A stretch of 64,000 nucleotides of DNA from NCBI GenBank assembly GCA_036172245.1, contig JAYWIR010000030.1, positions 682,001 to 746,000 of the forward strand. Direction: 5' to 3'. The stretch comes from Raillietiella orientalis. Its lineage: Eukaryota. Shown piece by piece: positions 1-64,000 of this stretch (the first letter of the stretch is position 1; each line of letters opens with the position of its first letter). Below the pieces are notes generated by a model. It made no database searches. It had not been told where the DNA came from and saw only the letters and a list, made by a program, of their open reading frames with translations. Made by a program: the position numbers and the translations under genes.

Positions 1-299
1 TTGGATCTTGGCGTGGTCGCATCTGCAAAAGTGATCTTCCGTGGAAGATGTTGATTCAATACTTTTGTACGAATACTTGTCTTTGAAGAGCCTTTGAAAG
101 TGCCCATAGCAGGACATCTAAGAATTGTAGAAGACCGAAGATTGTTCCGCAGTGAAGAACTGTTTCGAAAGATGTAAGCAACGTTACATTTGTTTCAGTT
201 CCTGTTCTAGAAGTAAATCCCAGAGTTGGGACACGAAGTTTCTCTTTGCAAATTGGCAAGCGCCAAAACATTTCATTCTATTGGATATCCGTGAGATAG

Positions 300-2900
300 G
301 ATCTTCTGTTCTCACTTTACTATTATCGATGAGTCTCCGTCATTCTATATTTTGTGTAAAAAGCTCTAAGGCTGCTACTGTAGTAGAACAGGAGGGACTT
401 TTTTGTGGGAGCTCGCACAATGGATTACTCATTCCGCACTGGACGCTGTTGTTTTCGGTGCCCTTGGGTCCACATACAGATAGCTTGGAATACTTTTTCA
501 TGTGGTGGTCTTTAGAATCAAATTGCACCTTTGATCTCTATCTTAACCAGAGTAGCACTGTAGGATTGTTCCGGAATTTCTACATCCCCGTGGTGTTCTC
601 AAAATGATTACGGATCATCATGGCATCTTCTTGCATCCAGTTCGATGTTCTTTCGATGTAAGCTTGAATTCGTGTTTATTCGATTTGGGTGCATATAATA
701 GACGTTTGGTGAGAATCATCCACCATTTCCACCATTTTAGTTACTATCCGAAGAGTACCGACTCGAGTGAAAGCATTCCCGAAGAACGACGGCATTTTCG
801 GGAAACTTCGAGATCTCCAACGCAAAAGCAGAAAACGCGATGAGTGTGGTGTGGACCAACATCCATCATAAACAGGACATGTACTGGGGATGCGTTTTAG
901 GTCGCTGACCAGGATGAACAGTTGTCGGCGAGCCTCCGATAGATAACAAGATGGTGCAAAGTGCAGGGAATCCTCCCAAACATCTTTAATACGTATCAGC
1001 ATCGAATAAGCACACATACGTTTCGACACTTTCTTCGATATAAGCGTGCAAGCATGACTACTAGATCTTCCGTATTTCTAAAATGCAGCAGTTTTGAGCT
1101 CTGAAATGGTTGGCTATTGGCTCTGATACACAGAAGAACGCTGTTTTCAAAAAAACCAGGGGTTTCCGTGTGCTTCGGTTTGGAACTCTAAGCGAAAAGT
1201 TTCCATTGCATTCTTCTGGAATAGATACGATCGAGTTTCCCTCAGGTTCGTTGGTGCGGCTTCTCGAGAATGTGCAAATCCAGAAAAATGGATGGGTAGG
1301 GATATCCTCCCCGTCGGCCGTCAAAGAACTCGAGAACATGCACTGAAACAAAGGGATCTCGAGACTTGAAGTAGGGAAAAGAAAAGAATGGTCACCATCC
1401 GAGTCAGCAAACCAATCCTACCTAATGTGCTTCGATCTGCCTCTCTCTCTCTCTCTCTCTCTCTCTGCTCCCTTTCTCCAGGAAATGCACTTTGAGAATA
1501 TACGGAATCTGTCATGAAGAACATCCAGCTCTTCAGACCGAGTCCTTGGGAGAAGGGGGGGGGGGAATAGAGCGGAGCTGTTCACATTGTCCTTGGGTGA
1601 GACAGCTGCTTCAGTTGTCAGCTGTCACACAATTCGTCGTCGTGGCCTTGCTTCATGAGGTTTGATAAAGTATGCTGCAAAAAAGCTCCTTGGTTCCGGG
1701 TCCTTCGAGTTGTTGTTGTTTTTTTTTGAAGGAAAAGTGGAATGAGAGCGTACGCGCATTCAGGGATCCTTGATCCTTGAATGCAGTGGAGTTTCTCTCA
1801 TCGAAGGGAAGCTGAAAACGATCGATCCCCCAGACGATGCGAGGGCAGTGCTCTTCCGAGACGGCGGTGCATGTGGACGCTTCGTCCCTCTCTGCCAGTC
1901 AAGCGCATCTCAAAGTATGGAAGTGAACACCCGGGAGCAGCAGCAACACTTTTGTTCGTCGTTGTCATCGCGTAGGATCTGCGCGCGGCTGTCGCGCCAG
2001 GATTTGAGGTCGGCAAACAGGCATGAAATGTTGACGTATTGAGCAGCAGTGGTTGCCGAACATCAAGGTTTTTTGACGGCGGACGCTGTCAAAAAAAAGG
2101 TTCCCGCGTCGTCGCCTGTCTGCTTGCGAGGCATCCATGCTTGCCTAGTGATGTTCGGAATTCGCCGTTGCGAGGGAAACGTGAAAAAGCATCCGAAGCT
2201 CTTTGCTACTGATCGCCTCTCGTTCTTCTCCTGGTCTGGTCGGTGCCGCCCGCAAACTCATTGCCGCATCGACTGCACGACTACAGCATGCGGTGGCCGT
2301 GGGATTTTTCGTGCTCTCCGGATCCGTGTGCGTCTCTCCGACTGATGCCCTACGAACGTTTGATTTTTCCCGTGCGGGGAGGATATCCCTGCCCATCCGT
2401 TTTTCAGGCTTTGGGGTCACAGGCTCGGTCAAGAGCTTTTTGTTCACCTCATGCGACCGGCGATGATACGCCTCCTGGTGAAAGAGTTGGGTTCTCGCTG
2501 CTGAGCAGCGAACTGGTGGCAGATAGGTCCCGGAAAGTGCAAACTGCGGGGATCGGGAAAAATGAACCAATTTCTCTGTTAGATCTGACCGCTTTCACTC
2601 GGGAGGAAGTGAACGGCAAAGAATGTCGAGAGCTCCTTCCCAGGAATGCATTTCCCATTCCTCCTATAGGAAAGTCAATCCCCAGATCGACTCTGGAGAG
2701 CACCTTCAACACACGTTCAGAAGAAGGAAAGATGCCGTCGAAGTGGGAAGATGGTCCTCAGTCTGGAACGAGTGAAAGAAGAGATTGCTGATCTGCAGAC
2801 CATCTCGTAAGTTTGCCTCCTCACGCACAGGGGCATTTTCCCCGTCCTCTCCCTGTGTAAAGCCGATGTTTTGTAGAAGAAAGAACGAAATGAGGAATCC
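300..2900 (-). mobile_element. Heavily decayed non-LTR retrotransposon (LINE) ORF2: AP endonuclease and RT remnants
   Basis: Minus-strand fragments in the expected order. Endonuclease-like GGMGNAFL (cf. GGGVAIL), FALSGTYLPP (cf. SVYxPP) and RIIAG (cf. IIAGD) lie at about 2450-2700. RT-like CYLSEARRQ (cf. SYLSDRxQ) and ...DD...IQAYIERTSNW lie at about 650-950. Many stops and frameshifts; boundaries approximate. Confidence 0.45.
1441..1465. repeat. (CT)n microsatellite
   Basis: Direct read of about 12 CT units. Confidence 0.95.
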
Positions 2901-4445
2901 GATCTCCCTTTAGGTGGTTTCTGAAAGCTTAAGAATCGAGAAGGCTCATCCGTTCGGCTTTTTGCGTGATTTTCCAGCATGGAAAAGAAAAGTTTTTCGG
3001 ATGTTTCCTTGGTTTTCAGTCCATTGCCCGGTTTCACCCGGTTGTTTCTTAGGGATCTTCTCTTTTTTTAATTTTTTTTCGACCCCTCGTTCCAGATGAT
3101 ATCACATGATTGGAACAAATTAAGATCGAGCTTCGGGTTTCTCAACCTGTCAGTGGTACAAGATACAGGTGCGCGCCTATCTCCCATACACGGTCCTTTC
3201 CCGGCCGCAAGTGGTTGGGAAGCTCTTCTGAAGTGCTAAGCGATCTCCTCGCTCTCTCTGGAAACCTTCCAGATCGCGCAAACAGCTTCACACTTTCCCT
3301 GGCGGTTGTTCGGCGATGCTGCTGCTGTTCTAGGATCCCCCTTGCGACTCGCCACCACGGTACGAGAGGAGGTGTGGTGGTCCCCCAACCGCCCCGCATG
3401 CGGAGAAGTGGGAAGGCCTTCACATTGATGACCTTGAGGGACAACGAGATGGCCCCACCCAGTGCATTTCAGAGTGCGACTTGCCAGCCCCTGCAGGGGA
3501 TAAAGAGGACGCCATGAGGATGCCGATGACCTTCCTCCCCTTATCCTCTTCCCCCCCTCCACGTACACACATAAAAAAGTTACATACCTTTTTATTGATT
3601 CATTTGGCACCCCTTTCCCCAATCGCATCCAGGATTCTCGGGACTTTGGCAGCCAACTAGTCCCAGTTGGATTATTATTATTATTTTTGTTTTCACATGT
3701 TTGTTCTTACTGGGTGGTCCTTTTCACTTTCTTAAGCTCCCTGGAAGGAACTGTTGTGCAGTCCCTTTCACCGAGCTGCATCTCTGGTGAGTCGTGTCTA
3801 GTTAAGAACTTTAGCTTGAAATCTGTTTCGTTTCGCGAGGCAGCGGATGCTCGCGAGATACTCGCGCCGCCGGTGTCTTACCGACCCGCGGAGATGAATC
3901 AGATCGCATTCTTTTCCTGCATGTGAGCGCTCAGCGAAGGCTCGGGAAGGCTTCCGTGGACCTCCAGGCAACGTGGGATGTGTCAGAGCGTGTTCCAAAT
4001 CTTTACCCGGAAAGCAAAGTAGAAGGTGTGTTGGGCTGGCATCGGGGTTCCGGGCAGAACGCGGAGAAAACGTTTTCGTCTCGTGAGAGAGGAGTCGCCG
4101 CTCCTTGCCGAAGGAACCGCTTCGGGAAGTCGGTCTGAACGTCCAGTCCCACTCCGGTGCTGTCGAGGCTCCACGATCCGTCTGCTCCACTGTTCGTGCA
4201 AGGCAAAAAAGTCAACTGCGCACGCAGCAATCTGCTGAACGCTTGGGTCGATGAGCACAGTATCCTGAAGACACCATCCGCGTTTCCCGGGGCGTGTTTC
4301 TTTGATGCACTCATTTCCTCTTTGCTGTTGGTTAGTCGCTAGCCAGTCGTTTGGCTGCCAGCATTTCTTTCAAGAATTGCTTGCTCCTTGGCGAGAAGAG
4401 CCTGCCGATGTGTTCGATCCAAAAGGGTTCGTGCGGGGGGGCCAT

Positions 4446-5262
4446 GCCCACGTCGGAGGCCACGTGGTCACGGTCTCCGCGTGTGGCAGCAACAAGAGTC
4501 GCGGGTTCGAATAACCGGAAAGAATCGGCGCAGAGAGATGGAGGTTCGTCGTGGGTTCGCGTTTCTCTCGCGAGATGGCGCTGGGTGGTCTCTCGCGAGA
4601 TGACGCTCCGGGTGCTGCACTGGTAGCGGATAACACCGGATGCCCCTGTCGACTGGCCGTGTCGGAAGTTGACCCTCTGGGATCCTTCCTGAAAGCAAGG
4701 AGCCGGTCGGTTCCCTTCGGGGGTCCCCTCCGGTTATGCAAAGGAGCTTTCCCCTCGCCTTCGGAGGGGACCCTCCGTCTCGTACCATGGAGCTGTTGGA
4801 TTGATGATGCCTCTCCAGTGTACAAAGGATAACGCTGTTGCCTTCGGGGAGCGAACCTTTCAGAGAAACTGGGGAGCATCCCTTCGGGGTTCTCTTTAGA
4901 GGATCAACAAGGAGCAGTCCCCTTGCGGGTTCCCTCCGGAGAAGAAAAAATGGAGCGGTCGCCTCCGGAGAGAATCAGGAAGAGGTTTCCGAGGCGGCAA
5001 CCAGGGCGAAGGTATGTTCCCTTCGAGAGTCCCTCCCAGGCGTGAGGGGAACGGACTTCTTCCTCCAGAGCCCTTCCTGGGTTCATAGGGTGGTCCCCTC
5101 CCGGGGTACCCCCTATCTTGAAGAATTACATGCACCCTCGGGTGGCGTGGACAGCGTGAAAGAGCTGCGTAGGTCGCCAAGTGCGCGACGGTTCTTGAGG
5201 TACTCAGCGAACCAAAAAAAAAAGGAAAACCCGAAAAAAGAAAGAAAGAAAGAAAAAAAAAA
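4446..5262 (+). mobile_element. tRNA-headed SINE-like element, copy 1, with tandem stem-loop body
   Basis: Head GCCCACGTCGGAGGC..GTGGTCA (A-box-like) and B box GGTTCGAATA at 4504. Collinear similarity with 45635-46588. Shared 3' end GAGGTACTYAGCGAACC, then an A-rich tail at 5214-5262. No internal TTTT. Candidate TSD AAAAGGGTTCG at 4421-4431 and 5259-5269. Confidence 0.8.
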
Positions 5263-6739
5263 GGGTTCGCTCTGCCTGACGGCAGTCCACAACGCATGAG
5301 CGATTGCCCTGCAGCCCAGTCGCGGCTTATACGGACGCAGACCCACGCGAAGGGGATTCCATTCGAAAGTGTCCCCACTTTCGGATGGAGCGAGTGGCGT
5401 CCCTGCACAAGGGGGGATCGACGCCGAAGACCTCCCGGTGTGCTGAACTTTTTGTTCAGTTCCGTCTGGATTTTTAGACAGTCCCTTTTGTTGAAGGATA
5501 ATGCGGAAGTTCTCCGGAAGTTCCCATCCATCTTGGGGAGAGAGAAGGAAGGAGTCCAAAAATATCCTCATTTCTATAGTAACGCACAACCATTGCCTGT
5601 TTTTTTTTTTTTTTTTTTAACTTCTCAAAAGCAGCGAAGACAGTTGATCGGGCGCAGTCTGCCCCCGCATGGAGTACGACTAGATCCACATGGGCTCTTC
5701 CTCTTCGTTCAGTGGCTGTTCCCTAGAGCGAAGGGTCGGTTTCGGGGTCAAGTCCTTTCGCTTCGTGGCCCCCGCCCCCGAGTGGGATCCTTGCCACAGT
5801 CCGGAAACTTTCCGCGTGGTGTCCCAGGTGCCCCTTGTCCCTGCCTCTGTCGGGCTAGGGCCTCGACACAGAGTCGAAGGAACTTCTCGTTTTTCTTTTG
5901 CTTGCGGCAGCCCCACAGAGTTCCCTCAGACATTGCCACCCGGTCACGCCAGGCGTTTATTGATTAAAATAAACTCGCAACTCTTGAGGTGGGGTACGAT
6001 ACCTCACCACAGCCAACTCAGCAATGGACCTGCCAGGTCGCAGGTACGCAGACCAGTGGACTCACCTCGGCGGCGGAGGGGGATGGGAGAATACAGAAAT
6101 AAAAATAAATAAGAACGCTCCGGAGGGTCGAGAAGGGATCACTGTCCGCTGGCGAGAGTCCGCATCCTTTCGAGGATGCCGACTAGGTCCGTCCGTATGC
6201 TGCCCAGGTGGGGCCACGTGGCCGCCATCCGCAGAAAGCGGAAAAGCACATTCGATGGCGTCCCTCCCGTTTCTTCCTCTGTCGGCTTCACTTCAAGCCG
6301 CCCCCTCTGGCGTGGTTTTCAAACCTGCCGAGGCTCGGCGTGCGCAGTGCAGCCTGCTGGTATGTGACCAGCGGTTATCGCAGTCCTCGTTTTCCACCCG
6401 GTTTCTCTGGGGCATTTATTATTTAAAAAAATAATAATGGAAGTACGCTTAAATGTTCAAGTGTGGTGGAAAACTTGGTCGCACCACGTACTCGGAACTT
6501 ACCACTTACCACGACCGGTACGCATACTGACGAGGCCCGTTTCCACAGCGACGGGGAAGAGAAAACAATGTGGGGGGAGGGGAACAAAAAAGAGAAAAAC
6601 GGGAGGAAAAGTTTTATTAGGGAGGGGACCGGGTATAGGATCACAATTAGCTGGCAGACATCCTCAGCATCCTGTTCAGGATACTGACAAGTTCAGTCCA
6701 AAGGTTAACCCGGGTGGGACCATCTCGAGGCGGTCTTCA

Positions 6740-8000
6740 AGGAGATCGTCGCCCAGTGGATGACGTCCCTTCCGTTTCGGCCTCTTCTCCTGGCCCTCCA
6801 CGCCGCCGCCATCCCGCGAAGACAGCGGAGCACAGCAAGGGACGCGGCTGGCGGCACGCACGAAGAGGCGTTTGCAAAATGTCCCTGGGGCCGCCGACCG
6901 CGATCCCTAGGGTCGTCGAGAAGCCGACGCCGATGCGGACGGAGGGCGTCGCGGTCCAGCGGAAGGCACGGTCGCAGTCCACGTTGGGCGATTCCCCTTG
7001 ATGGGAGCGATGGGGGCGTAGCGGCAAGATAGGCGATGCGTTTCAACCACGAGGAAGGTGCGTACCCGCGCGGACTAAAAATGACCGGCAGCGCCCGTTG
7101 GTGCTTACCGGCCCGGGTCCTGGCCAAGCGAGCAGCCGGCTCACAAGGACTCACTTCGTTCCTCGTTGACGGCCACCGAAGACTGCCGCGATACGCGGCC
7201 GCTGCCAGCTCCGGAAGACGGTTGCTCAGGACCACGCTTGGACATCCCTCGCCGACGAGCTGTGGTGCCTGGAAACGGAGAGTTGCTTGGACGTGGGAGA
7301 AGATCAGCGGCACGGGTCCGGAAGAAACGCAACGTCTGCGGCGGCGCTCCAGACACGCTCGCTGCTCTCTGAAGGAGATGATGGACTGCCCGTGGGGGAC
7401 CTTCTTGCCGGCCCAGGAAACTCCCCCTGCTGCAACATTGTCGTTCTTGAGGATAGCAAGGACAGCCCCCAGTCGGCAAGATGGAACCGCAAGATCGCAG
7501 GAAAAAATTGGGATGCTGGATGGCGCGTCAACGGGCCGACGCTTCCACCCATCGCCGCCCTCCCCAAAGGGCCTCTCCGCTGGGAAGATTCTCCTTGGAA
7601 ACCCGTTGGAAGAAGTGGAGATCCACGCGGTGTTCTTCGGCAGCTTCGTATTTCCCCTGAATTGGCGGGACTCGACGTGGAGACTGCCGCATCGGGCCAC
7701 TTCACGCAAGGCACGCTCCCACCCCTGGACCAAGGGAAGTGCGGCTCCAGAGTGCGACAGGCGCGGTCAAAGGGAAACAACCCTACCGCACCTGCTTTTG
7801 GAGTGTGTTGCCCTCCGGTGTGCGTGGGGACTTTCGACCACGTCCCCGAACTGCCCAGAAGACCACCTGAGGGCCTCGGTCAGACGCCTCTTTACCGCGT
7901 GGCGGATGTCGCCTGCCGCGATCCCGCGACGATGCATCCGCGGAGCCGTGGCGGCGACCGGAACCGGGGAGCCACCTCCGTCTTCTCGTTCCTAAGGATC
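6740..8000 (+). mobile_element. Decayed L1/Tx1-type LINE ORF2, 3' part (late RT region and zf-RVT zinc knuckle)
   Basis: ORF 7036-7995 contains NWRDSTWRLPHRA and CDRRGQRETTLPHLLLECVALRCAW (cf. CxxC..ETxxHLLxxCxxxxxxW). Upstream are WAIPL (cf. YLGIPL) and VAWTWEKI. Confidence 0.6.
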
Positions 8001-8650
8001 GCGGCAGGGATGGCCGCACCCTGGGACGCAACCAGGAGGAACTTTCCGGCATCCTTGAGAGGATGAGGAGGCCACCAGGGAGCAACCTGCGATCCTTTCT
8101 CTTCACCCCCCCCCTCCTCCAAAAATTTCAGTATCTTTTTTTTTTTTTTTTAAACGAATATGCATTTATTTTGTTTCCCTTCCCCCCAATTTCCCCGCGT
8201 GGACCTCTTCCGGCGACCGCTCTGCGCACGATGCTGCTGCTTCCGCAACATCCGGAAGTAGTGGCATCGTGCCGTCCCTACAGGAAGACTAGGAGATTTG
8301 TTGATGGAAGGATTTATCGGATTTGTTGTATCTTTTGCAATGAACGTCCCGGAGTGAAAGGGTGAAAATATACATGCGAAAAAAAAATGGCGACGGCTGT
8401 GAAGAGGGAAAGCTCGAGAGCCAGAAAGGTCAGGCTCTGGAACTATCTCGGAAAGGGGAAGCGGAAACCAAAAAAAGAACTTCCGGCTCGCTCTCGAGCA
8501 TCCACTTATGCTCCCCCCTTCGCCGCGCTTGCGTCGGAGCATGTCTCCTGCTGCCACGTCAACGAACAGGGAAGGAAAAACCCAGGAGAAAGGCAGCCGC
8601 AAAAAAAAAAAGAAGAAAATGACCAGGTGTGTGGAAACTGTATGAGGGCA

Positions 8651-8681
<31 letters not shown>

Positions 8682-9299
8682 CTCCTACTCCTTATGAATC
8701 GTGCATCTCGGGGAAAAGAGAATACCTCTCCAGCCCTATTCCTGCCTTCCCTCGGAAGAAGCCAGGATGTCCCAGGGGAAACACGGAAAATTTCCTTGCG
8801 GTTTGCAGGGTTTGCAAGTCGGGGGGCCGCGTGAGAGGGGCACGCCGGAGGCCAAGAGGGTCTTCGGGAGGAGAAAGGGAAGTTTGCACCCCCGCTCGCG
8901 CAGGAGTTGATATCCCGGAGCACCAAATCGAGGCTGGTTGTTTCTGTCGGAAAAACTGGCTCCAGGAGAGGGCGTCCGCAAGCCCAGGTTTGGCACCGAG
9001 CACCCTAGGACTGCGCGGACGAGCACCTGCGCGCTACGTCGCACGCGCGCTCTCTGGGCTCTTCCTCCTTGCTCCCTGTGTTTTGTTTCGGCTCGCTTTG
9101 CTCGCATATCCGCCCCCAAGAGTCGCAAGCAAGGGGGGGGGAAGGGGGGGGGAGGGAAATGAAGGGGCAAACAACTGAAAACTACCAGACGGAGCCCGAA
9201 GGCTTCAGCCGAGAGCATCCTTCCCCGAGGCAAGGTTCTTCTGCAGGGACTCGTGGCTTGTGATCACTTCCTGCCTGCTCATTCGTTGCTCGTTGACCC

Positions 9300-10000
9300 T
9301 CTCCTCAAGAATTCAGCCGTCTCGAGGACGGCGATGCCGACCGGCGGGGCCACCCGCGACTTAACACTCCAGGGGGGAGGCACTGAAAGCACGGAATCGC
9401 CTCTGCAGACGGCTCTCTCTCTCGGCTGTGATCTCTTTCGTGCCTTCAGCGGAGCCTCACCGGCCCGCCGATTTCCGGGTCAAGGTCAAGACCCTTCTCT
9501 ACTCCGAACGAGGGACTCTTTGCTGTTCTCTTCTCACGAGCCCGCATTCCTGGGCTTCTTGCAGCGATTCCCCGCCAGAGAGACACCGGGAGGACCAGGT
9601 AGCGAGCGAGGGGAGGAGGAACACAGCCCGAATGTGGGAGGCAATCGCCCCGACGGGGATCTGCGAAGCAGCAGCAGAGATCTCCTCCGTGATGGTCGGA
9701 GAAGGCAAGTTTTCGAGAACAGTGTGAAGGCCCGGCTCGCGGAGGGGGGAAGGAAGGGGGACAGAGATCATCGGACCAGACTGGTGCCCTCAGCCCCTGA
9801 CTCGCGGGGAAATCCTCCGTCCGCTCATCTACTCCGCGTTGCTTCCGCTCTCAGATCCACTCTCTCCCCCTACGGTGCAGCAAGTCAGCGAAGAGTCAGT
9901 GTGGGAAATCGGGAGAGGATCAGGGGCGTCCTCTCTCGAGTGTGGAAGACCGGCCTGGAACTGGACCAGCGTGTTGCTGCCGCTGCGGAGACAGCCTCGA
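9300..10000 (-). mobile_element. Decayed LINE ORF1/gag-like remnant (PRE_C2HC-type)
   Basis: REPGLHTVLENLPSPTITEEISAA resembles the VVLRGLP....EEI motif of Jockey/R1/I ORF1. It is followed, in another frame, by IPCFQCL. Confidence 0.35.
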
Positions 10001-12649
10001 GACAGGTGGGCCTGCTCCCTTAGCCCCTCCCCTCCCTAGGGTGCACTCTTTCGAAAAAGCAGGCTACCTCATCAAGGCATTAGAAGCATGCTGTTCTTTC
10101 GGAACGACTATCGGAGACCAGCAAGACTCGAAGAAGTGCGCGAGCTGCTCAACAGTGTGCAGAAAACAACAGAAGCTCGAGTGATCAAGAACAAGCTTAC
10201 ACCACCCGACCAGCCCTCCTCCTATGGGGCTCTCGCCCCTTGTGCAGATCCCGCAGCCGCCTACTGAATTGCAGCGCGCTCATTGAACAGTGCGGTGGGA
10301 ACTTCTGAGGCAGGCAACAAACGTCCCATAGGGCTGCGACCGTTCGCCAAAGGTTGCCAGGGAAGGCCAGGGCATCCCTCCCCAAGTTGCACTCATGGCG
10401 CCCCTTCTCTGGCCAGCCTGTCGTCGCGCCGTGGGTTGAGCGAGCACTCTAGCGCCGGGGAGAGGGAATCCGGGCGACGCTCCAGTCTCGAAAATAGAGC
10501 TCGAGGACGAGGGATAGCCCGTCGTTAGTCGGATGAGTCGTATGGTCGTCTCCCTGGTCCTTTTCCCTTCCGGGTAGTGCCTGGATGCTGGTATTGTGAA
10601 GTTTCCTCCAGATGCCTGCTAAAGTGTTCTGCAACCGTCTACGGGTTCTTCCTAACAAGAACCTTCGTAAAATAAATACATCAGGATGAATTTGAGAATT
10701 CTCCAAGCATTTCAGTAAACTGGGTATTGAACTTGGTTGTTTTTCTTTTTCGGGTTTCTCTTTCCCGTTCCCCCCCCCCCCCTCACGTTCTGGGAGTGCT
10801 GACCGTTAGTGTATGGGCCCAATGTAACCGAGGCACTGAAATGCCGTTCAGCATGGGTACCAGGTCTCATTGCTGTTTATGACGTTATAGGTGTTGCGAA
10901 ATTATTACTGTTGTTGTTTGAAATCTCCGATCACTTTCAAACAGCTATAATTAACCAAAAACTAAATAACAGGAAATTACATTGCATCCTGCCAAATAAC
11001 CGCTGGTGCCTGTCGAGTAACTCCTTCTGCCTTTCTATGCATTTCCCGGTTGTGGCCGACTTCTGCCGTCTTCCTACTCGCTGGGCGCTGCTGCAAAAAA
11101 GGCGACTCGATGCTTCTTTGCTGCCGACGCGTTTCGAATCTCCACGAACTTCAGATTGCGTCTATCCTGATTTGCATGAGGCGTGGCACTTGCGTGAGCT
11201 TTCGCTCAGTGCTGCAAGTGATCGTGCATAGTAGTAGAATAGAATACCATTCCCGGCCGAGCTTCAGAGGCAGTACGAATCGGGAAAGTCAAGCGAGCAT
11301 GCGTCATACTCGAAGTATGCCGTTGTCCCTTGACAAAATGCGTACGAGTTGAACGCCGAAAATGTGGACTTTGCACGTCGATTAATCACGTACAAGTTGT
11401 ACCTTGTGTTCTCAGCGTTTACTTAAGTCGTTGCATCACCGGAGCGGGAAGCTTCCCCCCTCCCCCCCCCCCATCACTCTCCTTCCCTTCTCGGATCACG
11501 TGGATGCGTAATCACATCTCTGGGATTCTCAGAACCTCGGCTGCTGCACACTTGGCGTGCATGGGGTTTTAAAGAGCCCCCTTTCTCCTTGCGTTCCACT
11601 CGGTGGCTTGGTCTCCTTGGACTCGCAAGCTCTCATGTGCTCTCCTGCAAAACCTTTTGGTGTGGATGCAGACCTACAGAGCAGACCTACATTGTTTTCG
11701 TTGCTTACGGTTAATGTCTTTCAAAAAAAAAAAAAAATTCCCCTGCTCTCACACTTCTAAAAATCCTCTTCATCTCAAAATTAACCTCATCCTGATGGTG
11801 GCGGCGGTTCTGCGCTGCGCCCGCCAGCCTGCTCTCTCTTCGACAGCAGCAATTCGAAATCCACTAATCTCTGACGTCAAACGAATATCGGGAAATTTAG
11901 TGTTGACAACCTCTGTGTGTGCCAAATAATGGCTCCCACAGAGGGTATGTGGATTTCAAATTGCTGCTGTCATCGTTTTCAATTTATCAACCACTCTGCG
12001 TCTTTGGGTATTTTTTTTTTTTCCTTATTATTATTATAAGGCGCACCCACACCCAGGACGCGTATGCAGTTCACGAAGACACCTGTATTGGGAATGGTGA
12101 CTCATGCTTGGATTTAAAGGTGCAAGCCTTCAGAGATGCGCAGATCCCACACCTTGTTTTGCTTTCGTTTAGCTGTGCATGGAGGCCCGAGACTCTGAAT
12201 CTCAGTGTTTCAAGACAACACACAGGAAACACGATGGGGTATTCGTCGGCCACCGTCAGTCCAGGGGAAGCTCATTGATTGAGAGTTGCGATTTTGTTTC
12301 GCTCGGCATCGTTCCGGCCGAAGAAGTGCAAGGCTAGTTTTCGCTTCGTTTCCTCCTGTTGAGAGGTGAAAAGACCTTGGAAACTGGCCTCTTTCGTAGA
12401 TGGACGAATTTCTGCCGAACAGAAAGACTAGCTGACACAAAAAAGGCAAAGACTTCCGTAGTGCCAGGGTTAAAGTTGTTTGAATCTGATCTCGTCATCG
12501 AATGATGCATCCACAGAGAGAGAGAAAAAAAAAAAAGGGCTCCAAGGACCGAACAGCTATCTGGTGGTATTATGAATGCAGGCGTAATCAGAAGAGCATG
12601 TGAGACGCAGAGGCGTTTTTCGTAGATGAGTAAACTCACAGGCATTCAA

Positions 12650-13600
12650 TACGAATGTCAAAAAGGAACAACTGAATTCTTTCCGTTCTTTGGAGAGTGC
12701 ACTGCTAACCACCCTTAAGATCGCGCCCATTATTTTGTCCGTAACTCAATGCGAGATGCTATGATGCTATAGGATGGATTTTAGAAGATCTTGATCCACC
12801 TGCACTTGCCTTGGAATCGTTGTACTTTTCTGGTTCCTGCACTTGCTTACTACCGTGGAACGATTACTCATTGCACAGATAATTAGTCGTTTGCAAGTAA
12901 ACCATCCAGGCTGTGTAACTAGCAAGCAGTGACGGAAATGCAAATCGAGGAATTGGGTTCTGCTCCATCCACAGATGAATGCACAGCGCGTTCTGGGTGG
13001 CACTGTAGTCTTCAATAGGTGCCACAGTGTAGTATAGTTCATGGGTTTACTTCGTGGTCTCTTATGGGAAACGTACGAGTCCAAAGATGGAAAATTCCTC
13101 ACGTTTGGCGAACTGATGCTGAACCAGTCATCTGTCTGTATGATTGATTTGAGATTCGGGATTTATTTCGGGGAGGAGCTCTTCCTGCGCTTTCTTTTCC
13201 CTCTTGCTGTACAGCAGCGTGCAACAGGCTTCTCAATTACGTCACGTATTTTTAGACCTGATTTGAAAAAGATACTTTTTAATGGTTCGACTTTTTTCGA
13301 TGCTCTGAATCTTTGCTGCATTTGCACGTCTGCCTCATTGTGCAGCCAAGAGAGATCCTTTTTTTTTTTGTCAAAAAATGCATTAATAATAATGTAATAA
13401 TTTTTTGTGGGCACTGATACTCGATAACAGTTGAATGTTGTGAGAAAATATTTCTAGTAACTGCACATTATTACATGCATCGATGGCATGGAGCCCTACT
13501 CTTCGGAAGAAATACATACAAATGGCTCAGAATCCCTTCATGAGCGACGATGCTCCGAGAAAATGTGTTCGTTGCTGTTGTTATTTTGATCGCATCATTA
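12650..13600 (-). mobile_element. Decayed LINE RT remnant
   Basis: Minus-strand KSSSPK*IP (cf. KSxGPDxIP), HCLLVTQPGWF (cf. LL...QxGF) and VDQDLLKS (cf. YLDFxKAF) in the canonical order, with many lesions. Confidence 0.35.
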
Positions 13601-15096
13601 TAGGAAGGGACAGCTTCTATGATCATCTTTCTGATGCTCTAATGGATCTAAGAAGATTTTCCCCTTTCGTCTTCCATTGTTTTAAAATCCATAATTTACG
13701 CCTTTGCCTATTGATAATCTGCGGCCTCATTAGAGTAACGAAGAAATCCCCTTTTTCTTTTTCTTTTCATTCACAGGGTTTTAGGCTCGTTCTCGAAGCG
13801 ATTTGATTGATCCTTTACAGTACTGCTGTTGACTGATTCTTACTAAATTTCGCAGAGAATCGTATGTTCCTTTGCCTTTCTTGAAGCTGCGGATAATTTC
13901 ACAGAGCTTTCACGATTTCTAAAACTGCTACTGAATTTTCAATGCAATTATTCGAAGAATATTTATAAGGCAGCCAGCAATATCATAATAATTTCTCTCA
14001 GAGGAGACTCTTCGGCAGAAGCTTCAGCAGCAGCTTTTCTTTCTTATGCACTTTCTTGCGCATGAAACCTTCCCTACTCGAATCGTTTCATTTTCACGCC
14101 AAACCGATAACCGTATCGGAGGTCGTACCTGAATTCTGGAACACCTATTAGAGCTCCATAGTGACTCGATCTTACAGACGATGTAGCAAGACGAAATTGC
14201 TGCACAGTGATTTCGAAAACGGGCTCCCGGGTTTCACGGTTGGAGCATTCGAAACGTGAGACCTGCAGCATTCCTGGTAAGGCTGTATAGAGCCAGTTAG
14301 CCGCCATACAAATTCAATGTCTGGAAGGAACATCCGTGTTTTCCTTTTTCCACAAACGGAACGCACTGTCGAAATTGTGTTTTGCATGCAGTCCTCCGGA
14401 GCTTTGCTCCTTGCTAGCTAGAAGACAATGACAAAGATAATTGTCCCTTGTTCAGATGGGACACCGACTTAATAATCACTGATGTTCGAGTCACGCACCA
14501 CTACATGGAGTGGAAAGGATTAGAAATACCTTCTATTCCTTCCTTTGAGTTTCTTTGCGTTTGGGCTTTACTTACACTGTACAAATCCATCGTACTCAAC
14601 CAAGTCGATGAGAATCGAAGAGAGTAATCATGCAGATGACCAACCTGTGCTCGAAGATAAACTAACGAAAGCAATACTAGTCGAGCATCAGTTTGCCAAA
14701 AACAGGCGAGCAAATCTGGATTTGGGTACAAGAACGTGTTTTGCAATGAAAGACACGTGGTTGTGGTATGGTGAAAGACGAGGAAGAAGTTCAGGGAAGG
14801 TAGCCACTTCTTGAGTGCATATAGAAAATGTCCGGAATAATTAGGAAGCAACTCGAGCATTTCTGCCAAACTCACGGTTCCCAAGAAAGCATCGTAAATC
14901 GGGAAAGTTCGCCTGACATCTCTAGAAATTCATCGTTTTTTCCTTTTCGGTGTCTTTTTTTTTCTTTTCATACTCAATGTCCTTATTCTATTCGTTACCC
15001 AATGCCCGTACGACATTAACATCGATAAAGTAATTCACATCCCGACTTGCTCTTTGTCTGGTCAAAGCGAGGGTATGGGATGGGTGTTTTTCTTTT

Positions 15097-15127
<31 letters not shown>

Positions 15128-18100
15128 CCCCTTTTTTTCCTCGCCCCCCGCCCCACTATACCTAACGATTTGTGTGTGTGTGTGTGGTAAATGCACACCT
15201 TTGTGTGGAGAGCTTGCCCGACGGTGTGTTTTTCCAGATATTGAGTTTTGTTGGCAATGGAGCCATCAAAATTCCTTGTTCGAAGATAGCAGCAATCGGG
15301 CACTTTGAGCATCAGCCGGCACGCTGGGAAGGAAAACCTGCAAGATGTAAAAAAGGGGGAAAAACGGAGGAAGAGAGAAAAAAAAAAAGGAAGGAAAAAA
15401 GGAACTCATCCCCACTTGGAAAAATTATTCACCGTGGAGTGGACTCATTAATACCCGCCGATGTTCGTACTTCACGGAGTACCTTAGTCTGATCAGGTAA
15501 TCAACGCGCCATGCTGTAAATCTTGCTCTTGCATTGGTAGGTTATCATTGCAGTGAAACGATAATGGTGAAATCTTTTAAAACTCAGTAAGCTAATATCT
15601 TTAGTGATCGATGTATATGATCGAAGATTATTTTGTAAGTATACCTCATTGTGATTTGCATTTGTGTTCGTGTGAGGCAACTTTCTTGTTTGAAAAGTGG
15701 TGTTTGCTTGTGTTTTCATGGACGTGTAGTGGTGTGTTGGATTCCAGAGTTTTGTGTGTACCAATTTTTTTGTTCATCACCATTATCCCGTTCTAGGTCT
15801 CATGTGTACAATGCATGTGTAAAAAACTGATCATAAAACTTGGTTGTCGAATCGTGTGCTTTTCGTGGTTCGTGCATACTTTAATTCGATGCAATTTGTA
15901 ATGTACCCGATGAAATGTTCGTAATGGAATTTATTTCATTTTTCCCGTAATGTGTGCTGATTTCTAAATAAATCGGGCGTACGTATGTCGATAGCACTTA
16001 CCAACTTTTTTAATTAGTAAGTTGAGTAAGATAAGCGAAATGTTAACGCAAGTACGTTAAGCAAGGTGTTCCCCGGAATTTTTATAATGTATACTAGACT
16101 TTGCAAATATTTGTTGTAAAGGTTTGTGACATCAGGATTGACTAAGATGTTTGTTTTTATTTTCAATGTGCTCCACGTCACCTTCGTGGAGACAAATAAG
16201 GAAACTATAACATGAATCAAAATTACATGCATTCCAAAGTTTCATGCCAAAGGTCTTTTATTTGTAATTTGATGCATCCAAACTTAGTACATGAAATTTC
16301 CATCATTTTTACTGCTCATGAAAATAAATTTTTCATTTACTGTTGCAGGTTCTTAGTCATGTAAACGAAATAAGTAAGCATGAATATTGTGGATATTTAT
16401 ACTACTTGAGCAGATGTTTCCAGAATGTGTGTTATTAGTGTTAGGACTAATGGGTGTTATGATTTTGTGCACCTCCAAATCTAATGAATTTGCATTCACA
16501 TGTTGAGTAGAAAATTCTTATTAGTTAGATCAATAATTCTAGTGAACATATAAGAAAGAGGTTTCAGTTTGAAGTCTCCTAGTTATTAGTCTGTTTGAAA
16601 GATCCTTTCATATGATGCTGACTCCTCACTCCTCTGTGAAACAAATGCACATTCTTCTTGTATTTTGATGTGATTGAACCTTTTTTCATGTATGTTTCCA
16701 CCTATTCAAACCGATAATTAGTGTAATTAACCATTATATGGTGTACCCACTTGTAGTATCATTTTGTGCTATTTCTTCATGTAAGTTTATATTTTGATTC
16801 GAATAATCTCGAAGATGTTTATATTTATTCAGGAGATTTGCAAAGCTTCATGGAACCCCTCCCATAATCACAATAGTGTAGTCTAATTCTGCATGTTTTA
16901 TTTTCCAATGAGTTCATCATATTGAATACTATATCGTAGTTCATTTAAAGATTCAGGTTTAAACAATGAAGTGGTAATTGTTTTATTCGCATGGTAATAT
17001 ATAGTATAATAATATATGTTGTGTTTACATCCATTGAGTGCTTAACAAAATTTTAAAATGTATTGAAGCAAACTAAAAGTTTACTACTAACAGTTTCTTA
17101 AAATAGTATCGGTGAAGTTAATCTATGGCATTGTAACTGTGTACACAGTTTGTTATTTTTTAAAAATGGGTTTCTAGCTGTACAAAGAATTCCATAGGGC
17201 TCCAAAGGAACAAAGTGGATGAGCTTGTTGATGCAGCAGTCAGTAGTTCATATTGCATATATTATGGTATATTATGGTTCCTGCCTTTAGTTGTACTTTA
17301 TTTTGTGTTCTCAACTGAAGGAATTTTAAATCCCTAATTACTAAATTAAGTTGCTAGATAAGATGTATTTGTGATGTGATTTGTATTTTCTAGGGTATGT
17401 GTTCATTTGTTGGTTCAGATTTTATCATGTTAGTTTATCATGGTGCATCCAGATGTAAGGAAAATTGACTTCCCTTTAATTCAGTCATTCGAAAGTAGTA
17501 GGGTTCCACCTTTTTCTTTTTGATAAGAATGGATATTTTTTATTTTTAAGCACACTGCTGGCTTTATTTTGATTTCTAAATCATTTTTGAAATCTGCAAG
17601 CAAATTCTTGTAATAGACATTTTGCTTGTAGTAGTTATCATTTTTAAGCAACTAGTTCTTCAGAATGCATGCTTTGATTGTTTTGTTGTTTTTCAATAGA
17701 GGGTGATGTGTTCCACTGCCTGTTAAGTGAACTCACAATATGCAACTTTAATTTACAGAGTAAAAAAATTTTTTTGGTATGATCTGTTTCTTGAACCAAG
17801 ATCATAATGATTATTTGAGTACAGTACTAATGGTTGACCTGCAAATGTTTTAGAATTGAATAGCTTTAGGTTTTCAGTGAAATAAAACGAATTTCCAGTT
17901 AGGTATCAGTGGCATTATTCAGAAAGTGGAAATATCGCGAGGATGTTTGTAATATTGTAAGACAGATTGCTACTGAAAGCATCAAAGAGGAAACAGGCTC
18001 TTGCTCTTTGATTTGATTTTTAGATGTTCCAAAAGTTCATTAAACAAATCCCAATGGTCAAAGTAACTATTAAAGAAAGTAAAAACGTTTCAAGCAGTAA

Positions 18101-18229
18101 ACAAAAGCATGATATAAATTTCTTGAAATCCTCTTAATGGAATCAAGTTCAATGCAAAATGCTCTGAAGTTTTAGGTCAAATTTAGGTCAACTCATAAAT
18201 ATAATTGAACATCTTTGCTTTCTATTAAA

Positions 18230-18800
18230 GTTTACATGATTCCATGAACAGCCCGCTGATGTACTTTTCATGGTGGTGCCACCATTTAAGGGATAGATTT
18301 CACTTGATACCATATCATTGAATGTTGACATTTTCAAATACATTCATCCAGTCCATTACATCTTTAGTTTCCACGCAGAAGATATGCGCGTGCATCCTTA
18401 ACTCCAGAGTTTTCAAGTGTCATTTACAGTGCTTTGCTGGACATGGTGTTATAAGAGCACTCGAATTTTTCTTATAGCTTGTGCTGTTTCACCCAAGTCT
18501 AATATTTCCGTTTTATGCTATAACAGTTGTTTGGCATTCTGCAGTTTAGTAATTTTTGAGTTGTACGTAAGTAGTTTCTTTGAATGGAAACCAAGTTTGA
18601 ATATGCACATAATAGTGGTGCATGAATTTTGATAATCGTTGTATTAAATTTTGTTCTCTTAAGAGTCTAAGACTAACGGAAATGTTGTTGCGAAAACGTA
18701 GGGTCTGTTGCCTTAGCAGGGATGTAAGCTTTGTCATTTTTAGAAACTTATTTCTCTTGTCCCCACAAGTACAGTTTTCAAATGGAAGATGTGGAGTTGT
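18230..18800 (-). mobile_element. Possible RTE-like LINE 3' remnant
   Basis: IRKIRVLL*HHVQQSTVNDT (cf. LRRIL..W.D.VTN.EV) followed by SLKWWHH (cf. LRW.GH). Very degenerate. Confidence 0.25.
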
Positions 18801-20559
18801 TCATAATGAATTGGAGTAGATGAATTGACATGCGTTTTTGCAAGTCATATTCTTGAGCTGTGAATGCCAGTTCGTCTGGGTTCCTTTGATCATTTTGATG
18901 CTTTTTGGATCCATCTAAAAAGATTTTCTCTGAAAATGGCTTGGTACATCCTCAAGATCAGGATCAGTTTTGACTGACTAATCAAATAGAGCACCTTGGC
19001 GGATTCGTTGTGTTGTTTATTTCAAGTCGAAAGCAAGAAATAAGTATGGGAAATATTTGAAACTCGGACATAGTGTACAAAAAGACAATTGAATATTTTA
19101 TTTTTGTATTTTTTTCTTTACATTTGTGCATGTACGTGTTTATCAAAACAAAATATTAGTTTTTCAGTAAAGACCTGCAAGTTCAGGTAAAGAAAAACGG
19201 AAGATTGAGATGAAAAAATAGTGATGTTGTGATCTGAGAACTGGACATGGAGTGAGCAGTTTTTTCGATTCTTAGATAGAAATAGTATTACACACCCGGT
19301 ATTTATATTTGTATACGTTAGGATACGGTCAGTCTGTGGATTAGCACCTTCACAAAAGCAACTTCTATAACCGATTGAAATGTGATGGTTAAAAATTGAG
19401 TGATGGTTAAAAGTATTTAGTTTGTAAACAGCGACAATCCAATGTTTATATACAAACGGAGGATGAGTTTATTGAATGGAATATTTTTAAGAACGGAAAC
19501 CAATGAATACAACTCGAGAAATAAGCCCCAAAGTCAGATGAACTCATATGTATGGTGCATGTGTACAATGCATATGGTGAGGGAAAGCATTTTGTTGCCA
19601 GCAGTATGAAACGTGAGCATTCTTTGCAGTAGAATCTGCCATGCACTAAACGTTATTTGAGTCCTTTAGTCCATTTCGAATGTAGAAATCTCTCACTTGT
19701 TATGCCATTGCAAGTGCGTGTGGCCAACCTTTTCTGTGTTCAGTTGCAGCAAAATTCTGACAAATTGGGCTGTGGACGATGGGCTGCCCCAGCACGATTA
19801 TGTCGGTAGACCAACTTTGCCAGCCGTACACATTTCAAGTTTCACAAATCACTTAATTAACCCAGGTTATTGTGAGGCTGGTTGAGCCTTTTGAGGTGAA
19901 GACGTCAGTTGTTGAAGAAGAAGAAAAAAATCACGAGTCGGTTCCGTTTGTTTTGTTTGCTTTTGTACCGATCGAAATTGCGTACATCCCGAGCTGTGAC
20001 CAAGAAGTTTGTATCATTTCATCTTTGCATTAAATTCCTTGGCAGGCCGTGTAATGAGGCGGTTTAAACGAGCCTAATACGTAGGTGTTCTGCATCCATT
20101 GAACCCAATCATCAGATTTAGAACTGCGCAAGAAATACATTTTAGACGCACAACGCTGGCTTGACATCAAAGGGTTGTAGCATCCTACCTTTGAATGCAT
20201 TTTGTTTTTTGTTTTTTTTTTTGTGTGTGTGTGTTTTAAATCTCATGGGTTGGGTTTGTCCATTTCATTAAATCCATATTATTCGTGTTTCAAAAATTCA
20301 AGGAATGTGGGCATAACAGCGTGTTGTTGAGTGAACAGAAATGGAAAGTTCTGAGAGCTTCGGTTTCGCTTATCCGTACCACGAATGTGATCTCCCCGTG
20401 CCATTTGCCGGAACAAATGTGCAAAGAAGTGTACAGATGCTGCTTTGATCCGTGGCAAGCATGCAATTTTTTTCGAGCCTGGAAACTCTGTCTTTCTTCT
20501 TCTTCTTTTAAATAAAAATAAATAAATCAGCAAGCTCCATCCCCGGCGGCGCGTCTGTG

Positions 20560-21050
20560 TAAATACGTTAAATAAGGGCTTTCACTGATCTGCCTCTTGA
20601 AGATGATGGTGCAGTCTTTTCCCGCCCAAGTGTCCGGAATCACCAAGGCCCTGTTGTGGCTGAATGTGTAGGGCCGATCCTTACAGTTTGCCTTTTCCTG
20701 TAGCATTCTCTTGCGCCTTTCCCGCCTGGTGTTTCGGAACGTTGAAGGCACCAGGCTGGACTTGCGTACGAAGTACACGAATATTCATCAGGCAGGTGAG
20801 TGTCGTCAAGACCGATGATTCTTGCACCCCGAATCCGAAACGCGTTGGGTTTTTTACCGGGTGGTTGTGGGCCTTCCCTATTCCAGACGAGATCGGATAC
20901 CCTAGAAATAATTAGCCATGGCGTCGCTGGAGCATCCGTGAGGCTGCTGTTGATCTCTCTAATGACCTTAGCGTGCGTCGCCCAAGTCACTATTTCTGAG
21001 TCTTCCTGTGGAACTTTGGGAACGCGGGGCGGCTCGGGGCAGTGAGACAA
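20560..21050 (-). mobile_element. Jockey/I-like LINE ORF2 C-terminal fragment
   Basis: KVPQEDSEIVTWATHAKVIREI (cf. KYLGVxLDxKLTWxxHI) and SYASPAW (cf. LEYASPAW) in ORF 20640-21050. Confidence 0.55.
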
Positions 21051-23015
21051 CGGGAAGAAAAAAAATCTGCGTCTTTGGCTTACACGGGGAACGGATGCAG
21101 AACAGGGCCCGTTCGAAGTACATTACATGCAGAACGCCTTTCTGCGAAATACGTCGAATTTCTGTAACGGTCGGATGCATTTTGCATTATGTATGGTAAC
21201 CAATTCCGGGCTTTTCTTAAGGGTTTCGAATTACTTAAGCGTATCTTTCCTAAGAGGTTTTTTCCGTTTCGTATCCTTATGGGTGCTTTGTGCGTGCATA
21301 AGGACACAGTTTACTGCTCCTGTCTGTTCTGCCCCTTCATGTCTGGAGGTTGGCTGAGTAGTTACGTTACATTAAATACCAGAAATCCGATATTCAGAAG
21401 TTGTTGGTTCTCAGTGTAATGAATAAATAAGACCACTTGAATTACATGCGAGTCATTTGCATTTCTCGAAACCACGTAGAGGTGTCATATGTAAGTTTTG
21501 TGCTGAAAGTATGGATTCAAGAGGAAATGGGCAAAGTAAGGTAATGGTATAATGGGGATCCGTGTTTCTGTAACCTCACTGGAATGCGCTTTTGAAAATG
21601 CAAATTGCATTATCTGCTTAAGACGAGCACAAAAAATGCAGCTCTCGATCAGTGGTGATTTCTTTATATGTATAAAAAAAAAAAAAAAAAAAAAAAAAAG
21701 GCCATTGAAGCAACATGAGCTTTGCCTTGAATTTTGTGTGTGTGTGTGTGTTTGCGAATAATGGAGATTTTAATTTGAGAGTTAATCGTCTGCACATGTT
21801 CTCTGTAATGTGGCGAAATAGCAGTTTGTGGATGGTGTGCCGAAATGCTGCTCGTCCTCGTTCTCCGATGATTTGAAACCCTTTTGGCACCGACGTTTGA
21901 CTGTAAACTTGGCGTTGTGATTCGGATTTTCCCAAGTCGTTGCTACGATTTGGAAGGGTTGCCCCGTTCCTTTAGCATTTGATGAAACGTGAACTTTGTA
22001 CACCCAGATAGCAAGCAGTACATTTGCCTGGACAGAAAGATGTGTAAAAATATCGACCCGATCCTCGCCCGATTCGTATGCACAGTTTCATTTCTTAAAT
22101 CAAAACTGGTTCGTTTTCAGAAGGCTACCTTTAGTGTGTCTTCTTTTATATTCATTCGTAACGGATGTTTTCTTTCTTTCTGTCTTTCTTTCTTTTCTTT
22201 TTTTTTGAGGGGGGGGGGGTCGAAGTTTATTTAGCCCAGTGCTGGTGGTTAGGAGTTGAGGCATTTTCTTCCGTATGCGCGAGCAAAAGGTTTTGACTGT
22301 TCTCATATGCTGCTGACTGTTTCCATGTTTAATTGATGCATGTAAAAGCAAAAGAAGCCGCGATTTGCTCGAATTACGGGTCCAAAAGCAAACCCCGCGT
22401 GGTACACCTTAACTGCGGTTTGAGTTTTTCTTGTGCCTTCTGGTCGCGAAGAATTCCATGTTGATTTGATCGTAAGAGTGCTGCTCTTCACAGGGTCAGG
22501 TCCAGTGGCTCAGCCACCTTTGAAGTAACTCGTACCGAATCTGCTCGAGGAATCGGTGAAGGGGTCACTTTTCGCCGTTTGTGACCTTGTTGTGTGGCTG
22601 CCATTCGCCTGTGGATCGGTAGTTTCATTTCCAATTGCGTAAATGAAACTTTGTCTGTGGCAGACATGTTATCCAGAGATATCTTTATGAAGTGTTTGAA
22701 AAAGCAAGCATAGCGTTTTTTCTTTCCCCTCCCCCCCCCCTCCTCCCATTTTCTTTCCTGGAAATGCTTGCATCAGCGACTTCTTACGAAAACGTTAGTA
22801 TTTCTGGTCCAGCATTAGTGCCTTATAATTGTGTTCTTGGAGACATATCTTCAAGTTGTAGATATGTGCGGATTGTTTATCTAATGATTTGTTTTTGTTT
22901 TTTTTGTTGTTGTTGTTGTTTTTTTTTTTTTTTTTTTTTTTTTTGCGTGATATTTGGCTTTGCTGCATGCTGATTGCGAGTTGCTTTTTAGGTTTCATTT
23001 GGTTTTTGGATCCTC

Positions 23016-23066
23016 ATGGACAATAAGAGGATTGCTTGTGGCTATTGTCAAGCACAACACAAATAA
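23016..23066 (+). promoter_or_regulatory. Upstream ORF (MDNKRIACGYCQAQHK*) in the PRL-1 5' leader
   Basis: ATG at 23016 to TAA at 23064-23066. It starts about 25 nt after a plausible splice acceptor (ttgctttttag, ending 22991) and 342 nt before the PRL start codon. A second tiny uORF, MPMG*, lies at 23156-23170. Confidence 0.7.
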
Positions 23067-23357
23067 AAATCGAAGAAATCAAAGTTTGCAAGTGTAGTGC
23101 TTTAGTGCCTTTGCACACGTGGGAGCATACGGCAGTTGGCTGTTCCCATCTTTTTATGCCGATGGGGTAAACTTCGTAACTATAGAAGAAAAAGTCCGAA
23201 CATCTAGTCCCAGAATACGTAAAGCTGATCTCCAATTATTTTATAGTAGTAATAATCCCCATAGCAGAAAAATCTTGGACTATTACATAATTTTAGAATA
23301 AGTTGTTTATTGAATATAACTATCTTTTTGCTCACCTATATTTGGAAGCCGATAGTC

Positions 23358-24025
23358 ATGTCTAATGTAGTGAGACACAAAGCTACATCGCGACCCGCAC
23401 CGTCGGAGATCGAATACAAACAGTTTCGATTTTTAATTATGGACCGACCGACAGATGCTACGATTGCGAATTTCATCCAGGTTTGATTGAGATGAAGAGG
23501 AGGGAGGGAGGGGTGCACGAGCTAACAGCCTTCTTAACTCTTTACTTGTTTACCCAGGAACTGCACAAACACAATGTGCGGGATGTGGTAAGGGTGTGTG
23601 AGCCTACTTATGACACCGAAGACCTGTGCAAACACGATATCGACGTTATTGATCTGGAGTTTGGAGATGGTGGTTTTCCTCCTGCCGATGTGGTAGAGCG
23701 CTGGTTTAGTTTGATAAGGAACCGATTTCAAGAAGACCCAAGGGCTTGCATCGCAGTCCACTGCGTTGCTGGATTAGGCCGCGCCCCTGTGTTGGTAGCC
23801 TTGGCACTTATCGAGCTCGGGATGAAGTACGAAGATGCTGTGGAGCTGATACGCGAGTAAGTCGTGTCTGTGTTGTCCTTTGCGAGCTTTCCTCATGCTG
23901 CATCCGCCAGGAAACGCCGAGGTGCTATCAATTCGAAGCAGCTGTCCTTTTTGGAAAAGTATCGTCCCAAATCTAGACTTAAAATAAGAAATGGTCATAC
24001 TCGAAACGGTTGCAGCGTACAGTGA
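23358..24025 (+). CDS. PRL-1: Protein tyrosine phosphatase type IVA (PRL-1)
   Basis: Exons 23358-23480, 23558-23856 and 23911-24025 (GT-AG introns of 77 and 54 nt). Motifs [14 protein letters not shown], catalytic [10 protein letters not shown], polybasic [10 protein letters not shown] and C-terminal CAAX CSVQ. AATAAA at about 24135. Confidence 0.97.
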
Positions 24026-24761
24026 TGAGTTGGCGGTGCTTCTTCTCCTGTAAGTGTTCCCGATCGCTCTTTGGAATCAGTGCTAACTCAGACTATCCTC
24101 AAAAGGAGATATTTACCACGTTTCCTTTTTCATAAATAAAGGTACTTTAATCATCATTAGAGGTTTTCTTCATTACAGTCAGTGCATGGAAAAATTATGT
24201 TTTTCTGCTTCCAACGGTCGTCGGAAAACTTTTGAAAGTTAGGAAACCAGATCAGAGGAAAGATCGAGTCCTGCGCAGAATCCTCATCGCAGCTCTTCCT
24301 GTGGGAGCTTGCGTGGGCGTGTGGCAAAATTTCCTCGGTGGATTTCGTCGTGGTCTTTAGGAACGGGTTAGGAAGAGGCTTTATGTATAGGCGCCGATCA
24401 TTCCTCGAGTGGGGGTCCCTCTGCTCAAGCGGGGCGCCGTTCTGCCGGGTCGCCAGCAGCAGAATCTGAGAACAAATCGTGCATGAGCGCAGAGAAAGAG
24501 GAAAAGCCACGAGCCGAGTCTCGAACAAGACACATCATATCGTCGGTAGGAAAAAGCCGGATGTTCTCCCACGGAGAACGGCGGCGGCGATTAACGGGAA
24601 AGTGTGCTCAGCCGGTTGCGTGCTTCACTTGACCGCAGAGAAAGGAGGAATGTTCCCTCCCTCCCTTCCCCACTCCGCGATCTTCTCGTGCTTGGGTTAT
24701 ACGTACGCGGTTGGGTCGTTTTCTTTTGGTGGATGCACGGTGCTTCTTCGAGTGGCCCTTT

Positions 24762-24794
24762 TCTTCTTCTTCTTCTTCTTCTTCTTCGTCTTCT
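24762..24794. repeat. (CTT)n microsatellite
   Basis: Direct read, with one interruption. Confidence 0.9.
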
Positions 24795-24949
24795 TTATGC
24801 GTATTTTTTGCTTTCCAGAGCTATTCTGCGGTTCAGGCAAAGCACGTAACGTCCACTTTTGAGATCAGAGAACGGAAATTCTCCAGTCGAAAAGTCGAAG
24901 TGTTTGTATCACACGCGCTCACTCAAAGGACAAAGGAGTCTCAGGGAAC

Positions 24950-27900
24950 TCGGGAAAGTTCAAGCCCCGGTCCAGCGTTGCAGGCACGCGGGGTTGACGA
25001 AGTTTTGCTCCCTGGCGCCGCCGACATCGATACGCTGCGGAGATTTGCGTCAACGGCGCCACCTGCAGCTTCCCGCCTGCATCATTTGCATCCATGCAAG
25101 CGTTGTTGGGAGGTGCCCACGGGATTTCGCTTCACATATTTCGAAGGACGTCTCGAATTCAGGCAAACCGCGACCTATTGATTTTACATGCGTGGACATC
25201 CTGATTCGAGGTTCCGGATCCGAAAATCGTTTTGTACGATGCTTGCAGGGGTCTCAGTCGGACCCAGGCGACATCACCATCCAAGAGGGGCAATCCGCCG
25301 CCAGTGCAGGAATTCTTCAGCGGAAGGAGCGTGCGTGTTTCCGGTGCGTTTCCATTGCCTTACCTTGCTCCGCGTCTGCAACCGCAATCGGGTGCGCCAC
25401 CACAGTCAAAGGCAGGCGATGTAAAAGGTTTCTGGGATGTGTCCAGATGTGATGTCCGGTAACATACCTCGGAGCTCTTGGAAATATCTTTCAGCATCCG
25501 GAGCGCTCTTTGCTGTGATGACTGACCGCTGTTTTCGTAAACAGGATTGAGAGGAAGTTGATATGTATTGTTCCCTGATGCAGAGCTCCTTTTTCAAACG
25601 ATTCCGAATCGTGTTCCTTTTGAAGGGAACCGTACACTTAAATACCATGTCATCTGAGGAGGCGGGGAAGCTCTTCGCCCAGGCAGGGGCCGACTAGAGT
25701 GGATAAGTCACACGCATAGGGAACCCGCGATGCAGCCTCCCGAGGAGGCTCGCCATCTCGAAGACTCCACAAGCGTTCGGCACTCCGCCGCCCCACATGG
25801 GTGCCAAGGTACCGTGACGTCACCGATTGCTTTCCTTTCGGGAGAAACCTGTATCTGCAATCGAAACGGGCCCAGCCGAACGTGAAGACCATCGGCAGTG
25901 AGAACAGGAGGCGTATCTGTGGTGTTTGTATTTCCCACTTTGCACGAATAGCAAAGGCACTGAATACGCCACCAATCCCCTACGGAAAAGTACGTGCCTG
26001 CCGCTGCAGCGAAGGAAAGTCGCATCATTGTACCGTGGGTTTGTGTACGCAGAACGCGCAAAGCGTGATTTCTGAAACACGGATGATTTCAAGTTACTCA
26101 AAAATAGCTTCAGCACGTGATTTAGAAGGGAAAAAAAAAAAAAAAAAGGAAACCAACCTCGGCAAAAGGTTTCCGGGATTCTGTAACAAAAAAAAAAAAA
26201 AAGGGAGAGGGGGGAACTGTGTGCGTTTTTCATTTCGTAAAAGACTTTTTTCTGTGCTATTTGCGAATGTTCTGCGCGGATTTTCTGTGCACTACGCTCT
26301 GATACTTCGTCGCACAGAAGATCATGAGATGCAAGAAAATCGCCGCTGTCAAGACAACGGCACTATTAGCATCATGAGACAAAACGCGTTTTTCCTTAAG
26401 CTTCCTGGTCTATGTATGCAGCCACGCTGATCTTCCGCTCCTCCTCGACCCTATGAAATTCAGGTCCGAAAACCAAATCCGAAAATCTCGTTCAAAATAG
26501 CGGAAAGAAGTTGGGCATTCAGCAGGATGCCGAAGTTCTTTCTCAAAATTTGATAGGAATGGTTTTCTTCGTTTTCGCCCGCTTCGTGCCATTGCACCAT
26601 TCGATGCCGATGGAACCGACGTGGCGCTGAAGGGATCGAACACGAGGAGGAGGAGGAAAGAATCGCATATGAGCAGAGATGAATTTTCTATAGATAACCA
26701 TTAGTCAAACAAATGGACAGTTCACATTTTGCTAGGACCACACGTTGCACAACCGCGCTCGAGATCGGCGCGTCACGATCACTGTACCAACTGTACAAGC
26801 TTTTCGACTTTGAAGTTCGGAAAACAATCCAGCGGGGTCGGACGAAACCCGTAGGCCAGAGCCCTGCCGGCAGTCTTCGCTCTCACTTTTGGGTCCACGA
26901 GCCTGCTCTTCTTGCTCTCCGGCGTCCTTCTGGTTCCCAGTCGGATCCAGGGCATCGCGCTCCTTTCAGGCTTCTGGTTCCCGCAGCCACTCGCATCCCC
27001 TCTGCGTGAGCCTTCTTCCGCGCCAACCATGCGGATCTTCCGAGAGGGAGGCAAAAAGTTTCCTCGACGTCTGCTGCTGCACAGTCGCTGTACGGCTGGC
27101 GCGCGGCTCGTTTTTGCGAGCGTCCCTTTCCAGGCAGGGCGAACTTTGGCGAGGAACCTGCATCCCCGGACGATGCTCTGAATTTTCCCCGTAACCATGG
27201 TTTGCGGGCAGCCGAGTAAACAGTCTTTCCCAACGAGGGAACCCACGCTGCTGCATGGTCTGCTTGCGCTACCCGCCAGTAAAACACCTTGAAATAAATG
27301 CTGCTTGCGCGTGGATCAGTTTGTCGAAAAGACGAGTTTTCAAAATGAGAAGGTGCCTCTTCCTCTTGGTTCATGGTTGCTTATGAACCCGAAGCCGGGA
27401 GGAGCTTTTCCTTGGGCGCTCCGTACACGAAGGACTTTCCCTGGCAGTGAGTGTACTCCGCAAATGTCTCGAGTGAAATCTTGTTGCCTGGCGCTAAGAT
27501 CATTTCCATCGGTGCATGAAGATGCAAGCAGTTGTGATAGAAAACCTCATTGCTCATCTTTTGCTTCAAGCAAAGAGCTTCCGGTGAATCGGATGGGATA
27601 TCAAGTTTCCCAATCTCGTACAAGTGCAGTGCATCCTGGGATACGCCGTGCTATCCATAGCGGGAAGCAGTTCGTCGCAGGAATCAATTTGCCCCTCGTA
27701 ACTTGGGTGCTTCCCCTAGGTTTTATCCAGTCCTCAAATTACAACTGATCCCCGATCTTGCCGCTTGTAGAATCAGGAGTCAGTTGGTGTATTTGATGCC
27801 GAAAGCTGGTTTTTTTTTTTTTTTTTTTTTTTGTTTGTTGGTGTATCATCGGCAGTCGTCCGGTGGAAAACCTCAAGAGCGGAGAGAGGACGGTATGCTG

Positions 27901-28400
27901 GAGTTATTTTTACGTGAGCTTTCTCTCCGACGTTTCGTTGGGAGATCCTCAGTGAATGTGCCGAACCCGTCCTTCCAGAATCAGTGACGCAATGGCGTAG
28001 TCGAAAATTTTTCCTCTTCCTGAGATACTATCCGCACGGCGCGGATGCTCTTCACGCGACCAACAACGAAATGCCAGGTATCTCTGCCGAGGTGAGCAGT
28101 GGAGGTCTTAGGGAATGGCGGCGCGCGCGACGTAGACCGAGGGATGGTTATTTTTAGAAAACAGCCGGAACCAGAATCAACTCCCGTGTACAATAATGAA
28201 AACGGGAACACAACTGCGTGTGTACACGTCGGCCAATTCGGTTGCCTCGCGAGCGTTTCGGAGAAGCGCGCCGGACAGACACACAGAAACCGAGAGCCAA
28301 TCGGAACCCCACCGGATGTGCCCCACATCGTACCAAGTGGTACGGTGTACACGAAACTTCAGCCAGCCTCTCTCGTTGCCAACCAGCCCCCTCCCGCCTT
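24950..28400 (-). mobile_element. Long decayed LINE ORF2 (CR1/L2/Jockey-type), GC-rich
   Basis: Ordered minus-strand remnants: linker KPWLRG (about 27200), RT FSAFAI, RFLPKGKQSV, GEPPREA (cf. GVPQGS) and SSDDMV (cf. YADD) at about 25650. Interrupted by stops and homopolymer runs; limits approximate. Confidence 0.4.
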
Positions 28401-30481
28401 CCTTCTCGGCGTTCCGAACCCCAAGTGGGGAGGTTGTTGCATGCTACCGGCCGAGACTTGCGCTCCCTGTCGAGGGCCCGCGCGGTAATGGATAGGGAGG
28501 GCCACGTTGGGAAAAACCTGGGTTTCGCAGCCCCGAAGTCCCGGACGAGCCTGGCTCCTGGACTCTGCTCAAAGCCTGCGGACGATTGCCAAGGCGAAAA
28601 GACGGGAGGCTGCGTTCCCGGAAGCGCGCGCGCCTTGCTCCCCAAAAGCCATTGCGCGGTGTGGCAAGCCTGCTCTGCTTCTGCGGCGCAGGATGAAAAC
28701 CGAGGGGTTGGTGTCGGCGAGCACCTCCTCTACTCGACGCCCCCCCCCCCCCAAAAAAAAAAACAAAAACAAAAACAAAAACAAAAAGAAATCAGAGGAG
28801 TTTTTCCCGTTCCGCGGGCGGGAGGAGGCAAATCGAATGTGCCGAAAAAGAAAGTCCTGCTCTCCCCTCCTTGGATGGCCTGGAGTCAACGGGGACCGCG
28901 CGGGCGGATCGCGCAGCACGGAGAGCGAAAAGAGAGCGGCGGCTCTCGGGCCAGCCGATCCACCACCACCACCCTCTTCCGCAGCCGAGCGCGAAGCGCA
29001 GACTCACCATCCAGCATGAAAATCCGACGTGCATCCGCATCTTCTCCCTCAGACCTCACGCTCCGTGGGCGCTGCTGCCGTCTCTGATTATTGCGTAATA
29101 CTGGAGGCGTCCTTTTGTACATATGCTGCCACAAAGAATGCTGTCGTAAATAAGACTGGTCAGCGATGCGTTAACGTAATTTAGGAGGAAAGAGAGGAAG
29201 GTCCTGTTGCAACCCGCGATGCCGTTGAGCGGAGCCTTGGCGCGACAGGACGGGAAGTCGGCGTTTCAGCGTTCCGCCGATGTGTAATGCCTAATTGCTG
29301 TGTGTTTGTTGCGTGCGTCCATGCGTTTTCCTCTCTCCCTCTCTGCGAAGACGCGCCAGGCGTAATTGGACGAGCGTTTCCCAGAAAGAGGTTGCATAAA
29401 CCCGGGGCAGAGTGGCGAACTTGCCGTCCCCGATCCACACCCGTCGGAGGATCTCCTCCACCGCGAGCGACTCGCGCGCTCCGCGGGTCCCACGGAACCG
29501 GTCACGCGCGGGCCGCCCCGCGTCCGCCGCGAGAGCTGCCGCCGCCGCCACCACCCCCACACACACCCCACCCCACTGCCGAACGAGTCGACGAGAGGTT
29601 CGGGCGGCGGGTCCACCGTTCTTCCGTGCTAGGAGGACTGCTCGAGGGTCCCTCGCGGTCGCACCACGACTCCGGACGACGGCGCGCTGACCCTCGAAGA
29701 GGGTGGTGGTCGTCCAGTGGTCGTTCGGAGGGGGTCGCCTGCTGGGGAAATCCGTTGCTGCGAAGCAGAGGAGGAGGAGGAGAGAAAAAGTTTCCTGTCC
29801 TCCCATCTGCTCCGGGCGGTGGCTGCGACCCGACCGCAAAAACTCGACCGCGTCGCGCGTGCGCGCGCCTCTCTTTTCGTGGACGACGGGACTCACGGGC
29901 GGGAGGGAGGAGGAGGAATGCAGCGCATGCTTGCGTCTGTGAGCACGCAACTTCCGTCAGGTCCAACTCTTGCGCGAGGTGGCTGAATCAGCGATCTTGA
30001 TGAATGCATCACCCAATTTGAATGGGGGGGGGAGAGAGGAGGAGCTCGGGAGAGAACACGAAGGGGAGAGGAACAACAAAGAAGCGACGAACGCGCCAGG
30101 CAAGAGCAGAGGCAAAACAAAGCAAAGACATTTTTCCTCGCGACCTTGAGCTCTGGAGCGCTCACGGGAGGCGTTGGCAACCGCGTTCCCAGGCGTGTTC
30201 CGGGAAGAGCGCGACCAGCCAGCCCCCCACACGCACACACACACTCTCGGCGTTGGGGCGAGCGGGGCAAGGTAGCGCGACTGTGATCCTTGGACGAGAT
30301 CCTTGGAGGGAGGCTGTAAGCCAGGTGGTCGGCGGTGGTGCCGCAGGAGGGAGGCAGGGGCAAGGAGAAAATCCCGCGCACGGCGGGGTGCTCGGTGGGG
30401 CGAGGGGATGGGTGAGTGGGAAGGCGGCGTTCCCGTCGCTTGGCGCTTCCTTCCGCGAGCGGCCGGCGGAGCCGCGCGCGT

Positions 30482-30642
30482 CCCGTCACTCCCGCCAGGC
30501 ACCATTAGGACAGCGCCTTCAGGGGACCCAGCTGCCAATGCCCGGCCCGGCTCCCCCAGTCAGCCCCCTCCCCGCCCTTTCGGAGTCCTCCCTCTCGGCC
30601 GTGAGTCCCGAAAAAAGAGAGGGGGAGGGGATCGATAGCTGC
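30482..30642. repeat. Dispersed direct repeat, copy A (about 160 bp)
   Basis: Aligns with 32229-32379 (16 mismatches over the first 72 positions, by eye). Both copies end in GGGATCGATAGCTGC. Confidence 0.85.
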
Positions 30643-32228
30643 TTCTGCTCTCCGCGGGGGCACGTGCAAAGGGGAAGTCTCAAGGGGTCGGCAGGAGGAG
30701 GGCGAGAGAGGGAAGAGGCCGACCTCCTCGGCCGGGTGGAAGGAGCACCAGTAAGGCAAGGAGGGAGGAGGGGCGCTCCTTCACAACTCGGGAGAAGGGT
30801 CCTCGGTCGGATGCGTGGGTGGGTAGAGATGGGGAGGCGGGCGGGGGAGACAGGACTTTAGAGGCACTCTGCAGTGACCTTCGGGGTCGGAAACACAGCA
30901 ATGCCGTCGAGAAGGTGCTGGGAGAGAAAGGGAGGGGGGGGGGAGGCAGAGCAAAGACGCGACCCCGCCGTTCTCTGGAAGAACAGCAGCCGGCTTCAGG
31001 AAGTGGGTAGCCCCTGCCTGTGGTTGCGGTGGCCACAAGCCGCTCGCGTAACCTCGGAGCGGGAAGAATCTCGAACGAACCAGCGGGATCGGAAGGAGGA
31101 AAGGGGCGGGAGGAAGTCTTTGAGTTTGCTCCCGAGGCGGACAGGCTCTCCGAAACCATGGCGACAGGCGGCAGCGAGCTCTGCCGAGCGAGAGAGCCCT
31201 CGAGAAAGGGCAGCGGCGAACGAGAGATCGACCCGCTCCATCCCCCCCTCTCCAAGGCGCTCCTACGGGAGCCGCAGGTCGCTTCGGGGTGCCAACCGGC
31301 ACTTCCGCGGTTTCTTCTTATCGCCCCGGGGGGTGAGCGCTCGTTCGCGACCGCAGGGGGGAGAGGACGCCCTCTCCAGGTCGCAAGCTTACCGCAGAAA
31401 CCGCCGCTCCGAAGAGGCGAGTGGGAGGTGCAGGGGTTGGAGTCGCGCACGCCCCTGTCCTCTGGTGCCTCCTCCCTTCGACCGGGGCGCGGTGCCACGG
31501 TTCCTACTCTTCTCCCCCTCCCCCATCCCTTGCGAGGGCGGCGGCTGCGGCTGTCAGCGGGGAAAACGCCCGAGGGAAGCAAAGTGCGCGCCAAACGGTC
31601 CGTCCTTTACCCCCCCCCCTCCCCCCGATCTCTCCTCTTCTCGGCGTTTTGGAGACAAAAAACAACAACAAAACCAGGGGAGGGGGGGGGGGAACACCCG
31701 CCTGGAGCCAATCAAAGTCATCCGCGTGCACGCATCCTCCGCCGACGCCTTCCGCCGTTTCCGGTAAGCTGCGTTCGCCTCCCCCCTCCCCCCCCCTTCC
31801 CGGGCGCTCACGAAATCGTAGGCGGTTCGCAACCACCCACGGGACCGCGCCCCTGCCGCTTGCAGCAGCGACGTGGCAACTGCGCCTTCGCATCCGCTAC
31901 GGAAGTGGAAACACGCTGCTGGGGAGAGGAGGAGAGGAGAGGAGAGACTGAGGTAGGGTGGGGGGAACGGGAAACCCAGGAATCCATGTGCACGAGAGGG
32001 GATACGGCGCTTGACGTCACGGTCCTACGAAAACACCCGGTGCATTCCCGGGACATTCAAAACCTCCCGTGGGAGCTTCGAGTTGAGGGAGGGGGGAGTC
32101 GCAGAGGGAGGCTCCTACATTTGGGGGAGGGAGGGGGGGGGAGGCCGAGCCCAGGAATGGTGCCCCCTCCTCTTCCTTCAGTCCCGAGTGCCCGCCCAGG
32201 GGAAGCAGTGGTGCCGCCGGCTGCTGCG

Positions 32229-32379
32229 CCCGTCTCTCCCGACAGGCGCCATTGGGACGGCGCGTTCCAGGGACCGAACTGTCGATGCCCATTTCGGCTC
32301 CCCCAAGCGGTCCCCACCCTGCCCCGCCGGGGTCCTCCTTCTCTTCCGTGAAAAGGGAAAGGAAGGGATCGATAGCTGC
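32229..32379. repeat. Dispersed direct repeat, copy B (about 150 bp)
   Basis: Aligns with 30482-30642. Confidence 0.85.
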
Positions 32380-34626
32380 GCCTGGGGGTGCTCCAGAGGG
32401 TGGTCGTTCAGCAGCCTTCCACGATGGATCCCATGATACCAAAGTGACCTCTTTCCAGTACTGAGAGTCGGCAATTAGGAGCCATTGAGAAGCGAGTGGC
32501 ACTCTCGAAACTCGTGGGCAGCACGTACCATGAGGGATTTATCTGAGCAATTTTACTGAAGGAACCGTGATAATTGCTAAGGACAATGAAATAAATTCCC
32601 TCTCGGGAAATTGACGTTTGCTATTACCATGGAGGGAAGGGTAGGTTTGCTAGAGGTTTTACGCTGTTATTTCCAGATTCCATCTTTCGTCAAAAGCGCC
32701 GAAGCGAGATGGAGTCGAGCAGTTGCAACCAAGCTATACACGTCTTTTTCTTGATAAAAAGTTGAAGATTAGAAACAAAAGTAGAAAGCAAAGAGGGACT
32801 GGAAAATAACGTTCCACGGTCAGACAGTTCCACCTTTAGACACAGAGAAATTGTTGAGGGAACGTCAAGTCAACATTCATAAGATTTTCAGGAAACACTG
32901 ATCATCTATCATTGAGAGAGAGAGAGAGAAGGAAGTCTCAGGGAATGAAGATTTCATTACTTTTTGCGTTTAGGTTCTCTACGGTGGCGAGAGGCATCTA
33001 ATTCAGAAAAACACATCATGTGCATTTTCTGAATCAAACTTAAAACTTACACGAAGTCTCTCGTTAGCCATTCTTCGAAGCATACGCTGTCTATGTTAAC
33101 ACTAATGGCATATAAAGAAAGTAATAATTGCTAAAAATTATTAAAAGACTACGGATTTACCTTTCCCGTTGAAAACGCGTGGTTGCATGTTTTTTAATGT
33201 TTTAAAATAACTTGCATCGTGGAGACTTATTAGAACATATTCGGGATGCTTTTCTCAGCCAGCCACTGAATGGAGCATTACATTACCTTGGTATCATCTT
33301 CAAATTTTCTTGTACTGAACCAAAGGTTTGAAAAGTGCTTCCTTCATAATCCCGGAGAGTCATGGATTAATTGAATGAATATTTAAGAGCCTGATTGTTC
33401 AGCAGTTGAGAAAGAAAAGAGCTTGCAACATGAAAGTTTTCCGATAAATAGTCTCGAAGCGGTACAGTTCAGAAGGATTAGTTATTGTTTTCCACATGTA
33501 ATAGACAATTTAAGGAGAACAAAAAATTCGATCTTCGATATGTCAGTTGGTCATCAACTGATGACTAAGCATATGAATGTGTCTACTGGAAAGATTAGAA
33601 ATACAGTAGAAAATCGTGTTTAGAATTCACGCTCATTAATGATCAGCTGAATGTCATTAATAATTGTCTTAGCGTGAATACGAAACATTTGAAAACTGAT
33701 AGAGCGACTTACAACTTTCAGTAAGCCTCAATGGAGATTCTTCATTGGAAAACTTCCTCATATATTTATTTATTCCTATCAAAGTTTCAGGTATTGAATA
33801 CTACTACTGCGAAATCATGAACTGCTGTTCATTCGTACAGAATGTCAGAGGTTGCAGTATATTTATAGCGTAATAAATAAAAAGGTCGAAGTTTCTTGGT
33901 TGTTGTGCGATATTGTTCCAAAATGAAGGGAAGGATTAATAGTTTTTCTAACCAACTTTTAAATAAATTTCTAAAACGAAGACAAGTATTTATAAAGACT
34001 CAAAATTTAGCTTTCCTGAGTTTTTTGCTCATGTTTTTGGAGTGCTCATTAATGGACACATTTAATTAATGAAATAAAAACATTAATTCCAAAATATACT
34101 TCATTACGTATTTCATAGTGTGAACTGAAAATTGCAATTTAAGAATCTTGATATTTAGAACTGAAGCTTTAGAAGCGAACTCCGAAAAAGATGAGGAACC
34201 AGTAATAAAACATTTTTCGAAAAATACATTGGGAACTTTAAAATGTTCCCTTAGTTGAGAGGCACCGCCCTTGATCTATTCAAATGTAAATGAATTATGC
34301 AAAAGGCGGAATAGGAGTGTATGGTTGAAAGTATCACTGAAACTTAAGATTATTATGGAAATCCGTGGTGCACCATGAATGAATGGTGTGCGAGGTGGTA
34401 ACTCTGAAATAAGTGCAAAAACTAATTTACTTTTCGTGCGAATTGGCACAGGTTTTGTGCCGATCTTTATGTTTACTTGCCGAAGGTCCTTTACCTCAAT
34501 TCCATTATCCACCTCGTTGTTGACGGTGTTATATACCCCACAAAATTGTGGGGAGGGGGTGGAAAAATGTACCCGTAGTTGATTCGAAGATCTTTCGTTT
34601 ATTGGTGGTGCGTAAATAAGGATAAC

Positions 34627-35898
34627 ATGCATGCGGATGAGTGTGAAGATTCCAATGACCTGCTTGTATCGGAAGTCAATAATTATGCAGATATTCAACA
34701 CGTGATTGATTCTGAAACAGGTAAAGAGTCAATTTATCCATACCGTATTCGTACGTTCAATGAAATAAAGAATGCTTTTTACACTGCTGTTGTAACTTAA
34801 TTTTTATTCACAAGATAAAATGTTTTAAGTATTCTCATACGTGTGTAGAGTTGAAAATTTCTTTCTTTGTTTTCGTTTGTCTGCAATAACTTCATTTTTA
34901 TTCAAGTGGTGTCATGCTTTAAATGTACTCTTCCAATGGAACTTGCTACCGAAAAGTTGCATTATGAAAAGCAAGTACATTTAGAACAAAAACATGATGA
35001 GGATGGTGACTTCGTTTTACGGAATCGTAATACACAAAGCAACATAGACATTTTAATATATGTAGGTATAACAAGAAGTTTTTTTTAATAATGAATAATC
35101 GACATTTTACAGAGCATAAATTAGCCACAAGTGTAAATCTAGTAGGAGAACAGCTTTGGCAAGGTGCTCTTTTTTTAGCAGACTACATTTTGCATGATGT
35201 TGCACTATTCAAAGATAAAACTGTGCTAGAACTTGGAGCTGGTATTGGATTATGTAGCATAGTTGCCTCCATGGTAGCAAAACATGTGATTGCTACAGGT
35301 TAGTATTTGGTATTGTTTCCACATTTAGAAAAAAAAATACAGTGCAATGGAAATAGATAAGACCTCAGTTCTGGGATGTTGTGAGAAAAATGTAAAGCGA
35401 AATTCCCATTTACTTAGCTGTGAATTGACTGTGTTGGAATTAGACTGGAATCCTGGAAAAACTGTGAATCATCAATTAGCAGCAATTCTTCCTTCGGTTG
35501 AAATTGTTATTGCTGCTGATAGTGAGTGTATTGTTTAGTTTTGTATATACTGTGCAATTCCAAGCCATTTACTCCATTGATACAACAGAAGCTTTTTTCA
35601 ATACCATTAACAGTTTTCTAAAGATGAATTTAAGAATGAAGTTTTTCATTGCTTTAGAAAAGAGGTAACATCTTTAGTTTGCTGGGATAAGTAGTTTGTT
35701 CTTTGCAGATATATATTCACACTAGCAGATGCAGATGTTGTGGCCCCCATATATGAGCACTTTCTTTCTTGCTTAGACAAACTTAAAGCATGGAATGTGC
35801 ACTTAAAAATATGCCAGTTGTCTTCAGCTTTTCCTCAGTGTTTTAATTACAGTAGAAGTGATGATTTGGTTTTATGGATGTTGCTTAATGATGCATAA
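34627..35898 (+). CDS. METTL22: Methyltransferase-like protein 22 (seven-beta-strand lysine methyltransferase)
   Basis: Exons 34627-34720, 34907-35065, 35113-35298, 35357-35521, 35565-35664 and 35709-35898. Motifs DEDGD, EHKLATSVNLVGEQLWQGALFLADYIL, SAM-binding VLELGAGIG, ELDW and ALEKRYIFTL. Confidence 0.9.
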
Positions 35899-35958
35899 CG
35901 TGTTGCCTTGTATCAAAAATAAATAAAGTAGTTTCATCTGGAATTATGGTTATTTATT

Positions 35959-41445
<5,487 letters not shown>

Positions 41446-43299
41446 TTCTCCTGAATACAAGATGACACCAAGAAATAAATGTTACAGGTCAAACTCACTC
41501 AAATGCTAATCGTCACCATTAGCAGTTCACAGTTCATTTAAAAATCCGCAAACATGATCAAATCTGCAGTAACAACCTGAATAACGTATAACCCCATACC
41601 TCTACTGCAATAGGTTACCAGTATATTAAAATAAGAACTGCAATAAAATATAGATACACAAATTATTGGTTTTACACAAAAACCAACTACGATCATCAAT
41701 TCTCCGAGTGAGGCTTGCTTACACCAAGCGTAAACTTTCGGGTAACCCGAAGTACCAGGACTAAAATTCCAAAGAGAACTTATGCAAGTTGCAAATCACT
41801 TATCCAAAAATGCATGCCCAATTAGCAATTTAAAAATTCAAGAAAACTATTTCATAGATTTTCTTCATTAATAAAGACTTTAAATATAGTGTAAGATGGA
41901 AAACAGTTAGAGAGGAACACCATAAGCCAATGGATGTATATAGAATAGAACAGAATTAATATTCATGTTAGAATATAGGAATGTACAGTAGTCAAATGTA
42001 AACCGTACATAACTAGATTTCCCTATGGTTTCATCATTATACATAGCTGTGTATATATTAAGATTCTGAATACCATCATTTCATAATTAAAGAAAACTCA
42101 ATCGTGCTTGGAGGTATCATCTCCAAAAAGCTAACAAAATGAAAAGAAATTTTCCAAAACATCTCATCTCTTCATTTATAAGAACTTCGAACAATTACTT
42201 TATAAAATAAAAGTAAGTTCCTACAGCATAACTGCGAACATTCCACAGAGACAACAAACGAGCTTCAGGTTTATTATTCTTTTAAAGTTCCACAAATCTT
42301 CAAATAATCTTAGTCATTCAGGAGAGCATGAAGAAATGCCATGTAGAAATCCTAAGTTCAACCTAAGCTGCTAAATTAAGATGTATTTCGTCTCCTCTAA
42401 ATGAGCCACATCGAATCAATTTTCGTGATTTAGGCTCACGGCTTACTAAAAATAATGATGATAAGGGTAAGATGTAATTTTAGATTACATCCTACACTAT
42501 ATAGGAGATTAACCGCTATGTAACCCTTGGATAAGCGTAATTCATAAGAAAATCGACTTGATAACAGAATAGTTGATGCAGTACTTTCTAATCGATTACT
42601 TTACAAACACTGAAGCGGTTCTTACATGTAAATAAACAGTTACATTGTTCTTTTAAAGCAAATTTAAATGCTTTGAAAAAGCAAAGAACTTATAATTCAA
42701 TCTTAGAGAGAAGTGATTTTTTTAGCATTCGAAATTCAATTCAGCACATATTTAGTTGAAAAGAGAAAACAGTGTGTGATAGAAGAATTCAGAAACAAAT
42801 GAATATGTAAGTGATATTATTTCTCTGGATTTCGTTTACAACAATTAAGGTGGTATCTTATTCTGATAGTGAAAAGATATCAAGGAATAATAAAAAATAA
42901 TAATTACCTTCCTGAACACTAATGACTTCTAAATAATGATAATCCATAGCGAAGAGCATTATTATGATAGATATAATAATATGTAGTTCTAAACTATGGT
43001 TATGCAATTGCTTTGAAGTCGATGGAAACTTTTATAAGTGATTAGATATGAAATTTGAGAATCCTCAAAATTTTCCCTCTGAGTGAACACATCCCATCTA
43101 ACAAAGTATTTTTACAAATAAATTATAGCTTATTTCCCATAGAATTGAACCATGATTTTCTGCTTTTACTGAAATTTCCTATTCTCAGTTCAGACGCATA
43201 ACAGTTCTAACTAACAGTTGCTCAAAAGATAAAATGGAAGAAATTGTGCAGAATATGTCTTTGAGCACAAAATTCGTGTAAAGGTTAATGACTCCTTTT

Positions 43300-44300
43300 T
43301 GATTTATGATTGCTTAGTTGAGAAGTATATTTACAGTTTCCTAAAATTCATAGAAAGCAGCACCAAATTTTACCTGTTGGTACTAATATGCTCCCTGAAG
43401 GCATTAATAAAATCCTACCAAGTGTGTTATCATGTGCCAACATAGAGAACTGATCCTTAAATATGGATATGTATAATGTACACAGTTGAATTCTCACGCA
43501 TTGCCTTATTGTGCTTTCAGACGAACACTTAGTTCATTTCTTCAAAAATATTTTTCGAAGTTTTATTGATTTCTCTTGTGCTGTTCTTTATCCACCATCA
43601 CACCAAAAACCACAGAAAATGACAGAGAGTTTCATATCTTGAGCACTTACAACCAGTCAAGGCATTCGAATATCAGCCATAAACTCTAATTGAGCTATCT
43701 GAAATCTCGCTGTTTGAACCCTAGAAGATTGCAGAACGTTAAAACAATATGGTCAAGATCATTCCGTCTTGATACTGGTATTTATTTCCTCCTACTCCAA
43801 AGAACACACATAGATTTCTAATCAAACGCTATTAATTGTTGTTGCCTCTTCACGAACCGAACAAAAAATAGATCCTCAAACTTCTATTCGTGCAACTAAT
43901 CTATTAGTGCTTCATTACTTATAGACTATTGGTAATGTATTTGTTTATATGTCTCACAATGACAGCGCCTTATTCTTGGAATTTCGACTCTCTATCTCAC
44001 AAATAGTATTGAAGACTCCAATTTTGTTATAATCTTTAGTGTAAGTTAATCTCCAGTATGTTTTCTCCATATTTGATTCCTATAAAATTAATACATCAGA
44101 TTTCTAAGGAAAACAAGCGTTTATAGAAAGATACTGACTTTGAAAAGAGAGCTCTACAATATTTTCTACTTGTAACTATTTATGCTTTACATCTTTAAAA
44201 AAGATTTGGCTCTAATATGTGAGTGTTATCGTGATTAGTGTCGAAACGGAACGCTTCTTTTGTGTTAAACCATCCGAAAGCGTAGATTAGGCAAATCTAT
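43300..44300 (+). mobile_element. AT-rich decayed LINE RT remnant
   Basis: VKAFE/ISHKL (cf. SKAFD.V.H..L) at about 43660 and DPQTSIRA (cf. VPQGSIL) at about 43870. Confidence 0.35.
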
Positions 44301-44759
44301 GAATACACACTCTAACCTGCTATTATCTGATGATTTCCATTAATAAAAAATTAATGCTACGGCATTAGGATTATAAAGCTTTGATCATATGTTATCTATT
44401 AGCAAAATTCCAAAAGGTTGTACATAGTACTTTCAAGTTAAGATCTTTAAAGAATTTTTTTTCCAAATGATCATTTATTTTTAAGAGTATAGTCATTTGA
44501 TAAAGCAATTATCTTTGGGGCCTAGTTAAAGCAGAATTTTGCAACAATTTTGGCAAATTTAAAGACTAAATCATCCCATTTAGTCTTTGATGTTCTAAAG
44601 AGTTACGGCAAGCGATGGCAAAAGTATCTCAATATCAACATTACATTATAATTATTCGAAATTATGCTTTTCGCCACCAACTAGCGCCGTGCTTGGTATG
44701 AGTTGGTGATGAGACGAGTATGATAGAAGACACTACCCGAGCTCGGCATTGTTCTTTAT

Positions 44760-47700
44760 GTGAATAGGAAAACCTTGTGAAAGAAACCACGTATGTAGTG
44801 TTGATGCTTGTGTTTATGATTTGGAAGCATATTTTTTAGTCTAGGAGACTGGGTTCGCACGGATTCCTGGTCTTGTGCCAAGACAACTGTCTTGGCACAA
44901 GACCTATCTGGTGTATCCTCCAGTAACAGAGCATGGGATCGCACAGTGTGTAAGACTCATACCTCATGAGTTTGGAACAGGAACAGCATGGAACTGTGAT
45001 CTAAATGTGCCAGGAGCAGTCGGTCTTCTCCTCGGCTGCCCAGGTGAACGCTCACGCTGAGACCACGGCACTCGTGTTGCACACGAGCATGGCAATGTGG
45101 GCAGTGTGGTCGTCAAATGCACCACCAGTGGTGAGAAGGAACGAAAAACTTGTCATCTTCAAAATTCAAGTAGTGGATGTAACCATCCTGAAAGTGTGCC
45201 CGGAATTTAAGCATTCAAGATAGGACCAATAAAACTGTCAGCTGCGAGAGACATACATTGTAGAAAAAGAACGCGAACTTTAAATGGATCTGGGAATTGT
45301 GCCACACAATCGAGGTTTCGTAGTCTACATTGACTAAAAAAGTACAGAAAGTCTTGCTGAAAAAGACATCAATTTCAGCAGCCAGATCGTGGGCAGTATA
45401 GGGAAGGCCACGACCATTGCAGATCTCCAGTCGGGAAGAGTCGGACATGAATTCCATACGAACCAATTGGTGGTCACGAGAAACTCGAAAGGAAGTAAAG
45501 GATGTGCGATTCCCCAGCCTGATGAGAGAGATCTTCAGCTAGAGGATCCTCATAATCAGACTGGATGAGGATGCGTTCGTTTCAGGATTCGCCAATATGG
45601 ACTCGCTACTGGGAAGTGACGATAAAACACAACAGCCCGCGTCGGAGGCTTTGTGGTTAAGGCTTCCCGCGTGGCACCATGCGTCGCGGGTTCGAATACT
45701 TGGGCAGATAACTTGACGCCACTGCGTCGTTTGGGTTCCGAGTTTCTCCTACAACGGCGCTGGTTGGCCGAGACATTCGGGCGTGGCCCCGGCGGTGGAT
45801 AAAGCCGGCGGCCTGCCGATGAAGGCCGGAACAATGGGAGTCGACCTTCGGGTCCTCCCAGGAATAAAGGAGTGGGGAGTACCCCCTCCTGTGTGCAAAG
45901 GAGAGTGGACCCCCGTCACCGGGGGGACCGCCTCCGGTTTCAAGATGGAGCAGGAGCCCTCACGGGCACCTCTCCAGTCGTTCAAAGGAACGGACCCCCC
46001 TGTTGGGGGGTCCCTCCGAGTCGTCGCCTCTTCACAGAGTGTGTACAAAGGAAAGAAGCAAAGCGAGAGCGATTCCCTGCGGGAAGCTGCAGCGCCCCTT
46101 CTGAGTTTCGGAAGCACCCCTGTGGGGGTTGCCTTCAGAGGAGTGAATAAAGGAGCGGTTCCCTTGCGGGTTCCCTCCGGAGAAGAAATTCCTAGAAGCG
46201 GATCCTTTCCGGGTTCCCTTCGGAGAAGTTGAAATGGAGAGGACCACCACCCCGCAAGGGGGTGTGTGTCCCTCCGGAGAGAATGAGGAAGGAGAGTTCC
46301 CTTCGGGGTTCCCCTTCGGAGACAACCAGGGTGGGAGGTGAGATCCCCCCCGTCCGGGGGGGATCCCTCCCCAAGCGTGAGAGGAACGGACTCCGAGCCC
46401 TTCCTGGATTCAATAGGGCGGACCCCATCCCGGGGTGCCCCCTATCCTGAAGAATATTACACTGAAGAATTACACGCCCCCCCCTGCGGGTTGCCGCGGA
46501 CAGGCATGGAAACAAAAGTGTGTTAATGTTTAAAAAGAGCAACGCGCGCCGCGAGGCACGCGACCGGCTCTGAGGTACTTAGCGAACCAAAAAAAAAAAG
46601 AAAACTTTTAAAAAAAAAAAAAAAGCTGGAAGGAAAACAGCGAAGACAGAAGAAAAAGAAGAACCCAAGGATTACCATCGTCCTAGGCCAATAGTAACGA
46701 TCTCCTCGTGGGGTCGCTACTGGCCTTTTAAAAAAAAAAAAAAAAAAAACACAACAGCCCACGTTTTGCACGGGATGAAAGCAGTTCGGCCAATTAGTAG
46801 CAGCTTGTTGTAGGGCGAAATGTTACAAGTGTAGTCAGGACGATCATCTGCACGCTGCAGATGATCGGCCTGAGCAGCTCTAGTTGCACCCAGCCAGAGA
46901 AGTGCTGCTTCCGCAAGTTGATGTGGCACAAGAAGAGGGATTTTGCACTCGGTGGCTTCGACTGCAGAGAAATGCACAAACCCGTAAAAGAGGCGCACTG
47001 TGAGACAGCAGCCACATCGAGAACGAACCGAATGCAACACAGAACCTGACCACAGACAAGCACCTCACCGAATCAGCAGGAAGGGAAAAGCAAGAAGAAA
47101 ATGAACAAGTGTGTCGCGCAAGCGCCGGAAAGTGTCACAAATGACGAAATGGTGCAAACCCAGCCGGATAATTAAAAAACACAAAGACTGGATTACCACT
47201 GCATACAGAACAGAGATGCCATAATATAGCCAGATAAACTCTTGCGACGAGTGCACGACCTGCTCTGTGCAGTTACAGGGAAGGTTACCAGAAAAAAGTA
47301 CACGGTTGCAGACTGCAAGACCAGACCAACGAGGTTTGCTACTGCAATCAACCCCCCCTCCTCCCCCCAAAAGTACGAAAGATCCAAACAGAGCCAAAGA
47401 ACTACGACCGAATTAAATGGTGGTGGCAGAGGCTAGCGGATACACAGCTGAACTGACAAGTTAATGTGTAGACCGTGAACGGAAGCGCTGAAAATCCAGA
47501 CTGAAGAGAATCTCATGCAGACATGGACTCCGATCGATTCCAATTAAGGAAAGGACTGACATCAGCAGAGGGGAAGCACTTCAACGCGAAACCCAAGTGT
47601 GCCAAACAGAGACATGGCCTTGCTGCTGCAAAACAAAAAGTGCAAGGTTCATCTGAATCCCCAACGAATGTTTCGGATCAGAAAGCACATGACCATTCAG

Positions 47701-48750
47701 AGTGGAATTGTCTAAGATTTTAACGAGAGCAGAAAGGACTTCCCTATTTGTTATTGGAATATATCTTTTGGAATTTCGATTCATTGGGGTTTTAATAAGC
47801 GATCCTCTCCTCTGCTTAATAAGCGATCCTCGGATTGGAGAAAAACCTGACGGATGCGCCTAAGGCACACCCCGTACTTTGCCAGCGTAGTGAGGTCGCA
47901 AAGCACTGAGGTGAGAAGAATCGGACTGAAGCAAGACAGTTCGGTACCTGTCAAACCCAACAATTCTCGGACCCGGAGATGACAGAATCGTCCATTAGAC
48001 AAGTATCAGTGTCTTTCACGGCCAACACAACAAAATCTTAAAAAGCTAAAAACAGAAACTGAATAAGAAATGTGGATGAGCACTCTAAAGAATCGCATGT
48101 GGAAGTGCAGATTTGTTACCTTCCCTATAAGAACTACACACCACCGCAGTGCACGAGATCCGTTTGGTATAATATAAAATAGAGAAAAATTCGATCATGT
48201 AAACAAAATCGTGTCTTCTATTAATAAGTTCCTGACATATGCCGAGACTTGAATACAGGTTAATTACCTCACAGAACGAGGCACAGATCTCGATGGAAGG
48301 GTCATAAGGAGAACGAGGAAGATGATACCATGAACCTGAATCATTCGATTTCATCCCTCTTCCCTGTGCTATAAGTTACCTTGGAGTGCTTCGCCTAATA
48401 CGGCGAAATAAGGAAAAGCATGAAGATAGAGGTGAAAAGTGTTTTCTGGAGAGAAGCGTCGTGAAAATCTTGTTCCAGAAAGATGCCAAGATCCCGAGTT
48501 GCCGAGCTTGCAAACCACGTGTCACTACCACTCACATTTTCGCCCAAAGTACATGGAGTTCTGTCATAGAGACATCGCATACCAGTCCGCTGTGTTAATT
48601 CGTTTATACCACTACTATGTTCGTCCTGTGAAAGAATATGCCACCTGGATCCCCGAGTTCCCAGACCCTAAAAAATGTTACTTCTGCAGAGCTGCAGGTC
48701 ATTTAAAAAGAATGTCAGAAACAGAATAAAGAAGATTGCAAAGAAAATCT
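44760..48750 (+). mobile_element. Decayed CR1/L2-like LINE interrupted by SINE copy 2
   Basis: Gag-knuckle-like EKCCFRKLMWH...C..MH at about 46900, and clear RT C-terminal LIRLYHYYVRPVKEYATWI (cf. LYKSYVRPxLEY) at about 48590-48650. Start is approximate. Confidence 0.5.
45635..46749 (+). mobile_element. tRNA-headed SINE-like element, copy 2, with tandem stem-loop body, 3' extension, poly(A) and TSD
   Basis: A-box-like TGTGGTTAAGG (45652) and B box GGTTCGAATAC (45689). Core ends GAGGTACTTAGCGAACC at 46588. A20 tail at 46730-46749. Perfect 15-nt direct repeat AAAACACAACAGCCC at 45624-45638 and 46746-46760. Confidence 0.88.
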
Positions 48751-50416
48751 GTTAGCGTGCAAAAATTCAAGCATATTCCATGATAAATCATAAAACCGAC
48801 TAACAGGATACAGACATAGGTTTGCGGTCTTTGCTTTTCTCAAACCATGGGTCTAAAGAAAGGTAGAAAGATAAACTCATGCAAAACAACTAGAAGAAGA
48901 GTCTCCTGTCCCTTCCATAAGACACAACAGTGAATTCCCCGAAAGTAGCATGCAGCTCAGGTACAAGTCCAAGAGAAGCCGCAAAGCATCATCCACGAAG
49001 GAGAAAAACTTTGAGAGAAAGAGGTACAACTCTGGGTAACTGCCAAAGCGATTTCCCTCTTTTAAAAAATAGACGACAGAAGTCGAAGTAACCTACTGGT
49101 GAGACTTATCTCTTACATTAAAACTAGTGGTTACTCCAAAAATAAGTTCATGGAAGTACAATTTGAGAACAAAGTCAAAGCAACCATATCCAGCGGAAAA
49201 GACAGTAAACAAGGGATCCAGCATTCCTTTTCGATCTCAATTATATGGAGGTTGAGAGCTCTCAAGAAACCAATATACAAAAGGAAGGAAAGGACATGGG
49301 CAGTTTTCTTGAAGAACTACAAGGAAATGGCATTCTGAGATTCATTATTTTATTTTCACTGAGATACTGTATTGAATATTACCGTGAGTGTAAATTTAAG
49401 CACAAAGAAACAAGATGGAAGAATCTCTTAATATGGATATCGAAGTACAAAGTCGGTCAGCGGTGAAGGCAACCCATCGGAACAAAATATAAGGGAAGTA
49501 TGGAGTTCTGGAATGTGGATTGCTGTTTGTATGTTTTTTCGCTATGGTTCCAATAAAATAATCCCATTTCTTGTCGGATTGAAGAAAGAGGATCATTTTT
49601 TAATTTTTACTTTGGAGATAAAATTAATAGCATGTGACAGATTAATGTATGGCATCTAACTCCGCATTGCACCTTTCGGAAAAGAAGATTTGACGAATGT
49701 TTAACAAGATCACTGTGTTGATATGTTTATGTTAGTGTGAATTTCTCTCTCTTTGCTGCAACAACATTCCGTGGAAATTTTTTTCCAAAGAGAGTCCTCT
49801 ATTTTACATATGGAATGCATATTCTCCTTTTAGACAATTTCAAATATCCATTCATTTCATTCTTCATTCATGCATCGATGTGTAAAGTATCAATAAGTCA
49901 TTATTAGAATTTTATGAAAAGAAATTCGAGAATCATAACAGTAAAATTAGGTTTAGGTTATACCTCTATATTAAGTAATTACAGAATACATTACAATGAC
50001 ATATTTACGAGTGTCTAATTTATTAGGCAATAACTAATTTTAATCCACTTTACAGTGCAAGAGGATACACGTCTTATAATATTCACAAAAGAATAATTGC
50101 CTTTAAGGGAAAAGTAAAAAAAAATACTTCTCGTTAATGAATAACTAAGAATATCTATAAACTTCATTAAAAAACTGTAATTTGAATGCATTTATGCCCC
50201 AGTGTAATTTGCGTCCACATCCCATTCCAATGAGAAGTTTTGAAGCAGTATTCTAAGAGTTTTTAACATTTTGTCAGATCCTATACAATACAATTGTATT
50301 ATTTTATTTTCAATTGTACGAAAACTTATTTTATATCACAATATTCGAATAAATTTCATACAACTATTCATTTTAGTAATTCTAGGAGTAGAACGCGAAT
50401 CTGATGGGAAAATAAA

Positions 50417-50444
50417 TTACGTCACTTGGCACATCAATGAGTCA
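50417..50444 (+). promoter_or_regulatory. ATF/CRE-like site (TTACGTCA) and AP-1 site (TGAGTCA) upstream of Jun
   Basis: TTACGTCA at 50417-50424 and TGAGTCA at 50438-50444, 64-91 nt before the Jun ATG. Confidence 0.55.
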
Positions 50445-50507
50445 GCATTGAAGGAGCTGAGTGTGTTGTGACACAAAAAGTGAAAATTTGATATGAAATA
50501 AGAAAAT

Positions 50508-51341
50508 ATGGATGCTTTATGCAATAGCAATAATGCCGGTCTGAATTCGAAAGAAAAAATAAATATGCTGAAAAAAGGTTTAACATTGGATTTGAATGCT
50601 GCAAGGAATTCAAGGAAACAGAAATTTTTCAGTCCGATTCTGAGCTCCCCTGATTTGAAAATGTTGAAGTTAGCATCTCCAGAGCTTGAAAAACTAATAA
50701 TACAGCACAATTCTCTTGCCACACCAACGCCAACTCAGATTTTCTTCCCCAAAAATACAGTAACTGAAGAACAAGAGATGTTTGCTAAAGGTTTTCAAGA
50801 TCAGTTAGCTGAGCTTCATAACAGTGATGGTGGAAATAGTTGTGGACCGAAAAATTCAGTGGATATTTTTAACATTAGCACCAATTCGAGAAATATAAGC
50901 AGTACTTCAGAGTCGTCTGATGACAAATCATGCAATAATTATTTGATTGGCTGCAATCTGCATAGATCAGAAATAGCTGATTCCAACTCATTTGTCAATC
51001 CATCTTTTGTAACGCAAATTTTACATGTGAAAGGTGAACCCACCACCAACATGAGATCTTCATCTCCTGTCTCTCCTATTGATATGGAAACTCAGGAAAA
51101 AATAAAGTTAGAAAGAAAACGACAAAGAAACAGGATTGCAGCATCCAAATGTAGAAGAAGAAAGCTGGAAAGAATTGCAAAATTGGAGGAGAAGGTCAAA
51201 CATTTATCTGGTGAAAACAATGAATTAATGACAGTAGTAAATAAGCTACGAAATGAAGTGTATTGTTTAAAGCAAGAGGTTGCTGAACATATTCATTGTG
51301 GTTGTGAAATTTCTGCTAATCAATCTATAGAACTCAACTGA
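50508..51341 (+). CDS. Jun: Transcription factor Jun (AP-1 bZIP), intronless
   Basis: 277 aa ORF. JNK-docking [64 protein letters not shown], basic region [21 protein letters not shown] and leucine zipper. Confidence 0.98.
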
Positions 51342-51480
51342 TTTTTTAATAAGTTTTTATAAATCACTATTGCCAAACATTAAAAACAGGCCTGTTCCAG
51401 TTTAAGAATGTACATGTAAGTATATCGAAAATATTTATGAATAAGAAACCAATACAAGTGTGTAAAAACGATGAAACACT

Positions 51481-54413
51481 TTATTTGACTGTGATGTTAA
51501 CAATAGAAATATCTTCATGAGGTTTATCGGTCTTAGGATTAGTCTTCACATTACTAATGTTCTGTACAACTTCCATACCTTTTATTACTCTTCCAAACAC
51601 AGTATGCTTGTTATCTAGCCAGGGCTAATAAACAGTTGCATATTTAGTAATTCAATATTGTGTCCTTACTGTTGGTATAACAGTTATGAAGAATTGACTG
51701 CCATTTGTGTTTGGTCCAGCATTGGCCATGCTGACAGTATAGGGGCGATCATGACGTAAAGATGGATGAAATTCATCTTCGAATTCTCCTCCCCAAATAC
51801 TTTCTCCTCCTGTACCAGTTCCTGTAGGATCACCTGTCTGAATCATAAAACTCTTGATGACCCGATGAAAAATATGCCCATTGTAATAGCCATTTTTGCT
51901 ATGCACACAAAAATTCTCAACAGTTTTAGGGCATTCTTTCATAAAAAGCTTGATGTACACATCTCCCAAGGAAGTGTGAATGATAGCATTTTCGTACAAA
52001 CGCTGCTGCCCTTAAAAGCACTTGCACAAAATGCTGACCACTAAGATTTACCTGTGGCTTCAGTAGCTGATATTATATCTTCTTTGGATGGTTTTTCATT
52101 GAATATGTCTCTATCATTGTCTACACTTTTGCTATCTTCAGGACCTCTTCTGCCATTCCTTAAAATATATCAGAAATATTAACAATTCCTCCATACTTGC
52201 TGAATAAGTAGAAACGATTTTTCTTGAAAGCAGTGCAGCAAAGAGTAGGATCTGCTTGTGATGATTCCAATGTGGGATTTTCCGCTGCCTCCATTTCCAT
52301 GGTTATTACTGCTTTTCCTTTTTTACTTTTACCCTTTGATGAAGCTTGCTTGTCTGCTAATTATAGTTATTACATACTTGAAACAATCCCAGTTGCAAAA
52401 AGCGCAAGTTTTCTGATTTGCCAATAACTTTTACCAGTCGATTATCATGTACATTAATTAATTTGATGCCCAATAGTGTGGCATACATAAGAAAATGACC
52501 AGTCTCATCAAAAACTAAATTACTCCAGTTAATTGCTTCTGATTTCTCCAAATCTCTCTCTGTGGCCATTCTAAAAGAGCTCTATGCCAGTCTTTAAAGT
52601 CTCTTACCTCTTCCCGAATTCCATGTTAGGTAGCATTTGTTGCACTTGTTGCAGATCAGAATATGACTGTAAACTTTCATCAAATACTCGACTAAGGCGA
52701 CCAGATAGAAATTTGAATAGTCGAACCTATAATACACAATTTGCTCACAGTAATGTGATAATTAAAATAATTTAATAATTACTTTGCGATCTGCTCCCAT
52801 GGTAGCAAACTGACTTCCATCATTTGTGAATGCCAGTGAACGAGGAAAAGTTTTATTTTTCAAAAACTCGTATAAATCTGTATCAACTTTTGCATCAAAT
52901 GCTACATTGCGTGGAAACATGAATTCATGTTGCAGGCCAGCCCAATATTCCAACATACCAGAACGATCTGCTGATACAGCAACCCTATATGGAGCATTGT
53001 ACTGAAAACCGCACTGCACAGATTCCACACCAATGCACTTACTTTGATAAGTACAACAGGGTGCTGATGAATTGCTGTCAGCTTATGAATAGGAGCATTG
53101 CTTCCCATTCCATCATATACATAAATTATATGGCCTTCTTGCTCCGACCTATAAAAAGGAAATCCAAGTTATAAATCCAAGCATAACACTTACACAGCAA
53201 TAGCAGCAACAGAGTCTCCTGTACCATGGATCCACTCACAGCAATATGGAACATACTCCAGATCCAGCATGTTAATCATATCTTCAAGGAATTAGCAAAT
53301 TATTAAATCCTTTACTTACCAAAGTTAACAATATCATATACCTTCAATGTTTTGTCATTGGATATAGAACTTAGCAAAGAACCATCATGGTTGGTAGAAA
53401 TGCATTGGATGTTGCCTATGTGACTTCGAAAGTGTTTCACAAATTCAATACCCTCATCCTGTTTTTTCCAAAATTTGATATGTCCATCACAACTAGCAGT
53501 AATCAGAAACTGAGATCTTAAATAGCATGAATAAATGGCTTTCTTAGAATGATGCTTACTTAGTCATGGCAAGGTGAGTTACAGTATCTCTATGCATGTA
53601 GCTACGTTCATACATTTCTGCTCTTGGTAAATTCTCTATGTATAAACTTTCAAATTCTAATTCTAGAAAATAAAATCTCAATTAGGATGCATGATTTTCA
53701 GTAAACAAAAGGAAATAGCTAACATATGCAAAGTTTTATTTGCATATATTTGCAAAGCACACTCCCCCTTTTAATTGTACAAAAAAATGCATTCCACTGA
53801 ATGGAATGAACAGTTAGAAATAAAAAGGTTTTATTTCTGATTTTAACATTTCAATCATTGAAATGAAGAGCTACAAGAGAAATAAGCAGAGCTGAAAAAC
53901 TGAAAACAGAACTGAAATAAAACTGAAGCTTCAACAGAAAACACAAATAAACAAGTGTTTATTAAAAATGTTTTCGTGGCATAACCCAAAAGTTCTGTCA
54001 TTTGCTATATAAACTTTGTACTTAATGCAGCCACAGTGCCAACCTTTGAGGAATCCAAGTTGAAAACCAATAAACATTTACTAAAAGTTTCTTGAAAATA
54101 TGCAGCATGCAACCCATAGCAGAGAAAAAAAACACTCTGTTAACATCTTATCAATAGTGCATTCTCGAAAATCCAAAAAAACAGTAGTAGTTTCAAACTA
54201 GACAATAATGTTTATGTGGTACTGATTACCGGATTATGTAAGCATACTTCCAGAACTGAAAATATCAAAGTAACCTTTTTTTCTCTTTTTTGGGAAGGAG
54301 ACAGCGTTGCCATTTCGGTGTGTTGATTTGTTTTTCGGATCTACGTCAACCTCTGCATATTCCTGGGATTCATCATCCGATGCAATGGAATTCACATCAT
54401 ATTGTTGGATCAT
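51481..54413 (-). CDS. PPWD1: Peptidylprolyl isomerase domain and WD repeat-containing protein 1
   Basis: 12 coding exons. [31 protein letters not shown]40 region, [13 protein letters not shown] and a C-terminal cyclophilin domain ([17 protein letters not shown]...[29 protein letters not shown]). First coding exon 54275-54413. Confidence 0.96.
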
Positions 54414-57400
54414 GATCTCAATGCTTCCTTTGTCTCAACTGAAATTATTTGACACTGTAGAAAAAAAACAAAAACAACAACAATAAGCGCAACATTAAAA
54501 CTGCACAATGAATACAAAATCACAGTTTCCACCGACACTCACAATGCACAACTAAGATGTGAATTTCAACAGTACAGACTCTGGTTGCTCATAAAAAGAA
54601 TAAAAGGCTTCATGAAATCTTCAGCAAGGAAATCCGAAAACAGAATACAAAGATTGAATACGAAAATCCAAATTAGTTTCAAACGTAGGTTCCTTGAAGC
54701 GAAAAATAACAACGCTGACACATTGGGATACGCGCAATTTCTTGCTCTTCATTTACATTATATCTATTTTAAGGATTGCCAAGGCAAGGATTCTGCTATA
54801 TTAACAAACGTTCAAAATTTCCAAAAATGTGAGAAGATTATGCACATTTTTTGCAAATTTTTCAAAATCAAAAATTCACTGACAACATTCGATATTTTCT
54901 CTGCATGATTCCAACCAATAATGGTGCAGAGGAAGCATAGCAGCCATATTTAATTATTTATTTTTATTTATATTCAAAAGTACTAAAAATTATGAAATCA
55001 TAGTCTTATCAGTTCAAAGAGAATTTTTTTGTTTCAACATGTGCTAAATATATCAAGTAAAAGCACTGACATACCAAAGTAAAAAATGCTTAAGCTTCAT
55101 CATCAACTATATATGATTCTTAATAAGTTTGATAATGCATGTACATTTAATTATGTGTATCCACACTCAAATTTTCATGCGACTCTACCTGACTTTGAAC
55201 CAATATACACTGATAGTAATCTCATATGTTCATATAGCATTCGTGAATGAGAAATAATATAGAGACTATATGTCTTTGCAAAACAGCCAAAATGAAGCAC
55301 TAGGAAAAACACAATGAATAAAATAATATATGTATCAACAGAATAATGCGTACATACAATTACACGAGAGACATGTACATAAAACTGAAACGACTTTGAA
55401 TCTGAAATAGTTTTAAAATAAAAGAAAACAAAATGGCCATTTCTTACATTTCGTTCTTACAGCCTATAGTCTTCTAATTAAATCAGAAACTTAAAGAATC
55501 ATAAATACATGAAATCTTAATAGTTTTCAAATTTAAAATTCGATTATGCATTTTTCATTTGTAAGAGAAACTTTCCAATTCCTGATTGAAATTAAATCCC
55601 TAACTCGATATGCGTTTCAAAACAGTGAGTTCTCTAACGGCTTCGAAGTGACGTTTTTCATTTTAAGGCAGAAATTCCATAAAAACCATAAAATCATCAC
55701 GGCAGTTTGTGTATTTACTATTTGAAATGTTTTCACGAATATGTCCCAAACAATTTTTCTTAATGCCAAAGTACTAATTATAGATACCAGGGGTCAGTTT
55801 TATGCAGGGTCTTAGTAAAAAAGGTTTTACAAAGTCATCGACAAAGCCATCAAAGTACTACTGATGATTAGTGAAGCTACTCTACTCTATTAAGCTGCTA
55901 TCGCTCTCGTCCAAACAATCCATATTTATGAAACTGGAAAAAAAGTCTATGAGATTCATAGACAATTCTGAATATAAAAGATTCATATTAATCTCAGAGT
56001 AGCTTAAGCTTGTGGTAATATCACCAGAAAGGGTAAATGTTTCTACTCCCATCACCGAGATGTAGATTCTAGGCATAAAGATGACCGTACAAATGCTATG
56101 AATCTAGGTAAGAAACAGTGGTAGTATTTGAAATATTCGTCCTTTCGGTTATAAATCTTAATTTGAGGAAATCCAAATCTCAAAGTTCCATATGTGATGA
56201 AGTTGAATAATATCGAGAAGATGGATTTGCTAGTTTCCTGGGATTTAATTATTTCCTGTATTCAGATCCAAAAATGTGTTGTCTTAAAGAAACATATAAC
56301 GAAAACTATGCTGTTGCACTTCACCGAAGAATGCAAAATTGAAGTGGATCATTGAATAAATATAATTTAGTGCAACTGTGTTTTAATTTAAACATTATAT
56401 CTATATCTACAAAGGCGAAGATATTTTACAATTCGGTGTTTTTCTCTGGGGGCAATAATTCTTCAATCATTCTTTCAGATTAACTGCCTTCGATTACAGA
56501 TATCACCTATTAATCATAGATATCATGTATTTACCCGAAGCTGTACTTTCGAGGATATATCGAGTGAGGAAAACAGGGTTCGATACAAAAAAACAAAATG
56601 ATAAGACATTACAGATACTACATCTTAAGTAGATGAAATGTGATATGTCGAATGTTTTATATTGAGATTTTATTGTACACGATCCTGAGATGTAACTTTT
56701 AAAAGCACAGACTGTTCTTAGGATAGACCCAAATCCTGTTTATGAAAAGAGATCCACATTTGTAGAGATTTCTCACATTAGTTAATTTGCATGTGAGATT
56801 TCGTTAGATGTTCAGCTATTATCGATAATCACGATTCAGTTTATAATGTTTATGTTCATGTGGATACTGTTATTGAAAGAATGTCAGGTGCATTAATTTA
56901 TGAATAATATAACACTTCAGTTGACACTTCTCAAGAGATATGAGGAAACTTTGCAGATTATGAAGTTGAGAAAAAACTTCTGCACGTTTGCTTAGTGTAT
57001 TTCTTTAGTATTTCACTTCATTCTGTTTTTTTGTGTGTGTGCTGCTGACATCACCTGCGTTTCTGCTATATTCTTATCTATTTTCATGGGATTTTTATTT
57101 GCAGATGCGTGGATTCAGCGAGCCTAGTAAAAGAAAAGTTCAGTTTTTTTCTTCTACTCTCATTGATGAATACCATTCTGTTGAAATAGATTACTGTTGT
57201 ACGTTCCAATAGAATAAGTCTGAAATTTTTCCGCAACAAGCTCAAAACATTTTCTTATTAGTGGCACCCCTAATCCTTTTCTGCTTTTGTAAAACACTCG
57301 TGCTTACCTAGATATTTGCATTTGTTTGAGGCAGTAGAGACACTCACTTATAGACCTCGTAGTTTCATTAGGTTTGCTGAGGATTTCTCTGTTCTTTCAT

Positions 57401-57649
57401 CTAGGAAATCTTTCATTTCTTATCTTTTATAATGATTAATTATTGCACTTGACGTTTTAAAAGAATAGAAGGATGTCACTTGAGCCCCTGTCCCTGATTA
57501 ATGTCCCTGTCCATTAAATTATTGAGTGAATTCATATATTCGCAATGGTGCTTATGCAAATACTGGGTCGTTAAGATAGTGCTGATATTGCTTTAACATA
57601 TTTATAGTGTTCATCAAGCTAATAAATGTTGCATCCAAAACATGAGCAC

Positions 57650-58500
57650 GCAATGCTTCCAATTTCTTCGTTCAATAAAGTAAATCGTGTGCATTCTCTT
57701 TACATTCTTACTACATTATCGATGGCATTGTGAGCCAACAATCAAGAATCCATCTTGCATTTGCTTGATGATTTTCGTCAACTTTCAAGATGATAAAAGA
57801 ATGCTTCTGTTCTCTTCTAGTTTGCTCAGAAGAACTGCAAAAATCATTTGTATGTTAATTTGCCTGCACGCAAATCTGCATTTGATGTGATGGCTAGGCT
57901 CACTGTATTTCAAGGAAGCTATTTTATATTTTTGCATTTCGTGAGTTTTGAGTTGAAAACAACTTCTAATGTAAATTATTACAAATTTAACCATGTCGTT
58001 GTGAGATCCCTCGTAAATGATTGGCTGTCAAGAATTGACAGCCAATCTATTAAAGAGAGTTTGAAAATAGGCATTTGATACCGATAACTCTATAAGTTCA
58101 AGGCACGAATAAGCTGTATTTTTACTTTTTGCTTCCTAGGGTTTCATTTTTTTTGTGTGTGTTTTCCCGACGAATTCTTTTGAAATGAATATGGAGCAAA
58201 GACTGGGAAGGTGAAGGAGGATCGTTTCTGTACTGAAATTGGAACTATATTGTTGGTATCTCCGTTTGGTGCTTCTTAAACTGAAGAATCCAACGCAGAA
58301 AGTTTCATTTATTCATGCATGTTACCCCTAAATTTTTAGCTCTGCCTAGTTATTGTGCTCAGGAAATTACAGAATTACGGCAGCACAGCTTTCTCCAATT
58401 TTGAATTAACCAATGCTGGAATTAACTTGATATCCATAAAATATTGAAAACATCACGTCATTGTGTATTCAGTGTTCATGGCCTGGATCCAAAAGATCTT
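57650..58500 (-). mobile_element. Possible AT-rich LINE RT remnant
   Basis: IIYIRSCFQLKTHE weakly resembles IYxDFxKAFDxVxH. Very degenerate. Confidence 0.2.
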
Positions 58501-59479
58501 TCTATACATTAGTCTGTGTGATGTGGACGCAAACGTATTGAACTGTTGAGAAGAAAAAATCACACCGATCGTGCTGACGCTTAGTCTCATTTTTTGTTAC
58601 CTACTAAAGTCACACACATCATCCAGAAGTTAAGAAAAAAAGCGCCCATGGGAATTAACGTCACTACCTGTAAAACTATACCTAATAGTATTTTTGTACT
58701 ATCGCATAAAGACGTATGATTATATTTGATTGCAATTGTATGCATAACAAGCTTTGAAAGAAAAAGTGGTGCATTTTTATAAAATGTCTGCTTTATAACG
58801 GAGTCAATTTTGATTTTGTTTTTCGTATTATACTCTTATGCATTCATTTGGTACTGGTGTGATTTACAATCGCTAATAGAGCAACGCAGAAATCAGGTTG
58901 TAGAATTTTTAATTGGTATTTTGGTTTGCTATTCAGATGGAAGTCTTTGGAAAAGTGTCCGTCTTGACAGCAGAGGGATCTCATTCCTCGTGTTTTTTCT
59001 CCAATTAGATCTTGTCCTGTCAGTGAGTTTTTGCTCTGGAAAAAAAAAAAGAGGAATAAAAGGACACGTTTATTTTCTATCATATTTACCTGAAGTATTA
59101 ATGCTCAAAAAGTACGTATTAAAGTACTGATTGCGTTGCATTTTGTAAAGATTTGTAGCTTGCCAAGAGTGTTTATGTTCAGTTCTTGCGGCTTGCGGTG
59201 CGATTTCGAGTGAACTTTGAGGAATTTCTTTTTCTTTTTGCTTCATCCACATTACCTTAGGACATGGTAAGGAGATTACTGAAAGGTTTGCCCCTGTTGT
59301 GTCATATTTTGAATTTTTTTCGTTTTTTTATCCTGCGATACATTACTCTTTGAAATTCTGATTCCCAAAAGAGAAATTTCAACCACATCCTTAGTATGGC
59401 TTTTATTTTCTCGTTCTATATGGATCGGGCCAATCATTTCTATTGAAGCATTGAAAAAGATGCAATTTTATATCAGAGC

Positions 59480-60030
59480 TCTTACATTAATCTCTTGGAG
59501 GCTCACCGCATGCGATGCCTTTCTGTAAAGAAGTCAAGTTGCAGTTTACGTGTTGGGGACACACAAACTGCAATTGGTCTTCGTGCTAATGCTTGATATC
59601 ATAGTACGATAGCTAATTGTCACACCATTAGTTTCTGAATATTTCAATATGGAAACCTGGGAAAGTGATTTTTGCATGTGTTTGCAGGAACTGGGTTTTG
59701 TGTATTAAACTTGTTCTTTTTCCACTCAGCAAACTGTGCCTAAGCATCCTTTTTTCAAAAAAAAATCCCGAAAATTCCTAGTATGGTTCTCGAATTTAGA
59801 ATGAGCAATAAAATACGCTTATACACGATTAAACAAACAAGCCGTACATTACACGTTTCCGGTCAATCGGACGAGGCTCACTTGGCGAACGATTTGAATC
59901 TGTGCGGCGGAACGAAAACAGCGGGTGTTTGCGCGCGAACGGTGGTGTGTGCAGTCATCGTGGTGTTTCGAAACTAAACCTTCTCACAATCACTGATGAG
60001 GCACTTAAGGGCCAAACAGCATAAGTACCC
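59480..60030 (+). mobile_element. Penelope-like element remnant (GIY-YIG fragment and degenerate hammerhead)
   Basis: SCSLRVGDTQTAIGLRANA*YHS (cf. C...YVGxT..L..R...H) and PLVSEYFN (cf. PVAxHFN), then CTGATGA-GGC..GCC-AAAC at 59993-60017. Confidence 0.45.
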
Positions 60031-60715
60031 GTGTCTCAAGGGGAACATTCTGTGAAGCTGATTTAAGGCTTTCATGTGAAAGAATGTCGTGTATGTCGTA
60101 TTCGCGTGCATTAAAGGAGGAGAAATAATTTGGGATTTTTTTTTTTTTTTTTCTTACTGAGCAAAGCAATATTCTATCAATTACAATATTTTATATTCTT
60201 GTGATGAAAAGTGTCGTTTCGTTGATGTTGTAAGTGGTAATCACAGTAATCGAATTGTGAGATTGCATGTTTGAGAAAATCAGTGCCTGGAGTTACCTAC
60301 ATGAAGACAGATTGCACCTATTAACAAAAAGAAGCAAACATTAAATTACGTGTCATTCCTTTCCCTTATAGTGATCTATTTTTTTTTTTTTTTTTAAAAG
60401 AAAAGCAATAGATTTTCATTATGCATGTGAGTGAGCTCCGCATTTTTTAAAGTCGTCTTAGAACATTCCTTTTATAATTGTTTTGTAATGTAATTTGGTT
60501 ACAGGATTTGGAAAACATGACATTTGCATTGCAATCTGTCTGACATTGAAGTATTTATTCAAGAAAAATAGTTTCATGTACAATCCAGTCATTGCAATGA
60601 ACAAAAAGTCAAAGAACTGCAATGCATAATTTTCTGAGAAAATCTTGTGAATGAATTGAAAGAATTGGAAATTGCAATATTTGTTCTGGGTATCCATTCA
60701 ACTGTATTTTCCACA

Positions 60716-61975
60716 ATGAACAATAATGCCAAAAATGGATCCAATCATATTCCATGGTATAAATAATATGATGGGATGTTTTGGAATGTGCAGTGCTTAT
60801 TCCAGGGTGGAAAAGTATCGTCCACATACATTTGCAGAAGTCGTGGGTAATGAAGAAATGATTTCACGGCTTGCTTCATTTGCACATGATGGAAACATGC
60901 CAAATATTATTATAACAGTAAATCATATGAGGTACATGAACCTAAACCCATGTATGTTCAGGGTCCACCAGGAGTAGGAAAGACTACTACTATTTTATGC
61001 CTGGCTCGTTGTTTACTTGGAACAGCCATGCGTGAAGCTGTTCTGGAACTTAATGCTTCTAATGAAAGAGGCATTGATGTAGTACGTGGCAAAATTAAAA
61101 TGTTTGCTCAGAAGAAGGTGACCTTGCCTCCAAACAAACACAAGATTGTGATATTGGATGAAGCTGATAGGTACAATGGTTATAGTTTGTAATCAAAGAA
61201 GCTCTTAAGCATGACAGAGGGAGCATTGCAGGCGCTCCGTCGTATTATGGAAATATATAGTCACACGACTCGTTTTGCTTTAGCATGTAATGCCAGTGAT
61301 AAGATCATTGAACCAATCCAGTCACGATGTGCTATGCTTAGATTTACCAGGCTAACTGATGCCCAGCTGTTGGCAAAAGTCTTGGAAGTTTGTGACAAGG
61401 AAAAAGTAGGTGTTTATTACTTAGTCATGACTTATGCCTTATTGCAGCTGAATTACACAGATGATGGACTAGAAGCAATAGTATTTACAGCCCAAGGTGA
61501 TATGCGCCAGGCCCTTAATAATCTCCAGTCTACAGCACAAGGGTTTGAAGTAATTAGCAGCATGAATGTTTTTCGTGTCTGTGATGAACCTCACCCTTTG
61601 TTTATCAAGGATATGTTACACCATTGTCAAAATGGTAATTTAGAAGAGGCATACAAGGTAAATGTGACATGCAATGGTACCCTGCTGCAGATCATTTTTC
61701 TGCAGATTCTTTTTCATTTATGGAAATTGGGTTATTCCTCTCAGGACTTGATGGGTAGTTTTCTCAAAGTATGTAAGACTCTGGATTTGCCCGAGTTCCT
61801 TAAACTCGAATTTATTAAGGTAAATAAGTCAAACATTCTATTGATTTTGAGATTTTGCAAGGAAATGGGACATTCCCATATGAGAGTGGTTCAAGGAGCT
61901 GACTCCCTATTGCAGCTTTCAGGACTTCTAGCTCGGCTGTGCAGAGCAGCCACACAACCAGTTCCCCCATTTTAA
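60716..61975 (+). CDS. RFC2: Replication factor C subunit 2 (40 kDa; yeast Rfc4 orthologue)
   Basis: Introns 60757-60805, 60918-60961, 61171-61209, 61406-61447, 61658-61705 and 61820-61861. Motifs PWVEKYRP, Walker [25 protein letters not shown], Walker B ILDEADSMT and IQSRC. Confidence 0.97.
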
Positions 61976-61982
61976 TTGGCTG

Positions 61983-62713
61983 CTAATAGACACTCTGAGA
62001 TTTACACTCCTGCTGACATTTGTGGCCAGTGGGGATCCGGGGAAATTGAACAGTGGAACATTGTCTTGTTTCATGTACTGCATGTTGCAGTTTTGTACAC
62101 TTTGGAGACAGTCTTGGGATTTCTTTAATATAGCGATAGTTCAGAGTTTCATTGCTGACCCTGTTTGTATAATTTCATAGTTTGCTTTTGCAAGCTTTCC
62201 TACCTCAGATTCAGGTTCATCCCATTTGCAAGACTGTTTTTCTGTGGACATAGCTGATTTTTTGTTTTCAAAAGCTGTTTGTAATATTCAGCTTGCCTAG
62301 TTGGCACTCTGTTGTAAACCATCTATTACACTGACTGTGCTTACTTTTGTAATATGGCCAGTTGCTTGCCAAGGCAATGGTTTTGTTTTTCGGATTTTTG
62401 CAAGGCTGTTTTTAATCTGTATGCCTGTGCTTGTTCTGCAGTGATGGGATCTGTTTCCCATTCCGAAATTTCTTCTTCAGTCAAATCATTGCCTGTCACC
62501 AGAATAGCAAGAAGCTCTGCAAGTGATCCAAATCTGTTCTCACATGCCTTTTTACTTACCCCTGTTCCAATGTTTTAATTTTGTTATCTCATCATGCAGT
62601 TGGGCTAACATTTGTTTATGCTGGTCTTCCAAGAAACTAAACGAGTTTTTCAGTTGATCAGTTTTTGGATTGATTTGCAAACAGGCCACTTGGTTTGATA
62701 GCTCAGAACTCAT
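61983..62713 (-). CDS. Coiled-coil protein with CCDC92/CCDC74-like N-terminal domain
   Basis: Four exons joined by GT-AG mini-introns (62517-62559, one ending at 62344, and 62161-62203) keep an open frame to TAG at 61983-61985. NSFSFLEDQHKQMLAQLHDEITKLKHWNREL resembles the FLQxEHxxxLxGLHxEIxxLxxxxxDL motif. An extra upstream coding exon cannot be excluded. Confidence 0.72.
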
Positions 62714-64000
62714 CTTATTCTGCTGCAAATAATATGATATAAATTACATTTTGATGTTTCCCACTGCCTCGATTAGCACTTATTTTCGGCGGCAATTTCA
62801 AGTCACTTTCATGTTTTCATGACAGCTATGCATGAAACAGGGTTTACGTGACCGGAAACTATAGCAACGAGATGTTTTTTCCGCAAAACACCTGACAATC
62901 TGACTCCCGAAAATCACGTAGTTTCTGAAAACGTATATGGCGTGACTTATTTTAACGATTCCCTCTTGAAATGTGGTACTCAAGTTTCTTGACAACAGGA
63001 AAGGTCCGACCGTGCCCAGCGGTTTGTGTATGTCAGCATTGTTTTTGCTTTCTCAGCATTTCGAAATTAGTGATTTTGAGAAAATCCCGTCATATGCATT
63101 CATTCAGTCGGCAAGTCGGCGGCAATTAATTACGGAATGCGGACAAAAGTCTGGTGCGGCAATCGATTCTCACCAAACGGAAAAGTTCCTCGAGTTTTTT
63201 TTTTAAAGTTGTGCCGCCACCCGTGTGTTTTGTGCAGAAACGGAAATCCATTTGCTAAAGGTTTCGTGTTTCTTGTGTTAGACCACCGTTCGTCTTGAAG
63301 TGGATTTGGAATTTAGCGATTTTGAACAGAGGAAAAATTTCTCCATAAAATGGTCTTTCCGGCAGTGTACACAGTTTAAGTTGCCCGACGGATGTTTCAG
63401 AATATCAAATACATAGTACAAGCGTAGTTATATGCTTGGATCTGCTCAGGAAGAAAACCTAAGCAGGGATACATTGAATTTTGAACATTATGGGAACCCT
63501 TGCTTGGAAGTATGAGCATAAAATGGTTTTCAATGCAAAACAGGATGCGCAAAGATAAGGACTTCAAGATTCATGAGATTGAAATAAGTTGATTATTTCA
63601 CGCAGGAGTGAAGACATTGAAGAACACCCAATTGCATTAAACTTGTTCAGAGCCGAGACCTGAAGGGTACACAAAATGCCCACCAAAGCGTCCCTGAAAG
63701 CCACTCAATCCCTGAAATGCAAAGTGAACCCCGAGGATGAACCCGCACTAGTAAAATAAGATAACACATGCAGCCAAAAGTCAAAGGATAAAATAAAATT
63801 GAATATCAGGAATGGGATTGTGACAGTGAAGATATGTCAGGGTTTTTGTAAGTGGCGACCTTTCTGCAAGTCACCCAAGGCCAAATTCGTATTTGACACA
63901 TCTTTCAGGCTGATCATACAAACTCTGCACACAAGTGATTCAGATGATTTTCACACCATTCATAGAACTGAAAAGTTTCTCATTGCTTTTAGGTTACAGT

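Follow-up and report, generated by a model that had tools for sequence, protein, structure and literature searches.

A GC-rich, hairpin-rich segment lies near the start of a 64-kb stretch of Raillietiella orientalis DNA (the window), and a related, strongly diverged segment stands 41 kb away. This locus raises the question of what kind of element it is and how two copies in one window came to be so different. The preliminary description had taken both for mobile copies in which a hairpin scaffold is kept under structural constraint while the sequence turns over. The best explanation, to which we assign a probability of about 0.68, is that both loci belong to a single family of long, SINE-like poly(A) retroposons that neither code for protein nor move autonomously, and that they derive from two source subfamilies. 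The family is, on this explanation, fairly ordinary and SINE-like, if unusually long, and carries a variable array of GC-rich palindromic modules.

Structure of the two insertions

Copy 1 is a retroposed insertion with an A-rich tail and an exact target-site duplication (window 4432/4446-5258). The 11-nt direct repeat AAAAGGGTTCG flanks it without mismatch (4421-4431 and 5259-5269), and none of 5000 flank shuffles reached a shared word of that length. Searches with blastn and an nhmmer profile identified a single further copy in the 64-kb window, at 45639-46749. Its 11-nt duplication, which the preliminary description had called duplication-like as in copy 1, is also exact and was likewise matched in 0 of 5000 shuffles. 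AAAA opens both target duplications. The parts of the two insertions are as follows.

4421..4431, + strand: copy 1, 5' target-site duplication AAAAGGGTTCG, identical to 5259-5269
4432..4445, + strand: copy 1, G-rich 14-nt 5' extension filling the gap between duplication and head, seen in sequence and alignment, absent from copy 2
4446..4514, + strand: copy 1, head, with a hairpin (4446-4487), A-box-like AGGCCACGTGG (4457-4467) and B-box-like GGTTCGAAT (4504-4512)
4515..4663, + strand: copy 1, spacer from head to module array, including a duplicated self-complementary 14-mer (4565-4602)
4664..5130, + strand: copy 1, body, a degenerate array of GC-rich hairpin modules with conserved linkers GTGTACAAAGGA, CTCCGGAGAAGAAA and CTCCGGAGAGAAT and four CTTCGG
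5131..5213, + strand: copy 1, 3' end region common to copy 2, last letters TGAGGTACTCAGCGAACC, with a terminal hairpin (5190-5213)
5214..5258, + strand: copy 1, A-rich tail with a (GAAA)n pattern, seen in the sequence
5259..5269, + strand: copy 1, 3' target-site duplication, identical to 4421-4431
45628..45638, + strand: copy 2, 5' target-site duplication CACAACAGCCC with AAAA just before it, identical to 46750-46760
45639..46588, + strand: copy 2, core, in which head and spacer precede a clean GGAG...CTCC hairpin-module array with C-run/loop/G-run tops
46589..46624, + strand: copy 2, first A-rich tail, containing TTTT (46606-46609)
46625..46749, + strand: copy 2, extra 105-nt 3' piece with a strong hairpin (46685-46726) and TTTT, then A20, within the same target duplication
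46750..46760, + strand: copy 2, 3' target-site duplication, identical to 45628-45638

The copy 2 duplication adjoins the head directly, and its final 4 nt, GCCC, equal positions 4446-4449 of copy 1. This overlap probably reflects microhomology at a slightly 5'-truncated junction. The copy 2 tail ends in an uninterrupted A20. The hairpin of the extra piece folds at -19.4 kcal/mol (z -3.8); a second copy of this 105-nt piece was not found in the window, and its Rfam matches were no better than noise.

Long A/T homopolymer runs are common in the window (17 of at least 12 nt), which would help an account without any mobile element, in which two GC-rich, hairpin-rich stretches beside genomic A-runs are alike by chance. 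Against it, the two copies align end to end and collinearly, matching their joint profile with E values of 1e-220 or lower, the 11-nt duplications of each copy lie exactly where its head begins and its tail stops, and the other homopolymer runs have no shared upstream sequence. Because of the exact duplications and the joint-profile homology, chance likeness is effectively refuted and vanishingly improbable. The remaining A/T runs were also considered as tails of related elements and rejected, since the sequence upstream of them is shared neither with the copies nor among themselves.

No coding capacity was detected. All 16 ORFs of at least 90 aa that overlap the copies were without a Pfam match, the gaps between the copies are mostly not multiples of three in length, and the indels break every frame. 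Translated spurious ORFs of the element, used as a probe for further copies, gave 0 of 754 candidates in protein collections, and a further search returned 3 unrelated repeat proteins. Reverse transcriptase and endonuclease domains were absent from all 148 ORFs scanned with Pfam (16 on the copies and 132 elsewhere in the window), and no partner LINE was found in the 64 kb. Jun, SUZ12, RFC2 and cyclophilin genes lie near the copies; the Jun ORF reaches a best identity of 53-54% to centipede and insect AP-1, and the RFC2 ORF shows 56-60% identity to almost all of the animal matches listed. These identities point to an animal host, possibly an arthropod.

Divergence between the copies

The description of a head, linkers and 3' end common to both copies holds, as each named motif occurs exactly once per copy. 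The linkers stand at 4818/46041 (GTGTACAAAGGA), 4934/46175 (CTCCGGAGAAGAAA) and 4963/46272 (CTCCGGAGAGAAT) in copy 1/copy 2, the 3' end TGAGGTACTYAGCGAACC at 5196/46571 and the head motif GTCGCGGGTTCGAATA at 4498/45683. The core of copy 1 is shorter, as had been noticed, with 768 nt (4446-5213) versus 950-954 nt (45635/45639-46588), tails excluded. Unit 1 reads GGAAG...CTTCC in copy 1 and GGGAG...CTCCC in copy 2, the reported change from A:U to G:C at the third pair. The minimum of four CTTCGG noted in copy 1 was also found (4715, 4759, 4842 and 4882, all on the + strand).

Overall, 493 of 734 aligned positions are identical (67%), with 26 indels. Gaps fall mainly in the copy 1 row (20 gaps, 224 nt in total, versus 6 gaps and 31 nt in the copy 2 row), so that copy 1 resembles copy 2 minus 224 nt spread over 20 blocks. 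It drops hairpin tops but retains the GGAG/CTCC bases, and one copy 1 module matches two copy 2 sites 50 nt apart in blastn. The spacer, which in copy 1 contains a hairpin at 4560-4605 (-24.1), has 58-64% identity to copy 2. The CpG observed/expected ratio is 0.89 and 0.80 in the copies versus 0.51-0.66 in the AT-rich background.

An identity of 67% with 26 indels, yet exact duplications around both copies, indicates that most of the divergence arose between the source elements, which would be subfamilies. If both had decayed from one master by about 16% change each, the 11 duplicated positions would have stayed intact with a probability of about 0.84^22 = 0.02 per copy and about 5e-4 for both, figures that carry some ascertainment bias. 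The proposal of distinct source loci rather than decay from one master is thus supported, by inference, and both insertions are probably young and from diverged sources, which the CpG ratios also favour.

The hairpin array and possible selection on RNA structure

A second part of the preliminary description, that the hairpin scaffold is kept, stood for a minority of hairpins only. Of the 16 hairpins of copy 2 with dG of -9 or lower, 3 have a similar energy in copy 1, 7 are weaker and 6 are truncated or absent. A concentration of substitutions in loops was not observed: divergence is 0.30-0.33 in stem columns and 0.33-0.38 in unpaired columns. Stem and unpaired divergence are about equal, close to the even spread that the preliminary description had itself named as contradicting its view. 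Compensatory double changes (11, 7, 12 and 5 versus null means of 8.2, 6.6, 9.1 and 7.7) were near the null level, and hairpin loops coincide between the copies in 3 of 12 cases versus 2.3 expected. The structure conservation index is 0.40 versus 0.36 in column shuffles. Because the sequence alignment is poor where divergence is greatest, the power of these two-copy comparisons is low.

Structural constraint is mostly not supported by stem and loop divergence, compensatory doubles and loop positions. It has local support, in that the hairpin of the head, unit 1 and a single 3' hairpin look conserved. The head hairpin (4446-4487) folds at -26.7 kcal/mol (z -3.8). All 29 of 29 cells in its 15 pairs are paired across the copies, with 1 compensatory and 3 G-U-preserving changes, versus 33-62% paired when the partner is slid. 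The two versions of the hairpin at 5085-5116 / 46413-46445 differ by 3 substitutions and 1 indel, yet each folds at -19.9 kcal/mol. The 3'-terminal hairpin is not kept; it folds at -10.4 (z -2.4) in copy 1 (5190-5213) and its copy 2 counterpart at -3.1 (z +0.5).

The hairpins themselves are real. The whole elements fold with z = -4.1 (copy 1) and -5.6 (copy 2), and three other GC-rich segments of the window, used as controls, with z from -1.1 to +1.2. The body of copy 1 gave z = -3.06 (+ strand) and -3.36 (- strand), that of copy 2 -4.73 and -4.43. As the folding excess is equal on the two strands, DNA-level palindromes fit as well as RNA structure. In strand-symmetric stems, G:T and A:C mismatches number 4 versus 1, a count too small to tell. 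A strict Watson-Crick hairpin count gave copy 1 only a slight excess over shuffles (43 pairs versus 31). Hairpins of the GGAG...CTCC type number 19 per strand in the window, and the two copies hold 9 of them on the + strand and 8 on the - strand; the remaining ones sit in other GC-rich parts of the window. The location of all 8 CTTCGG on the + strand was considered as a sign of RNA-level selection and rejected, because a TTCG loop may simply have come down to the modules from a common ancestor, and linker variants account for two of the eight.

These data also bear on an explanation near that of the preliminary description, in which a cellular gene family for a structured non-coding RNA gave rise to both copies as processed retro-pseudogenes. 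Its paralogues would be under RNA-structure selection, and the hairpins would be working parts of that RNA instead of belonging to a mobile-element family. The fully paired head hairpin with its compensatory and wobble changes, the compensatory change in unit 1, the constant energy of the 5085-5116 hairpin and the consensus-fold energy, which lies below column shuffles (z = -3.5; 0 of 60 as low), all agree with it. It is contradicted by the near-equal divergence of stems and loops, compensatory doubles at the null level, loop coincidence no greater than chance, the 6 of 16 hairpins truncated or missing in copy 1, the 3' terminal hairpin lost in copy 2, the strand-equal folding excess and the absence of an Rfam family match, and it is very unlikely.

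A related scenario appears quite improbable. It proposes a novel type of long Pol III retroposon, with a body made of GC-rich hairpins that have UUCG or GNRA caps, form a rapidly remodelled array and are selected as RNA. The hairpins might aid transcript stability, bind partner-LINE protein or act as decoy double-stranded RNA; subfamilies would swap stem sequences and gain or lose whole hairpins while the architecture stays, and the 105-nt hairpin-plus-TTTT piece of copy 2 would be the 3' end of the partner LINE, acquired by template switching. Selection as RNA structure is mostly not supported. The hairpins are strand-symmetric inverted repeats, and conserved behaviour among them is limited to the head hairpin and a few modules.

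Proposed transcription and mobilisation, and relation to known elements

The likeness of the head to tRNA-His that had been proposed is unsupported. ARAGORN found 0 tRNA genes in the window, and lowering its thresholds as far as 80% yielded none in the heads either; Rfam gave no tRNA match in the two copies even at E<=10. At the gathering score, the covariance models of Rfam 15 had 0 matches in the whole window, and the copies gave noise only (E 0.2-7). Of a tRNA, only the 5' half of a T-arm together with its loop (GCGGGTTCGAAT) can be recognised. Within the 64 kb, the B-box-like GGTTCGAAT is confined to the two heads (2 matches versus 0.64 expected). A weak A-box-like AGGCNNNGTGG, with 9 of 11 positions of the consensus, precedes it by 47 nt in copy 1 and by 43 nt in copy 2. 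The claim that neither core contains TTTT was confirmed (AAAA occurs 3 times in each), but this is weakly unusual, with P(0) of 0.18 and 0.04 in dinucleotide shuffles and copies that are not independent.

These features bear on whether the element is instead a Pol II-transcribed composite or a LINE-derived non-autonomous retroposon, either SVA-like or an ORF-deleted LINE with its structured UTRs left, in which the B-box-like motif is incidental. The length of 768-950 nt, the GC-rich module array of variable length, the G-rich 5' extension of copy 1, the passage of copy 2 through T4 into extra 3' sequence before the final A20 and the undetected tRNA-like fold (ARAGORN, Rfam) all fit such an element. 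However, the T-arm/B-box-like GTCGCGGGTTCGAATA, the most conserved head motif, is identical in both copies amid surroundings of 58-71% identity, TTTT is absent from both cores, the window has no LINE sequence or reverse transcriptase as a source, and Tandem Repeats Finder reported a tandem array in neither body, the modules of about 25-50 nt being too diverged for that program. This explanation is rather unlikely.

For the SINE-like family that we prefer, a source copy would be transcribed, probably by RNA polymerase III, from the B-box-like and A-box-like head motifs, and the T4-free core would allow the transcript to extend into the A-rich tail. The endonuclease and reverse transcriptase of a poly(A)-recognising ('relaxed', L1-like) LINE may then nick an A/T-rich target, prime on the A tail and copy the RNA, which would leave 11-15-nt duplications; this insertion signature is observed. 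The body modules, which have a C-run/loop/G-run top on a GGAG...CTCC base and in many cases a UUCG-type loop, would shift in number and length between subfamilies by gain or loss of whole modules or hairpin tops. Several observations count against the SINE-like family. Neither a tRNA nor another small-RNA origin of the head was detected with ARAGORN and Rfam, and the length exceeds that of typical SINEs, which are usually shorter, roughly under 600-700 nt. Copy 2 runs 120 nt beyond its T4 (46606-46609), often not Pol III-like. The 5' end of copy 1 lies 14 nt ahead of the conserved head, farther from the A-box-like motif than is usual for a Pol III start. The absence of TTTT has weak significance, the A-box-like motif is imperfect, and the two copies known lie both in the one 64-kb window, with no LINE partner there.

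Wider searches gave no relatives. The 3'-end motif had no exact match in the metagenome or genome contigs searched, and the head pattern none among the genome or viral contigs searched. A 21-mer of the most conserved linker occurred in two metagenome contigs by chance (53% and 71% GC; similarity ends after about 30 nt). Five element motifs and SINE/tetraloop themes returned nothing similar in the literature searched. The significance is mainly in annotation. The two insertions account for a pair of GC-rich islands in gene-dense, AT-rich DNA, and they define a non-autonomous retroposon family of an animal genome that had not been listed before and that comprises at least two subfamilies. Should genome-wide data show covariation in the hairpin array, the family would become a useful natural example of selection acting on the RNA structure of a SINE and of hairpins being lost when a polymerase skips them.

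Among known systems, hominid SVA is a non-autonomous composite with a poly(A) tail, target duplication, L1-type insertion and a variable GC-rich internal repeat, some with 3' transduced or extra sequence. The present element is similar in its non-autonomy, tail and duplication, probable L1-type insertion, variable GC-rich region and extra 3' sequence, but it is without Alu-like or retroviral parts, and the B-box-like motif in its head speaks for Pol III and not for Pol II. U6/L1-type chimeric retrocopies arise by template switching during LINE reverse transcription, and the tails of T+ SINEs carry a TTTT terminator ahead of poly(A). Copy 2 is comparable to both in bearing a second unit (105 nt, hairpin, TTTT and A20) 3' of its own tail within one duplication.

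As reviewed in PMC3747384, tRNA-related poly(A)-tailed SINEs are mobilised by 'relaxed' L1-type LINEs. The element is like them in its non-coding nature, B-box-like 5' head and A-rich tail, in 11-15-nt duplications starting with A's and in diverged subfamilies from different sources. It differs in a head not recognised as tRNA, in its length and in a body of GC-rich palindromic modules, where theirs is a unique or LINE-derived core. Stringent-type LINE/SINE pairs carry a conserved 3' stem-loop with compensatory changes (PMC3747384). Copy 1 has a hairpin right before the tail (5190-5213, -10.4 kcal/mol) and its final 18 nt differ little from those of copy 2, but the hairpin is not maintained in copy 2, and the long A tail is as in the relaxed type. 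Finally, stem-loops of rapeseed SB1 SINE RNA are reported to bind the double-stranded-RNA-binding protein HYL1 (PMC2408557). By analogy, and as a lead only, the stem-loop-rich transcript of the present element could likewise act through its hairpins.

Two inserted copies and their common parts

The element has two copies in the window, on the same strand: copy 1, with its core at 4446-5213, and copy 2, a longer homologue whose core ends at 46588. Their insertion features are as follows.

Flanking repeats and tails of the two copies
4421-4431 and 5259-5269: exact 11-nt direct repeat AAAAGGGTTCG, flanking copy 1
5214-5258, plus strand: A-rich tail of copy 1, by sequence reading
45639-46749, same strand as copy 1: copy 2, longer, with an uninterrupted A20 at its end
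45628-45638 and 46750-46760: flanking repeat CACAACAGCCC of copy 2
46589-46624: first A-rich tail of copy 2, with one TTTT, followed by a 105-nt piece
46625-46749: 105-nt piece and A20 of copy 2, inside the same target duplication

For copy 1, 0 of 5000 shuffles of the downstream flank yielded a shared word of 11 nt, and 0 of 5000 shuffles gave a repeat as long as that of copy 2. AAAA precedes or opens both target duplications. The GC content of the copy 1 stretch (4400-5300) is about 60%. No third copy or fragment was found in the 64 kb by blastn or with an nhmmer profile from both copies, and all element comparisons rest on n=2 copies. An exact-motif scan of metagenome, genome and viral collections returned no relatives; two 21-mer matches in bacterial-looking metagenome contigs were rejected as chance.

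The preliminary description had held that the head (the conserved 5' part), three linkers and the 3' end are common to both copies, and this was borne out. By alignment and exact-motif positions, GTCGCGGGTTCGAATA of the head lies at 4498 and 45683, the linkers at 4818/46041, 4934/46175 and 4963/46272, and TGAGGTACTYAGCGAACC of the 3' end at 5196 and 46571. As also described, the core is 768 nt in copy 1 versus about 950 nt in copy 2, CTTCGG occurs four times within 4700-4890 (each on the plus strand), and unit 1, one hairpin module of the body, reads GGAAG...CTTCC in copy 1 and GGGAG...CTCCC in copy 2, a genuine two-sided change. TTTT is indeed absent from both cores, which is mildly unusual at most because the probability of zero TTTT in shuffles was 0.18 and 0.04 for the two cores; in copy 2 it is confined to the tail region (46606 and 46726).

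The proposed likeness of the head to tRNA-His found no support. ARAGORN made 0 calls in the window, and none on the heads until the threshold was lowered to 70%, where its output is meaningless; Rfam matched no tRNA at a cut-off as loose as E<=10. The putative remnant of a Pol III-type head consists of a B-box-like GGTTCGAAT, present within the window only in the two heads, and, upstream of this by 47 nt in copy 1 and 43 nt in copy 2, an A-box-like AGGCNNNGTGG that fits the A-box consensus at 9/11 positions. In copy 1, a 14-mer TCTCTCGCGAGATG with a self-complementary core is directly duplicated at 4565-4602 with a spacing of 24 nt and folds into a hairpin of -24 kcal/mol, absent from copy 2.

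None of the 16 ORFs overlapping the copies matched a Pfam family, the indels between the copies mostly have lengths that are not multiples of three, and no reverse transcriptase or endonuclease domain was found in 132 other ORFs scanned across the window. The element is non-coding and non-autonomous.

Divergence and source of the copies

The two copies are identical at 493 of 734 aligned positions (67%), with 134 transitions and 107 transversions; in the alignment, the row of copy 1 has 20 gaps (224 nt) and that of copy 2 has 6 (31 nt). Identity was 58-71% across the head and the spacer behind it, 38-62% across the first part of the body, and 72-95% over copy 1 positions 4911 to 5154. If both copies came from one master and all divergence arose after insertion, about 16% change would be expected per copy, and an 11-nt duplication would stay intact with a probability of about 0.02 in each copy (0.84^22, our own arithmetic, with an ascertainment caveat). 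The A20 of copy 2 is still pure, and CpG observed/expected was 0.89 and 0.80 in the copies versus 0.51-0.66 in the AT-rich background. We conclude from these values that, compared with how far the two copies have diverged, both insertions are young, and that they derive from distinct source elements, as had been suggested.

Pyrimidine transitions outnumbered purine transitions between the copies (85 versus 49; alignment of 4446-5210 with 45635-46592), with T in copy 1 and C in copy 2 at 51 sites and the reverse at 34. Tolerance of G-U pairs, a strand bias in mutation or noise in the alignment could explain this skew.

The 105-nt piece of copy 2 ends in a hairpin (46685-46726, -19.4 kcal/mol, z -3.8) and TTTT, followed by the A20. 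No second copy of it was found in the window by blastn, and Rfam gave no meaningful match. One possibility is that 3' sequence of the source locus was transduced; the other is a template switch that joined a different polyadenylated RNA, perhaps the partner LINE's 3' end, to form a chimera.

Hairpins of the body and their conservation

The whole-element folds reached z of -4.1 and -5.6. When pairing was restricted to a span of 60 nt, the bodies (arrays of GC-rich hairpin modules and linkers) folded with z of -3.06 in copy 1 and -4.73 in copy 2, and three other GC-rich window segments gave z between -1.1 and +1.2. On these predicted folds the hairpins are real. The body of copy 2 is a clean series of modules, each with a GGAG...CTCC base and a top of C-run, loop and G-run. 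Copy 1 is much less regular, and its strict Watson-Crick count (43 pairs versus 31 in shuffles) is barely higher. Since the folding excess of the minus-strand bodies was equal (z -3.36 for copy 1, -4.43 for copy 2), the hairpins are essentially Watson-Crick palindromes, and nothing in this symmetry points to RNA-level pairing specific to one strand.

The scaffold had been thought to be kept under structural constraint while the sequence turns over. This found support at the head hairpin, unit 1 and the hairpin at 5085-5116, and was mostly not shown for the rest. The head hairpin has 15 pairs with 29/29 cells paired (33-62% with a slid partner); an A:U pair became G:C, three further changes were absorbed as G-U pairs and 0 were disruptive, and in both copies it folds with z -3.8, at about -25 to -27 kcal/mol. 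The hairpin at 5085-5116 (46413-46445 in copy 2) has -19.9 kcal/mol in each copy despite three substitutions and an indel.

For the stem and loop comparison, the structure of one copy was read in the other through the alignment. Divergence was 0.30-0.33 in stem columns versus 0.33-0.38 in unpaired columns, a nearly even spread, which the preliminary description itself had set against a kept scaffold; where identity falls to 38-60% the sequences cannot be aligned dependably, which makes this and the tests below conservative. Of the copy 2 pairs that could be tested in copy 1, 91 were unchanged, one-sided changes kept 33 and broke 49, and two-sided changes kept 11 and broke 11. The two-sided kept changes under four settings (11, 7, 12 and 5) matched the null (8.2, 6.6, 9.1 and 7.7). 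The consensus fold was lower than in column-shuffled alignments (z -3.5, 0/60 shuffles as low), with a structure conservation index of 0.40 versus 0.36 in shuffles; this signal came mainly from alignment columns 1-200, and columns 201-500 contributed less. When the 16 copy 2 hairpins with dG<=-9 were followed into copy 1, the aligned segment had similar energy in 3, was clearly weaker in 7 and was truncated to 0-15 nt in 6. The GGAG/CTCC base persists without its top several times in copy 1. Hairpin loops fell within 4 alignment columns in 3/12 cases versus 2.3 by circular shifts, and the hairpin directly before the tail had -10.4 (z -2.4) in copy 1 versus -3.1 (z +0.5) in copy 2. Judged from two sequences, structural constraint is at best a possibility, with local support only.

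The body is most simply explained as a diverged array of palindromic modules in which units or tops have come and gone. Copy 1 is in essence copy 2 without blocks that correspond to entire modules or hairpin tops. By blastn, a module of copy 1 matches copy 2 at two places 50 nt apart. Where a top consists of a C-run and a G-run, these pair regardless of exact length. Units and tops might be gained and lost by slippage, by unequal exchange, or by polymerase or reverse transcriptase skipping over stable hairpins. Such an array does not require pair-by-pair stem maintenance by selection.

Genomic context and known retroposons

The window is animal nuclear DNA.

Host genes
50502-51341: intronless Jun-type bZIP ORF, best matches centipede and insect AP-1 (53-54% identity)
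35962-37142, minus strand: SUZ12 exons (zinc and VEFS-box)
51655-52011, minus strand: cyclophilin exon
60890-61975: RFC2 exons

A Methyltransf_16 exon and a weak dual-specificity-phosphatase-like ORF are also among the host genes, which are located within 35031-37142, 50502-52011, 60890-61975 and 23366-23857. No protein in the collection exceeds 54% identity to the Jun ORF, so the host belongs to a thinly sampled lineage. Background GC is 29-40%, and both copies lie in, or make up, GC-rich islands. Large GC-rich blocks (52-66% GC, CpG observed/expected about 0.97) occur at 5620-10200 and 27830-32500; no Pfam domains were found in the ORFs scanned within them, and the second holds a 123-nt direct repeat (30482-30604 and 32229-32351, 76% identity, 1747 nt apart). 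Uninterrupted T or A stretches of 17-29 nt are numerous; they lie at 5600-5618, 8651-8676, 15099-15127 and 21674-21699, with further runs at 22919-22944, 27810-27832, 60136-60152 and 60379-60395. They were rejected as tails of one retroposon family; the adjoining 400 nt have no similarity to each other or to the element.

The find is genuine and fairly ordinary: probably a family of long SINE-like retroposons, represented here by two subfamilies. A search confined to published papers found no description of it. Its mobilisation would resemble that of a poly(A)-dependent SINE; a review contrasts relaxed poly(A)-recognising mobilisation with stringent 3' stem-loop recognition accompanied by compensatory changes (PMC3747384). 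It is not a tRNA-derived SINE in the strict sense, as its head is not recognisable as tRNA and it is too long. In architecture the element recalls SVA, in which the length of the GC-rich internal repeats varies.

What the first reader, a model, noticed from the sequence alone, without database searches (positions are those of the whole stretch)
45836..46445. Pol III-type retroposed RNA built from a tandem array of about 12 bulged GGAG...CUCC hairpins
Seen: after the tRNA-like head, the element is a run of 20-45 nt stem-loops separated by roughly 9-15 nt, mostly purine-rich linkers. Most units open with GGAG (or GAAG/AGGG), carry a 1-2 nt 5' bulge and a variable upper stem and loop, and close with CTCC (or CTTC/CCCT). 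Examples are GGGAG-TC-GACC-TTCG-GGTC-CTCCC, GGAG-T-GGGG-AGTA-CCCC-CTCC and GGAG-C-AGG-A-GCCC-TCAC-GGGC-A-CCT-CTCC. Loops include cUUCGg and cGCAAg, which are established extra-stable RNA tetraloops. An internally duplicated unit changes GGAG/CTCC (46152-46178) to GAAG/CTTC (46195-46221), a compensatory pair. Inference: a constant base with a variable top suggests a multivalent protein-binding scaffold or sponge, or a precursor cut into unit hairpins. I do not recognise this architecture from described SINE body domains (CORE, V, Deu/Nin, Meta, Ceph).
Basis: partly seen in the sequence, partly recalled or inferred. Interest (0 to 1): 0.85.

Follow-up and report, generated by a model that had tools for sequence, protein, structure and literature searches.

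The report
Long SINE with hairpin-repeat body
This is a young copy of a roughly 1-kb non-coding mobile element (a SINE-like retroposon) in an invertebrate animal genome; its middle is a string of about 14 small GC-rich hairpins, an unusual build for such elements, and nothing yet shows a function for the host.

Summary
Window 45836-46445 carries 13-14 short bulged hairpins closed by GGAG/CUCC-type 4-bp helices. They fold far better than shuffles (z about -6) and occur 11 times against 3 expected.

The hairpins form the body of a retroposon at 45639-46745. It has 15-bp target-site duplications, an invariant B-box-like block, no T4 run in 951 nt, and A-tails each preceded by T4. A second, older and shorter copy with its own duplications lies at 4432-5258. 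Sequencing-run contigs hold many more diverged copies.

The hairpins are diverged tandem units (U8/U9 80% identical) whose number differs between copies. All four base-helix pairs show double changes that keep pairing. Elsewhere covariation is weak: 3 compensatory against 9 broken pairs. The old copy has largely lost the fold (z about -2.5).

Best reading: a lineage-specific, unusually long SINE-type element whose hairpin array is kept in the active source lineage but not in inserted copies.

Not supported or untested:
- tRNA origin of the head: ARAGORN and Rfam find none.
- Sponge or scaffold function: untested.
- Small-RNA precursor: unlikely, because the stems are too short.
- Repbase, Dfam and SINEBase could not be searched.

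Moderate interest.

The parts
45624..45638 (+). Left target-site duplication (15 bp, starts with AAAA)
   Evidence: Identical 15-mer at 46746-46760
45639..45705 (+). 5' head with A-box-like and B-box-like motifs. The block at 45683-45698 is invariant between the two copies, and GGTTCGAATAC lies at 45689-45699.
   Evidence: Alignment A1. ARAGORN and the Rfam tRNA model do not call a tRNA.
45706..45835 (+). 5' body spacer with two longer hairpins, moderately conserved between copies
45836..46444 (+). Array of 13-14 bulged hairpin units (spacing 31-68 nt between unit starts) closed by GGAG/CUCC, GAAG/CUUC, GGAA/UUCC or AGGG/CCCU helices and separated by purine-rich linkers
46445..46588 (+). 3' domain. 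The last roughly 24 nt before the tail are nearly invariant between copies and include a small terminal hairpin.
   Evidence: Alignment A1
46589..46624 (+). First A-rich tail (A11 G A4 C TTTT A15) containing the first T4 of the element at 46606-46609
46625..46729 (+). Extra 3' module, unique in the window. It ends in a hairpin plus TTTT (46726-46729). Candidate 3' transduction by read-through to the next T4, or a nested small insertion.
46730..46749 (+). Terminal pure A20 run (its last 4 A overlap the duplication)
46746..46760 (+). Right target-site duplication
4432..5258 (+). Second, older and shorter copy of the same family. It is flanked by the 11-bp duplication AAAAGGGTTCG (4421-4431 and 5259-5269), has fewer and partly decayed hairpin units, and has a degenerate A-rich tail.

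Best explanation
The stretch is the body of a young insertion (45639-46745) of a lineage-specific, non-coding, poly(A)-tailed retroposon of the SINE type. The element is about 0.95 kb without its tail.

Inferred life cycle:
- An internal A/B-box promoter in the head drives RNA polymerase III through a T4-free body.
- The transcript ends at a T4 in or beyond the tail and carries or gains an A-tail.
- A poly(A)-dependent LINE endonuclease and reverse transcriptase copies it into AAAA-starting target sites.

The body is a diverged tandem array. Each unit is a purine-rich single-stranded linker followed by a hairpin. The hairpin has a 4-bp GGAG/CUCC-type clamp, a 1-3 nt bulge on the 5' side, and a C-run/loop/G-run top of variable length. 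Units arise by duplication and are gained, lost or truncated between copies, in the manner of a minisatellite.

Pairing is kept in the transpositionally active source lineage. The most likely reason is that a compact chain of hairpins stabilises a long Pol III transcript, or packages it with the LINE or host RNA-binding proteins. Pairing decays neutrally once a copy is inserted.

Shown here: retroposition hallmarks, multi-copy status, the non-random hairpin array, unit homology, base-helix covariation, and decay in the old copy.

Inferred, not shown: Pol III transcription, the partner LINE, and the benefit of the hairpins.
For: Retroposon:
- Perfect 15-bp duplications and a pure A20 tail flank copy B. 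An 11-bp duplication flanks copy A.
- One 955-nt contig in run X1 covers 45650-46579 with 17 mismatches and 8 gaps. In run X2, 95 contig pieces were laid, in identity classes 4/17/38/36.
- It is non-coding. The two long ORFs across the element were not put to Pfam; the 231-residue minus-strand ORF has no relative (754 candidates, none at E <= 0.001). No reverse transcriptase or endonuclease was found in the other 127 window ORFs tested (15 + 112).

Pol III-type:
- A 16-nt B-box-like block is invariant in 2 of 2 copies.
- There are 0 T4 runs in 951 nt, and only 77 of 2000 dinucleotide shuffles lack one.
- The two T4 runs (46606, 46726) each stand directly before an A-run.

Array is real:
- z is -5.8 to -6.0.
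- 11 spaced clamp pairs against 2.98 +/- 1.35 expected (0 of 1000).
- Other GC-rich tiles in this window do not fold this way: 32 of 37 tiles have z between -2.2 and +4.35.

Units are a family:
- U8 and U9 are 80% identical (z 8.5). The median z over all 91 unit pairs is 2.6.
- A covariance model built from only 3 units gave 34 further hits at E <= 10 over both strands of the 64 kb. The best 8 and 16 in all lie on the + strand inside the two bodies, 2 lie on their - strand, and 16 lie elsewhere.
- The model recovers 13 of 13 hand-defined regular units of copy B, plus a piece of U6.

Pairing is kept:
- In 23 model-aligned units, 91 of 92 base-helix cells are standard pairs (88 Watson-Crick, 3 G-U).
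- All 4 pairs show a second Watson-Crick type.
- 0 of 2000 partner shuffles reach this level (0.989 against 0.898 +/- 0.012).

Decay after insertion: copy A has z -2.5 against -6.0 for copy B.

Unit number varies: alignment A1 shows unit-sized gaps between the copies, and X2 contigs skip 78-180 nt (these joints have short sides and are weak).
Against: - The head is not detectably a tRNA. ARAGORN finds 0 genes. There is no Rfam tRNA match at E <= 10 in three searches.
- No strand preference was seen. The minus strand folds as well (z -5.64 against -5.97). Within the modelled pairs, G-U cells (6) do not outnumber A-C cells (5). A DNA-level process that preserves palindromes is therefore not excluded.
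- Outside the base helix, covariation is weak. Over 10 unit-to-unit comparisons there were 75 unchanged pairs, 3 compensatory, 7 kept through a one-sided change, 9 broken and 21 gapped.
- The base-helix count comes from hits chosen and aligned by a model that rewards pairing, so it is biased upward.
- At 951 nt the element exceeds the 75-662 nt range of the 175 SINE families listed in SINEBase in 2012 (PMC3531059, passages read).
- Lack of T4 in copy A alone is not unusual (368 of 2000 shuffles lack one).
- No partner LINE is in the window.
Confidence: 0.6

Rival explanations
1. Neutral minisatellite inside a retroposon. A short near-palindromic unit expanded by replication slippage, unequal exchange or reverse-transcriptase template jumps. 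The hairpins are a by-product of the unit's palindromic sequence, possibly renewed by template-switch mutation, and do nothing for the RNA.
For: - Units are homologous and vary in number between copies.
- Both strands fold equally well.
- CTCCGGAG palindromic junctions are enriched (2 against 0.07 expected, reached by 1 of 1000 shuffles).
- Covariation beyond the base helix is weak (3 compensatory against 9 broken).
Against: - Units have diverged strongly in sequence and stem length, yet nearly all still pair in the young copy (z -6). TRF finds no array even at score 30.
- All 4 base-helix pairs show double changes.
- The units share a strand-asymmetric design: a 5' bulge and a C-run before a G-run. 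The model hits 16 units on the + strand of the bodies against 2 on the - strand.
Confidence: 0.25
2. Host-exapted structured RNA. Transcripts of the family act as a multivalent protein-binding scaffold or sponge.
For: The layout is regular: bulged hairpins with a constant clamp, separated by single-stranded purine-rich linkers. It resembles engineered hairpin arrays; that comparison is recalled and was not tested here.
Against: - The older copy has lost much of the fold.
- Unit number is not fixed between copies.
- Nothing here shows that any single copy is kept under selection; testing that needs the same site in other species.
- No Rfam family matches.
Confidence: 0.07
3. Precursor of small RNAs. 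The Pol III head drives a chain of hairpins that are cut out, as in tRNA-linked pre-miRNA transcripts of murine gammaherpesvirus (recalled; only a search listing was seen).
For: A promoter-bearing head is followed by many hairpins in series.
Against: The hairpins span only 21-40 nt, and the longest uninterrupted helix is 10 bp (U12). That is well short of the roughly 20 bp or more used by Dicer-type processing (established knowledge, recalled). The only miRNA-family matches are far below threshold (19.9 bits against a gathering score of 58).
Confidence: 0.03
4. Not a Pol III SINE. It is instead a retrocopy family of a Pol II non-coding transcript, or a non-autonomous element with a LINE-derived promoter. 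The B-box-like motif would then be a coincidence.
For: - No tRNA, 7SL or 5S similarity was detected.
- Its length of 951 nt is above the SINEBase range.
- Two internal AATAAA hexamers lie in linkers at 45863 and 46146.
- SINE-like elements with LINE-derived heads are described in molluscs (PMC4758252, passages read).
Against: - The B-box-like block is invariant in both copies.
- T4 is avoided over 951 nt (77 of 2000 shuffles).
- T4 stands exactly before both A-runs.
- There is no AATAAA within 30 nt of either tail.
Confidence: 0.15

Closest known systems
[quoted passage not shown]
   Same: Head with box-B-like motif, non-coding body, A-rich tail, target-site duplications, many diverged copies, dependence on a LINE in trans.
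   Different: - The head is not recognisable as a tRNA by ARAGORN or Rfam.
- At 951 nt without the tail it exceeds the 75-662 nt range of listed families.
- The body is a tandem array of hairpin units, not a unique sequence or a conserved central domain.
SVA-type composite retroposons with an internal VNTR (recalled from general knowledge, not from a call)
   Same: A non-autonomous poly(A) retroposon whose middle is a GC-rich tandem array of units of tens of bases. Unit number differs between copies.
   Different: SVA is hominid-specific, is thought to be Pol II-transcribed, and is built from Alu-like and retroviral pieces. Its repeat units are not described as individually clamped bulged hairpins. 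No sequence relation was tested or is expected.
T+ SINEs of mammals (B2, Dip, Ves, Ere, C). Their tail carries AATAAA, a Pol III terminator and an A-rich stretch, and their Pol III transcripts are polyadenylated (PMC8466645 and related papers; search listing and abstract starts only).
   Same: A T4 terminator sits inside or at the end of the tail and is followed directly by an A-run, at two places (46606 and 46726).
   Different: There is no AATAAA near either terminator. The host is a non-mammalian animal. Copy A lacks the T4. Polyadenylation of the transcript was not shown.
Stem-loop-bearing SINE domains, for example the Vhc subdomain of V-SINEs, which forms a preserved hairpin in molluscs and arthropods (PMC4758252, passages read)
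   Same: A hairpin in the SINE body that is preserved in the predicted RNA fold.
   Different: Vhc is one conserved 37-39-nt block shared across phyla. Here there are 13-14 lineage-specific units with a variable top.

Membership tests
SINE (SINEBase definition) | Head derived from a Pol III RNA (tRNA, 7SL or 5S) carrying the internal promoter | tested here: inconclusive
   A B-box-like block is invariant in 2 of 2 copies. ARAGORN finds 0 genes. There is no Rfam tRNA, 7SL or 5S match at gathering score or at E <= 10.
SINE (SINEBase definition) | Retroposition hallmarks: A-rich or simple-repeat tail and variable target-site duplications | tested here: met
   15-bp and 11-bp duplications and A-rich tails in 2 of 2 copies.
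SINE (SINEBase definition) | Dispersed multi-copy family, non-autonomous (no coding capacity) | tested here: met
   Two copies lie 41 kb apart. There is 1 contig in X1 and 95 contig pieces in X2. The longest ORF has no relatives.
SINE (SINEBase definition) | Short length (listed consensus sequences are 75-662 nt without tail) | tested here: not met
   Copy B is 951 nt and copy A about 781 nt without tails. The range comes from PMC3531059.
SINE (SINEBase definition) | Transcribed region free of Pol III terminators (T4 or longer) | tested here: met
   0 T4 in 951 nt (77 of 2000 shuffles lack one) and 0 in 781 nt (368 of 2000).
SINE superfamilies with a conserved central domain (CORE, V, Deu, Nin-DC, Ceph, MESC, Snail, alpha, beta) | Presence of the shared central domain sequence | not testable with these tools
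Rfam holds none that matched.
T+ SINEs | AATAAA signal plus Pol III terminator plus A-tail at the 3' end | tested here: not met
   T4 followed by an A-run is present twice, but there is no AATAAA within 30 nt upstream of either. Copy A has no T4.
Pol III tRNA-linked pre-miRNA transcripts | Hairpins with stems long enough for Dicer-type processing (about 20 bp or more) | tested here: not met
   Hairpins span 21-40 nt and the longest uninterrupted helix is 10 bp.
Any Rfam family | Score at or above the family's gathering threshold | tested here: not met
   0 matches in the whole window. The best sub-threshold match is 19.9 bits against a threshold of 58.

The most novel reading that the evidence does not exclude
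The family is a natural Pol III 'hairpin-array' RNA. It is a retroposon whose fitness depends on displaying a variable number of identical docking sites, the GGAG/CUCC clamp with its 5' bulge, on a roughly 1-kb transcript. Many copies of one RNA-binding protein (its LINE's chaperone or a host factor) would load onto it cooperatively. Unit number would evolve like a VNTR, and the tops would be free to vary as long as they pair. That would be a new SINE body principle and a natural counterpart of engineered multi-hairpin tags.
Probability: 0.15. Interest if true: 0.7.

Novelty: new variant of a known kind. Interest (0 to 1): 0.4.

Why it matters
SINE bodies are mostly of 'unknown origin', and their RNA structure is rarely known to matter. 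A body built entirely from clamped, bulged hairpin units, with a covarying clamp and a variable unit number, would give a tractable case. It could be used to ask what RNA features a non-autonomous retroposon needs: stability of a long Pol III transcript, protein loading, or LINE recruitment. It would also stretch the accepted size range of SINE-type elements. If the array is only a palindromic minisatellite, the case is an ordinary lineage-specific repeat.

Tried and rejected
- **Whole-genome copy collection.** No genome is held for this window.
- **Metagenome scan.** An 18-nt conserved stretch gave 53 loci, but BLAST shows only seed-length matches of 20-33 nt, so all are chance.
- **Other collections.** Prokaryote-genome and viral-contig scans with the conserved 3' end gave 0 and 0. 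The phage collection gave no match.
- **Earlier scan notes.** Nothing by place or by sequence.
- **RNA evidence.** No RNA holder is listed among the runs, and all four runs are held as contigs. Nothing can be said about expression. X3 and X4 laid nothing.
- **Protein search with the 231-residue minus-strand ORF.** The aim was to fish other copies out of assemblies. There were no hits.
- **Tandem Repeats Finder.** It finds no array in the body even at score 30. blastn-short self-comparison found almost nothing. The units are too diverged for these tools.
- **A generic clamp-plus-hairpin regex scan of the window.** It was not specific, giving loose hits in other GC-rich DNA, and was dropped.
- **Taxon.** The Jun ORF is at best 53-54% identical to centipede and insect Jun. 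RFC2 is uninformative, at about 58-60% to many animals. The host is therefore described only as an invertebrate animal, probably an arthropod.
- **Extra 3' module, 46625-46729.** It has no second copy in the window. A 10-12-nt match to 5632-5643 and to the upstream flank is at chance level.
- **Literature.** Five full-text searches found no description of a SINE body made of a hairpin-unit array. This covers only the open-access library searched.
Full report
**Setting**

The window is animal DNA. It holds a single-exon Jun ORF (50502-51341), RFC2 exons, SUZ12-like exons and a cyclophilin exon. The best Jun relatives are centipede and insect proteins at 53-54% identity. RFC2 is uninformative. 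No assembly is held for the window. The background is AT-rich (GC 0.30-0.40) with GC-rich islands.

**The observation**

The stretch 45836-46445 contains a chain of short hairpins. I parsed these units:
- U1 45836-59
- U2 45869-89
- U3 45900-35
- U4 45947-75
- U5 45987-46017
- U7 46111-36
- U8 46152-78
- U9 46195-46221
- U10 46236-75
- U11 46291-46317
- U12 46333-71
- U13 46383-46404 (weak)
- U14 46414-44

There is also a composite unit U6 (46055-46109) and a 12-nt mini-hairpin (46028-39).

Most units open with GGAG and close with CTCC. Variants are GAAG/CTTC, GGAA/TTCC and AGGG/CCCT. Most carry a 1-3 nt bulge just inside the clamp on the 5' side, and a top that is usually a C-run, a 4-5 nt loop and a G-run. 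Linkers are purine-rich and often start with GGAGA right after the closing CTCC.

**Is it more than chance?**

- The 610 nt fold at -303.8 kcal/mol against -263.8 +/- 6.9 for dinucleotide shuffles (z -5.8; 0 of 20 reach it).
- With base-pair span limited to 45 nt, z is -5.97 (0 of 200).
- Spaced GGAG..CTCC or GAAG..CTTC pairs occur 11 times against 2.98 +/- 1.35 (0 of 1000).
- I tested 37 tiles of 610 nt, mostly from the GC-rich parts of the window. The array has the lowest z (-5.29). Next come tiles touching the second copy (-4.82, -2.78), the element's 3' end (-2.89), and one tile upstream (-3.56). The other 32 range from -2.2 to +4.35. So the fold is a property of this element and not of GC-rich DNA here.
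- The reverse strand folds nearly as well (z -4.3, -5.64).

**What it belongs to**

The array is the body of a retroposon.
- The 15-mer starting with AAAA at 45624-45638 recurs at 46746-46760, directly after a pure A20 run.
- Between them lie a head (45639-45705), a spacer (to 45835), the array, a 3' domain (46445-46588), an A-rich tail with a T4 (46589-46624), an extra 105-nt module ending in a hairpin plus T4 (46625-46729), and the A20.
- A second copy lies at 4432-5258, flanked by an 11-bp duplication that also starts with AAAA.
- The two copies align over head, body and 3' domain, with mean column identity 73% and unit-sized gaps.
- In public runs, one 955-nt contig (X1) covers 45650-46579 with 17 mismatches and 8 gaps. 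95 contig pieces of X2 lie on the element, in identity classes 4/17/38/36 (99+, 95-99, 90-95 and under 90%). X3 and X4 laid nothing. X2 also carries the exact 5' junction and may be the source sample, so it is not independent evidence for this locus.
- The element is non-coding. Its longest ORF has no relatives. No reverse transcriptase or endonuclease domain is found in 127 ORFs from the rest of the window.

**Pol III or not**

For Pol III:
- A 16-nt block containing GGTTCGAAT is invariant in both copies.
- There is no T4 in the 951 nt before the tail of copy B, and only 77 of 2000 dinucleotide shuffles lack one. Copy A also has none in 781 nt, which is unremarkable (368 of 2000).
- The only two T4 runs of copy B stand immediately before the two A-runs. 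This fits termination at T4 followed by an A-tail. It also suggests the extra module is a read-through (3' transduction) to the next terminator. A nested small insertion is equally possible.

Against Pol III:
- ARAGORN finds no tRNA in the window.
- Rfam finds nothing at gathering score, and no tRNA, 7SL or 5S match even at E <= 10 on the head alone.

So 'tRNA-like head' rests on motifs only.

**Units are a diverged tandem family**

- U8 and U9 are 80% identical (z 8.5 against shuffles). U8/U11 and U7/U9 follow. The median z over all 91 unit pairs is 2.6.
- TRF sees no array.
- I built a covariance model from three 27-nt units only (U8, U9 and the copy-A counterpart of U8) and searched both strands of the whole window without filters. 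It gave 34 non-training hits at E <= 10. The best 8 and 16 in all lie on the + strand inside the two bodies, 2 lie on their minus strand, and 16 lie elsewhere.
- Restricted to the body of copy B, the model recovers all 13 regular units and a piece of U6 on the + strand. For most independent units the + strand scores higher than the minus strand, for example U5 at 17.2 against 6.2 bits and U7 at 17.2 against 6.1. U3 is the exception.
- The clamp GGAG/CTCC is its own reverse complement. The strand bias therefore reflects the shared asymmetric design: the 5' bulge and the C-run before the G-run.

**Covariation**

In the 23 model-aligned + strand units (14 from copy B, 9 from copy A), the four clamp pairs give 92 cells. 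Of these, 88 are Watson-Crick, 3 are G-U and 1 is A-C.

Each of the four pairs shows a second Watson-Crick type:
- Pair 1: G-C to A-U in U14 and its copy-A counterpart.
- Pair 2: G-C to A-U in four units.
- Pair 3: A-U to G-C in U14 and its counterpart.
- Pair 4: G-C to A-U in U13 and its counterpart.

No partner shuffle reaches the observed pairing (0 of 2000; 0.989 against 0.898 +/- 0.012). The result is the same without the three training rows.

This count is biased upward, because the rows were selected and aligned by a model that rewards pairing.

A less biased look used ten pairwise unit comparisons on each unit's own minimum-energy fold. It gave 75 unchanged pairs, 3 compensatory, 7 kept by a one-sided change, 9 broken and 21 gapped. 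Most of the broken pairs lie in comparisons with copy A units. G-U cells (6) do not outnumber A-C cells (5) in the modelled pairs. TTCG outnumbers CGAA, 5 to 0 in copy B and 5 to 2 in copy A, but two of copy B's TTCG are clamp-linker junctions.

In sum, pairing of the clamp is maintained through double changes. Evidence for the upper stems, and for an RNA-level rather than DNA-level cause, is only suggestive.

**Age and constraint**

Copy B looks young. It has perfect duplications, a pure A20 and a 98%-like contig elsewhere, and it folds at z about -6. Copy A looks old. It has a degenerate tail and truncated units, and it folds at z about -2.5 on either strand. Inserted copies thus decay. Whatever keeps the hairpins acts on the source lineage.

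**Mechanism**

I read the element as a lineage-specific, unusually long SINE-type retroposon. A poly(A)-dependent LINE mobilises it at AAAA-starting target sites. Its body grew by duplication of a linker-plus-hairpin unit. Its hairpin chain is kept because it helps the RNA in the element's own life cycle, through stability or compaction of a roughly 1-kb Pol III transcript, or through loading of LINE or host RNA-binding proteins.

The main rival is a functionless palindromic minisatellite. A host function (scaffold or sponge) is not excluded but has nothing in its favour yet. A small-RNA precursor is unlikely because the longest uninterrupted helix is 10 bp.

**Comparison with known elements**

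- It works like a SINE but fails the usual size range: 75-662 nt for 175 families (PMC3531059, passages read).
- It lacks a demonstrable tRNA head.
- The T4-plus-A-run tails recall mammalian T+ SINEs (listing and abstract starts only), but there is no AATAAA nearby.
- The variable-number GC-rich array recalls the VNTR of SVA elements (recalled, not tested).
- Preserved hairpins are known in SINE bodies, for example the Vhc subdomain (PMC4758252, passages read), but as a single conserved block.
- Five full-text searches found no description of a hairpin-unit array as a SINE body.
- Repbase, Dfam and SINEBase could not be queried, so prior cataloguing cannot be excluded.

**Verdict**

The element is a new variant of a known kind. 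Interest is moderate.

Noticed in passing
window 46625-46729: A 105-nt module sits between the element's first A-rich tail and the terminal A20. It is unique in the window and ends in a hairpin followed by TTTT. It could be a 3' transduction from Pol III read-through to the next terminator, or a nested small retroposon.
   Followed up: partly
window 44869-44904: A perfect 15-bp inverted repeat with a 6-nt loop lies about 750 nt upstream of the element. The tile 44636-45245 folds better than shuffles (z -3.56).
   Followed up: no
window 5300-10000 and 24000-32500: These are large GC-rich blocks (GC up to 0.68) in an AT-rich genome. They have many long ORFs on both strands but no Pfam domain and no excess folding. 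They contain an internal 73%-identical repeat, 30482-30642 against 32229-32379. Their nature is unknown.
   Followed up: partly
window 5601-5620: A run of about 20 T lies about 340 nt downstream of the older copy. It may be the A-tail of another retroposon on the minus strand.
   Followed up: no
window 35031-37142, 50502-52011, 60890-61975, 23366-23857: Host gene pieces: a lysine-methyltransferase-like exon (+), SUZ12-like Zn and VEFS-box exons (-), single-exon Jun (+), a cyclophilin exon (-), RFC2 exons (+), and an ORF with a weak dual-specificity-phosphatase-like match below Pfam's cut-off (+).
   Followed up: partly
window 4432-4460 against 45639-45650: The older copy starts about 17 nt further upstream than the young copy, with a G-rich extension before the shared CGTCGGAGG. 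Either the transcription start differs between subfamilies or the young copy is slightly 5'-truncated.
   Followed up: no
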